DNA from: Bugula neritina
Lineage: Eukaryota; Animalia; Bryozoa
Assembly (NCBI GenBank): GCA_964035545.1
Contig: OZ037766.1
Coordinates: 15,366,722 to 15,430,721, forward strand
DNA: 64,000 bases
Direction of reading: 5' to 3'
In this document: positions 1 to 64,000 of the stretch, one piece after another
Position numbering within the stretch: position 1 is the first letter of the stretch
How the letters are laid out: each line of letters starts with the position of its first letter
Position numbers and translations under genes: made by a program
Notes under the pieces: generated by a model
Seen by the model: only the letters and a program-made list of their open reading frames with translations
What the model was told of the DNA's origin: nothing
Databases searched by the model: none

Positions 1-1489
1 TTGCCTTCTTTCACAAACTCACAAACCTTTTTATTTCTGAAGTTTTCTGTTTCAACAGCTACTCCTTCATCAGTTTCTCTTCGTTCTTTACTGATGCATC
101 TTCTATTTTTACTTTATTTCCAGTTTCTCCTTTTTTCTCTCTTATATGAGCACTATTTGCTGTTTTTGATTCTTCATATTTTTTGCCATCTCCCACCTTT
201 ACCTGTCTACTTCCTTTCTCTATGTCTGAAGTTTCAGTATAATCTCTCCCTCATCTAAATAACCTGTCTCATCATTCTTTCTATCTTTAGCTTTAGCTGA
301 GTCATCACCATATTTTTTTATTTCCTCTGTAAAACATTTCCATTTCTATTCTACCCTTTGTCTCTTCTTTTTCAATTATCTCTTTTTTCAAAGCTTTATT
401 GACCCTTTCCTGGCTTTTTCTTTAGCAATTTTACTCCTGTTTGTTTTTTCAAGTTCTTCCATTTTACCTTCTTTTTTTAACTTAATAAATCCTCTTTCAG
501 CTTTTTGATCTTCATTTTTCAAGCTCATTACTCTAAAAATTCATCCAAAACATGATGGTTGTTGACTTACAGTATTAGATGTTTAGTTCAGTCAGTTTTT
601 ACACTTCAAACAATATAATAGAGGTAAAACTTTGAATAGCAATATATGTATGACTAACAAACTTCTAAAGTACAAATACATAAAACTATATAAGCTGTCT
701 CGCATTATTTATTCACACGGTAAATCACACCTACCATGAGCATAAAATACCAGCTCAATGATACATATATCTACATACATGTGAAAGAAGTTTTCTATAG
801 ATTCAATCCTCATAACTCAATTGTAGATAATAAAAGGCAATAAGAACACACATTTAGGTTTCAATAAAGTAATACTGAAATATTTGTAAGAATACCTCCA
901 ATTTTTTTCCCAAAGCTATAGACTAAATTATTCCATAAATAGTTACTCAACCTCTACACATATTTTGTAAGTTATATTATCTAAAATATAACAATTGTTG
1001 TTTACGGTATTGCTTTGCTTTTACATCTAACTATAAGCATAGTGTGGTTTGGGATTCTCCAGTTACTAATAGCAACTTTGTGGGACATCAAATGCTTTTA
1101 GATTCTCAAAGTACATGCACACATTCTTTCTTTACCATGTCTAGTGTAATATCTGACATCTTAAGATAAGATAGTGTGAGACAAAATATGTTTCTGCCAC
1201 CAGTGGCCAATTATAGCTAAAACCTAAAATCATATTGTTTTTCTTCTTAACATGATATTGTAATGGATTCTCATCCTCTATTGTTCTGAAATAACTGCGT
1301 GCATCAGTATACTATAAATACTGTTGCGTATCGTTCTTAATGCTGTAATTATAGTTAAGTAAGCTAGCTTGCTAATGCCTAAGTATGGTGATTACTGTTA
1401 AGCTTTCAGCGTAATGTAATTTTACTGAAATACGCATTCTGAAGTTATGTAAATATCTCTTTTACTATTGTTGCTTTCTTTTGTGTGTG

Positions 1490-1619
1490 TCCTTGGTTGC
1501 TGAGATCGGCATTTCGGTCTTCCGAAATGCCGATATGCCGAAAATCGACGTTTCGGCATTTCGGAGTCCCGAAGTGCCGATATTCGGCATTTCGGAACCC
1601 CGATCTCGGCAACAAAGGA
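1490..1619. mobile_element. Short CpG-rich foldback/MITE-like element with internal TCGGCATTTCGG sub-repeats
   Basis: About 20-bp terminal inverted repeats (tccttggttgctgagatcgg ... ccgatctcggcaacaaagga). The interior is built of TCGGCATTTCGG / CCGAAATGCCGA copies in both orientations. No clear TSD. Confidence 0.55.
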
Positions 1620-2372
1620 ATGTCTTTGTCTCGCTTGTATATAAAAGCCAGCGAGTTCCAGTGTAGTTCAGACTACTACTGGAGCTCGCTGGTAGTAGGA
1701 CCACATAAGCTGTATCTGATGCAAATAAAGTTATCTTTCATTCGTACTCAAATACTTGGCTTATTTTTTCTAGAGCATGTAGGCACTAGTTGCATTCAAA
1801 ACCCACAGTTTACTACAATATCACTTTGACAAAGTTAGTGCAAACAATCAAAACTTTGGTAACACAGAAACTTTAGCATATGACAATTACTTATCTACCA
1901 GAAAAAGCCATTGTTCCCTTGTCTAAAATTATTACTTTTTCAAGTTTTTATGTCTAAATATTGCATCATCTGCCACTTCAACTGGCGAGTATGTTTAGAA
2001 TTTAGATAGATATCATACATATTACATGCAAATCCATTAAAGTTTGCCTTTTACTGCAAATGCAAATTGAATTGAAACTGCTAAAGATTGATAAAACAAC
2101 AGAATACATTTTCTGGTCAGATATTTTTAAAAATTGTACATTATTTATGGCTTATCTTAACAGTTGATGTGAAATAAGCAAACAAATTTTAATTTGAAAG
2201 CGAAAATGTATGAAACAGCTTTCTATTTTACAAAATATATTTAAGAAAGTTTGCAAATTTACATTATATTTTATTGCTAGTTATACTCAATATTGTTTAA
2301 TTACCGCTGCAATTTCTTGCTTTTCAAAATTATTTATGTGAAAATACAAAATATGATTTCTTTATGAAACTG

Positions 2373-2507
<135 letters not shown>

Positions 2508-2619
2508 GCCTAACTCCACATTTCCACATGTAACCATGCAAACATTCCACAAAATAGAGCTTTTAATATGGCCAATGCAGCTTGAAAACTGTACACAAAA
2601 ATAATCTTATACCAATTAC

Positions 2620-3122
2620 ACAAGAACACACACTAAAGAGAAACCATACGAGTGCCATGTACGCGACTTTAATTTTGGAGTGAAATACACTCTTACCCAA
2701 CACATGAAAACACATGCTAGGGAGAAACCATGTGAGTGGAGTTTAGACAGAAAAATCACATTACTAGTCACATAAAAATACATACAGAAGAAAAACAATT
2801 TGAATGCAATGTTTTCGACTATCAATCTAGAGAGAAATGCGCTTTTACTCGACACATGAAAAGACTCAGAGGAGAAAAACCATTTGTTTGTGAGGTTTGT
2901 GGTCATGCATTTACTGAGAAAGGAAATCTTACCAGACACATGAAAAGACACGCAGAAGAGAAACAACTTGAGTGCAGTGTATGTGACTGCAAATCTAGAG
3001 AGAAAAGTAGTCTCACTAAACACATGAAGACACACTGGCAAGAAGGTATTCAGTTAGCCTATAAACTCACTAAGCTGAGAAACCATTTTCTTGCCACTTT
3101 TGTCTTGTCAGGTGCATTTTAA
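2620..3122 (+). pseudogene. Degenerate tandem C2H2 zinc-finger array
   Basis: TGEKP-like linkers (HTKEKPYEC, HTEEKQFEC, GEKPFVC) and CxxC...HxxxH fingers. Several ligands are lost (ECHVRD, ECNVFD, HMKRL), and a frameshift/deletion near 2735 separates the first finger from ORF 2736..3122. Confidence 0.75.
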
Positions 3123-3572
3123 GAGCTGGTAGAAAAGTAACTATGTTTTCTCAATAAAGTTAAATTGATTTGTACATTTATATCTGGTAGCTATAACATA
3201 TTGTATTATTAGGTGAAAATGATCTACAAAACCCACCATCATGGAAGGTAGCCCAATATCTACAATTCTTAATGAATGTCTTTATAGTTGACTTAGTCTT
3301 TCCTACACAATTATATAGCAAATTTTTAATTTTAAACCAATCAGCAGCAAAGTGTCTTAATTAGAATCTGAGTTTCACTATTAGTCAATAAAGATATTTA
3401 TGTATTTAGTATTTATCTCAATAGCTTTTTCTTATATCAGTACTATTATTTTTTATGTAAAAGCTTCTCATTCAGCAAAATAATTATGAGTTGGGCTTCT
3501 TATATCTTCTGTTCATTATTACTGTGCTTTGAAAGAAAGCAATTATCCCATTCATCTTGTTTGGGCCTAGGC

Positions 3573-3876
3573 CAGGGGTGTCAGACTCTTTTAGAGTAAG
3601 GGCCACTGAAGTGGAATATTTCTGTGATGAGGGGTACTTTTCAAAACTTAGCTTGAGCTATGGGCAATGGCATCAGTATTTTTTAATTTACTTTATTTTA
3701 AACTCCTGTGAAACATTGCACATAATGCACATAATTATTGCAGACTGGTTTTGTAGCATTCATATAAAACGGTAGATTTTTAATCTAATTCATATATTTG
3801 TGTAAAATAATTTTATTAGGTATGTTTTTGAATACTACATAAATGTAAGCTGGGCTCCCCCCTGCATTCAGCCCTG
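3573..3876. mobile_element. hAT (Charlie-like) MITE
   Basis: CAGGGGTGTC ... GCCCTG termini, with an 8-bp TSD gcctaggc (3565-3572) / gcctaagc (3877-3884). Confidence 0.7.
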
Positions 3877-5131
3877 GCCTAAGCAAAGAAGATCATTTGT
3901 AAAAATATTCATTTCCCTGTGTTATACCTTTTATTAAAAATCTTTTAAACAGAAATAACCTTTTTTGAGATACTGGTTGTTTGCTTTGATTTTGCAAAAG
4001 TCTATAGCACATGTGCTACAATTCGCTTTAATACATACAGTGATAATGATAATTTACATGATAAGCCATGAAATAATCTGGTCCTTCATTCAAACAAAAG
4101 CATGATTTATACCAATTTTGTGAAAGCATTTTTAAACCAAACTCCGAGTAGTAATATCTGCAGATTCCTCACTATTCTACCTGGCCAATGAATAACTTGG
4201 TCATCTCTCTCGTCTCCAGTTGCTTATAATCCACTTTTCCGATGACATTGTTTGCCTGTCATTAAGAAGGTTTTCTATATTTTTTATCTTACCAACACCA
4301 ACTATGATGCTACATTATATTTTGCAAGATAAGATCGAATATACTAATATATAGCCTACATCATAAATTTAAGTTAGGCTTACTCTTTCTCAGAAACCAC
4401 AATAACAGTGTATGCCACTGATAGCATGCAATATATGTACATTGTATAGATACATGCATGTATATGTATAGATAGTAGATACATATATACATTTATATTC
4501 ATATAATGTATGTGTTGTGTGCGTGTGTGTATGTGTATCACTAGTAGATAGGCATTCTTCATTTTGTTGGGTCTCTATAGTTGCAGCTTCTGGTAGATGG
4601 TGTAGATGGTTTGAGCTCACTCATGCTATTTATTTAATATAATTTTATGGTTGCTAAAAGTAAAAGCCCCTAAAATTGTCATCATACCATTCCAAAAATA
4701 CTTAAATTTACTTACGTTAGTTCCTTATATATTCAATCCTTATAACCAGGCAGTGGATCAAAAATAACAATAATAACACATATAGCTTTTAATAAGGCAA
4801 TACTGAAATAGAAGTTGTCAGTAATAAGAACCTCCACTTTTTATTTTCTAAAACTATAAAATTATAAAATACATCTTTAATTTGATTGTTGAGGACAATG
4901 CAAAACCATAGGAATTTTACTGTCTTATTGTTACAAATAAGCTCTGCACATATTTTGTAAGCAACATTATCTAAAGCCCCACAATTGTGTTAATTGTTTG
5001 TGATATTGTTTAGTTTCTACATTCAATACATGAGTTTGAGAGTTGCCTTTTCCTAGTAGCTATAATGTTCGCTTTCAAATTTTCACTATGGACAATATAT
5101 ACAACTATATGACTATACTTATAGCAAACTA

Positions 5132-5416
5132 ATGGAAACTTTGCCTAAACAAGATACGGCTGGTAATTTACCAAATTCTGGGCGGCAAGGCACAAAAAAT
5201 TTGCCTTCTGCAAAGTTTCTTTATTGCAGGCAGTGTAATAGTTATGTTTCTGCTGCTGAGCCACATAATCATGAAAATGATGATGTAGATGAAACGACTT
5301 CACCTGTTGAAAAATTCGAATGTGAAGTGTGTTGTCAAACTTTTGAAAGTGAAACTGAGTTGAAAGAACATGTGGCTAGTCATCTAATAAGTAGATGGTA
5401 TACAAATATTCAATAA
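5132..5416 (+). CDS. Short zinc-finger ORF or remnant (one C2H2 finger plus a CxxC...HxH motif)
   Basis: FECEVCCQTFESETELKEHVASH is a C2H2 finger, with CRQC...HNH upstream. It may be an exon or a pseudogene fragment. Confidence 0.4.
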   Translation: METLPKQDTAGNLPNSGRQGTKNLPSAKFLYCRQCNSYVSAAEPHNHENDDVDETTSPVEKFECEVCCQTFESETELKEHVASHLISRWYTNIQ

Positions 5417-5521
5417 ACAATGTTGTGATGCCAAAAACCAACAGGACATGAAATATCATAAGAAAAATTTTATTGACAAAGGATAGCACCAAGTTCTTCA
5501 ACAGAACTGAAATGTCTAAAG

Positions 5522-5809
5522 CAGGGGCGACCAGCTAAAGGATATAGGACTTAGAAATTTCTCAGCAGTAGCCAATGGCAAACAATTCCACACACAAGTT
5601 TAAACCTATTTCTATAGGCAACCTACGGATACATTCAAAAATTGATGTCAATGTGAATAACCACCGCCTACAAGATTTTCCGTTCCTAACTTAGCTTTTT
5701 GGTGAGACTGTTGGCAAAACAACCAGTAGATTTTTAAAGAAGCAAAAAGCCATGCAAAACTATCAAGTGTCTAGAATTGCACTGCACAAAACAACATTGG
5801 GCGCCCCTG
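5522..5809. mobile_element. Old hAT (Charlie-like) MITE
   Basis: CAGGGGCG ... CGCCCCTG termini; degraded 8-bp TSD gtctaaag / ctttaaaa. Confidence 0.5.
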
Positions 5810-6400
5810 CTTTAAAATATCTCCTTTGTTACAAAAAATGAGTAACAAGGCAATATCATAAGGCAAACCACACATATTTAAAATAAGATTATGGGCCAAA
5901 AAAGGGTAACAATGATGCTGATAGCAAGACTTGTGTTTGTCTTAACATTATCACAGGTTTAACAAATATAATTTTTATTTACTAAAAAACATGTTTAGTA
6001 TATAAAAACATTTGAGACAAACTGAAGCACCAGAAACGATTATCAATAATTTTAGGTAGATTTAAAAACAATTTAGAATTAATCAGATTCAAACATGTAA
6101 TAAATAGTAAGCATAGTGAAAATGGTTAAAGTAATTAAAACAGCTGCTTTAAAAATAATGCGTTGTGAGAGATTTCATTGAACTAACACATATGATTTTC
6201 ACAGCCTTTTACAAGTCAATTCATAACCATTACAAAGTAATCCTAAAATATTACATCATTTTGAGGAAATTTGCTGCTTCACACTTCTCTACAATCCATA
6301 GAAATTACAAAAGTCAAACATTCAAAAACAAAAACTCAAGCAGATTTTTTTTATAAAGAAGCCACTTCAACATCAAACCAGTATTAGAGAAAGGTTTAGG

Positions 6401-9400
6401 CTACCTAAGGATGTGTCCAGTAGGCACATTGATGTAAGAGAGAAAGGCTTTAGTAGATGAAGGCAGGTGAAGTGATTGTATAGACTTGAGAATTTGGCCG
6501 CGAGGACTACATCTGAGCAGACAACTACGAATAACATTTCTACAAATCATGCTAAGAGGAAGAGGAGAGAATAACGCTTCTAAATCTCTGAGAAGAAGAT
6601 TTCTATAAACTGCCAATTCTGTGTCAGCGTCAGCAGGACCATCTCCTGAGCTTGATTGACTAGAACTGGAGTCAATTTCATCATCTTCTGAGGTTTCTAT
6701 TATGATCCTAGCATATACACATAGCAGGAGATATAGACACACATAACAGGATATCATAGCATATACACACATAACAGGAGATATAGACACACTACCGATG
6801 CCAATTGTAAAATACACATGGTCATACAATACACTTTACTTAAACATATGAAATTAGAATTGCCCTCTAGCTGCAGTTAATGTGTAACGATTAGTTCATT
6901 GAGAGGCTTTATTGTCAGAATATCACTTGAATGTTAATTTACTACGTATTACCATGCATATACATTATTATTGCTACTAACTTGAGTATGTTCTTAAGTT
7001 CTCTTTACATGAAAGAAACTAGAAATGTTACAGCCATTTCAAAAAGTACACATTGAAATCCTACTGATAGTGACAGCTCACCTGTCAGCCACAAACTTGT
7101 CTCGCCATAAAGATAGATGCTGAGTCAGCACGGCTCCGCAGTTAATAAAGTAACGGAACTGTGAGGGAGCATTACACTGTTTCTCTTCATATTCCACAAC
7201 GAACGCTCTTTGTAAAGGAGTTAGCCTCTCTTCTTCATCTCCTTTTGTGAAACTACAACACAGCATAGTATGAATTATATGATTGCATTATAATACACAG
7301 CATAGTATGAATTATACGATTATATTATAATACACAGCATAGTATGAATTATATGATTGTATTATAATAAACAGTGCAGTATACAGTATACACTATACGG
7401 TTGTATTGCACGGGCATATAAAGCTGAAATTAATGCTAGGAAGTAATAAAACATAACATTCCTGACTATTATTAAAATAACTATGACATGATTGAATTAC
7501 AGTTTGATATATCATATATAAGACAACTTAATGCAATGAAACAGATAAAATTGTTCACATATTTTTTGTTCAACAGCTTTTATAAGTTTGGTATGATAAT
7601 CACGCATGACCAGAGCATGTTGAAAAAGAGTCTGCAGAAGATAGAGAAAGAGCTACAGCGACAGCCGGAACTTACACTCTATTGAGGTCAGCACCAAACT
7701 GCACCATGAGCTGTATCGCAGGCCAGTACGACTGCAGACCAGCACTGGCAGACAACATCGTATCTCCGGCAACAAAGAGCAGGTCTGGGTCAAGGCCGTT
7801 CTCCAGCAAAATCCGTAAACTTGCTGGATACCATTTCACCAAGTTAGTGTGTATGACATGATGCCCTTTGGGCCCAACAGCATTGATGTCTAAACCTTTG
7901 TCAATCAAGTACTGAAGATGTCTGTGTAATAGAGAACAGACAAACTTATAACAAATTGATACAGTTTCATTATTTTTCCTGAGATAGGTAATGGAATAGC
8001 TTAGGGTGTAAAAATGCTACCAAAATAGAAATATTTAACAATATGTTGTCTAGGGGTCAGAGCGCTGGCTTAGTAAACACAAAGTCAGGGGTTCGATCTC
8101 CGGCAAAGGTAATTGGTGATGTTAGGAAGAGCATTCATTCATAATTGCTCTTGTGCCACAATAGTGTACAAGTCCTTAGTTCATTTAAAAAACCTTTTCA
8201 TCAGATTTTCTCACAAAAATGGCGACTATAAACCCACAAGAGTTCTTTCAAATATATTGATTACACTAAAGTAAATTTATCATGCAAGTATTAAATCAAT
8301 AAATTACCCGGACCAATGGAAAGCTGCTTCTAGATAGTCATAGGAGCTGATATCATAACCAACGTTGAGTTCATCCATCTTGTCTATGATATAATGAAGA
8401 AGACCAATAGATAGACCGTTGGCTAAACAAGGCATGACCACGCACCGTCCCTCAAAATCACACAGAGATAGATCGACTCCATAGCTAAGCAGAAGATCAA
8501 CTGTAGATCTGTCACCTACACAAAACACAGCGTAGTGTGAGTGTACAGTAGAGCAAATATTACATGTGAACAGCAACTACAGAGTACAAAGCAATAGTTA
8601 TTAAAAGGAAAATGTGACAAAGTAACAATGGTAAATAACTTATAAATTATAATACACTGGCCGGACTCTATTATTCATTGATGTTGTAAGAAAGTCTTTT
8701 GGATAAGAATTAATATTCTAAAACTGAAATATTAAGTGCATGCTGTCAATGCATCAGCTATAGCTAATGGGTCAGCATTTATTCCATACTTAGAGTATGT
8801 ATACCACACTATCTAGACGTGATGATGATAGCAACATAGCAATGAGTTACAGCACATGAAGTCAAGTGCTTTTGGAGTAAAAGTAGTTTGAAAAACCCGT
8901 ATTTATTTGCAGAGTTATAAACTTCAAGAGAAATACATGAGCTACCGACATTACTGCTTCAGGATAAAAGATGAAATATGTACAACACACAAATCATAAT
9001 TTATTTGAAGAGAATGCAGAAACTGAATAAATATGACTGGGCGTTGCTATAAGAATGTCACTAAAAATTGAATGAATACAGCATCCACAAGTACATCTCT
9101 GATGTTTCAAGTTGTAGCCTACCATTCTCTATAGCAGCAAAGAGAGGCCGACATGGTCCTTTACGTCTGCTAGATCGTCGGCTATCCTCAAAGTTGACGT
9201 CAGCTCCAGCTGCAAGCAGAATCTTTATTATGGCGGACTGGTCGTAGAGATGGTCTTTGAGAGCTTTTGATAGAGGTGTATCACAGAACACATTGGGCTC
9301 ATTCAGCTTAGCACCATGGTCTGTTAGCAACTACAAGTGTATAGCTATATATTCTACAAATGTTGCTAGGTCCTTTGTCATATATGTTATGTAGCATGTG

Positions 9401-12361
9401 GCAAAGGACCTAGTAAGATGAGGTAATAAGATGTGCAACAATAATATATCTAATATAAGCTATAGTAATAATATTGGGTAATAATTTATAAAACATTTAT
9501 TCTGCGACAAAGATTTAAAAAAATCACACAGTTGAGTTCATGAAAATATTTAGAGCATTACTACTGTTACATCCAATCCACATTAAGAGCAATCACAGGA
9601 TCTGTGATGAATTATGTAGTGATTGGAAGGTGAGTGACTGGAAGGTGAGTGACTGGAAGGTGAGGGATACAAGGTGAGTGATACAAGGTGAGTGATACAA
9701 GGTGAGTGATACAAGGTGAGTGATACAAGGTGAGTGATGCAAGGTGAGTGATGCAAGGTGAGGGATACAAGGTGAGTGATACAAGGTGAGTGATACAAGG
9801 TGAGTGATACAAAGCATCAGCTGAGCGACAAGGAATGAACCAGAAATTAAACTCACCTGAACGATAGCTGCATTCCCTGTAGCAACAGCATAGTGTAATG
9901 GAGTATTTTTCTCGATAGAATTTACGATGTCGATATCTACAGTATTATTAAGTAGCTGGGAGCTTTTATTAAACTCTAACAATAGAGAGATTGAATCAGT
10001 GCTCTTCTGTAAGATGAGCATATGGAGGAGGCATCCATTGAATGGAGGACCAAGGCAGCAGTTTACCTGCAAGATTACACAACATTCCTTATTCCAAGAT
10101 GATTGAATTTATACACACTTGACTCATGTGACACTAAAACTTGCATCTGAAACAGAAAAAACCAGCAATAACAAAATTTTGTTTCCAGTTAAAATTTAAC
10201 CAGAGTCTATTCACTTACAAAATATATTTCAACAAAAATGTTATAGACCAAAAATCTTGTTGTGAAAATTACATGTATGTATGTGTAAAAATAGACAAGT
10301 TCACAAAGATAGAATATATGAGAATATCTAAACAAGTTTTCTTCTCGAGAAGACAACTGTTGCTAGTTCCGATAGTTCAAATTAGAATTTATACAGTTTA
10401 CAAAACTATCATTACAACATACATCAGCACCAGCTTCAAAGAGTGTTGTTATCAAACTCCGCTTTACTTGTAAATGTTCTGTAACTTCATCTTCACTTTC
10501 ACTTGATGCCTTAGGCCTTGGTAAAAGACAAGCGTGGGCGAGAGGGGTAATGTTATTACGGTCCTTAATGTTAACATTACAACCTTCAGCAATCATGGCA
10601 TCTACTACCTATATTGGAAAGCAAAGAGTTCTCACATTGATCAGGTACAGTTTTAACAACTAGCTAATAAGTTTTTCATTTTAATTTTACTGAATTAGCT
10701 GCTGGGACAACACATGGATGCATGTTTTAGAGTTTTCGCATTGATCATATTGGAATAGCATTATAAATTTATAGTTATCAAAATGATTAAAACTTCTTAA
10801 AATTTACCACTGATTAAAAAAAATGCTACAAAACTGGTCAGTTTAGTTAGTTTTATGAAACCAAGACAAACAAGCTGGCTTGCTGATTCTAAGCAACACA
10901 ATGTTTACAAAACTGTATTACAAACTGTGAGAATACATTCTATAACGCGAAAAAAACGGAATGTCTAAAAAATCATAATTTTTCTTAGACAATGTGCTTA
11001 AACGAGGCATTATCAGACAGAGTGTATTTTCTGATGCACAGAATTTTAATGGAGTAGATGTAGTCAATCTCGAGCTTACTAATGATATGCTAGGTTGTAG
11101 AAAACATTCAACTACTCTTAAAACACTGTACAAATCATACAATCTACATTCTGCAAAACAAGCATATAACAAAAACTTTACTTCTTGTTGTTGATGCTCA
11201 ATGGCTGTAGCAAGAAGGGAGAATCCGGTGACGGAATTTAGACAGTCTACTTTGGCTCCTTTAGATAAAAGAAGGAGACTGATATCTGCAGTGGAGCACT
11301 TGCGTAGAGCTAAACTCAACGGCATCTCATCATCATAATCCCTGGACAGATTAGGATCAAACATTTTAAACAGATAAGAAGTTATATGTCACAAATACAT
11401 GTAGCAGCAACTAACAGGTTTTAGAACTGTCAAAGTCTAGTTACTAGCACATAATGCACTGATAGAGCATGCAAAATCTAAAGTTTAAACCTAACTCTAT
11501 GTATTAATTAAAGATAAAAAATAAATGCTTATAGTCATTGTGCTAGAAAATTTGTTTCTTTGACAAAGCTAGATGCCTAACAAATAATTTGTAAAATACA
11601 CCTTTAAATGCTCGATTTTTCCAGCAGTAACGTCTTCTCAACTTATTCAATGTATAGGATGATCAAAAATATGTTGTTTTCAAATCAACAACATGCAAAA
11701 TGAGCAGATATTAAATATTTTAAACTACAACGAATAAAAGCATACCTACAGTTCACATCACATTTACTATCAGATACCAATATCTTCACTATGTCTATAC
11801 TGTTATTCCTTACAGCTACACTCAGTGGAGTACCAAACATGGTTTGCTGATTTATATTCTCCCCAGCTTCAAGTAGCTCCTGTAAACAATTAAGCAAATA
11901 GAAATAAAAAACAAACAGAAACAAAATGATTGCAAAATTACCATTTTTAAAAATATATATTCAATGAAAAATTTAGTTGCACATTTAAAAGTATAATTGT
12001 TTCTATTTGGCAAACAAAACACTAATTGCGATCAAATTGAATCCAGAAGCTGACGGAATTTCGAAGAACTGTATTTAAAATCTGAAAATTTATAACACAA
12101 AACTGATTCAATTAAGCAATCATTATTACCAATGACAGGCTGCAGTTAGGTCATTGGTGTTTGATAGAAATGTTTAAAAATAAAGTTGAGTCCTAAACTC
12201 ACCTTTAACAATGCAATATCATGATTATTAATAGCATCAATCAGTTGAGATGCACCTAATAAATCAAACGATGTCAATTTCTTAGAACTTTTCTCTCTGG
12301 ACAATGTTAAGAATTCTGGCATTGGTGGGGGAGGTGGTGGTGGTGGTGGTATAAAGGCCAT
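6401..12361 (-). CDS. Ankyrin repeat and SOCS box protein (ASB-like), 10 coding exons, ~662 aa
   Basis: Phase-consistent GT-AG exons: 12361-12203, 11879-11746, 11341-11182, 10608-10423, 10066-9857, 9330-9123, 8515-8308, 7921-7676, 7252-7082, 6707-6401 (1989 nt). Ankyrin motifs include GTPLSVAV, NTPLHYAVATGN, DTPLSKAL and GADVN. There is an N-terminal polyproline and a C-terminal SOCS box (PLPLSMICRNVIR...IQSLHLPSSTKAFL). An AG acceptor directly before the ATG implies an upstream 5'UTR exon. Confidence 0.92.
7258..7368. repeat. 37-bp tandem repeat, 3 copies (ASB intron, next to an acceptor)
   Basis: acacagcatagtatgaattatatgattgcattataat repeated three times with few substitutions. Confidence 0.9.
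8045..8247 (+). mobile_element. tRNA-derived SINE (diverged copy)
   Basis: A/B-box-like head (gtctaggggt...ggttcgatctcc) and a body (gatgttaggaagagcat...cataattgc...gactataaac) shared with the copies at 30527, 42043 and 62345. Confidence 0.75.
9619..9812. repeat. 14/15-bp minisatellite (GATACAAGGTGAGT), 13 copies
   Basis: Direct tandem array in the ASB intron 9856-9331. Confidence 0.95.
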
Positions 12362-12394
12362 CTATCTAAAATCTTTTAAAATTAAATTAACTTC

Positions 12395-13500
12395 TCTACA
12401 ACAGACAACATGGATTCAGAAAAGGCATGTCTTGTGAAACACAACTCTGTGCCATATACCATGAGCTAGCAAAAACTAAGGAAACAATGAAAACAACACA
12501 CGCTGCGGTACTTGATTTTAGGAAGGCTTTTGACAAGGTGTCTCATGCTTTACTAATGTAAAAACTGAAACTAATACCAGAAATACACCCACAACTAGTA
12601 AAATGGATTCAAGATTTTTTGACATATAGAAAACAAAAAGTAGTTATTGAAGGAACATTTTCCTCGGAGTTAGAAGTGACCTCTGGGGTTCAACAAGGTT
12701 CAGTCCTAGGTACAAAACTATTTTTGCTATACATTAATGATCTTCCACTAAAATTAAACTGCAGTGTAAGCGTTTATGCTGATGATACCCCTCTGTACTA
12801 AGCTGTTGCCACAAAGAAAGATGCTGTGAGATTTCAGGACAACATCAATGCGGTACACAAATGGTCAGTTGATTGGAAAATGCCTTTTAACGAAGGTAAA
12901 TGCAAAATCATAGCTTTCGGCAATCAAAATTACAGACCTCTGCACAAGCTAGGAGAGGTAGAAATGGATTGGGTAGACACAACAACATACCTGGAGGTTG
13001 TAATGCAGTCAAACCTCATTATTATTAGCATATTACACTTAAAAATGATAAAGCCTCAATAATTCTGGGAGCAATTAAACTCATCCTACATGAGGTCCCG
13101 AGGGAAGGTAAGCTACTTGCTGACACTGGTTTGTGCCATCTCATATCGTGTGGAATGCAACACTAGTTCTGGAAATGCTACAGCAAAGGGCGGTTAAGTT
13201 TATTACTGGATTAAAGGGACGAGAAAGTGTCACTGAGGCATGCTCTCAGCTTGGCCTTCAGCCTCTCAAACAGAGGTGGAAGACTCACCGACTAAATCTT
13301 TTTATGAAAACTTTGCAGGGAGAAGAACACTTAATATGGCAATAGCATATGATGAAATTGCACGAGATTGCCAAAATATGGTAATAACCACTAGGTCTGC
13401 TGCTCGCGGTGAGCTAACATCTATATATGCAAACTCACAAGTATACCCTGTTAGTATCTTACCAAGAACCATTAGAGGCACCACAGAGACCATATAAAAA
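12395..13500 (+). mobile_element. Decayed CR1/L2-group LINE reverse-transcriptase fragment
   Basis: RT motifs [52 protein letters not shown] and WKMPFN..KCK, broken by stops and frameshifts. Confidence 0.88.
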
Positions 13501-13740
13501 TCAACACAATTACCACTTAACCTGTAGTATACACTGTAAAATAAATGAGGCACTTCTATAACATTGAGTGTTTCCAAGTGCTCTATGTCTTCATTCATTC
13601 ATTATGCAGTTAAAGCTATATTATTATTATTATTATTATTATAAGAATTATTATCATTATGAGTTTTTCCTTTTAGGTTTGCTTCCAAACCATAGGCTTT
13701 TATTTTTAATACTAATAATATAATAATAATAATAATAATA

Positions 13741-15413
13741 ACACAACTGGAGTATCTTGGAGAAAAGATTGGAGGAATAGACATCAAGCGAGGAATTTTC
13801 CAAGGAGACTCTCTATCTCCACTCCTCTTTGTGACTGCTCTTATCCCTCTATCAATTTTAATGAGAGAAGCGGCTCAAGGATACAAATTTCGACAGGGCA
13901 GAAAAATAAACCATCTTCTATATATGGATGACTTGAAGCTATATGGGAAATCGAAGCCAGAACTGGAAGCTTTGGTGAACACTGCCAGGATCTTCACAAG
14001 AGATGTAGAAATGAAATTTGGGTTACAAAAATGTGCCACACTGGTTATGAAAAGAGGAAAGAAAATTGAAGACACAGGAATCACTATGCCCGATGAACAG
14101 GTAATCAAAGACCTGAATGAGGAGCCGTATAAGCATCTAGGAGTTCTTGAGACTGATAGAATAAAAATGGATGAAATGAAAGATAAAATCAGGAAGGAGT
14201 ACTATAGGCGAATAAGAAAAGTTCTGGAATCAAAACTGAATGGAGGGAATACGATCAAAGCAATAAACACTTGGGCAGTAGCAGCAGTGCGTTACACAGC
14301 TGGAATACTTGACTGGACTGTTGATGAACTAAAAGACATGGACAGAAAGACAAGGAAGCTTATGACAATAAATCGTGCCCTCCATCCAAGAGCAGATGTA
14401 GACAGGCTGTATGTTAGCAGAAGGGAAGGTGGAAGAGGGATGGTGTCAATTGAAGAATGTGTAAGGATTGAAGAATGCAGCATGTCAGATTACATAAAGA
14501 GGACATGCACTGATGGAGACACCACTCTGAATACCTTCCTAAAGGACAAAACAGCAATAGAAATCAAGAACGATAAATCGGTAGAAAGAACTGATGGGTG
14601 GAAAGAAAAGGATCTACATGGTCAGTACATCAGAAAGGTGGAGGACATGAAGACGTGCTCATGGAAATGGTTGAAATCTGGTTGGCTGAAAAAGGAAACA
14701 GAAGGGCTGCTGTTAGCTGCGCAAGATCAAGCACTCCCTACTAGAAATCATAAAGTAGCTATAATGAAAGAACAAGGTAGCAAGAAGTGTCGGATGTGTA
14801 ATGCAAGGGACGAGACTGTGGTGCATATACTGAGTGAATGTGAAAAGTTAGCACAAGGAGAATATAAGAAAAGACACGATCATGTGGCATCGATAATTCA
14901 CTGGGAGTTGTGTGAACTTCATGGATTTCAGAGAAGCAAAAATTGGTACGACCACCGAGCAGAATCAGTACTGGAGAATGACAATGTAAAAATATTGTGG
15001 GACTTCAACATACACACCGACAGAGTCATCGAAGCTAGGAGGCCTGATATAGTAGTAGTTGACAAGCGTAATGCTGAAACAACAATCATCGATATCGCAG
15101 TTCCTGGTGATTACAGAGTAAAAGAAAAAGAATCAGAGAAGATAGAAAAATATCAGGATTTAGCACTAGAGTTAACCCGCCTTTGGAAAATATCAACAAA
15201 AGTCATCCCCATTGTAATTGGAGCCCTTGGAGCTTCACTCAAGACTGTAGACTGGATGGCACTACTTGGAGTAGCTGAAAACAAATACCTACTGATTCAG
15301 CAGACAGCCTTACTAGGATCAGCTCACATCTTGAGGAAAGTTCTATCCATCCCAGCCTAGTGGAACTAGGCCGATGGTAGAAGGTTACACCAGCTAAAAG
15401 CTGTGATACAACC
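13741..15413 (+). mobile_element. 5'-truncated R4/Dong-type non-LTR retrotransposon (RT C-terminus, CCHC finger, restriction-like endonuclease)
   Basis: Open frame from 13741 to 15360 with GIFQGDSLSP, HLLYMDDLKLY, CRMC...H....C and the RLE motif RPDIVVVDK...IIDIAVP...EKIEKYQDL. It is flanked on both sides by (TAA)n, the known Dong target. Confidence 0.9.
13831..15360 (+). CDS. Truncated RT/RLE polyprotein of the R4/Dong-type element
   Basis: 509-aa ORF-track frame with no stops. It extends in frame upstream to 13741 and lacks the N-terminal part of the RT. Confidence 0.8.
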   Translation: MTALIPLSILMREAAQGYKFRQGRKINHLLYMDDLKLYGKSKPELEALVNTARIFTRDVEMKFGLQKCATLVMKRGKKIEDTGITMPDEQVIKDLNEEPYKHLGVLETDRIKMDEMKDKIRKEYYRRIRKVLESKLNGGNTIKAINTWAVAAVRYTAGILDWTVDELKDMDRKTRKLMTINRALHPRADVDRLYVSRREGGRGMVSIEECVRIEECSMSDYIKRTCTDGDTTLNTFLKDKTAIEIKNDKSVERTDGWKEKDLHGQYIRKVEDMKTCSWKWLKSGWLKKETEGLLLAAQDQALPTRNHKVAIMKEQGSKKCRMCNARDETVVHILSECEKLAQGEYKKRHDHVASIIHWELCELHGFQRSKNWYDHRAESVLENDNVKILWDFNIHTDRVIEARRPDIVVVDKRNAETTIIDIAVPGDYRVKEKESEKIEKYQDLALELTRLWKISTKVIPIVIGALGASLKTVDWMALLGVAENKYLLIQQTALLGSAHILRKVLSIPA

Positions 15414-15688
15414 AATAATAATAATAATAATAATAGCAGACAGCCTTACTAGGATCAGCTCACATCTTGAGGAAAGTTCTATCCATCCCAGCCTAGTGGA
15501 GCTAGGCCGATGGTAGAAGGTTACACCAGCTAAAAGCTGTGATACAACCAATAATAATAATAATAATAATAATAGCAGACAGCCTTACTAGGATCAGCTC
15601 ACATCTTGAGGAAAGTTCTATCCATCCCAGCCTAGTGGAACTAGGCCGATGGTAGAAGGTTACACCAGCTAAAAGCTGTGATACAACC
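15299..15688 (+). repeat. Three tandem copies of the retrotransposon's last ~115 nt, separated by (AAT)n
   Basis: agcagacagcc...gtgatacaacc starts at 15299, 15435 and 15574; copy 2 has one substitution. Confidence 0.95.
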
Positions 15689-16559
15689 AATAATAATAGC
15701 AATAGCAACACTAAGGGTAAGTCTAAGACTAATGCTAATAATAAAGTAAATGTAAATCTAATACTAATACTAATAGTAATAGTAATACTAATACTAATAG
15801 CAATAGTCAATAGTCATGGTGACAGCCACATTTACACTCACAGTCACAGTGATACTCGCATCGGTACTGATACTGAAAGTTAAGCTCAATCTGAATCTGA
15901 GACTGATGGCTAGTAATAATAACATTAAATTTATTTCCTAATCATTTAATTTATTAATAAATTATCATAATCTATACAATATGAATACATAAAATTTTAA
16001 TATTACCTAATTAAAATAATTACAGTTACTGTTGGTCATAGTGATAGTGTTTCTAAGTAGTAAGTGTTACACTTATACTCATAGTCATACTCATAGTGAT
16101 AGTGGTACTCATAATCATACTGAGTCTGATATGAATATAAATTAATATTATAATTATTTCAATAGGAATATGATTGTTTGAATTAAAATATCAAATTCAA
16201 TATGAACTAGAATATTAATATGAATATATGAAATTGAATATTAAATTCAAAATGAATATCAATTAAAATATTATTGTTATTTAATTCTATCACTAATAGT
16301 AATATTAATAATTATAATATTATTATAATTATTTATTATAATTTAAATTATGATTCGACATAGTTTTTTACTTTTACTAAATATTATATGAAATAATTAT
16401 TACTATAACTATTATTATTATCGATAATATTAATAATGATAACAAATATCAACCTTTGATTGCTATTATTTATATTTATTGCAAAAGTTAAATAATAAAT
16501 ATTTATATTCATAATTTCATATTGCTGTTGGGATATAAATATAAGTCGAGGGGTTATCT

Positions 16560-17200
16560 TACACAAGAGGGAAAATATTATACGTTTTAAAAACGGGAGT
16601 TATCGTAATAATGTCATAAGAAACATCAAGTCGGCCTAGTTCTGGTTAATTCTCTCATTGAAGAAGTACGGAGAAGAGACAACTTTGAGCAATAACGCAT
16701 AAAAAGAAATGTTTCAACTTCATATAGCCTGTGATACAAGTTATATTTGTAATACTAGTCAGTGGACGAGAGCGTCATACTGGTTGCACGGCTGTACCGG
16801 ACCAAAGCTAAGGTTGTCCAGCAAAGGGAATTCCCCCAAGTTGGAATTTTAGCTAAACTAAAGATTGCGTAGGCCATACTTGGTCTGCACTGAGCTTAAC
16901 TTTCAGCTTTGAAAAATCGTCATGGAGAGTTCGTTCGCCATAATGCGTTGAAAGTAATAATGTTCGGTTTGCTCAAAATTTTTGTTATAGCTTCAACAAC
17001 CTAAACTACTCGTACTTGGTGACATCGGCGGAAAACCTAACGGGTTAACCACTGACAGCAATCATCAGGTATGGCCGTCACCCTTACAGTCAGTGTTACT
17101 CTTACAGTTACACTTACTGTCAGTGTCAGCCAGAGTCAGCTTTTAATGACAGTTGCACTTGCTGTTAGACTTAGTGCTACTATTTCACTTTTTATCGTAT
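16560..17200. promoter_or_regulatory. Candidate bidirectional promoter with an NF-kB palindrome and an IRF-E-like site
   Basis: CpG-richer than the flanks. GGGAATTCCC is at 16826-16835 and TTTCACTTTT at 17183-17192. Outward-facing donor-like sites are GTAAGA (minus, 16562) and CAG/GTATGG (plus, 17069). Confidence 0.35.
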
Positions 17201-19623
17201 GACTTTCATTGTTGGTGTGAGTATGGTTAACTTACACGTTGTAATATAAATATAAAATAATGAATTTACTGTGAGAATGAGTGTATCCATGTTACACCTA
17301 CTCAGTTTGAGTTAGTCATAGTGATAGTCAGATAGTGTCACTGTCTATCATTATGATTATGCATTAAATTTAATGTATCAGTTATCATTATATTGATGTT
17401 TATAATGATAATGGATTGTTATTATCATTATGGTAAACATAATTGTGTTTGAGAGCTGTAGATAAGCAAAGGGTACATTGTTAGGGTATGTGTTTTATGG
17501 CCGCCTTGAGATAACTTGAATAGACTAATATATTGTAATTATAATATGTTCTAATGGTAGTAAAATAGTCAAGTACGCTGTTGAATATGCTTTAAAGATG
17601 TCTGTTAAAATTTAGTGTTGCTAATGTAAGATGAGCCCTAATCCTAATCAATCAATCAGCTGTTACAATGGGAAATCTCCTAGTCCTATCATCAGCGACT
17701 TAACGACCATTTAGCATCAGCTTCTCGTCACTTGCGTTCATATTAAGTAAAGTTTCAAACCAAAACTGGCTGTCCATGTTCAAGTGGAAGCAGTTCTTGT
17801 GCTGCCTCTTTGCAGCTCTGTTATATCTCCTGTTTTTTTCTAACTTTCAACGATCTTCGCTCGATGTTGTTTGCTGATCAAACTTGTATTAGAGTAACAT
17901 GGTGTTGGTTGGTCATCCAAGAAGTCTCTCTATGGAACTGTATTTCAGACACTCAGTAGAGGTATTCATGCATTCTCATAATCCTCAAGTTTGTTTACTA
18001 AAAGTGCTGAAGTAACACTTACTAGTTATCAAAGTTGATATCAATGATGGGAGGGTATTATTTTCTCACTTCACGCTTATTTTTGTTGAGGACCTTGGAC
18101 TCTAATCATCTATGTTTCATTTTGTTGCATGTTCTTTAGTAATAGGCACTTGGCATATTTTAGTCTACAAATATGCTTCCAAATACCAAAGATCACTTTT
18201 TTGACCTTGTGGGAAATGGATTTCACAGGTTTGGCTGCCGTCAGTCTCTAACTTCCTGGTAACTCTTTCACTTGTTCCAAACTGGGTTACTACTACTTAG
18301 TTGTGGGAAATTAGCTAGATAGTAGCCCAGGTTTATGTCAACAAGATGAACGTTGAACAGAGGTGTTTTATGTTTGTCATGAAAAAGATCAATTTTTTAG
18401 CTGTATAGGCTCAAAGTCCTTACGTGTCGCCATATTTTGCTGTCTGCAGCCTCTCTACCTTTTCAGGTATTCATATTTATCAACCTAATCAGTACCATTT
18501 TTTTTCGGTCAGTTAGTGAATGCCCTCAGATATTATATATAGCTGGACTGAGTTGTGATTTTATGTTATTATCTTGTAAGTATTGAAGTTTTGGCAGTAT
18601 TAGTAAGAGTGCTGAATGTTAATAAATGACTGTTAAATTTAGTATCAGTTGTTTGTCTTAACAGTTTTTGCCCACTACTGTAAACGTAATGTTCTTCACA
18701 AGGTGGCGGACACCTGGTCCTACTAATATCCATACATGACCCAGTGAATCTGCCGTTTTTATATTAACTTAGCACATTTATGGTACGCTGCCCTGTATAA
18801 GTAAGGAGTAGAAGGAAATTTTGACACTCTTCTAACTCATATTGCCATGCGTGGTTTTATCTGCATTTCCTAGCTTGGATCTTGCCGTGCAGCCTCAGCT
18901 ATGCACCTCTTTTAATGAAGATCTGTTCTACATAGTGGGGGCCACTATCTCTATCAGATCTTGATAAATAGTATGATTCTTTTAAATAGTGAACAAATGT
19001 CAGCATTGTTTCTTCCTAGTCATCACAATCTATGTAATATATTTTCTAGTATAGTAGTTGGTATTAAAAGTGATTCCGATTCTAAATGTTAGGTTACTGT
19101 AAATTTGTTATGTTTTGTGTTGCATGGTAAATAATAATATAATGTATACTTAGTTTGCATGTTATTACTGTAATGATAGAGCACCAGGTGAAAACTGAGC
19201 AGTAAGTAAAACATAGGAATGAGTAAATACATGTAATACTAATTGATTAGTAAGCAGTTTGCTTGAGAATGGTTGACACAATACTAATTGATGTAATGAG
19301 TATATAATATGGGAACAACTATGCTATGGAACTAGGCTGCAAGCTAGGTTTGAATGTAATTGTAAACTTTTGTATCAAAACTTTTTTTAAGTCATACTAC
19401 AATAACGGAATTTACTATTATTTTCAACTTGCTGGTGAAAATCACATAACCTAAATGTGAAGCCATCTTTATAATAAAGCTTCTATTGGCTATGAACATT
19501 TATTTTACTGTAAATTTTGTAATTGGAATAGAAGTACTTTATTTTTGAGTTCATGAGCTTCCCCAATTTCTGAAAAAAACTTTTAGTAATATTTTAATCC
19601 ATAACTTGCTTTTGGTTAAAGGA

Positions 19624-19849
19624 ATGATGGAGGCTGATGCCTCTTTTTCCTGTCCACATTGCAATGAAGTTTTGGAGACAAGGAATGGAAAGCCCCCTAA
19701 GTTCTGTTCAGAATGTGGTGAATCAATAGAGATAGCCAGCCCGAAGCCAGAGCTGTTTTGTCCAGAGTGTAGTACTGAACGGACAGTTAACAGTAAAACT
19801 GGAGCTTTGGGGAAGTTTTGCAGCGAGTGTAGCTACAAATTCTCACCAG
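19624..19849 (+). CDS. RNF213: RNF213-like first coding exon: two tandem zinc-ribbon units
   Basis: CPHC-x-FCSECG and CPEC-x-FCSECS. An AG acceptor lies just upstream of the ATG, and the GT donor is at 19850. Confidence 0.85.
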
Positions 19850-22800
19850 GTAGCGTGATTTACTCTTACTATTTATATTTAATTGACCTGTGTATGTGTA
19901 TGATTATTGCTATTATATATTGTCATATTGTTTAATATTGACTTTCATTCCATCTGTTTTGTAGAAGGTGCAAGTAAAACCGTCAAAGTCCTGTCTAGTT
20001 CTAAAGTCCCTGGCACTGTTCTTACCACCACTGATGGCTCTCTTGAAACCGATAAGTGTGAAGTGTAAGTATATTCAGTGTTCGTAAGTCTGTAGATTCT
20101 TTACAAATATCAACGTCTTACAAGGCTTAAACACACTAAAATCTAAACAATATTCTGAACAGTTTAGACTTGATATCAACACAACCGTTGAGAGTGGAAG
20201 CGCGATATATATCAGTAATAATTCTATAATAATATAATAATAGTAATAATATCTATAGCTGTATTTTATGCTGCATTTACTGAAATATTTTCTCTTTTGA
20301 GTTAAATGTCACATTTTAATAACAGGCCTGCTCATAGCTTCACAACTTCCTTTAATCAATTTTGCTTTGAGTAAGTAACTGAAATTTCAAACAAGTTTGA
20401 AGGGTTGCAAAAAAAGTTTACTTTGGAGAAGAAATATGATTATTTATGCAATATATTTCTAATTAGGTTAAGTTAAGTTCACATTTTCACAATTGTCTCT
20501 TTAAATGATTCACAGCAGATGTTAATTATAGAAACCGCTCTATCTAGCAACCATTCAATTTTTTCAGTTTATTCACAGTTCATGCTTAATAAAAATAAAA
20601 TTTATCCGGTATAGCATTTAGTGTCCATTTAAAAATAAATGTTAGAATATGTTTTCATTGAGCAGGCAGAAGTCTACAGCTACTAGTGTTGCACCATCTG
20701 TAACTGAATCAAAGAGAGATTCTTCAGGTAAGCATTTCCTGGCAAGCATACCAGTTCGTTTATTATTGAAAGTGTATATGCCTGTTAGGCAACAGGTCAA
20801 GGTTACCTTTTAGTTAGCTATAATGACCCTAAAGTCAGACAGTTTTTTAATTTTTGTATGTATTTGTAATTTATCTCCACATTAGCTTGTATTCTTATCA
20901 TGTCATGTAGTATGTTATTTATAGTATATAGTAAAGGGTTAGTTGGTGTCTACAGCACTAGATGTCAACTGAGCAGTGAGTAAGTAGTCATACGTAAGCA
21001 GAAGTGACTACAATGATGTGAGGTCCTCACTTGTCCTAGCGGCTAGTCTATCAATGATGTGTGGTACTAATTGAATAATGCACAATGTACACAATACTGG
21101 CAGACAACATACTAATCAATTATTTATTGATATTATGTTATAGGAATAAGATCATTATTGAACAATTACAACTATGTGGTTTTAATTATATACTTCTCTT
21201 GTAAATTCACCTTTCTTGAATTGGATTTTTGCGACATAAGACACAGCTTGCAATATCTGAGTTAGTGACTGTGGGCAACTTTTCTTTATGCATAGTCTAG
21301 TGAATGCAAGGTAGTGTTGTTTTTGCATTAAATTCATTATATTATGTCAATTGTTCCAATTTATTGCTCAAAGACAATAAGTTAGTATATTTGTTCAAAT
21401 GACTATAACAGATCTACAGTTGAATACTTTAAAGAACAGTTTAGTTTATTTTCGGAGTTAATGCAAATTCAAGCAACTAAAGGCATTTAAATAAACATGG
21501 GTATCACAAAGCTATTGGTTTTTAAAGCATGTGCACTTGTTGGTTTGCAGTCAACTATGAAGTTTAACTATTACATAAAAGTTCATAATTGTATAACACA
21601 AGTTGTATACTCTTTTATTACCTAGCTAAATATAATGTTGTTGTAGCTGGAGATGCACCAATCAAATCAGTGGAAACAAACCAAGGGCTGACAAATCCAA
21701 ATAAAAAACAACCTCTAACAGCTGACATCATCCAAAACAATGCAGACGTACCATACAAAGATGCCAGGGAGCTTAAAGAGACTACCTACAGTGAAAAACA
21801 GTCTGATAAAAGCATTCCAAGCCTTGGTAAACCAGAGAACTCCACCAGCAATGCTGAGGCTAATAATGTTCAGATTGTCAATAAATCAGACAAGATCCCC
21901 TTCAACGAAAGGAAACCAGAGGAAACTTTAGTAAGTCAAAGTAATTTAGACCAAACCAGTTCAGTTGAACAAACATCAAACTTGCCATCAGCTCTTGCCA
22001 CACCCAGCAGCAAGACTGACAACGTCCTCTCTTCAGATGAAGATCAGTCGGAAATAAAAACAACTTCAGGCTCATGCAAAGTTGGAAGGAAGACTTCAAC
22101 TAGTTCAGACGGTGAAGAGTTTCATGATGCTCCTGATGCGTGGCATTCAGCTGAATCTACTTCTACTGCAGGTGCAGTTAATACTGTCCTATCAAAACCT
22201 GGTGTTTACAGTTCTGACATCAGGCATAATATTGCCAAATCTACCACAGAAAAGGAAGCACCCTCTTTAACCTCTACTCAGCAAGGTGCACTTTCTACAC
22301 TCACCTCTGAAAAAGATTCACCCTCTGCAGGCTTTACAGAGAAAAAAGCTTCTCTTACAAACCTTACAGAACAATACTCACCATCTACAGACGTCACAGG
22401 AAAAAGAGCAAGTACCACAGGGAAGGAAGCTCCCTCTTCAACTACCACAGGGAAGGAAGCTCCCTCTTCAACTACCACAGGGGAGAAAGCTCTCTCTGCC
22501 TCTACCACAGGGAAGGAAACCCCCTCTGCAACTACCACAAAAGAAGATGCTTCTTCTACAGAAACAAAACCTGTCTTTGGTTTAAAAAGTGATCCTCAAG
22601 GTATGCCTATGCTGTCTTTTAGTAGCAGTTGCAAAGATTTCTATTGTATATTTTTATTTTCTTGTTGATTTGATGTTTACAGTTTTAATTGCTAAGCAAA
22701 TTGATATTCTTTTAGGATCATTTGCTGCTAAAACTTTGCATTGCAATTAAACCCCCAGTAAAAAGAAGATTGTGAAAGTACAGGCTATAGATACAGGCCT

Positions 22801-25800
22801 TAATAATAAGGAATAAAATGCATGTGTAGTTTATTATGTTTTTCAATATTGGATGGTTAAATATGCAGTTGTAGTTACTATAAAGTGCTAAATACGAAAA
22901 AATTCACTTATTATTTAGCCTGCCACAGCATACTGACTATTTTAAAGTGATGCAATTGTTACTCTTATTTATGTAGTAGTTTTAGATTTTTGAATACAAA
23001 CAAATAATTAGGAAAGGTAATGATAGCATTGTAAACATATTTTCTGTAGTTTCGAATGTTTTTTTAGTAAATGTAAATTTGATGCATTCATTAGAGCATA
23101 ATTAAATTATTGAATAAATTGTTATACATTATACCACTATTGTATGTGTTTTTGCTTTTATTATAGGTCCAGTTGCAAATTATACCAGAAGTAAAGTAAG
23201 GGATACACCTATGGATACTTCCCAAGACTTTGCCAATGGTACTAAATCAATCTGATTCATAAGATTCGGCAAGAATAAATTGTAATCGGATTTGCCAAGG
23301 CCTAATCATTAGCTTTAATGTTTTGGTTGCTTGTGTGTTCACACCTTATATGCTTTCAATTGTTGTTTATACCTAACCATTAAGGTTTTTTGATAAAATA
23401 TAACCATATTACTAACAGTACTAGCGAATTTGACCTGTTTTTCTAAAGTAATTTAGCTGTTGTTTTTATGATTAATTATAACCAGAAGTATCATTGAAGT
23501 GGAAATCTAGCCTTGATGGATTGTGTAGAATGAGTTCTGTACATGAAACATAGTTGGCATTAAATGTATTTCTACTATGCTGTTTGCACTACCACTTGAT
23601 AGCCACAAAGTATGTTTTATTGTTTCAGATTTAATTGACCTTCATGTTTGTTGGTTGTTGAATTGCCTTTTATAGTCTTTCAAATCTCACTTTAAATCTG
23701 TTTTTAAATAATGTTGTTAGTTTTGCCTGTTGAAATTTTAAAATTAATAATCAAATACATAGCATTAATTTTTTACGCTTATAAAAAATTTTAAATAACA
23801 AATTGAAAGAATAATCAAATGCTTAACTTGTAAATAAAATTATCCGCTTCTAAGCTAATAATTTTGTTGCTTTCCCTATTGTTGTGTTTAAAATTTTGAA
23901 GTCAGACAGAGTTTCTAAGTTATCTGGAATTTTCTCTGATTTTATTTACAGATCTCACTGACATCGAACTAAATGTGGTGTCTAGTTTTATGGAATTGGA
24001 TGAAAGTCTCGCACAGTTGGATATGCTAAGACAAGATGGCAAGGTCACTTTCAAAGACGAAGAAGAATCTTTTGTCATAAAAGCATTGGGTGATTTTCGA
24101 AAACGAAAAAAAGATTTTGACAAACACCAAAGAACTGCAATTGGCATAGAAGTTGTTAATGGAATGAGAAATGATTTCAACAAGTGGTCAAAAAAGCTAA
24201 ATACCGTGTTCGAAAGAAATCACTTGAAGCAGGTATGTAAAAATATTTAAAAACCTGCTATAAAAAACATTATCTGAAATACAGAAAAACTTTCTCATTA
24301 ACTGTTCACAATATTTTTTGATAAAACAATTTACATTATGTACAGCTGAAAGAAATCATAATTATTGTATAAACCGTTAACACTTCTAATTTGTGTACTC
24401 GTGTTATGTTGAATAATGAGCTGATAAAGGGCTCTATTTTATGTGTGTAGACATCTGTTCAAGAGCTACCTCGTCCCTCTACAAGAAATCCTACTCGAGC
24501 TACAGCTTCTGCTGCTAATACAAAGTAGGTGTCTGTTGAATGGTTGAAAAAAGACTCCCATCTAAGTGGCTTATATTTCTTTTATTCTAACAAATGCAAT
24601 TGATATGATTTTTTTTAAAAACGTCAAATTTACATAACCATTTTATTATTGATAACTAAGACAGAGTTAATGCCTATTTTTACATTTGAATCTAACTACT
24701 GCAAATGTCTTGTATTTTGTGATGTATAATTTATGCATTTTTTAAAATAATTTTTATGAAAAGAAATTGCTACTTATATTTACAATATTCATTTTAATGG
24801 CAGAGTAATGCAAGGGATTGAGTAGGTTTTAAAATGTTACTAAGATGTTATGTTTATTGTTTCTTCTTCCTACCTTTTAATGGCTGAGTCTATTCAAATA
24901 TTGGCTAATGTTTAGGCAACCAAATCAAGGAACCAAGCTGTTCACTTTCAAGGCTGTTTTGTCAGAAGAAGTAGAGAAATCATTGAAACTAGTTGGGTCT
25001 AAGCCCCAGTTAAGAATTCACAGTAAAAGGGATTGGGAAAAGCCCGTTGCTGCACTTGAATTTCGGTAAGTGTTTGATGATAATTTTATGTGATGTGATT
25101 ATACAAGTTTATATTGCGCACTGGAAAATATTTGTTTGCTGAAATATATTAAGTTTTATTTTATAATTTGAAGCCTTGTTTTCAAATAAAAAACCAACTA
25201 TGTAACTTTTATTTTTAGTGATGGCATATGGACTGGGCATTTGGAACTTGATTCACATGCCTTCATACAATACAAATACGTTTTGTATGTAAACAATGAG
25301 ATGATATATGAATGGCTTGGCGAGAGAAAATACGTGAAAGGCCCTATAAACAGGATACTTTGTGTTTCAGGCAAGGCATAAATCACCATTCATGGTTTTC
25401 TAATGATTTTATAGTTCCAAGTTACCTAAAACTATACTAACTAGGCCTAAGTTTACTCGCAACTTTCTCTCATAGTATTTGATACCTGATGGATTGTGTT
25501 GGAAATGTTGAAATAATAATTTAGCTTCAAAAAATAATATACATTAGCTATGAAAATTCGTCACAATTTTATTAGTTCATGCTTAGTCCTTTATCTCAAC
25601 TATTCAGTTATGATCATATGATTGCACTAATTTGTAACAGTAGATGTTTTAGGTAGATTCACTAACACCTATTCACATGGTTACAATAACTGATCAACTA
25701 TAGTAGTTATTACTAAATGCTTTCAAGCTTATTTAAAATGTAACGTAACTGAATGTATATTCACTATTGGAATTTATAGCTAGTTTGAAGGTTATAAAAA

Positions 25801-28800
25801 TTTAATTTTAAGATGAAGCAAAGTTTGTAAAGTTGCCTAGTCAGTCACTGCAGTATAGCAGTAATACACATTTAAAAAAATATTTTACATTTACTGTGAA
25901 CTTATGATCATTTCAAACAGGTATTTGTCTTTATCGATGTTTGAATTTACACTTAGTCATGAGATAACTGAATTTACTGTTATATTTGTTGTAACAACTG
26001 ACTCAATTAATGCTTTTTGATAGCAGTCTTGGGCTAAAACCTGCACTGTTTATCTGGCTATCATGCCTTCATTTTTCAGTCAAGTCTTTGTCATTTTTGT
26101 CTTTACATTTACAAATACATTGGTTTTTATATTTTGGTTTAGACCACTATGCAGTATGATAATGATGGAAAAAAAGTTTTGACTTTAGTCAAGTTTTTCT
26201 TGCTAGGATCTTTGTTTTTGTCCAAATAAGCTATTTGGATTTACTTTTAATGAAGTGGGTAAAGTGAAATCAGTTGATATTTTTTATTACCACACTAGAG
26301 GCACACTGGGGTCAATTTGGGTCATCATAAAACAAAGATTACTAAAGTTAATTGGTCCAACAATTTTATTAAATGCCGTTAGAAACTTACTGCAAGTGTT
26401 AACTTCAAATGTTGACAGCATAGAATAGATTATAGTTAGGGTATAAAGGTTTAAAATTAAGTAAGATATAAAGTTTGTAAATAAAAAAATGTTCTTTTTT
26501 TAGTGAAGAAAGTCATTGGTTTTAGAAGGTCATATTTAAACTGTAGAGTTATTACAGCTAGGGTTAAAATCTTGAGAATTTGATATATCAAGTTAAATGG
26601 AGTTGTTCACCTAAATTCCTAAATAAAACATACTTAGATTTTATGTAACAGCTCCCTTCCCTCTCAGATCTTAAACTTTTGATGAGTTGAATTTCAACAA
26701 GTTTTTATAACTTCAAAAAGATGCTTGCTTCTATATCATTGTTAAGAACTTAGGCGATAGCTGCAACATAAAAATAGATATCACAGAATGAATGGTGAAA
26801 CATCTCTTACAAAATTACGAAACATGGCGTTACATAATTAGGCAACAACTTTTTAAGAATCTTGGTCAACTACCTTTCATCTATCTATTTTCTATTGCAT
26901 AGAAATTTTCTGGGTTCCAATGGCTTATATATTATAATTATGATGGATATTGTCTCTATTAATTATTTTGCTTTTATTCAACACTCATCAATGTGAGCTA
27001 TTTCTCTAAAAAAGTAGACTGTTGTTGATAACGTTCTAAATTTATTGTGTTTTTGTTTTACTTCTGCTGCCTGTCAAAAGAAAAGATATTTTATTGTAGT
27101 TCTATAACATTTCCTGTACTTTGCTAGTATTATAAAAGCACCTACATGCGTATTATTGTAATTATTATAATAATTGTACTAATGTAATTATTGTAATCAT
27201 TACAATACTGGTATTAGAGCAGATTACTCACTTTTTTAAATTTTTTTTCCTGCAAATAAATTAATTGTTGATAGTAAGCAGTAGAAGTTGCCATAGTGAT
27301 GTTAAATTCCAGTCCATTCCGGTTGGAATGCTTCTATCTAATTACTCTAATGTATAAATTTATAAAACATTGCTTGTATATTTACTGTTTTTGATATAGG
27401 TGATGAGTTAATAGAAAATACATTTGACTATAGATATTTCTACTGATATTTAATGCTCCCTTAGACAAAGTCATGTTTTGCCATTTTGAAAACTGCTGAC
27501 TCTAATATGAATTTTTGTCAATGATATAATTAAGTCATGGTAATATCATTAAACCAAAGTAGAACTTCAGCCTATTAATGTTATGCTTCAACTATATTGT
27601 TCCATTACAGATAAAGAGAACCAAAATTGTGTTATTTACGATGGAGTGATTCAACTGAAACCTGAGTCAACTGGGAATGTTGTTAGCCAGTTTTTCAAGT
27701 CACTTAAAAAAGTATTCAGTGGGCCTTCACACAAGTCTAATGAAAGCGCATTAGCATATGGATACAGAGCTATGATGCCTGCTTGGATTGATAGTGTAAC
27801 TGGAGGAGTTACTGTAAAAGAATTGAGTGTTCAAATTCGTGCTGTCTCAAGCAGGCAATATGGTCTTTTCACTGGTTTCATGGATCTTTACAATGATCAT
27901 GACCATACCAAAAAGGAATGGGCTCGAAGCTCCATTGACCATGTTAGTCCCCAAATACATTACTCAAATACTGTCGAGTAAGGGTGCTTTTGAATTCCCT
28001 GCAATTAGCGTTGTGTTTTATGTGTATAGAAATATTTATTGTCGCAGACTGAAAGAAAATAGCAATGTGAAAAGAAGTATATATCGTAAGTTATAAGTGT
28101 GAGACGGAAGTGTGGATAAGTGAAAAATGCTGGGTTTTTATACTAGTCAAAAAGGTTAGCTTTTGTGTAGTAGCTATAATTAACCTGAAAAAAGGATAAT
28201 GTAGCTGGCATAGCTGAGATGATGTGTAAAAAGCTATCATGCTTTAGGGAAAAGCTTTCCCAGCTTATGTAAAGTCCCAACAATTAGGCTACTCAACAGT
28301 AAGAAACTGAGCTAATTCATCAATGAGCCCCAGTAGGCTAAAAGTAGGATATCCGCACCCTAATTTTGGCAACTCTCTACCTTTAGCAATTCTCCACTAC
28401 TAAATTATTCCACGAGTTCAAAAGTCTATTATTGTTAGATTATGAGAAATTGGTATTAGTTGATCATTTTGTGCTATATTTATATAGAGATTAAATTTAG
28501 GCTATTTGAACTTAAATACTTTTATATTTTATTTATTCATTCAGCGTAATAGATGCTTCTCCGGTTTCAAAGCACATAAGTTTTGACAAAAACTGGTGGT
28601 CAAACCTGTTGAATTAAAGCCAGATTAAAGCAGCCGATTAAAGTTGTCAATTTATAGCCAGTTTTTTAGATAAACTTTTGCTAACTTCAAACTTTTTACA
28701 TAAACGCAATGCCTAATGATTTACAAAAGAAACCTGTAATACTTGCTAGAATTAATTTAAAGCTACCGTCAATCTAAGAAATATCAGTAGTAATTGTAGT

Positions 28801-31800
28801 AGTAAATGTTTATTTTTTGACTGTAATAAAACATTTTGCAGAAAAATGAGATTTACATGTAAATCTATTTTAGGCTAAAACTTCTCCCTTGGTTTGCTCA
28901 AAAACATAGGTTATTGAAAGCTTTTTAAAGATGAATTATTAAATTAACTTTTAGTTCAAATTCGGATTTGGCCTGTGTTCTACAAAATTTATGATACACT
29001 ATTTGCATCACTTAACCTGTTTTAGCTTGTTTATCTTTGTAGCTAACTGCTGGCTATTTACTGCAATTTCTGAAAAAGCAAAAAGTGTTGCTTGCCTCAT
29101 CAGATTTTGTGACTGGTTCAACCTATGCCTCACTTGTTGGAATTTTGTCAACCAGCACTTTCCAATACACAGATTTTTCACCATTCAAGAGAGATACAAA
29201 TGATTATGTAGAAGTTATCAAGCTAACTATGGCCAAATTTCCTGGAACGAATGCAATCGGAGAATTCCGAAAGGCTATATCTTCTACTGATGAAAACTTT
29301 TTCAGGTGCTTCAGTATTTTTTAAATGCACTCCTACTTAATGTCAAACTGCATACATTTCATTTGCTTAGGATGATGCGATTTAAAAAGTCTGCATTTTT
29401 TTCAAAGTTAGATTAAACTACTAAACCATACAGTTAATGTGTAATTTGTGAAATCTATTATTTTGCCAAAGTATATATATTTTCTGCTGTTAGGGTACAC
29501 AAAAGTGCCCTAAATATAGTCCAAGGGTAGTAGCAGAATTATGATGATTATACAACTGGTGTGCTTTTTCTGATTTGATGAGGGCCAAGAGGTGTGACCA
29601 TCCTGTTTTTAATGTTGTTTTCTTCCCCAGCTTTGAACTTTGCTCAACTTTTGTATTTTCTTATTACACTATTGTAAAATGATTTGTTCTACAAGCAGCT
29701 CCAAGTTGAAGGCAACTGAGTGCAGTAGATTGGGGGGGGTCTCTCTAGTTTTTTTCTTATCTCCCCAAACCACTTGTAAAGTGAAGTGGTTTGGGAAATA
29801 AAAACTAAGGAACCAGCAAACTGCTGCACTCAGTCACCCCCAACTTGGAGCTGCTTACAGAACTAATCATTGTACTACATTTAACTCTGCAATAAAACAC
29901 ACATGTGAGCGAATATATAGTTTTATACAATGTTGATTGCATTAATTAAAGTATTAAATGTTTTTGAATGACTGAAGCAGGTAGCAGATTTAATTTAAGT
30001 TTAATTTAAATAATTCTTCCACCAATAAGTTAATTAACCTATTAACTTATTGCGTCACTTTGTTCAAATGAAAAACTGTTAACATGTTTGCATTATTCTG
30101 TGTGCCCTTTAGGACATTGGCAAATCGTTTGCTGAAGATTATGGAACATCTTCAATCGCTTGTGGTGCATGAAACTACCTGGATACGTCTGATCCCTCTT
30201 TTACACATGCTGTCTGGAGAAGACAATATTCACCATCAGACAGACAACTATAACTCTGATAGTTGGTGGGGTGTCACTGAACTCCGAAATCTGGTAGATA
30301 GAAACAAAGGCTTTTATTCAACCAGGCATGTATGCATATAAACATTCATATGTGCCAATTATTGAAGTCTATGTACAAAAAGAAGCAAAATGGGGAGGTC
30401 AAAGCAGTTTTATCAAGATTAGTAGAGTTTTTTCCTGCATGTTGCCTTTGTGCTTGTAGCCAATATGGCAGTGAACACATTTCAGACCACTGTAAAAAAT
30501 TTATTGCTCAGTATCTGAGCATAGCAAAGGAAGCAGCCGTGGTCTAGGGGTTATAGCGTTTGCTTCATAAGCAAGAAGTCATGGGTTTAAGCCCCAGCAA
30601 AGGCCATCAGTGATGTTAGGAAGAGCATCCAGTCATAATTGCCCCATCTGAATAAGTCCTTGGCCTGATTTAACATAAAAGCCCTTTCTATCAGGGGTCT
30701 TCCCATGGGGTTGGAAACTATAAACTTGCGTGAGTCTTTTTTATCTGAGCATAGCACCGTCAAGGTTCTGCTTCTTACTCTTGACTCTGTTAATCTGTAC
30801 AGTTTGCTTTGATTCAGATAGCTGCTTTATTTTATGTGTTGAAGATGTCAGCAGTTTAAAATGAATCAGCAGATGAAGTTAACTATTACAGAATTTACAG
30901 CTTTTTTATAGTTAAATATGTATATTGGAAAAAACTGTTACTCAATAATGAAGGTAGTCATAAAAATTAATATGATTCAAGTACTTGAAATTAGTTACAT
31001 AAGAGCAAGACTAATATTGCATTTCTTTTGACAATTCTACAGGTGATAATTTGTTTTCTCACTTAGCAGCATGAGTTGCCTGTTTTTTGAACTTGTAAGC
31101 CGGTCTTGTGATTATTGTGTGTTGCAGCATAAATGTTAACAACAATCGGTATTATTTCTATTATTCTGCTCATATTGAGCTCTACAGCAATGTCACAAGC
31201 AGCTGAGCTAAAATACTTTCTGGTACATATTTTTGAAGTAATTGGTAGGATATCTTTCAGTGGGAAATGGAAAACTTGGTACACCTGGTTAAGGCCATTC
31301 TTCCCTTCTATAAAGATGCTGCCATATACCTTCCTTGCTCTCCTGACAGCAGATCAACTGTTGAACCTTCTAGAAAAAGCTGATGATGATGCAATAAGAT
31401 GCCTCCCTCTGGATGGCGTTCTGGCTTGTGCTCTCTATCACCTAAAAGCTTCAAAGGTTCATCAGTTTTACCAAAGCACTGTTGCATTGATTTTTGCCAT
31501 ACAAATTTCAATCAATCTTAGTTTAAAATAACTTTAAGTTTATTGCCAATTGGTGTGTGTTATAAAGCTTCATTGTGATCCTATTAATTTCAGGTTATTG
31601 TTTTGTAGAATAAAGGAGAGATTGTTGATAAACTATTTGGTTTTGTCCACTCAACTAAGCGAGTATTAAAAGGGTAAGCTAAAAAATGACAGTTTGTGTA
31701 GTTTTTCTCTATATGTAGCTTATTTACTACTGATTTCAGATTTTGCTGAAGTTTTTTTAATGTTATGAATAAATTATTTAATAAAATTAGGTTATATTAG

Positions 31801-34800
31801 TAAAAATTCTCTTATAAAGGCATGCTCATGAAATAAAATGTATATAAAGTAAAACGTTTTAATGGCTAATGCAGGTCATTTAGGGCTGCTTATCATAACA
31901 GTCCTGGAGTACTCAATATTAGAGCTAATCACAAGCAACACTCAGTATTTTACACAGACTGGGGCAACTAGCATTGACTTTGGTGAATGCAATCAAATCT
32001 TCAAAAACGTAAACTTTTCCAGTTAATGGCAAATGATAGACCAGTGAAGTAGGATCAGACTGCTTAATTAACAATTTTAAGAACAGTGAATAATTGTTGC
32101 TGTTTTGTAGCATTTTCTGTGACAATGTGTTTGGCAGCATGCGTCATTAGTTGATTAAGTCCAACTGTAAAGTAAAAGTTAAAAATAACTTTAATTGCTT
32201 AGCTCATACCAACCTACTCATTTTGTTACAGATGGCGCCATGTTTTATTAAAAATTTCTATAACATGTTTTTTATGATATTTGCCTCACACACCTGCAAA
32301 CACACGCACCAGCACATCAACACTTGAATGTTTTCTAAATATCATTAACTTACTTTTAACTGTTTTCTAAACCACATATTAAGCTAAGGTTAGTAAGTCA
32401 ATGCTATTTTTGTTTGTAGGCTGTTGTCTGGTGGTGTATCTATGAGAACAATGTCAGAAATTTTATGCCAAGTTCAGCCTTCCTTCTCTCAATTTAAGGA
32501 AAATCCTTTAAGCCTTGGCTTATTTAGTGCTATAGGCACTCAACTTCTCCTGCTGAACTACCAGGATTTTGATGAAACAGAACCTCTGCTAGTTCCTTTG
32601 GAGAACTTTTGCCTCAAACTTACTTCAGTTCTCAGCAATACATTTTACAGTAGCTATAAGCCTACATACAACACTGAGAAACTGGGAAAATGTGAACTGA
32701 AGGTATGATAAACCCTTTTCACAAGTCCCTTTAGGCCTTAGGGGCATTTATAATTTGAAGTTGTCGCCTCCATTGTAGCACAAACTCTTCAAAGTATAGT
32801 TACTTGAACATACTAATATAGATGAGCCTGTTAGCATATTAATTACTGTTCTAAAATGTATATGCTTCTTTTTACTGTTCTCTAAATATTTTCATTAACT
32901 TGCAGGCATGCCCTGTAAACAAATGCTTTTAAAGCATATACCTACTGTGTTTGACATTTTTAGATCAGATGTTGTTTGATATTACATATTTAATCTATCT
33001 ATTTTAATACAAATTTTTATATTTGTGATAATATTTTTGGTAAAAATATATGAATTTAGATGGTCGGGCAGCCTAGTTAGTTTCATAGTATAGGTGTGTA
33101 AGTATGTGAAGATGTTAATACAGATGAGCCAGTGCCTTCATAAATTGCAGGCATGTGTTCCAACCCATAATTTGGATCATTTAGATTTTAGTTAGGCAAA
33201 GCTGGCTATTGTAGCTATATAATAACCAACTCTGTATTGTATGCCATATTATTATTATCCAAAGAGTTGGAAGGTCAACAAATTTAAATAGAGTGGCGAC
33301 AGCCAGCAAAACAAATAATTAGTGGAATTTATATGACAGCTGCCAGCTTCATTCAGCATTGCTCAAAACCAAAACCCCATAAATTCTTTGAAGTTTTTTT
33401 TTCAAATTCATCAAAACAGCTTTTTTTAAATTTTTTTGAAACTGCTAATAAATGCTTATGCCAAAATATTTATCTCAAAAAAAAGAAACTCTTGCTAGCA
33501 ATAGTCTTCACACAAACCTTAAATTTCTACTGATTTTATGTGCTTTCTTTCCACCATGGAGGTTCCCCCATAGACCTGGTGGGAGAAGATAATTTCAAAT
33601 TATAAATACCCCTAAGGGACTTGTGAAAAGGGTCTATTATGTAGACTATTATACTAGACAGTAACATTTGATTATTTAACTCAATTATTTACGTCATGAT
33701 GAATTTACTTGCAATACGGTTTAGAATTTTTCATTTGGTCAAATTTATGTGTTTTTTCTTTTAAATTATTGCAGATCTTTTTATGTAAGATTTTCCGGTG
33801 GAGTGGAATGGAACCTGTCATTATTTTGGAGTTTGTTACTCATTTTGGAGTATTTAGGAACTATTTTTTTGTTCAATAAGTTAAAAGAAAGACAGTTTTT
33901 TAGCTTCTGTTTTGCTAGAGTTGTTAATTCAAATTTTACCACACATTTGCTATCATAGTTGCATCCTTTATCACAACAGTTTTTCTGCCAAATTACATTT
34001 ATTATTTTTACTATATCGATAGTTTTCTGCTTCATCCATGCGAATTCGATTACCACAAACATCACAAGTATGAGTATGAGCAGTACTATTGTTACCTAGA
34101 AGTTTGAAAAGTTGTGTAATATTTAAACTGCTCATTTAATTGCAACAGTTTTCTCTAAAAGTATTTTATTAATATTGGTTATACTGGTTGCAGATCTGGA
34201 CTGCTCTTTTTGAATGTTCATCTCACTGTGAGGTAGATAAACTAGAGAAATGGTGGATGACGATGTGTCAAGAAAGTTTCAAAAGAAGACTCCATGAGGT
34301 ATAAAATTGTTCACAATCATCATAGTGGCTACTTCCACCTAGTAATGGTTATAAGTCACCTACTTGGTTGTCACTGCTATGTCTTTTGTAGGCCTCTACT
34401 TCTAGCAATGAGGTTCTTCTGGTGAATCTGTACTGTGAGAATGATTTCAGTATAACTGCAATGGAAGAAGTGACAGCTGAGTTAGCTCTTTCTGTGGCAG
34501 AGCATGTTTTGAAGGTGAATATTAAAAATCTGTTTAACTTATTACAGTAGATGTAGTTTTACGAGTTATTTATGGTCTTAACTATTTAAAGGTTAATTAT
34601 CTTTGAATTATATTTGTTGAGATTTTGCATGAAGGGCATTAAAAATTGTTTGTTCCTTTTTGCTATCTTTATATCAACTTTTTATTATTTTTTTGGTGTC
34701 TACGTACACCCTCACAGATACACCCACTCACACATAACACACTGACGCACAGTTTTTGCTTATTTTCTAAATTTCTATAATGTATAATTAATGGTCACTT

Positions 34801-37800
34801 AAAACCAGAATGAGTCGTTTGAATTTTCATATCCAATATGTTTGCATACTTGTAATAAGTTTATGGGGCTCGTATTTCAACAAACTTTTATATGCAATAG
34901 CAATAGATGTATAATCATTTCCATAGATCTCAATGCGCAATTTTTTTTATAAATCATCAAATTGGATATTTTTATGAAAGTTCTATAAAATGGCACTGGG
35001 TATCGTTTTAATTTTTATGTCAATCCTTTGTTTAAAAATTGTTTGTATGCCAATGCATTACTATTGTCTGTAAAAGTTGAATAAATTGATAAAGATATCA
35101 CTCAATCTACCAATAACTTTTGTTGAAGTGTCCTGAAGCATACACAGCCTCTGCAGTGCCAGAAAAAATTGGTAAGCTAGTCAACAGAGCCTTGACTAGT
35201 TCTTGGGATGAAAAAGACGAGACTAGTATGGGAATAGTGAGAAATGTAGTCAACTGGGGGAGCTTTCTTTCCGTTTGGAAATTTTTTCGTATGTTTGCCA
35301 GTGCTATTTGAACCTAATAAAATGTCATTTAAATTGATGTCGTCTATAATGATGCATAGTGTTTTTAATGAGGAAATTTTAATGCTAGAAAACGAAACAC
35401 ATTTTTGTTGAAATTCAAATTTTGTATAAAGTTGCCTTTATACCTTCACGATTTTCGGTCAGAATTTTAATTTCTCCGAGTTGCATTGCATTGTAAAAGC
35501 CACTCGTAAAAATTTTTGTACTGTGATAACTTAATCGGCCAATTTTTTGAATAGGAGTAATAACTCCTTGTAAATATCGTTATTTAGTTATTACTTTGGC
35601 GATTAGACATCGTACTTATACGGTTATAATTATATAGCCTACGCCTTCTCAATTATCGCTTTTATGCTGTTCGCTTCACTAATTAACGACGTTTACAAAG
35701 GGCATCAAATAGCTATTATGCGAGTCAAATTTCAATTTCAGAAAGTGAGCAACCGCATCAATATGATTTCAACGAGTTTCAGTTTGACTATAAAGGGGTA
35801 CCCGGACAAGCATTATTAACTTAAACTCGGTAATTTTTTCAGCAGAGGTATAAACGCAACTTTAGCCTATTTTTCTACTCTACTATGAACACTAGTCTGT
35901 GCTGTATTGCATTAAATCTGCGTTTACTGTCTTATAAATTACCTAAATTCTACTGCAGATACCATTTCTGAGAGGCAGAAATCCACAATTAGTGACTTGA
36001 ACACAGAAAGGTTAATTCAATCGGCTTCAGCTGTAGAATATGTTCTCAACCAATTGTTGGACAGATCCATAACCACCAAAGATTTTGAGTTTCTCTACGG
36101 TGAACAAGACAAACTCCTAAGTTTATGTGATGTCACTAGATTCAACACACCTCAAGGGAGAGAATCTGTAAAATCAGCCTTTGCAGAACGTCGCAGAGAA
36201 CTTCAACTGTTCACGAAGTTTAGCAGGGAGCTACAAAGCTTCTGGGGACCATGTGAAGCATATGTAACAGGTGGATAATTTCTAGAACAATTGACTTGCC
36301 AGATTTGCTTTAGCATGTTATTTCGTGAGGCTCTGCAACAGTTTTAATCAATAGGGTATTTATTTATGTACATGTGTGTATGTGTGCGTGTGTATCTTAA
36401 TTTGTGGACAGCAGCTTTTTTTGGGATTTATCCCCTCATCATCCCAAAACAGAGTACCATGGCCCACACCTTCGAAATAGTAGAAACTTAGATTTCTACT
36501 AAAACATATTTAAAATGTGTGTAAACTCAAGCCATAGTGCTCAAGTGACTCTAGGGGGTCACCTAGGAGTCACGAGCCTTGCAAAGTGCTAGTATCTTGA
36601 GTTTGTGACCATGGTGAGAGTATTCAATCACTGGCTGTCATTGCTGGTCATAATGTTTATAGAGAGAGATTCTGTCAATGCATGGCTTAATCAAGATAAT
36701 AGTGCGAGGAAGATTAGCCAACTGGTGGCATTGAATCCTGACTCAGTGGTATGTGACTGCATATCTGACAGAGTACGGCATTTACTGAAGGATTTCAATA
36801 CACGAAAGGAAATACACCTGTTCTTTGAGATCTACAAGAATAAACTTCAGAAGCCACCATTGAAAAATCTGGAGAAAGTTGTTGATATTTATCACGAGTC
36901 TGTGAAAGAGTACGAGAGATATGTGCAACAACTAGCCACTGGTAGGCGCTTATAATTTAAACATCGTTTACATATGTAGGTATTTATTATACTAAACCTA
37001 AAGCCAAGAGTTGTAATTCATTGCAAAACAGTCCAAAGTGTTGACTTGAGATATTAAAGTGTTATTGAAAACAAGTTTGTCACTTGCGGTGATATTTAAG
37101 CTTGCATACATGTTGTGAATACCAAAACTGAGTGCTGAGTTTGTTACCAGTTACTTTTTGATTAACATCCAATGATTAATGAGTTTGATTTTATACAAAT
37201 TTTTGAAAGACCAAAGATATTTTTAAAAAAATTGCTACTTTATAGTCAATTTTTAGACATTCAAAAAAAGAATTATTGAAAGTTCAATTCAAACAACTGT
37301 TAAAAATTCACTAAACCCTTTCATTTTCATACAGCATATGCTTTGCTGAATAAAAATCATCTTTGAAAGTATTGTTGTGTCCTACATTTGCATGTGTCTT
37401 AATTCATGCTTCTTTACTGGTCATTAGGTTCATGCAGCATCAGAATGTTGGAAAAGTTGAAGAAGGAGTTTTTTGAAGGCAGTCTAGACAAACTGAAGGA
37501 AGAGCTTGGTAACATGCTCGATGCCAACAGCTTGGCTCAACGAAGGAAACAGATTGAGCTGTGTGCTAATCTTGACCAGTATCACCATGGTGCTAACGTT
37601 ATGCTTAAACTGCGAGATATGTACAAACTCAAGGGTGACTTCACTGATATGGAGAAAGTTGTTCAATCTGTAAGCCTAACTTTATCAATGTTTATCTCAG
37701 TTTTTAACTGTATGTATTGTGGTTTTACATATTCATATTTGTATAAAATATTGTTATTGTAAATGAAATTTGATGTTCATAAAAGTATAGGTATTGAACC

Positions 37801-40800
37801 TCTCACCATTTTAGAAAAACAAAGAACTTCAACTGAAGGAAATCGGCGAGAATATGCTAAAGAGTGCTAAGAGAATCAAGAATATCCCTGCATCACATAT
37901 TGATTGTCTAAAGGCCTTTCAACAATGTGGAGATTTTATTGCATGGGTTCGTGCTGAAGTCAAAGGTAAAAGTTTAAATTGATTTGAGATTATAACTTCA
38001 GGTACATGGTTTTGTAACGTTTATTCAATCAAACCGCTGATGTAGTAAACATAGTTTCAGCTATCGCGCAAACTAAATGAGTACGTCATCTCTCAATTAC
38101 AGAAAAAGACGTGAACAATTTTGTGGACCTTGCGAGCAGCACGCTGGGAGAGAGTGATGAGGCTGCTTATAAGATACGCTCTCTACTCAGTGCCTTGGAT
38201 GGCTACCGCCCACTTATATACCATCTCAATGAAAATCTGGACTATAGAAAGTTCATGGATTTGTGTGAGAAAGTGTGGAACACTTTGAAGGAAAATAAAC
38301 ATCTTGTTCGAAACTTGGTATGCCAACTAAATAATATATTATAGTGTAGAATTGTTGAGATAGTAATATTTTTGGTGTCGCTTTGTTCTTCATTATTTCT
38401 CTTTTATTTTATAAGACTAGCTGGTATTACTTGGACGAGTTTGTTTATTTCTATCATAAGCTATTAATGACTCACAAATGATTTTATTTCAAATTCCAAC
38501 CAGGACATAATACTTATAGTTAGTATTATGTTACACAATTATTATATTCAAATTGAAGTTGTAATTTCAAATCCTGTTTCATGCCAATGTTTTAGAGAGA
38601 TTCAGCCCAAGAGTTGGAATATTGGAAGAAGGTCAAGGACCATTTTATCAAAGTTGAGATACACTCTATTGACCAGGCCTCGTCTATTAACAGCACCGGG
38701 GTGTTTAGAGTTGGCTGCTTTCTCGATTCAAAGGACCAAAACTTCAAGGTTTGACACTGCCTAGTAAACTTGCTATGTGGCCATATTTGGTAAAAGCTAA
38801 GCGGTTTTAATCTAAGATATGTTTTACTGCTCTAGACTGTGGCTGATATCATACAACTGAACTTTGAAGTTGATGAAGTAGCTGGCAGAAATAGTGATGG
38901 TGAGCCTATTATGAAGAAGTCAAACAAGTGTTACAACTACGCGGATCTCAAAGATCTTCAAAGTAAACTGGCGCTAGTAGCTGGTGATAAAAGAAAAGAG
39001 AAAAATGAAACGATTCTCCGCTTCAATGCTGTAAGTGGGTTGAGAATTACATTTAAACTTGATCTTCTGAAGACCTACCTGTTTATTGACACAGAATATT
39101 GTTTTTTCATTTGATAGCCGAAACCCACCTGCAGTATATTAATTAAAATGTTAATGAATGCATTTAAAAAGTGTTACCATCACTGTCAACCTCAAACAGG
39201 TTTGTATAGACACATGGGCTCATAGAAGCTAAAATCAAAACAATGCAGCTAATTTACACAAGTCATTTATAGAAGGCAATAAGAATAAAATTACCAATAT
39301 GTGACTATTTTTCAAAAAGCACTTCCAAAGGATCAAAATTACGCTTTAACAAAAATCATAGAAAGTTTTACTTAGTGACACATATCCTACAATCTATTCT
39401 GTTCTCACCTATCTCCGCTTTGTCTTGTTTAGGTAGCGGGACACATATCCTCCAATCACCAACTAGTTATTGATGATGTGTATGCTATTCTGAAAATTAA
39501 AAGACGGTTTTTTGTTCAAGTTTAAAATGGTAAACAAGTGGGATAATGCAAATTTGTTTGTATTTCCACCATGACAGCTAATCTGTTGCAGCTGAATTTC
39601 TTTTGTTTTCAACTTGGTCAAAACTTATTTTAGTTTAAAATGGTGTTGTTCTTCTATTTTGTCAGTTGAAAGATGCCGCTGATAACATAGCCCAAGCTTA
39701 TCTCGACATTCGGAGAGAGGGCTGCATCCAGTTTGATGATCTTGTCGTTTTTATCCACTGTAAACCAGAGGCTAAGTTTGGATTAGAGTTGAATTTCAAG
39801 TCTATTCGCACCGTACTACATGCTCTCAATGATAGAAATGCTAAAGTTCTTGACCACTGCCGTCATTTGTATACATATTTGAATACTTGTGTAGAGGATT
39901 GGCAAAGGAGTATGGCAGACAAGCGCAGGTGAGCTCTTATTTCATATGCTCCTGTGATTATTATATCATGCTATATTAAATTGTTATTGGAAGTATATTG
40001 CTAGTATAATACAACTTTATAATTTTGCTTTGTTGTGTGTCTGAATTTTCCAAAAACATATGATTTGTAAATTTGCTTGCAAAGTGTTTGTTAGCTTTAT
40101 TTATTGCTTGAAAATTGTTTGAATTATATTGTAATAAAATCATATCTTTCCTATCACCTGATTCACCACTCCTCAAGATTATATAATTCTAACTAAGAAA
40201 GTGTCCTGTAATGCTTAGAGCCCATTGTGGGCAAACATTTTTAAGCTTGAGAGTTTTTACAATAAACCAATGCTCCGTGTGTATTTTATGTGCTATCTAA
40301 CTACTGGTGTCAGCTATTTAGAAATGGTGATTATACTTTTCAGCTTTTTATCATTATTTCAGAGATTTTCCTGTTCTGAACTTCTACACAACGGAACAAC
40401 TAGTCGTGTTGAGGAAAGAACTGGGAAGGTTCTCTGAGTCAGGAAGAGCTGAATCTCTCAAACAGGTCAGTTGATGAAGAGAATAATAGAAATGACTGAC
40501 TAGACTTTGTGTAATGACTGTGTATAACATGATTTCTTTGTCTGACAGTCTCTGCCGCTATTAGCGATGATTAGCCCTGTGGATCCTGAACTGCTGCATC
40601 AGCACATCAACAACTTCAACAGTCTAACAAGTTCTGATGAGGAAGCCATGGAGGAAGATGGAGGGAAACGGTTTATATCATTTGAAGAAATGGATGATGA
40701 GTGGAAGGATATGGTGACTGAGCTAGAAGATGGAGATGAGGATTTCACTCATGAGTTGGCTGTACAGGCTGTTAATGAGCTGGGCATTGTGGAAATGTGT

Positions 40801-43800
40801 ATGTCTTTAGTTCGCACTAAGTCTTATGTTTGCCAAAACTAGCATTCAAGAGTTGGTAATAAGTGGGGAAACAATTTGCAAGGTGTATTTAAAGCAATTA
40901 CGACCAGTTATTTTGTTGAAACTTCCTAAGAGAAGTTGAGAATTTAAAGTGTTACTGTATACTATTGGGTATCTTGCTAGTTTTTTGTTGTTTAATATTT
41001 GAATTTCAGGCAAGTGCCATATTGTTAATCTTGAGTTTTATGCATGATATATACTTTATGCTAGATGAGTACTGGGAGTGGGTAAAGGAACACAAAGTAA
41101 AGCAACCAGCTAACGTCAATGAGGCCATGAGGAGTGAAAGCAAATCTTTGCATACTGCAAATGAGATAATGCTGGAGTTGATGCACAGAGAACCAGAGTA
41201 AATATCATTCTTCTTGCAGACATGGGAATGGAATTCAAAGTTTATATGCATATGCTTTGGTAGAACAGTTCGTTTCTGTGGGTCACGTGCTCTGTTTTGT
41301 GCCAACGAGAAAATAAACCCAGAAATAGTTGCTGTGTATGAATTGAATGTGTGTGTGCGGGTGTGTGTGCGAGGTTATTTATAGATGAATATTTGGAAAG
41401 CTAAATTTTGCTATTGTACCTGACTGCAGGGCTGTTCAACAAGCAGCTCCAGGGTCGCATTCGGCCTCTGGCCTACATTCATGTGTATCTCAAAGGCATA
41501 ACAAATAACATTATTTTACATACATATATGAATTAGAAACAAAAAGCCGCCTTTTCAATGTTCTTTTTATATACATGCTACAAAACATGCAGCCTGCAGT
41601 AATTATTTGGGCTTTATTATATAATATTCATAAAAATTTGGAATAAATCAATTTGAAAAATACTGATGAAGTGGCTCTTAGCTCAAACAAAATTTTACAA
41701 AGTGGCCCTCGCTACTGGGATATTCCATTTCAGTGTTCCTCGCTCTGGAAAGGCTGGGCACCCCTGTACCTGAGTTTTGTAGAATTTACATATTTTAGTA
41801 AACATTTATTATTTGAGATTTCAAATTATTTACAGAGATTCTCCATTTCAAAAGAAGCTTGCCACACTGTGGGACGGATTTGTTGAGCACACAAGCAAAA
41901 GCATTAGAGATTTCCTCAGTGTTGACCATTTAGCTTATGTTCTTACGCAGGTTGAAGGTAAGTTGGTGCATCATTTATTTGTCCCATTGTTTAAAGTATT
42001 GATGATGACAAATATTGTATTAACTTTGTATCTTGTCAACAATGGTCTAAGGGTTAGTGAACATGAAGTCATGGGTTCGAGCTTAATCAAAGGTCATTTC
42101 TGATGTTAGGAAGAACATCCAGTCATAATTGCTCCTGTGCCCCATCTGAACAAGTCCTTATCCCGATTTAACAAAAACTTCTTTCACCAGGGGTTTTCTC
42201 ACAGGGATGGTGACTACAAACTTGCAAGAGCTTTTTTTGTATTTGTATTGGTGATGGGAATATTGTATGAACTTTGTATTTTATCAACAGAAGCAAAGAC
42301 TAATCCTCAACGTAGTCGGAATCTTCCTGAATGGCTAGAGAGAGGAAAGCCACGTCTGCTGGTTGTCCCGGAAGGTGAGCAAAGTGGTTTTTTATTTTTA
42401 TAATAAAATTTCATAATAATATAAATTGAAATATACAGCGACACTAAGTAGATGTTGTTTCAAATGATTGATGATATTTATTCTTGTTGCTTAGCAACTG
42501 TTGGAAAGCCACGTCTGCTGGTTGTCCCGGGAGGTAGGTAAACTTTGTAGCAGCTATGGCTCTAGCAGACTGCATGTATGTATGCATTTATAGTCTAGCA
42601 GCAGAGAATGATATCACAATAGCCAAAATCACTCTGAGTAGAAGGCCTACAAGGAAGGATTCATTATTCTCAATTTAAGGAGATAACTTCTTTCTCATTC
42701 AATAAAAACAATTAGAGTTATTAAAAGGGAAATTACTAAATGCCAATAGATTATGAGTTACACAATAGACCATGTAAGATTGGTACATTTAGTACCTTGA
42801 ACCAATTCTAGATACTCACCACTATAACTTATATAAACTTCTGCAAGTTCAAATGCAAAATGCATACTTCTAGGAAATAGCTGTGCAACTTTTATTACAT
42901 GCATTATTTTATTTCATATCTTAAATTTATGAATCATGAGTTCATTTTTCAAAATGTTTAAATTAAGTGCTTAAAAAATACATTTAAAGAATGTATTCCT
43001 GAAAAATTACCCTGGAGCAGTTTGACCACAACCCCAGCTGTTCTGGCAAAACACATTTAATGACATTTTTATTGACATAGTGGTAAATGGGCTGGTTGTT
43101 TTTGGCAGTTGGGTATCCACTCGCTGTTCTGCAATTTTATACAATTCTGATTGGCTGGACTCTACATGACCAGCTAATGATTGTATCTGATTGGCCTAAT
43201 AATGCATTTGCATTTGAAAATGTAGAGTTTTATATAAGTTATAGTGGTGATATTTTAGAGTTGGTACACGCCCCTTTTTGGTTAGGTTTTATAGTCTGAT
43301 CATGCTGTAGTCATCTACAACACTTCAGTGTATGGGAAAATTATTAGTATTACGAAATCTGTTCTGACTTAGTTTGTAAGCAGCTATGTATAGGCAGTTA
43401 TAACTTAGGGTGATTTCATCAAAAGGCCTTAGAACATCAAATCAACCAGTGCTGTTACTTGGTTGTATTGTAAAGCAGTAGTGAGAGCATAGCATACTAG
43501 CACAGTCACTGAGCTGCAATGACAGTGGCTACACCAAACCTATCAGTTCCATTATAATAATATCTTATGTAAGGCATGTAAAAACACTAGGCTAGTCTCT
43601 GTTAGTATGTAGAGCAGTAGCACAGTTACAGCAGTCACACCACTCTATCCTGTCTACCAAGCGCAGAGGTAGCAATAATGATAATCATTTCATGATTTAG
43701 TTTTAAATCAATGCATACTACTAAATACATTCTCATAGCCTGGTTACTTTGCGTGCTTTAGTTTACTTTAATGTAATTATTTAAGAAATTATTTTACATG

Positions 43801-45949
43801 CTCATTACAAATGCATTAGCCTACGCTATAACCGTAAATTATTTGCTTGTGTACCCACTACTATTTTATTCTAAATTTGTAGAACAGCAGTTTTTTACTC
43901 AGTCACATATTCATCTGCATTGAGTTTAAATGCACAGCTTTTAGCAATAGATAATGTAGACATTTTGTATAAAAATGAGGATTAGCATGTAGTGCCTTGC
44001 ATGTGGGTCTATATTGTTAGTTGGTATTATCACCATGGTACCATGTTGATAACGCTTTCTTGTATATGATTTACTTAGCTAAACAGCATGATTATTCTAC
44101 AAATGTAATGACATCAGCCATGCATGGGACAATATAGTCTAGTTTCTTTTAACTGTGAAGTAATGTTTTATGCAATTTGCCATGTTTTTGTATAAGTGAT
44201 ATTCAAGTTGAACTTCTCAGCCTCAAGCCATTGCTGGATGAAATATATGTACTTAGCTCTGAAACTAATGCAATAACTTTACTAATGAGTTTTCAATACA
44301 TGTTTTAGTCAGTTGAGCAAAATACAAAGGCTCTTTCCTAATAATTTGGAATGTTAGAATAAATGGTCATTAAACATTGGGCTTGAAAAATTTTTCATAT
44401 TGTGTGATGCAACATGATAGCTACAGAAAAAATGCCGATACCACCAAAATGAAAGCATTATATTTCAGCACTGACTGCATACAATATTGATACTATATAA
44501 CAGAATATTATGTACACATAAGTTAGCATTTTGTAAAATGAGTATCACGTCTGAGCTGCCATTTACTTTCACCCAAAATCCTTTTCAACAATCATTGAGG
44601 CAAGCAGATATGACCAAGTATAATACTATTAGACTTTTATTTACAAAGCATAGTGGTATAGCACATGCGTATACAATAGCACATCAAGAAGAATATTATT
44701 ATAAAAGTGCTACACTTCATCGGTTACCAACGGTGGCTGCAGATTACAGAGAGCACAGCAGACTACCATTATCTTATCTAAAAGAGGTGCCAACAGTAAG
44801 CTTACACCCCCAGGACTATTTAAAATATTAAATTCCTTTATCCGTTTTATGGCTCTTTCAACGTGGATTCTAAGGTTAGCAATCAACTTAGTTTGCAGTA
44901 ACTGCGCTCTAGTCATTTGAGAATGGCCTCTCTTCCCAGGTGGCATGGCCAACTTGGCTCCAGCTCCTATTAGCTCTTCTTCAATAATAAAGCCTTTATC
45001 TGCCATGACCACATCACCTGGGTTTATGAGACCCAAGAAGCCAGAATCATTAACTATGCACTTGTCTGAGGCCCTACCTCCCATTCCAGGTGAAAGGAAG
45101 CATATAGTGCCTCTGGGTGTGATTGCAATAAGGTATTTGATTGTATTTGATTTTTTATATTCACTCCACGTCAAGGCTTGTGCCAACTTCGACTGTGGCT
45201 TGCATATAAATATTTCTGTGCAATCAATAATGCACCGAATGTTGGGATACTGACTTTGAAAATTGAGAGGAGTGTTCAATTTCTCTCTAGGGGGAAAAAT
45301 AATGAGATTTTTTAATTCTTTCGCTAGAATGGTTAATGTATCTTTGAAGATTTTGCTTGCTAGCATTCTAGAAATATAAAAAAGGTCAGCAAGCATTTGA
45401 AACTGCAGACCTTGACGCAGCTTCATCAAAGCCAACAAAAGCTCATCTTGTCTTGTTAACTTTTTTCTGAGAGTAAGACACCTCATCTTTGGGCATATAA
45501 ATCTATATAAAAGAATAAAAAATAAATTAACAGCTGGAAATTATATCAGTGTATGTTCAACATATATTTAGTTACTCAGTTTATATTCATTTAGCTTAAT
45601 CTGTGTCTAATAATTATAAAAAAAGAATAAAAACTGTTATAGCCTCAAATAATTGTGCTAACTATCATTGCTTTATAATATTTTATGTTTAAAATATTTC
45701 ATAAGTGTTGCTATTTATTTTAAACACACAGCAGTAACTTTAATGCCACTGTTGCCTGTTGAGCCTTGATGCATAAAATTTTCAATTTTTGAGGTGGGTA
45801 AACATATTTTTAACACCTTAAACTTACAACATTTATATTTAATGATGATTTAATTCAATATATTACATTTTACTTAATTTTATTTATTTTTAGTGCAGTT
45901 GATTACTGTATGAAACTATATAGGAGGGTGAGACTTTTTTAAATAAAGA

Positions 45950-46005
<56 letters not shown>

Positions 46006-49000
46006 AATGTGTGTGTAATTTTAATAGTACGGTAATAAACTTTAAACTTTTACCTTGCTAAAGAAAAATATAGAGATCGTGTAGGTATTCCAGTGTAAAA
46101 CTTGGTTCTTTCATCTGTTGTGGTAAACGTTTTGAAAACTTTAATTTTCCTAACAGCTGCCTTTTGTTTATACTTGGAAAATTCTGAGCTTTTTCTTATA
46201 ACTTTTGGTCCAATATTTAAACGCCTAGGACTCTTTTTTGCATTAGCTAGCAAAGTTTCTTCTTGCTCAGTTACCTCTAATGAAGTTTGACTACAAGGAT
46301 GGCTGTAAGATGAATTCTGTTGCTTTACATTTGTTGAATATTTTTTCTGTTCTTTTCTTTTTCCAGCTGTTTTGTCAAAACCACTGTTTTCTGTGCCTCT
46401 TGAACTATAAGTTTTGGTGCATTTGTATCCCAAGTGAAGGGTTGGGTTTGGATTTCGCTCAGTTGGCTGACCATCTTTAAAATGTAAGGAGCAAACTCTA
46501 GAATGCTGTTTTGGAGTCCATAAATTTCCTAATTCATCCTTCCGATTAATTAAAACACACCAGTCGTGACGCTGTTGCTCATTTTTTCGTGGGAACGTAT
46601 AGAGAGTAAAAGGATTCAATTGTCCAGGATTGCTCTTTCGAAACTTTTGAAGTTTATAATCTCCATTATGACAGTTTTTAACTGCGCAGATTCTCATGCC
46701 AATCTGTAAAATGCCAAGCAAAATATTCAGTATTGGATTAGATTCCTACCAGAACAAAACCTGATATAACTAAATGTGTATTACAAAAGGTAGTAAGATT
46801 TTTTTTCCCCAACATAAATGCTGGCATGCTGTAAAGTTGAGGAATATATCACAGATCTTTTGGAATATAAGTTGTGAACACAGTTTTGTGCTAAAGCCAG
46901 TAATTAATGTAGCCAATATTGGTGACTTTGAGTAAGTAAAAGTTGAGGAAATTTGATATAGTAGCCATTGTTGACTGAAACTTTCACCTGTTTTCAAAAA
47001 GTTGTGCATTCAATAAGAACAGCATTTGATTAGTTGCTCACAAACATCTCAGCCCTTCACAGTAAACTGATTTAAATAAATCTATTTTCAGCCAGATCTA
47101 GTTGGAAATGCGAAAAGTGAGAGACTAACAAATTTTTATCTATTACTAAAATACATAGACGCATATGCTCAATAAATTTCTGTACTTTGCTACAAAACTA
47201 TCCAAATGAAGACAGAAATCACATGTTCAGCGACTGACTTTAGTTAATTATTGTTGTAATAGTTACTCACCTTTTGTGTAGCTACTATAATCCACTAAAT
47301 CTTGTTATGAGATGAGTGTTAGTACCAGCATGCCAGAGTATGGTACAAACTAATGACGTACGCTGGGGAAAATATATTTTCTAAATTAGTTTCTGTTGTA
47401 AGTTTCTAACAGAAGGTATTTGTATTATAATAGCAAGCAAAACATAAGTGATATCCTTAGCAGATTTTACATTTACAGCATGAATGTTATTTCATCAACT
47501 CTGGTGTGATAATACCACAAAGTACCACATAAAAGTTTTAATTTGCTATTTATTCCTAACCCATCTAACATAAATATAGGCCATTGGTTGAGCTGTAAAT
47601 GATTGCAAGACACCCACAGTATTATTCACTCATGCTGTCGCAACAACAATTTCTCATTAAAATTCCTGGTTCCCATTAGGTAGAATATGTCAGCAAGCTC
47701 TGTGATGTGATTCATTTGCTTTCTGTTTACTGTTGGCTATGAGAATGTATTTAGTAGTATGCATTGATTTAAAACTAAATCATGAAATGATTATCATTAT
47801 TGCTACCTCTGCGCTTGGTAGACAGGATAGAGTGGTGTGACTGCTGTAACTGTGCTACTGCTCTACATACTAACAGAGACTAGCCTAGTGTTTTTACATG
47901 CCTTACATAAGATATTATTATAATGGAACTGATAAGTTTGGTGTAGCCACTGTCATTGCAGCTCAGTGACTGTGCTAGTATGCTATGCTCTCACTACTGC
48001 CTTACAATACAACCAAGTAACAGCACTGCATGGTTATTTGATGTTCTAAGGCCTTTTGATGAAATCACATTAAGTTATAACTGCCTATACATAGTTGCTT
48101 ACAAACGAAGTCAGAACAGATTTCGTAATACTAATAATTTTCCCATACACTGAAGTGTTGTAGATGAATACAGCATGATCAGACTATAAAACCTAACCAA
48201 AAAGGGGCGTGCACCAACTCTAAAATATCACCACTATAACTTATATAAAACTCTACATTTTCAAATGCAAATGCATTATTAGGCCAATCAGATACAATCA
48301 TTAGCTGGTCATGTAGAGTCCAGCCAATCAGAATTGTGTAAAATTGCAGAACAGCGTGTGGATACCCAACTGCCAAAAACAACCAGCCCATTTACCACTA
48401 TGTCAATAAAAATGTCATTAAATGTGTTTTGCCAGAACAGCTGGGGTTGTGGTCAAACTGCTCCAGGGTAATTTTTCAGGAATACATTCTTTAAATGCAT
48501 TTTTTAAGCACTTAATTTAAACATTTTGAAAAATGAACTCATGATTCATAAATTTAAGATATGAAATAAAATAATGCATGTAATAAAAGTTGCACAGCTA
48601 TTTCCTAGAAGTATGCATTTTGCATTTGAACTTGCAGAAGTTTATATAAGTTATAGTGGTGAGTATCTAGAATTGGTTCAAGGTACTAAATGTACCAATC
48701 TTACATGGTCTATTGCACACAACTAACTTGATCATTCACATATATTAAATTGTTATTTGTGCCAACAAGTTAAAAAAGTTCATATTTTTCCATTGAATAC
48801 GTAATGTGAGACTTAATTTCTAAATTCTAATTTGTTTTTACTCTTTCTTTGAAATGCTTTTAGTATATATTTGTTGATATAACTCTTCGAAGTCATTGTA
48901 TTGTCCTATATTTAGCTGACACTTATCGGCTGGTGCTGACAATATACCAGTGTGACCCAAATCTAGGATATCCTACACGAAATGAAGTTCTCATCTGTAA

Positions 49001-52000
49001 TAAAAGCACACGCACTGAAGAGGTGAATACTATCGTTTTTATTTTCACCTTTAGTTTGATGAGTATAAAATTGTTTAGTAGCTGTAAACTTGCTGTTGGT
49101 TGTGTTACTAACTTAATAATTTTGTTCACAGGTATCCATATTTCTAAACAGAGCACTTGCTGACCCTGACTCATGCTACTGTATGGTAAACTGTCACCTC
49201 CTCAGCTATGAAGTGTGTAGATTCATTGAGAACAGACTGAGTAGTACAGGTGATGATAAAATAGCCACTTACGGCTTGGCATTCCTCTACGCAGAGGAGG
49301 CCAAAGATGCCAGAATCAGGTCCTATTTGGACAAAAATCTAGTAAAGAATGTGAAGTTGGCTCCAATGGCAGACCTTGCTGCGTATGTGGAGAAACTTCT
49401 GGAACTTCCTGGTTCTGTTAGGAGTTCTGCTGCTGTCGCTGATCCCAACAAGTATGTGTCACAGACAAGTACACTGTTACTGTGAAGAGACGAGTCACTA
49501 GTAACACTTGTGTTGTACAATGTCACTTTTGATCTGAGTTGCTTGCATCATGTGATATTAATTTTTTCTCGTCTAAATTTTGTAGCTTTATGTCACGACT
49601 GATCAGATCTAACAGAGCAGGGGTAGGTAAGTCTTTACAGAAGTTCAACCTGTGCACAAAGTTGAGAGCCAAGCACACATTACGAGGCAAGGACATCACC
49701 ATCCCCATATACAAGACAGTAGACGTTGACGGTCTGATAAAAAGGCTAACAGGAGAGCTAGACAATGGTTTCAGTGATAACTTGTTCCACACGATTCACC
49801 TTGACATTGCTCATGAAGTGAGTGTGCAAAGTGGTGGAACCTGATAACAAGCTAACAGAAAGTTGGTTTTTATGCTAATAAAGTAGTTCCCACTATTCTG
49901 TATACTCTCAAACTTGTTTATAGGTAACCAGCGGTGTGGATGAACTTCTGTTCAACCTGATTATACTGAGAAGTATTGTAAACTCTGAAGGTGTGGTATG
50001 GCAGGCACAGAATACTCAGTACTACATTATTGAGTGCATGCCTTTCACCAGAACTAGTGGAAAGTGTCAGCATGAAGTGATGGACTTCCTTCCCACTCTG
50101 ACCTGTACAACTCCTACAGAAGCTCTTGCCAATTACAATACTCAAGGTATGGTGGAAAAACTAACAACTGCTACTATACCATTTTTTGAAACATGCGTTA
50201 TCTTTAATTACATTACGTTTTTAGCGAAGCTGATAGCAGGCTTATATAGCTAAGAATTGAAAAAAAAGTTGCAAATGCATGTATCAGGAAACTTGATTAT
50301 TTATTTATTTATGTCAAATCCGGGCTAAGGAGCCACCAGTTCGTTGATCAGAGAATAACTTTTATAATTGTTTTTATGTTTACAGAAAGGAATGTCATTG
50401 GATTTGATAAACAAGTACTTCAAAAACATCAATGGCAGATTGTTCTCAAATACCTTGATTGCCACCAGAAGAATGATGCCAGCTATGCTATCTCTGATAA
50501 ACCGTTCACATCTCAATCTGATGCTCTTCAGCTTGTTCTTGCGTAATATTTCTCATTCTATTTTCCAACTAAAAATTTAAAATGACAGTTGTTTGCCTTT
50601 TTAAACAGTTTCAATTTTGAGAGGGAAAGAATTTGTGAGACACCATTAATATACCATACTGTTATTTTTGATGATATAGTTTGGAATTTGTAACAAAAAT
50701 AACAAATGAGATTTTCCACTAATATTTCTACTATTATTTTATTTCTTTCATAGTACTTTATGTGCCTAATTGCATTAAAATTAAATTATGTTTTTTTTTA
50801 GTTATTGTGGCTTAGACGATCCAACGTGGAGTGAGTTGAGACACTATGTCTTCTTTCTTAGTAACCAACTTGACAAAGTTAGCAAGTCACCATTCTGTAG
50901 TCTGCTTGTTGCGGACAGTCTACCTGGCTTTAGATCATTTGTTGTCAAGTTTATGATTGTCATGGCTCAGGTACAGCATTGTTTCCTACAACATTTGATG
51001 CAATTGCAGCATAATGTTTCATGGATGCATTTCAGTATTAAATATGTATATTTACATTTGATTGTGTGATATATTGCAGGACTTTGCTACAAGGTCACTG
51101 AGGATTGCAGAAGACACTCCTGGACTGCAGCTGGCGCAGGTAAACTTCAAAAGGGTAGCTGTTAAAATATTGTGCTTTTCTTTTGCTTTTTGATGCTAAA
51201 CTGCTACTTTAATTGTAGAATGAATTTTATCATTAAATACAAAGTTGAAGTTTTTAAAAAACTTTTGAATGCCATTTGTTGCCATCAGTCAATAAAACAG
51301 TTTGCTATTGCAGATTGAAGACCATGATGTAAATGTTGTGTTAAATCAACTTGAAATGAAGAGAACCTGGGAGAGTGGCAACCACCCCTACTTGTTTTTT
51401 AATGAAGATGGCGACACATTCACACCTTTGGGATTCTTTGTTCAACTTACTGGAGGTGCAATGCCACTGATTTCTCAGCTATCATTTGATGTGAAGATTA
51501 TTACCCGCAATGACATGCAAGTAGCTTTAGGTTTCAAAAGTTATTTAATGCATTTGTTTTGGTTTGTAGAAGCCCATAGTCTTGTAGACTGCCAATCAAA
51601 AGAAATCCTTCTCAGAAACTGCATTTCTAAAGTCTTGATGAATGCTCTCAATGACTATCCAGATAGACATAAAATGGCCATGTCTGAGGATTTTAATAAA
51701 CTCAACAGGTGGGCTGTTAACTGTATTGTTGGGCTTATTCTTGTATGTTGGTATAGCTAATATGGTAACTTTAAGTTTTTGTAAAGTTAGTCAACTGCTG
51801 TTCTTGTATTATTATCATTTGTCAAAATAATGTTGAATATAACTGTAATCCATTTTACATTAGTCTAGTCCATAGGAGCTGGTTTGGTGATACAAAAGTC
51901 AACATTTTAAACCAATTTATATATTTTTTGTGTTTTCCCAGAGGATCTCAACTTACTAAGCTAAGAGATATTATGGTAAAGACATTCGTATACAGAACAG

Positions 52001-55000
52001 AGATGACTGAACCGGATGGCTCTCCAAGTTATATTGAACAACCTATGTTCGCTGAAAATGATGACCCAGATCCTAATTATGTGCTGACAATGGACAATGC
52101 CAAGAAGATTTTGGCCATACACCAGAGATTGCGGTGAGATTTTAGTGATGCATTTAAACCCCAGGGTTTAAGGCTAAATATTTGTCACACATCAAATACT
52201 GAGATAAGATATTAGTCATACATCATATACTAAGATAAGATATTAGTCATACATCAGATACTGAGATAAGATATTAGTCATACATCAGATACTGAGATAA
52301 GATATTAGTCATACATCATATTCTGAGATAAGATATTAGTCATACATCAGATACTAAGATAAGATATTAGTCATACATCAGATACTGAGATAAGATATTA
52401 GTCGTACATCAGATACTGAGATAAGATATTAGTCATACATCATATACTGAGATAAGATATTAGTCATACATTAGATACTGAGATAAGATATTAGTCATAC
52501 ATCAGAGACTGAGATAAGATATTAGTCATACATCAGATACTGTGATAAGATATTAGTCATACATCATATACTAAAATAAGATATTAGTCATACATCAGAT
52601 ACTGAGATAAGATATTAGTCATACATCATATACTAAAATAAGATATTAGTCATACATCAGATACTGAGATAAGATATTAGTCATACATCAGAGACTGAGA
52701 TAAGATATTAGTCATACATCAGATACTGTGATAAGATATTAGTCATACATCATATACTAAAATAAGATATTAGTCATATATCATATACTGAGATAAGATA
52801 TTAGTCATACATCAGATACTGAGATAAGATATTAGTCATACATTAGATACTGAGATAAGATATTAGTCATACATCAGATACTGAGACAAGATATTAGTCT
52901 TACAGCAAATATTGAGGTTAGATGATACACTGATTACTGAGATACATTAGAAACTGAATCATGTTATTATTAGTTATTGTAGATTGAAATTATAAAACTT
53001 ATTGCACACTATTGCTGCGTTACTGTTTTATGTTGTTATATAGAGTTGACATTCCTGTGATAATCATGGGAGAGACTGGTTGTGGTAAAACTAAACTCAT
53101 TGACTTTATGTCAAAGTTACAAGTGCCTACAGCTTTAAAGAAAGACATCACTACAATGATTACCGTGAAGGTAAAATGCATATTTGTGTTTCAAATTTTT
53201 TTTTAATAATGTTTCATTAAAATTTATCTGTTGTATTACTGTATCTAGTTATAAGAAGTTTTTTAATCTGACTAGGCACTTTAGTTTACCTTTGCTGTTT
53301 ATAACTCTATAACTTCAAAGTTTTCATTGTTTGTGGTATTTACTGTAAGATATGCCAGACTTTTTATGTTATCTAAAATCAATTTCAACGTTGATTTGTT
53401 TTATTTCGGAAATATAATTTTGTTTTAAACTGGTTCACTAGTAGATAATTCATTTTAGCCAGTAGCTCTATATTAATTATTAGTAACTAACATATAGTAC
53501 ATGAAGTCACAATTTTTACGCATTAAATGAATTTAAATACGAATGAATTTTTACATAAGATATAAAACCTGTGGTAGCACTTTAATGTTTATGTAAAAAA
53601 TATTTTGTACTTGAAATTGTTAAAACTTGTTGATGACACATAATTTAACTCAGCTTAACTTTTTTATGTTTGCAAAATCATGCCAACTGTTGTGTGGTTT
53701 TTGTCTTTTGTACTCAAATTTTTATTTCTACAGGTGCATGGTGGCACCACGGAGGATAGTATCATTGATAATGTTCTGAAGGCCCAAACATTAGCAGTTG
53801 AAAATCGTACAAAGTGTGAAGCATATGCCAGACAGTTTAAATCAAGTCAAGTAAGGATCTCCTGATATACTGTTGGCTGTATTGCTCAAATTTGCAGTAT
53901 TTTTAGAGCTATTTGCATGCAATTCTTCTGCCAGGTACTACATTCAAAATTGAAACTGTGAATAGCTATTTTTACAATCTGTAGATGTCAGCTATATGAA
54001 ATACATATATATGTCTAGTTGAGCTCATTGGTCAATGTTTTCATCAACTGAACACTTGTCAGGTAACATAACTCTTGATTGATAAGAACCCAGTTTATTT
54101 ATGTAATAATTATCAGTACAGGGCTTTTAGATTTAAACTTTGATGGATTTCTCTGCATGGCATCTGTTTTACTCTAGGTGCCAACTATCTACACAATCTT
54201 GTTCTTTGATGAGGCCAACACTACAGAAGCTATTGGTTTAGTCAAAGAGATACTCTGTGATGGTAGAATGAGAGGAAGACCTCTAGACAAAACATCTGGA
54301 CTAAAGATCATAGCAGCTTGTAACCCCTACAGAAGGTATGCTTTGCCAATTATTTATTTACTTAGTTTGCTTAAAAATATGAATGGCACTATAAGTATCA
54401 ATCTCTATTTTAATTCAGCTAAAAAGTAAATGCTGTAAAATTGCAAATATCTAAAAATCAATGTTCCAACCTTTTTGATAGTGCAATAAGCTGTAGAATT
54501 CAAAGTTTTTTTTATTGTTTCCAATATTTTTTGTTTTAAATGTTATATACAACAGATAATATTTTCCAAATACTAGACAGCTGTTACACTTAACAGTGTT
54601 TTACTATGTCTTTTTTCACTGGATGACTGGACCTTTCATCTTTAATCCATTATCAAACCTTCTTGCGGTTTGTGAGTTTAAAAGAGAAAATGTTGTAAAT
54701 TAACTATGGTTTAGTTTAGTATGTGTAACAGCATGGATGCTGTATGCTTTGAGCACAGATTCTGCACTACAGTTCAAATTATTTTTTATTGTCCATGGTT
54801 TAGAATATTGTATATAATCTGATTTAATTTACACTCAATAATTACAGTTATTGCTTTAAAAATTTTTACATCAATAGAAGCTAAAGATAACATAATACTT
54901 GCAATTATTTTGTCAATAAAGTGAAAGTTATGTACATCTTCATACAAAAGAAAAACTATGATTGAACTGAATACAGCTAACTTCTCTCCTCCATTTATTT

Positions 55001-58000
55001 AGCTGCACTGACTCATACCGTAACATTGATAACTAACAGTCAACAAACTATCTTCAAAACCCTTTCACCAAAAAGCTTTCACCAGAAAGCTTTCACCAGA
55101 AAGCTTTCACCAGAAAGCTTTCACCAGAAAGCTTTCACCAGAAAGCTTTCACCAGTAAGCTTTCACCAGTAAGCTTTCACCAGTAAGCTTTCACCAGTAA
55201 GCTTTCACCAGTAAGCTTTCACCAGTAAGCTTTCACCAGTAAGCTTTCACCAGTAAGCTTTCACCAGTAAGCTTTCACCAGTAAGCTTTCACCAGTAAGC
55301 TTTCACCAGTAAGCTTTCACCAGTAAGCTTTCACCAGTAAGCTTTCACCAGTAAGCTTTCACCAGTAAGCTTTCACCAGTAAGCTTTCACCAAAAAGCTC
55401 CTGTGACAATATGAACTGTGATAGGCTGATCAAATGCAATATAATGATTTCTATGTATGGGTTTTGTTCATTCAGTCGCCATAATCGTACACTATCTTCT
55501 GTTATAAATAAGCAATAACATATTTACTTATTACATATTTATTCACTGTAGTAGCTGCAATAAAGTAAGCATTTAGCTATAGCCACATTTTCAGCTGATT
55601 ACTTTGTGTCACACAGAAGTAATTATTGCTGCCCTTGTTCTAATACTCAAACAGTTTTAACCAATCTTCTTTTAATGAAAATAGAATATTTTTATAAGCT
55701 ATTCTATTGATTTGATATACAGAAAGTAGTCACCCGTACTCGACTACGACCGTATAGGTGTGAAAGGTGTGAAAAGAAGACTTGAGTATGTGAATATATT
55801 GGAATGGAATGACCATTGAGTGGAGCTCATGAAATGGTTTAAACATTCTTATTGCTCATTCTTTGTTTTGCAGACATTCTGAAGCCATGATAGAGAAGTT
55901 GAAGAAAGCTGGACTTGGTTACAATGTCAATGATTCAGAAACTACAGATAAGTTTGGTCTGTCATTTTTAAAAAGTTTTCATTTTCTCTTACCATTTACC
56001 ACTTGACATTTTAGACTTTTATTTTTTGTTATGCATGAACTATGTAGAAAGACTATACTTCAACATAAAACTGTTTGAAAATTGTAGGTCAGATACCGAT
56101 GAGACATCTGGTGTACAGAGTTCAGGCTCTTCCCCAGAGTTTACTTCCTCTGGTCTGGGACTTTGGTACTCTGAGATCTGCACCACCTCTACCAAATGGT
56201 GAGCCACAAGCTGGAGATGTAGAGACAGCTTACATCAGACAGATGATTGTCAAGTTTGTAAGTTGATTACTAATTTTGAATTTTGAATTTTGTTTTAATT
56301 TTAATGATTAAGTTATTGTTAATCATCAGGATGTATTCGTGGAATAGTGTATATGTTGGACTAACGGAAACTATTAAATATTTAATTGTTCTGTTATAAA
56401 GAATTCCACCAACATAGCTCCGGAAATACGAGGCATACACTTTACTCATCATACGCCACTCATTGCACAAATTCTTTCCATGTCTCAAGCATTTATGAGA
56501 GAGCAAAGGGTGAGTAGCTAGACATTATAAGACTTGCATATGTGTGTACTCATGTGTATGATATGTATGTACTCATGTGTATGAAATGTGTATATGTTTG
56601 TGATACATGTATGTATGCATGTGTATGTATGCATGTGTACATGTGTGTACTCATGTGTATGTAAGTATTTTTTTAATAATTTATTTACCTTCAACGTGTA
56701 TTGAGCTTTAAGTTTTTACTGTTTATAAAATACTGCATGTGTATAGTTTAGTGTATAGTGTATGTTTAGTAGCATGAAACTTTTTAGTTTAATAACTGAT
56801 TCATTATGTTTGTTGTAGGATGAGTGCAGCTTTGTTAGTCTAAGAGACGTGCAAAGGCTGCTAGACGTCACAAACTGGTTTTATAGTCAGCGAGATTACA
56901 TTTTCCCAGCTATGGATGGTGACCAGATTGTTGAAGAGTCCAGCGATGATGAAGATTATGAGGAGGACGCACCAGCACCTACACTTATGATAAATGTATG
57001 TAAAGGCAACTGCCTTCCTAACGAAAATGCTGCTAGTATATGAGTTTGTTTGCCTAGCAGTTTGCTTTCTTTGGCTGAGATAGCTGTGCAATGCCATGTT
57101 TTTAATAAAAACAATATTAATTGTAATACATAGGAAGGTATGTTGTCATATTTAGTTTTAAACATATAGCGTAGGATGTTAGACCTCATGCATTAATTCC
57201 TATAAATCAGCTGGTTTAATAACGTAGAGTTGTATATTCAATATTCCTACGCAAAGTTATTGTTTATCTTGTAAATTATGCTGTACCTTTCAACAAAAAT
57301 TTAGCTGGTCACCCATTACTGTAGCCATATATATATACATGTGTTCATTTGTTGTAGTTAATTTTCTGCTAGTAGGCTTTCTTAACCATCTTGATATGTA
57401 CACACACCTTGAAACACGAGAATCAATTATTTAAAATTTATTATTCTTTTTGTTTATTGTTTTGTTTGTGTTTTGTGTGTTTATAGAAAGACTACACCAC
57501 CAGAAGTTTGGTACTGGCTCTAGCAGTCTGCTATATTGCTAGACTAGAAGAAAATACCAGAGAGCAATACATTGAATACATCGCACCAAAAATTGAAGAG
57601 CTCATTGGACGAGATGATATTGATGCTCAAGATTTTATCAGAACGGAAATTGAAAGGTGGGATGTTACCAGAGAGTTTCTATATTCTAATCTGTGTATAT
57701 GTAGTGTATTGTTTTACAATTTCTTTTTAATCATCAAACATCATTTTTATGGGAAAAGGTTATGAACAGTAGTCGATGTTCTTATAATTTTAATATTTGT
57801 GTATGGAAATATAATTTTTTTCCCAAAATGTTGTTTTTACGTATTGAGCCATTTAATTTACCAAAATTATTTTTAGATGTCAAGACATGTTCATCAACGA
57901 AGTAGTGAACACAGATGTGCACAAGAACATTGCTAAGAACAAAGCTCTTAAAGAAAATGTCTTCATGATGATTGTCTGCATTGAGAATAGAATTCCTCTT

Positions 58001-61000
58001 TTCCTGGTTGGAAAACCTGGCAGCTCTAAATCTTTGTCCAAAGCTATGGTCGTGGATGCAATGAAAGGTGGAAGTTCACACAGCAATGTTCTTAAGCACC
58101 TGAAAAGGGTATGTAGAAACTAAATGTTTTACCTTAGCTTAAGATCACACAGAATGTGTTTAGGATTTGAACATTTTACATTTCAATAAATGCAATGATA
58201 TACTGCTTATTGGAGTGTCTCATTACATCATTTGGCTATGCATCTGTTTTCTAGTATTCTGTATGTCACCAGCATGCTCATACCATATGATATTTTTTAG
58301 ACCTATATGGTGTCTTTCCAATGCAGCAAACACGCTACACCAGCTGGAATTGTTGGCGTTTTTAATCACTGTGCAATATTTCAAAAAGATCAAGATTTGA
58401 ACGCATTCGTCTCAGTTGTGGTACTTGATGAAGTTGGATTGGCTGAAGATTCCGAAAACATGCCTCTTAAGGTCTTGAATTCAGTTTTTCTAATATTTAC
58501 ATTTTATAAATTTTTATTAATTTTCAAATTAAAAAAAGTTTTTATCACTGTAACAGATATCTATGTATTGTGGAGATTACCCAGTAGTTCCTGTGGTGTA
58601 ATGGCTAGTGCGCCTGCTTGCAAGTTGGAGGTCTTGGGTTCGAAACCCAGTGGAGGCAAATTTTTTATAGTCGATTTATGGTTTTAGGCTTTACATCCTC
58701 TGCTAGAAGATGGTTGTGAAGACAGTGGTGTAACACCAGAACCATACATGAAGTGTGCTTTTGTTGGCATCTCTAACTGGGCACTGGATCCAGCCAAGAT
58801 GAACCGTGGTATATTTGTCCAGAGAGGAACGCCATACACCAATGAGCTAGAAGAAATTGCTCGGTATATTGTTATTGTAACAAGCTTGTTGTAAAATGTG
58901 TTATCACAACCATTGAAAAGGGAAAATGTAGTAGCTCAGGGAAGGCCATTGTCTGTAGTGGTGTTTGATCTACAAGGAGTGGACTTAGTTTTAAATTAAA
59001 GTTTGACCAATCAAGACTAACTATAGTTTATCATATTTGTTTAGTTTTTGACCAGTTTTTATCAAGATGTCCGTTTTGTGAACATAAATGCTGCATGTAG
59101 TGATTTCTGTCATGAGTCAGTCTACATTAAATTGATTTTATTACAATTTACTCTTCTAAATGAACTTTACTGGTCATTGATGAACTACTTCTTGTTGATT
59201 TATTATTGAGTAGAGGTAAGTTAGGTAGTAAATAAATTCAACAAGTTTTAACTAAAAAGTTTAGTAGTGGTTATCTTTGCATTGAAAACTTTTGCCACTA
59301 TCTCCACTAACAGCAGCTGTGATACAGGTTGGTAAACTATAGTCAAGTCACTTTCACACTAGTAGCTTGGTTAACGGAACATAGATGGGCATTTAATTTT
59401 TTGTTACTTTTGAGTCAGTGAATATCTTCACACTAAAATTATTTTCTAGAATATTAGTCTCACACTAACGCTAACTGCGACAAGTACTGTTATTGTTCAC
59501 TTGTCTTCAGTCACGATGTTATGGGAGAGGGTTTCTATTCAAGTTGAATAAAATAAAAGAATTTCAAATAGTTTTATATATTATTTATAGAGAAATTTGT
59601 GGCAGTTTATCGAAAAATGTTGCCAACTATATCTCGCCTCTAGCAAAAGGTTATTTGGAAATTTGTGATGAGCAGAAGTCAAAAGAACGAGATCTGACTG
59701 AATTCTTTGGACTTCGAGATTTCTATAGGTTCTGTACACTACACTTCAATGAAAAACATTGTGTTATATTGACTTTCTATTAGTAACCTTTAGCTATCTG
59801 TACAAAATATATTTTCATGGTAACAATTTTTCATGTATATATAAAATAATTTATAATAATACCTAATTTTTTGCAAACACTTTCAAAAACTGAGATTAAA
59901 CTAGATGACATGTTTAGTTATAGATTTTTTCACCTATTTCAGCTAATTGCATTTATCTTGTGTTTCGGTGTTTGTATTTAGTATAATGTTAAATCAATTT
60001 ATCTAGTGATATGTCAATATACTAATATGTCCTCCATTCTTTCTTCAATAATGTTTTCTTGTAGACTCAATTCATTGCGCTGACTTGTTTTGCTGCTACT
60101 ATGATTTTTAGTCTGATGAAAATGGTGACCAGCTTTGCAGCTAAAAGCAATGGCACCATTAACAGAAATCAGTTAGAGCACAGCATACGGCGTAACTTTG
60201 GAGGGTTTGACACCGATTCATTCGACCCAATGGATGTCTTCAGGAGACATTGCAGGGCATTAGACACACTTCCTCATCAGGAAGATGGCCGCCCTCCTAT
60301 TGACTCTATTGGCCTGATTCAGTCCAGTCTTTCTGGCCAAGATACTGCAGCTCCTGGGTAAATTGTCATCGATGTTTGTTATCACTTTAACATATAGATA
60401 TGATAGAATATAAATTATAGACTTCTCATATATTATAAACACTAAATGAAATATAAATATACTTCTGATATATGTGATAAATACTGTAGAATGGAGAGCA
60501 GATATCTGCTGATTCTGACAGAGAATCTCAGTGTTCTCAGTATCATAATGGATGAGTTCTCAACTCACAACCAGCAGCCAGAGGTCGTGTTTGGCAGCAA
60601 GTTTAGAGATGATGTAACCTACACTCAGGTTGGTTCTATACTACACTTAGTCCAGATATATGACTTTCTATTACACAGAAGTGGTTCTGGTATGGTTCTG
60701 TTGTGTTTAGTAGTGTCAGTTTATATTTCTCATCAAAGTTTGAGAATCAAATTGTTGTTCCTACAATTAGTTTTGCATGCTTCCACTCACCAGACTCTGG
60801 AATACATTGGTAGGTGTGTCACAACATCTATAGAATAAAGACATGCATGAACATGGGTAAACCTGTGATCCTACTCAATCTTGATGATCTGTACGAGAGT
60901 CTATATGACGCCCTCAACCAGTATTTCTCTACTGTGGGAGACCAAAAGTTTGTGGACCTTGGGCTTGGTACTCACAGAGTTAAAACTTCTGTTGCAAACA

Positions 61001-63597
61001 ACTTCCGGTAAGTTATTTACAAAACCAGAATATTGAATTTAGTTATGTAGACTATTATGTATTAACCTACTTAAAATACTAACCTAAAGTTAGCCTCATA
61101 TAACTAAAGTTTCGTTTATACCTCTGCTGAAATAAGTACCAAGTTTCAGTTAATAACACTCGTCCTTTATAGTCTTACTGAACCTCGGTGAAATCATATT
61201 GATGTGGAAGTTAACTTTCTGAAAAGTGAAATATGACTCGCCTAATCGCTATTTGATGCTCTTTGAAAATGCCGTGGATTAGTAAAGTTGGCAGCATGTA
61301 AGCGATAATTTAGAAGGCGTAGGCGATATGATTATTAACATATAAGTACGTCATCTAATCACCAAACTCATAATTAAATAACGATATTTACAAGGAGTTA
61401 TTACTTTTTTCGAGTATTATTTCGAACTCGATCGATTAAGTTATCACAGTACAAAAATGTTTACGAGTGGCTTTTGCAACGCAACTCGGTGAAATTTTAA
61501 CTCCGCCAAATTGAATTTCTGACTGAAAATCGTGAAGGTATAAACGCAACTTGAGACATTTTTGTTTTGGAGGCTTTGAATTTGGTTTGATATTTGATCT
61601 AAAAAAAGTATTCTCCTAATATCGACTACCTCTACAATAGGTATCTTTCTAATTGATATGTGATATGATGGCAGACTAAGTGTTCTATGTAAGGGCACTA
61701 CAATAGAAGTGTAATATATTATTGTTTGTACATATTGACAGACTGGTGGTGATAGCTGACAAGAACAAAGTACACTCCCAGTTTCCAATTCCTCTCATTA
61801 ACCGTCTAGAGAAACACTATGTCTCTGCTACTTCCCTTCTCACAGATGAACAGAAGCAAGTGAAGAGAGAGCTGGAGAACTGGGCTGAAAAGTTTTTCAT
61901 GCCTTTGCCTATTTACAAGTATGTATGAGGCATGGGTGTTGAAATATATCTATTCTGCAATTTATAATATTTTAGTTTTGTAAGCTCTAATTGAATTGGC
62001 AATAATTGTTTCATTTACAACATGATTGAATTTAGATGTCTATGTAGGCTAAAGCATGTTGAAACACACTATAACTTTATATTCTTCATTTTACAGAAAA
62101 AAGTTTCTCAGATAATGAAATCTTGGTTTCAAAGTTTGAGAAAAATAAGATTTTTGGTGATGATTTATTATCCAAGCTGCAATAGATCTTTAGCTCAAAA
62201 CTGGACAGCAAACTTGCAACATTTTTGGTTTTATTCCTAAAAGGCTGCTATTAGTGGTGTAATAAAATGAATTTTTAAAATGATCACACCATATATTAGG
62301 TGTAGGTAATTAAGAACAGAAAGTAATGTTTGATGGAAAACTTTTACTCCTGTGAGAACCACTGATAAAGGTTTCTTTTTGAGCTGACGACCGCATATGC
62401 TGTGGCACAGGAGCATTTATGATTGGAATCTCTTCTTCACATCACCAATGATTCTACTAGGATTCGAACATATAACTTGGTGAATGCTAGTCCAGCGATC
62501 TATCCGTAGTTCCTCCCTTGTTATACTCATTTAGTTCTTGATAATTGTTTATAATGCTTGAAAGCTTAAACTGTATAGGACATTTTTTCAAATCTGGTTT
62601 TGAACGCCTAAAAGGTTAATGTCACTTTATTAAATTCAGATTTATTCAGCCTGTGATTTGATTATGTTGATTTCTATTTTATGCTACGCAAATGATTGTT
62701 ATAACTGAAAATTACTAACCGTACTGCTTGTATTTTTAGAAATGTTTGTCCTTCACACTGCCAAGGCTGTGATATTGAGCTGAACCAACCTTTCAGGTTG
62801 CCATGTGATCACTACATTGGCCGCTGCTGCCGAGATAGAATATTCAGAGCTGGCACTCACCAATGTCCAGTTGATGACTGTGATGAGGTGCTTGATGCTG
62901 AGTACCAGTGGACAATAGACAGAGCTGCTCTAGAGAACAGGTCTTACTTTCTTTATCAGATGCTAATGTCTTACTACATTTTATACATTAAAATTCTTCT
63001 GACTTACAATGCAGGTCCACACCCTAAGACATATTTATCTCTGGTTAGTTAAAGACACAAATTGGCATTTAATGAAATACTTTACTGATGTTGAGTTTTG
63101 AAACAAGGGCTAGCTGAGTTACATTATTGATTTATAATAACCTAAGAATATTTCTCTGTCCACATCTGTACGTGGTGTGTTGGCTGTTACAGACAATACT
63201 TTGAGAACTGCACCACTGAGAATACTTTTATTGGGTACAGCACCGAGACAACTGCTATTGCCGTTAGACAAGCAACTGCTGATGTTGAACAGGCAACTCC
63301 TGAATGGCATAACGAAGTATGTTGTTTTGAAAACTTGTCATTTTCTTACTCGCCATATGTAGTAAATTAAAGTATTTTCTTATTTATGAATTTTTTTTTC
63401 AGGTGCTAGAAAGATCAAAGTTTTACATGCTTCAGTGTGCTACTGGAGAGGCGGTGCTACGCCTAGACAGGACACGCCTACAAGCTGAGGCTGGTCAGAT
63501 TCAGGATGTGTATATGACTAAGCAATCTCATGAGAGTCTAATTCAATATCTCAGTCAGCAAGTCAATCTGACTTCTTCTACCAACCTCTACATCCAG
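19624..63597 (+). CDS. RNF213: RNF213/mysterin-like AAA+ ATPase E3 ubiquitin ligase, ~60 coding exons in the window, 3' part beyond the window
   Basis: N-terminal CPHC..PKFCSECG resembles the start of vertebrate RNF213, followed by a CBM20-like YKY..EW..NR segment. Other motifs: LNFYTTEQLV, YPTRNEVLIC, SNRAGVGKS (49608), GETGCGKT (53069), LFFDEANT, GKPGSSKS (58010), VVLDEVGLAE, FFGLRDFY, SLYDALNQY, FPIPLINRLEKH and MLQCATGEAVLRL. Checked junctions are phase-consistent, and I found no in-frame stops. Orthology versus paralogy is unknown. Confidence 0.93.
21647..22600 (+). CDS. RNF213: RNF213-like large S/T-rich low-complexity exon with a 30-bp coding repeat
   Basis: Phase 1-1 exon inside ORF 21589..22668, containing TTGKEAPSST-type repeats at ~22410-22560. 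Confidence 0.8.
29678..29871. mobile_element. Palindromic (foldback) MITE, ~195 bp
   Basis: aatgatttgttctacaagcagctccaagttg...ctgagtgcag pairs with ctgcactcag...caacttggagctgcttacagaactaatcatt. The central hairpin is cccaaaccactt/aagtggtttggg. Confidence 0.75.
30527..30741 (+). mobile_element. tRNA-derived SINE, full length, with a 15-bp TSD
   Basis: TSD tatctgagcatagca at 30512-30526 and 30742-30756; A box tggtctagggg, B-box-like ggtttaagccc, T-rich tail. Confidence 0.9.
32710..33635. mobile_element. ISL2EU-like MITE with an AT target duplication
   Basis: TIRs of about 55-60 bp (A[G/A]ACCCTTTTCACAAGTCCCTT...ATTTATAATTTGAA), flanked by AT at 32708-32709 and 33636-33637. No coding capacity. 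Confidence 0.8.
35430..35861. mobile_element. Kolobok-like MITE, copy 1
   Basis: TIRs AGTTGC(C/G)TTTATACCT...AGGTATAAACGCAACT with TTAA-like flanks. An inverted homolog is at 61108-61551. Confidence 0.7.
41427..41766. mobile_element. hAT (Charlie-like) MITE
   Basis: CAGGGCTGTTCAAC ... GCTGGGCACCCCTG termini, internal GTGGCTC/GTGGCCC motifs, and tacctga(c/g) near both ends. Confidence 0.6.
42043..42240 (+). mobile_element. tRNA-derived SINE copy
   Basis: Same family as 30527-30741 (tggtctaagggtt...ggttcgagc...gatgttaggaagaacatccagtcataattgc...T tail). Confidence 0.8.
42767..43740 (+). repeat. Left terminal inverted repeat
   Basis: Near-identical reverse complement of 47735-48711, with scattered substitutions and small indels. 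Confidence 0.95.
44710..46697 (-). CDS. Spliced THAP-HTH-DDE (DDE_Tnp_4 / HARBI1-like) transposase, ~478 aa
   Basis: Exon 46697-46054 encodes THAP (CAVKNC...FP...W...RVCSLHF...P) and an FYTG motif. It joins via the GT-AG intron 46053-45503 in frame to 45502-44710 (LLLALMKLRQG HTH; catalytic IIDCTE, MADKGF, RIHVERAI). Confidence 0.9.
45953..46003. repeat. (TA)n microsatellite in the transposase intron
   Basis: Pure TA run. Confidence 0.97.
47735..48711 (-). repeat. Right terminal inverted repeat
   Basis: Reverse complement of 42767-43740. Confidence 0.95.
52186..52898. repeat. 31-bp minisatellite, ~23 copies
   Basis: Unit CATACATCAGATACTGAGATAAGATATTAGT in direct tandem, with no spacers. 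Confidence 0.97.
55062..55399. repeat. 14-bp minisatellite AAGCTTTCACCAG(A/T), ~24 copies
   Basis: Direct tandem array: a block of A-variants followed by a block of T-variants. Confidence 0.97.
58587..58658 (+). pseudogene. tRNA-like sequence (tRNA pseudogene or SINE head) in an RNF213 intron
   Basis: A box TGGTGTAATGG, B box GGTTCGAAACC and a downstream T run. The acceptor and anticodon stems pair poorly. Confidence 0.6.
61108..61551. mobile_element. Kolobok-like MITE, copy 2 (inverted relative to 35430-35861)
   Basis: Same TIRs; the internal aagttatcacagtacaaaaat...tttacgagtggctttt is the reverse complement of part of copy 1. Confidence 0.7.
62345..62505 (-). mobile_element. tRNA-derived SINE copy, minus strand, diverged
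   Basis: The reverse complement shows gttcgaatcc...ggtgatgtgaagaagag...cataaatgctcctgtgcc, matching the SINE family. Confidence 0.65.
62740..62940 (+). CDS. RING-like zinc-finger exon inside the RNF213 AAA region
   Basis: Phase 2-2, 201-nt exon (AG at 62738-39, GT at 62941-42) encoding CQGC-x11-CDH-x4-CC-x11-CPVDDC. Confidence 0.8.
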
Positions 63598-64000
63598 GTA
63601 TTCAAACTCGTAGACTTGTATTTACAGTATTCAAATGAGCAAAAATGTTGTTTGCTGGCTTTGTTTACAAATTTTAACTCATATATCATGTCATAAATTT
63701 TGTGTTTAATATAATGAAAGTTTTGAATTTCAAAAAGTTTTAAACTATAACAATGTAGGCCGATTAATCTGTCTTCAGATGAAGCTGCATATTTAGAAAA
63801 ATAGGTGCTATTTAAAATGTCGTCTGTGAAACCAATCGTGTTATCTCTATGCTTACATTGATGGGGTAAAAAAGACAAGAACATTCTTTTGTGCTTATCA
63901 CTTATAGCTTTATTAGATTCTGATTTCTCTCTAGCTGTTTAGAATACATTTAATGGCTGTATGTCAAAGACTCTGCAATATGTCTTGCGTATAAACTAGC

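Follow-up and report, generated by a model that had tools for sequence, protein, structure and literature searches.

Based on the evidence brought together in this study, the 201-nt exon described below is best explained as a genuine exon of an RNF213-family gene, carrying a RING that was copied in the bryozoan lineage and that would now stand as a docking knob on a lid loop of AAA5. To this reading we assign a probability of roughly 0.7. The exon lies in the window, that is, the whole stretch of Bugula neritina DNA analysed (64,000 nucleotides), among exons of the AAA+ core (Table 1). Exons were searched individually, with the spliced context taken from the database proteins P0040 and P0019.

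Table 1. Features of the host gene around the inserted exon (window positions)
Feature	Position	Strand	Remarks
AAA4 Walker A open frame	57887..58123	+	GKPGSSKS; frame limits, exon lies within
AAA5-starting exon	60490..60628	+	ESRYLLILT; splice sites present
Upstream exon	61742..61918	+	End of AAA5 large subdomain, FPIPLINRLEKH motif
Inserted RING exon	62740..62940	+	201 nt; 1 base + 66 codons + 2 bases
Downstream exon	63193..63316	+	FIGYS motif
Next exon	63403..63597	+	LQCATGE segment of AAA5 lid; donor at 63598

The inserted exon and its host gene

Inspection of the sequence places the inserted exon between AG (62738-39) and GT (62941-42), and its sole open frame starts at 62741 and runs for 66 codons. 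The upstream exon closes with two bases of a split codon and the donor GTATGT; the first base of the downstream exon completes that codon, and the downstream exon itself ends on a complete codon. When the inserted exon is skipped the frame remains intact, the junction AA+A reading Lys with or without it. The initial annotation had proposed a symmetric exon of this length between these two neighbours, removable without a frameshift, and both points are borne out by the AG/GT bounds, the phases, the single frame and the unchanged Lys.

Judged by sequence similarity, the host gene is a member of the RNF213 family of giant AAA+ E3 ligases, with AAA4, AAA5, RING and RZ in the same order. Walker A motifs of both AAA3 and AAA4, as in a dynein-like core, were found in the window: a GETGCGKT frame lies at 53012-53206, and the AAA4 frame matches mouse RNF213 2698-2763 (E 2.8e-20) and human RNF213 (4e-22), the same search also showing the human AAA3 P-loop (GETGCGKT) as a second stretch at a non-significant score of 0.4. 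The conserved AAA5 segments on the two sides of IR5 (ESRYLL... and FP.PLINRLEKH) are likewise present. The AAA5-starting exon matches mouse RNF213 2998-3041 (E 1.5e-6), and the upstream exon matches residues 3107-3157 of mouse RNF213 (7oik; phmmer E 7.6e-11), a segment immediately preceded in mouse by the IR5 insertion (3063-3103). The upstream exon, which is 76-91% identical among paralogues, appears to encode the first helix of the AAA5 lid as well. Searched alone against the PDB, the downstream exon, a short and divergent query, found no RNF213 chain. The next exon, conserved among paralogues, aligns with mouse RNF213 3211-3266 at E 0.13, all nine listed matches being RNF213 chains. That the RNF213 core is dynein-like, and the domain limits used for this mapping, are taken from PMC7311170.

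The initial annotation had suggested looking for a RING at the canonical position downstream of the window, and one is present there, 10.4 kb away (G000:C2:15439816; L016, L020:9801-9986). It passes the Pfam profiles zf-RING_UBOX (32.4 against a cut-off of 25.2), zf-C3HC4_3 and zf-C3HC4, and is followed by an RZ finger (PF20173) in two exon pieces (L021:4413-4508 and 5019-5126) that cover profile positions 13-24 (20.6 bits) and 25-54 (35.7 bits; cut-off 27). Each gene carrying the inserted RING has also retained its RZ finger and the canonical RING of the E3 module. Vertebrate RNF213 (mysterin; mouse cryo-EM structures 6TAX/7OIK) likewise has the AAA4 Walker A, AAA5, the E3-module RING and RZ, and contains one RING, mouse 3940-3999 (Ahel et al. 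2020, PMC7311170). The bryozoan gene differs by an extra 67-residue RING exon where vertebrate RNF213 has a short Cys-poor linker, about 780 residues ahead of the canonical RING position.

Absence from other animals

In mouse RNF213 about 52 residues separate the aligned flanks (about 3107-3157 and 3211-3266) as compared with about 116 in the bryozoan gene, and neither mouse nor human RNF213 has space for the insert at this site. A survey with the region query P0040:700-910 yielded 114 RNF213-like fragments that extend across the site, from fish, amphioxus, Saccoglossus, bivalves, a gastropod, a coral and a bryozoan. A RING is absent at the site in 113 of them, with 46-63 residues between the motif and D[VA]FIGYH, whereas the distance is 126 in the bryozoan only. 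In our literature searches no account of an RNF213 with a second RING in its AAA core came to light. The insertion is thus neither widespread among these fragments nor, as far as those searches reach, already described, two outcomes that had been named together as refuting the initial reading. The fragments from the surveyed taxa without the insert support its being specific to bryozoans.

An atypical RING-fold module

The 66-residue translation of 62741-62938 places the zinc ligands at C7, C10, C22, H24, C29, C30, C42 and C47. Across 29 related sequences the eight columns are conserved at 93-100%, and they are kept at overall sequence identities of 35-86%. The initial annotation had remarked on a Gly at the fifth ligand position next to an extra Cys; this arrangement is real, and its conservation is far beyond chance, with G27 in 28 of the 29 sequences, C29 in 27 (His in the other two) and C30 in all. 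The spacing deviates from the C3HC4 consensus, C-x2-C-x(9-39)-C-x(1-3)-H-x(2-3)-C-x2-C-x(4-48)-C-x2-C: Gly occupies H+3 and ligand 5 lies at H+5 (H-x4-C-C), and most copies have C-x4-C as the last pair, a minority C-x2-C. The fifth ligand would accordingly have shifted from H+3, now a near-invariant Gly, to H+5, with the sixth in its normal place.

None of the curated Pfam RING profiles is passed by the inserted RING, the best being zf-C3HC4_5 at 17.3 bits (cut-off 27), followed by zf-C3HC4 at 14.9 (21) and zf-RING_2 at 12.2 (27.3). The profile check that had been proposed therefore falls below every cut-off, but the RING fold itself is recovered by structure prediction. The AF2 model of the domain (pLDDT 77.6) has a central helix at residues 28-37, and its matches among the best 48 Foldseek rows are domains of the RING type, including two U-boxes and one SP-RING, at TM 0.62-0.73 and, for the best, rmsd values of 1.7-2.4 Å. 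They include TRAF6 (TM 0.66), UHRF1 (TM 0.68-0.73) and the RING of RNF213 itself (9jta_C, rmsd 1.8 Å over 51 columns). ESM language-model features of the exon lead to clusters of C3HC4 RINGs. In this prediction the segment models as a cross-brace RING, which, as far as the fold goes, meets the earlier concern that it might not, and the exon would encode an atypical zinc module of RING fold with a core of about 45 residues and a conserved tail.

The description of the insert as an RNF213-type RING stands, with one caveat: the fold and the likeness to the gene's own RING speak for it, but by sequence the best PDB scores go to TRAF6 and Tfb3 and not to vertebrate RNF213. The ligand 1-4 spacing and the CPV(D) after ligand 7 align with TRAF6; Tfb3/MAT1-type RINGs align in the C-x4-C last pair and in the helix. 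Unlike both, the inserted RING has a displaced ligand 5 (H-x2-G-x-C-C), with Gly for the Ile of C-P-I-C in TRAF6, and is embedded in an AAA lid loop instead of being N-terminal; the sequence E values are weak, about 1e-3.

Paralogues and selection

At least eight paralogues in the genome carry the exon at the same site and in the same phase, with splice sites that are kept throughout these copies and also in other species. Purifying selection acts on the exon as strongly as on the flanking constitutive exons: dN/dS is 0.20 between the window and the copy at C2:15279800 and 0.06 between L006 and L008, while a neighbouring intron is merely 85% identical. In the bryozoan Watersipora subatra, the RefSeq model P0040 has the FPIPLINRLEKH motif (748), the RING (797-862) and FIGYSS (875) in succession, and P0019 has the RING followed by the FIGYSS exon. 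The same exon order is seen at the W. subatra locus and on contigs L024, L026 and L027. By these comparisons the inserted RING characterises this whole family of paralogues and recurs in another bryozoan; it is not an oddity of one gene. Inclusion of the exon in mRNA is suggested by conservation, selection and the gene models of another species. Used whole as a homologue query, P0019 returned just two W. subatra proteins. One W. subatra gene model is split at the inserted RING exon.

Origin of the inserted RING

The inserted RING resembles the canonical RING of the gene at 97.6% hhalign probability (E 4e-12) and 37% BLASTP identity (E 4e-8), and in a six-frame search of the whole genome canonical RNF213 RINGs make up six of the eight matches that rank after the inserted kind. 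Both kinds of exon are symmetric (one base at the start, two at the end), begin just before CP..C and end past an acidic tail, so that phase class, boundaries, CP..C prefix, C-x4-C variant and tail motif are all common to them. The CP..C prefix occurs in bryozoan canonical RINGs and is absent from those of other taxa. A further RING copy was found on L024, a contig of another organism. It is 50% identical to the AAA5 RING of that contig (E 2e-23) and occupies a different same-phase intron, the one preceding the AAA5-start exon at the AAA4/AAA5 border; in the window the corresponding intron before 60490-60628 is of phase 2|1, as is the site of the inserted exon. A RING cassette of this gene thus appears able to move, given this extra copy on L024. 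In a maximum-likelihood tree of 28 RINGs the inserted ones form one group in 62% of bootstraps; the tree is poorly resolved, names no donor and does not recover the canonical bryozoan RINGs as sister.

Intragenic duplication of the gene's own RING exon is, from these sequence comparisons, well supported. The proposal in the initial annotation that the RING was copied by exon shuffling into the AAA+ core finds support in the common phase, boundaries and motifs together with the hhalign score. In the bryozoan lineage the single-exon RING cassette would have been duplicated into a same-phase intron, and the inserted RING would then have passed to all examined paralogues, in which the canonical RING and RZ are retained. 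Two other sources were considered and rejected: a TRAF6-derived RING from another gene, because the likeness to PDB entries is generic (E about 1e-3) and that to the gene's own RING far stronger, and a nested separate gene, because the phases agree with those of the host gene and the exon is spliced into P0040. Classical exon shuffling involves domains on symmetric exons, for example the 1-1 phase modules of extracellular proteins. The present case likewise brings a whole domain on a symmetric exon into phase-matched introns, two or three such sites being used in one gene family, but it is intragenic, places an intracellular RING in an enzyme core and uses the 2|1 split-codon class instead of the common 1-1.

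Alternative readings

A RING at the AAA5 site could instead be ancestral to RNF213 and lost in other animal lineages, a view with which the failure of the tree to place the inserted RINGs within the bryozoan canonical ones would agree. We regard it as very improbable: the insert is absent from the cnidarian, mollusc, hemichordate, cephalochordate and vertebrate fragments, so that many independent losses would be needed, and the CP..C prefix is common only to the inserted and the bryozoan canonical RINGs. It is scarcely credible that the exon was mis-called, or that it is a loop insertion tolerated without having a function. The length of the loop does vary among taxa (the 46-63 residues from motif to FIGY), but the low dN/dS, the ligand columns kept down to 35% identity and the splice sites kept in every copy are at odds with it. 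We also doubt that the exon is a regulated cassette from which RING-containing and RING-less isoforms of different function are both made. The frame survives skipping, and cassette splicing usually acts on symmetric exons; yet insertion into a phase-matched intron is enough to explain the symmetry, the exon is present in both W. subatra models that extend to the site, and its purifying selection matches that of constitutive neighbours.

The inserted RING could also be a second working E2-recruiting RING, so that E2 would dock on the protein at two places, the ATPase ring being one. In favour of this are the RING fold with its full set of eight ligands, the nearest solved structures (E2-binding RINGs, for example TRAF6-Ubc13 complexes), Pro after ligand 7 and a hydrophobic residue at helix position 34 (25 of 29 sequences each); against it stands the composition of the expected contact surface. 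E2-binding RINGs normally have Ile, Leu or Val at the contact position between ligands 1 and 2 and a basic linchpin after the last ligand. Neither feature was found as a rule: position 9 is Gly or Ala in 21 of the 29 sequences (Gly 17, Ala 4), other residues in four and Met, which would suit a contact, in four; position 48 is Asp or Gly in 21 (Asp 12, Gly 9) and Arg or Lys in three. Moreover, the inserted RING is below every Pfam RING cut-off, whereas its canonical counterpart passes, and mouse RNF213 transfers ubiquitin without need of even the canonical RING, auto-ubiquitination of the delta-RING protein being wild-type-like (PMC7311170). The case against E2 binding is built on two positions of the alignment, read against what is generally known of RING-E2 interfaces. 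With small residues at the usual E2-contact position, it suggests that a docking module is likelier than a classical E2~ubiquitin-activating RING, and we consider a second E2-recruiting RING unlikely.

Proposed position and function on the ATPase ring

As a docking module, the RING would be displayed from a variable surface loop just past the putative first helix of the small subdomain, or lid, of AAA5. This loop is about 45 residues past the conserved PLINRLEKH, and the counterpart of mouse IR5 lies directly upstream of it. Surface exposure and lid assignment are inferred from the alignment and the variable loop length; single-sequence AF2 of P0040:300-910 gave a pLDDT of 38, too low for use. 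The zinc-stabilised knob may thus sit on the AAA4/5/6 half of the ring and recruit a partner, a substrate or another subunit. Functional insertions in AAA small subdomains are well known from dynein, in which the stalk arises from AAA4S and the buttress/strut from AAA5S. By analogy, the bryozoan protein would likewise be a single-chain ring of six AAA units with an appendage from the small subdomain of a late unit, although this appendage is a zinc finger and not a coiled coil, and coupling to nucleotide state is hypothetical.

A bolder extension, which we think rather improbable, would have the RING as a mobile intragenic cassette with at least two ring-junction insertions, at the AAA5 lid in all copies and at the AAA4/AAA5 border in one organism. 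The products would be multi-RING ligases, probably an immune family, in which ATP sensing by AAA3/AAA4 gates partner or E2 recruitment. If this were true, the position of the docking finger would vary with the nucleotide state of AAA3/AAA4.

Significance

RNF213 is a much-studied immune and Moyamoya-disease ligase in which communication between ATPase ring and E3 module is under study. The bryozoan insertion offers a natural probe, marking a surface loop of AAA5 that would tolerate a whole folded domain and suggesting partner recruitment at the ring. It also presents an unusually clean candidate for intragenic exon shuffling into an enzyme core, with the same phase, the same boundaries, the donor retained and one more copy in a second species. 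With scores under every Pfam RING cut-off, the inserted RING would escape routine annotation. In a Bugulina transcriptome paper, RNF213 is listed as up-regulated in autozooids.

Gene identity and position of the insertion

Exon-by-exon matches, together with a canonical RING and an RZ finger further downstream, indicate that the gene carrying the inserted RING exon is a full member of the RNF213 family with one extra RING. Used singly as search queries, the upstream exon matched mouse RNF213 (7oik) at 3107-3157 (E 7.6e-11), exon 60491-60628 matched 2998-3041, and the frame at 57887-58123, containing GKPGSSKS, matched the AAA4 Walker A region at 2698-2763 (E 2.8e-20); the segment 63403-63591 was aligned to 3211-3266 with E 0.13, all nine listed matches being RNF213 chains. 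Published limits for the mouse protein (AAA core 1775-3405; IR5 insertion of AAA5L 3063-3103; E3-RING 3940-3999; PMC7311170) place the insertion site in AAA5, just past IR5. The window occupies C2:15366722-15430721 of the B. neritina genome (G000). The RING at the canonical position, which the initial annotation had suggested seeking beyond the window, was found 10.4 kb downstream of the inserted one in an exon at C2:15439816, and it passes three Pfam RING cut-offs. The RZ finger, also downstream of the window, is split over two exons (PF20173, 35.7 bits for the second piece), with profile positions that run on unbroken across the intron.

Coordinates of exons and transposon-encoded frames (window positions unless a contig is named)
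Feature	Position	Strand	Remarks
Upstream exon	61742-61918	+	two codon bases at end, then GTATGT donor
Inserted RING exon	62740-62940	+	201 nt; AG before, GT after
Downstream exon	63193-63316	+	first base completes split codon; full codon at end
Next exon	63403-63597	+	
Further inserted-type RING exon	L024:2853-3038 (ENA ERZ4903308 contig)		intron before ESRYLLILT exon, AAA4/AAA5 border
Harbinger-type transposase frame	44710-45486	minus	DDE_Tnp_4, E 2.4e-46, and HTH_Tnp_4; inside transposon
THAP-domain frame	46050-46721	minus	E 5e-10; inside transposon

The only open frame of the RING exon, that from 62741, gives a Cys/His-rich peptide of 66 codons. The codon split at the end of the upstream exon takes its third base from the RING exon, whose own last two bases start the next one, and the reading frame is intact if the exon is skipped. 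The initial annotation had all coordinates and phases correct, and the phases agree with its proposal that the exon could be left out without a frameshift.

An atypical RING

The inserted domain is best called an atypical RING. Its scores fall under every cut-off of the Pfam RING models, but an AF2 model built from a 29-sequence alignment (pLDDT 77.6) finds its PDB matches among RING-type domains (mainly TRAF6, UHRF1, TRIM32 and the RNF213 RING 9jta_C, besides two U-boxes and one SP-RING), and language-model features place it with C3HC4 RING clusters. C10, P17, C22, H24, C30 and C42 are invariant among the 29 sequences; conservation is 90% or higher at C7, L14, G27, C29 and C47, with His the sole alternative at 29. 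In the pattern C-x2-C-x11-13-C-x1-3-H-x4-C-C-x8-n-C-x2/4-C there are eight putative ligands, of which the sixth lies at the usual distance from the His and the fifth is displaced by two residues, its normal place being taken by an almost invariant Gly; the Gly with an adjacent extra Cys, read originally from one exon, is a conserved trait. Variant ligand sets occur in P0014, P0024 and P0018, two having His for Cys at 29 and one having Cys for Gly at the canonical ligand-5 position with the CC retained.

Lineage restriction, copies and constraint

Between the aligned flanks there are ~116 residues in the B. neritina gene compared to ~52 in mouse. A search with residues 700-910 of P0040, a RefSeq model from the cheilostome bryozoan Watersipora subatra, returned the P.PLINRLEK motif in 119 RNF213-like fragments, 114 of which extend to the FIGY-like motif. 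Spacing between the two motifs is 46-63 residues, and no RING pattern lies between them, in 113 of these 114, which include fish, Branchiostoma, Saccoglossus, Ruditapes, Gigantopelta, Dreissena and Orbicella; a 126-residue spacing with a RING is found in the bryozoan protein only. The flanks are essentially contiguous in vertebrates, as the initial annotation stated, save for a short variable linker. Our literature search found no description of a RING inside the AAA core of an RNF213. As a lineage-specific variation on the architecture of a known family, the inserted RING is solidly observed and moderately surprising.

The W. subatra locus repeats the exon order of the window, and its canonical RING follows 34 kb further on. 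Contigs L024, L026 and L027 from other assemblies show that exon order too, and P0040 joins the upstream, RING and downstream exons by splicing. One RNF213-like gene, at L023 (W. subatra OY755163.1:20913290-20957693), is annotated by NCBI as two models, of 783 aa and 613 aa; the break lies between the upstream and RING exons, the start Met of the second model is inside the RING, and the paralogue model P0040 is continuous through that site.

A six-frame search of the B. neritina genome located the RING exon at at least eight places; besides the window there are five more copies in a C2 cluster at 15.07-15.43 Mb and others at C2:26.88 Mb, C3:24.20 Mb and C4:18.80 Mb. At the protein level these copies are 37% to 88% identical to that of the window, depending on the comparison. 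Acceptor, donor and 1-base/2-base phase are identical across all eight copies, and seven have recognisable flanking exons on either side, the exception being the divergent C2:26.88 Mb copy (L011). The RING exon appears to be real and constrained: dN/dS is 0.20 for the window against the C2:15279800 copy and 0.06 between paralogue loci L006 and L008, and it is 0.10-0.29 for flanking exons in the four comparisons where dS reaches 0.1 or more. A fifth flank comparison, on exon 63193-63316 (123 nt; dS just 0.04), gives ~0.53 but covers too little sequence to carry weight. The intron adjoining the RING exon is just 85% identical. When searched against 1.84 billion representative proteins, the eight-copy profile gave 25 matches (22 below 1e-10), nearly all short open frames of metagenome or run assemblies, with one named protein, W. 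subatra XP_067940320.1. The family itself is expanded, six copies in both orientations lying within 0.37 Mb (C2 about 15.07-15.44 Mb). In each of six copies the inserted RING is followed by a canonical one after 8-12 kb.

Origin and possible function

Intragenic exon duplication in the bryozoan lineage is well supported by sequence comparison but not proven. Inserted and canonical RINGs align with an hhalign probability of 97.6% (E 4e-12) and 37% identity by BLASTP, and when the whole genome is searched, canonical RINGs of the paralogues account for six of the eight matches that rank directly below the inserted kind. Each kind is one symmetric exon of a common phase class, starting 1-2 residues ahead of a CP..C prefix and having an acidic tail before its end. 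The C-x2-C / C-x4-C alternation and the [DE][FY].[WY] tail are common to both and to canonical RNF213 RINGs of other taxa; compared with the latter, the CP..C prefix is confined to bryozoan RINGs. A further copy on contig L024, in the intron between the homologue of exon 60101-60361 and the ESRYLLILT exon, is 50% identical (E 2e-23) to the AAA5 RING of the same organism and has the same 1-base/2-base phase, the matching window intron being of that phase too; this extra copy is absent from the B. neritina genome. The exon-shuffling origin put forward initially gains from the similarity, phase and boundaries shared with the gene's own RING. The 28-RING tree fits with the inserted kind having arisen once but leaves the donor undecided. 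P0020, from another assembly, is a near-copy of the L024 RING. The extra Cys of CP..C (window 62747-62749, Cys3 of the exon; column 2 of the canonical alignment) precedes ligand 1 in 22 of the 25 inserted RINGs that reach it and in all six canonical bryozoan RINGs, without obvious partner ligands.

The insert would be placed after the helix following the PLINRLEKH segment, in a loop of taxon-variable length, and the RING is therefore likely to be solvent-exposed on the AAA5 lid. That lid is part of the ring half formed by AAA4/5/6, for which movement as one block upon nucleotide change at AAA3/AAA4 has been proposed (PMC7311170). A classical E2~Ub-activating RING is made less likely by two alignment positions: the one aligned to Ile of the TRAF6 C-P-I-C is Gly/Ala in 21 of 29 sequences, and the residue following the last ligand is Asp/Gly in 21 of 29. 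Even the canonical RING is not needed for ubiquitin transfer in mouse RNF213 (PMC7311170). Because of these two positions and the dispensable mouse RING, we favour a zinc-stabilised docking module (probability roughly 55%) and consider a second catalytic RING unlikely. Regulated skipping of the exon is a further possibility and could coexist with docking.

Neighbouring elements

An intron of the RNF213-like gene holds a DNA transposon of ~5.95 kb (42763-48715) with terminal inverted repeats of ~980 bp (43740 and 47735 being their inner limits), 98-99% complementary; such near-identity of the arms suggests that the element inserted recently. Downstream of the window there is a long intronic tandem repeat (L020:7481-7829, window-equivalent about 70,760-71,110) whose frames read LSEW / THLA / SHSL, and (CA)n-type microsatellites lie beyond it.
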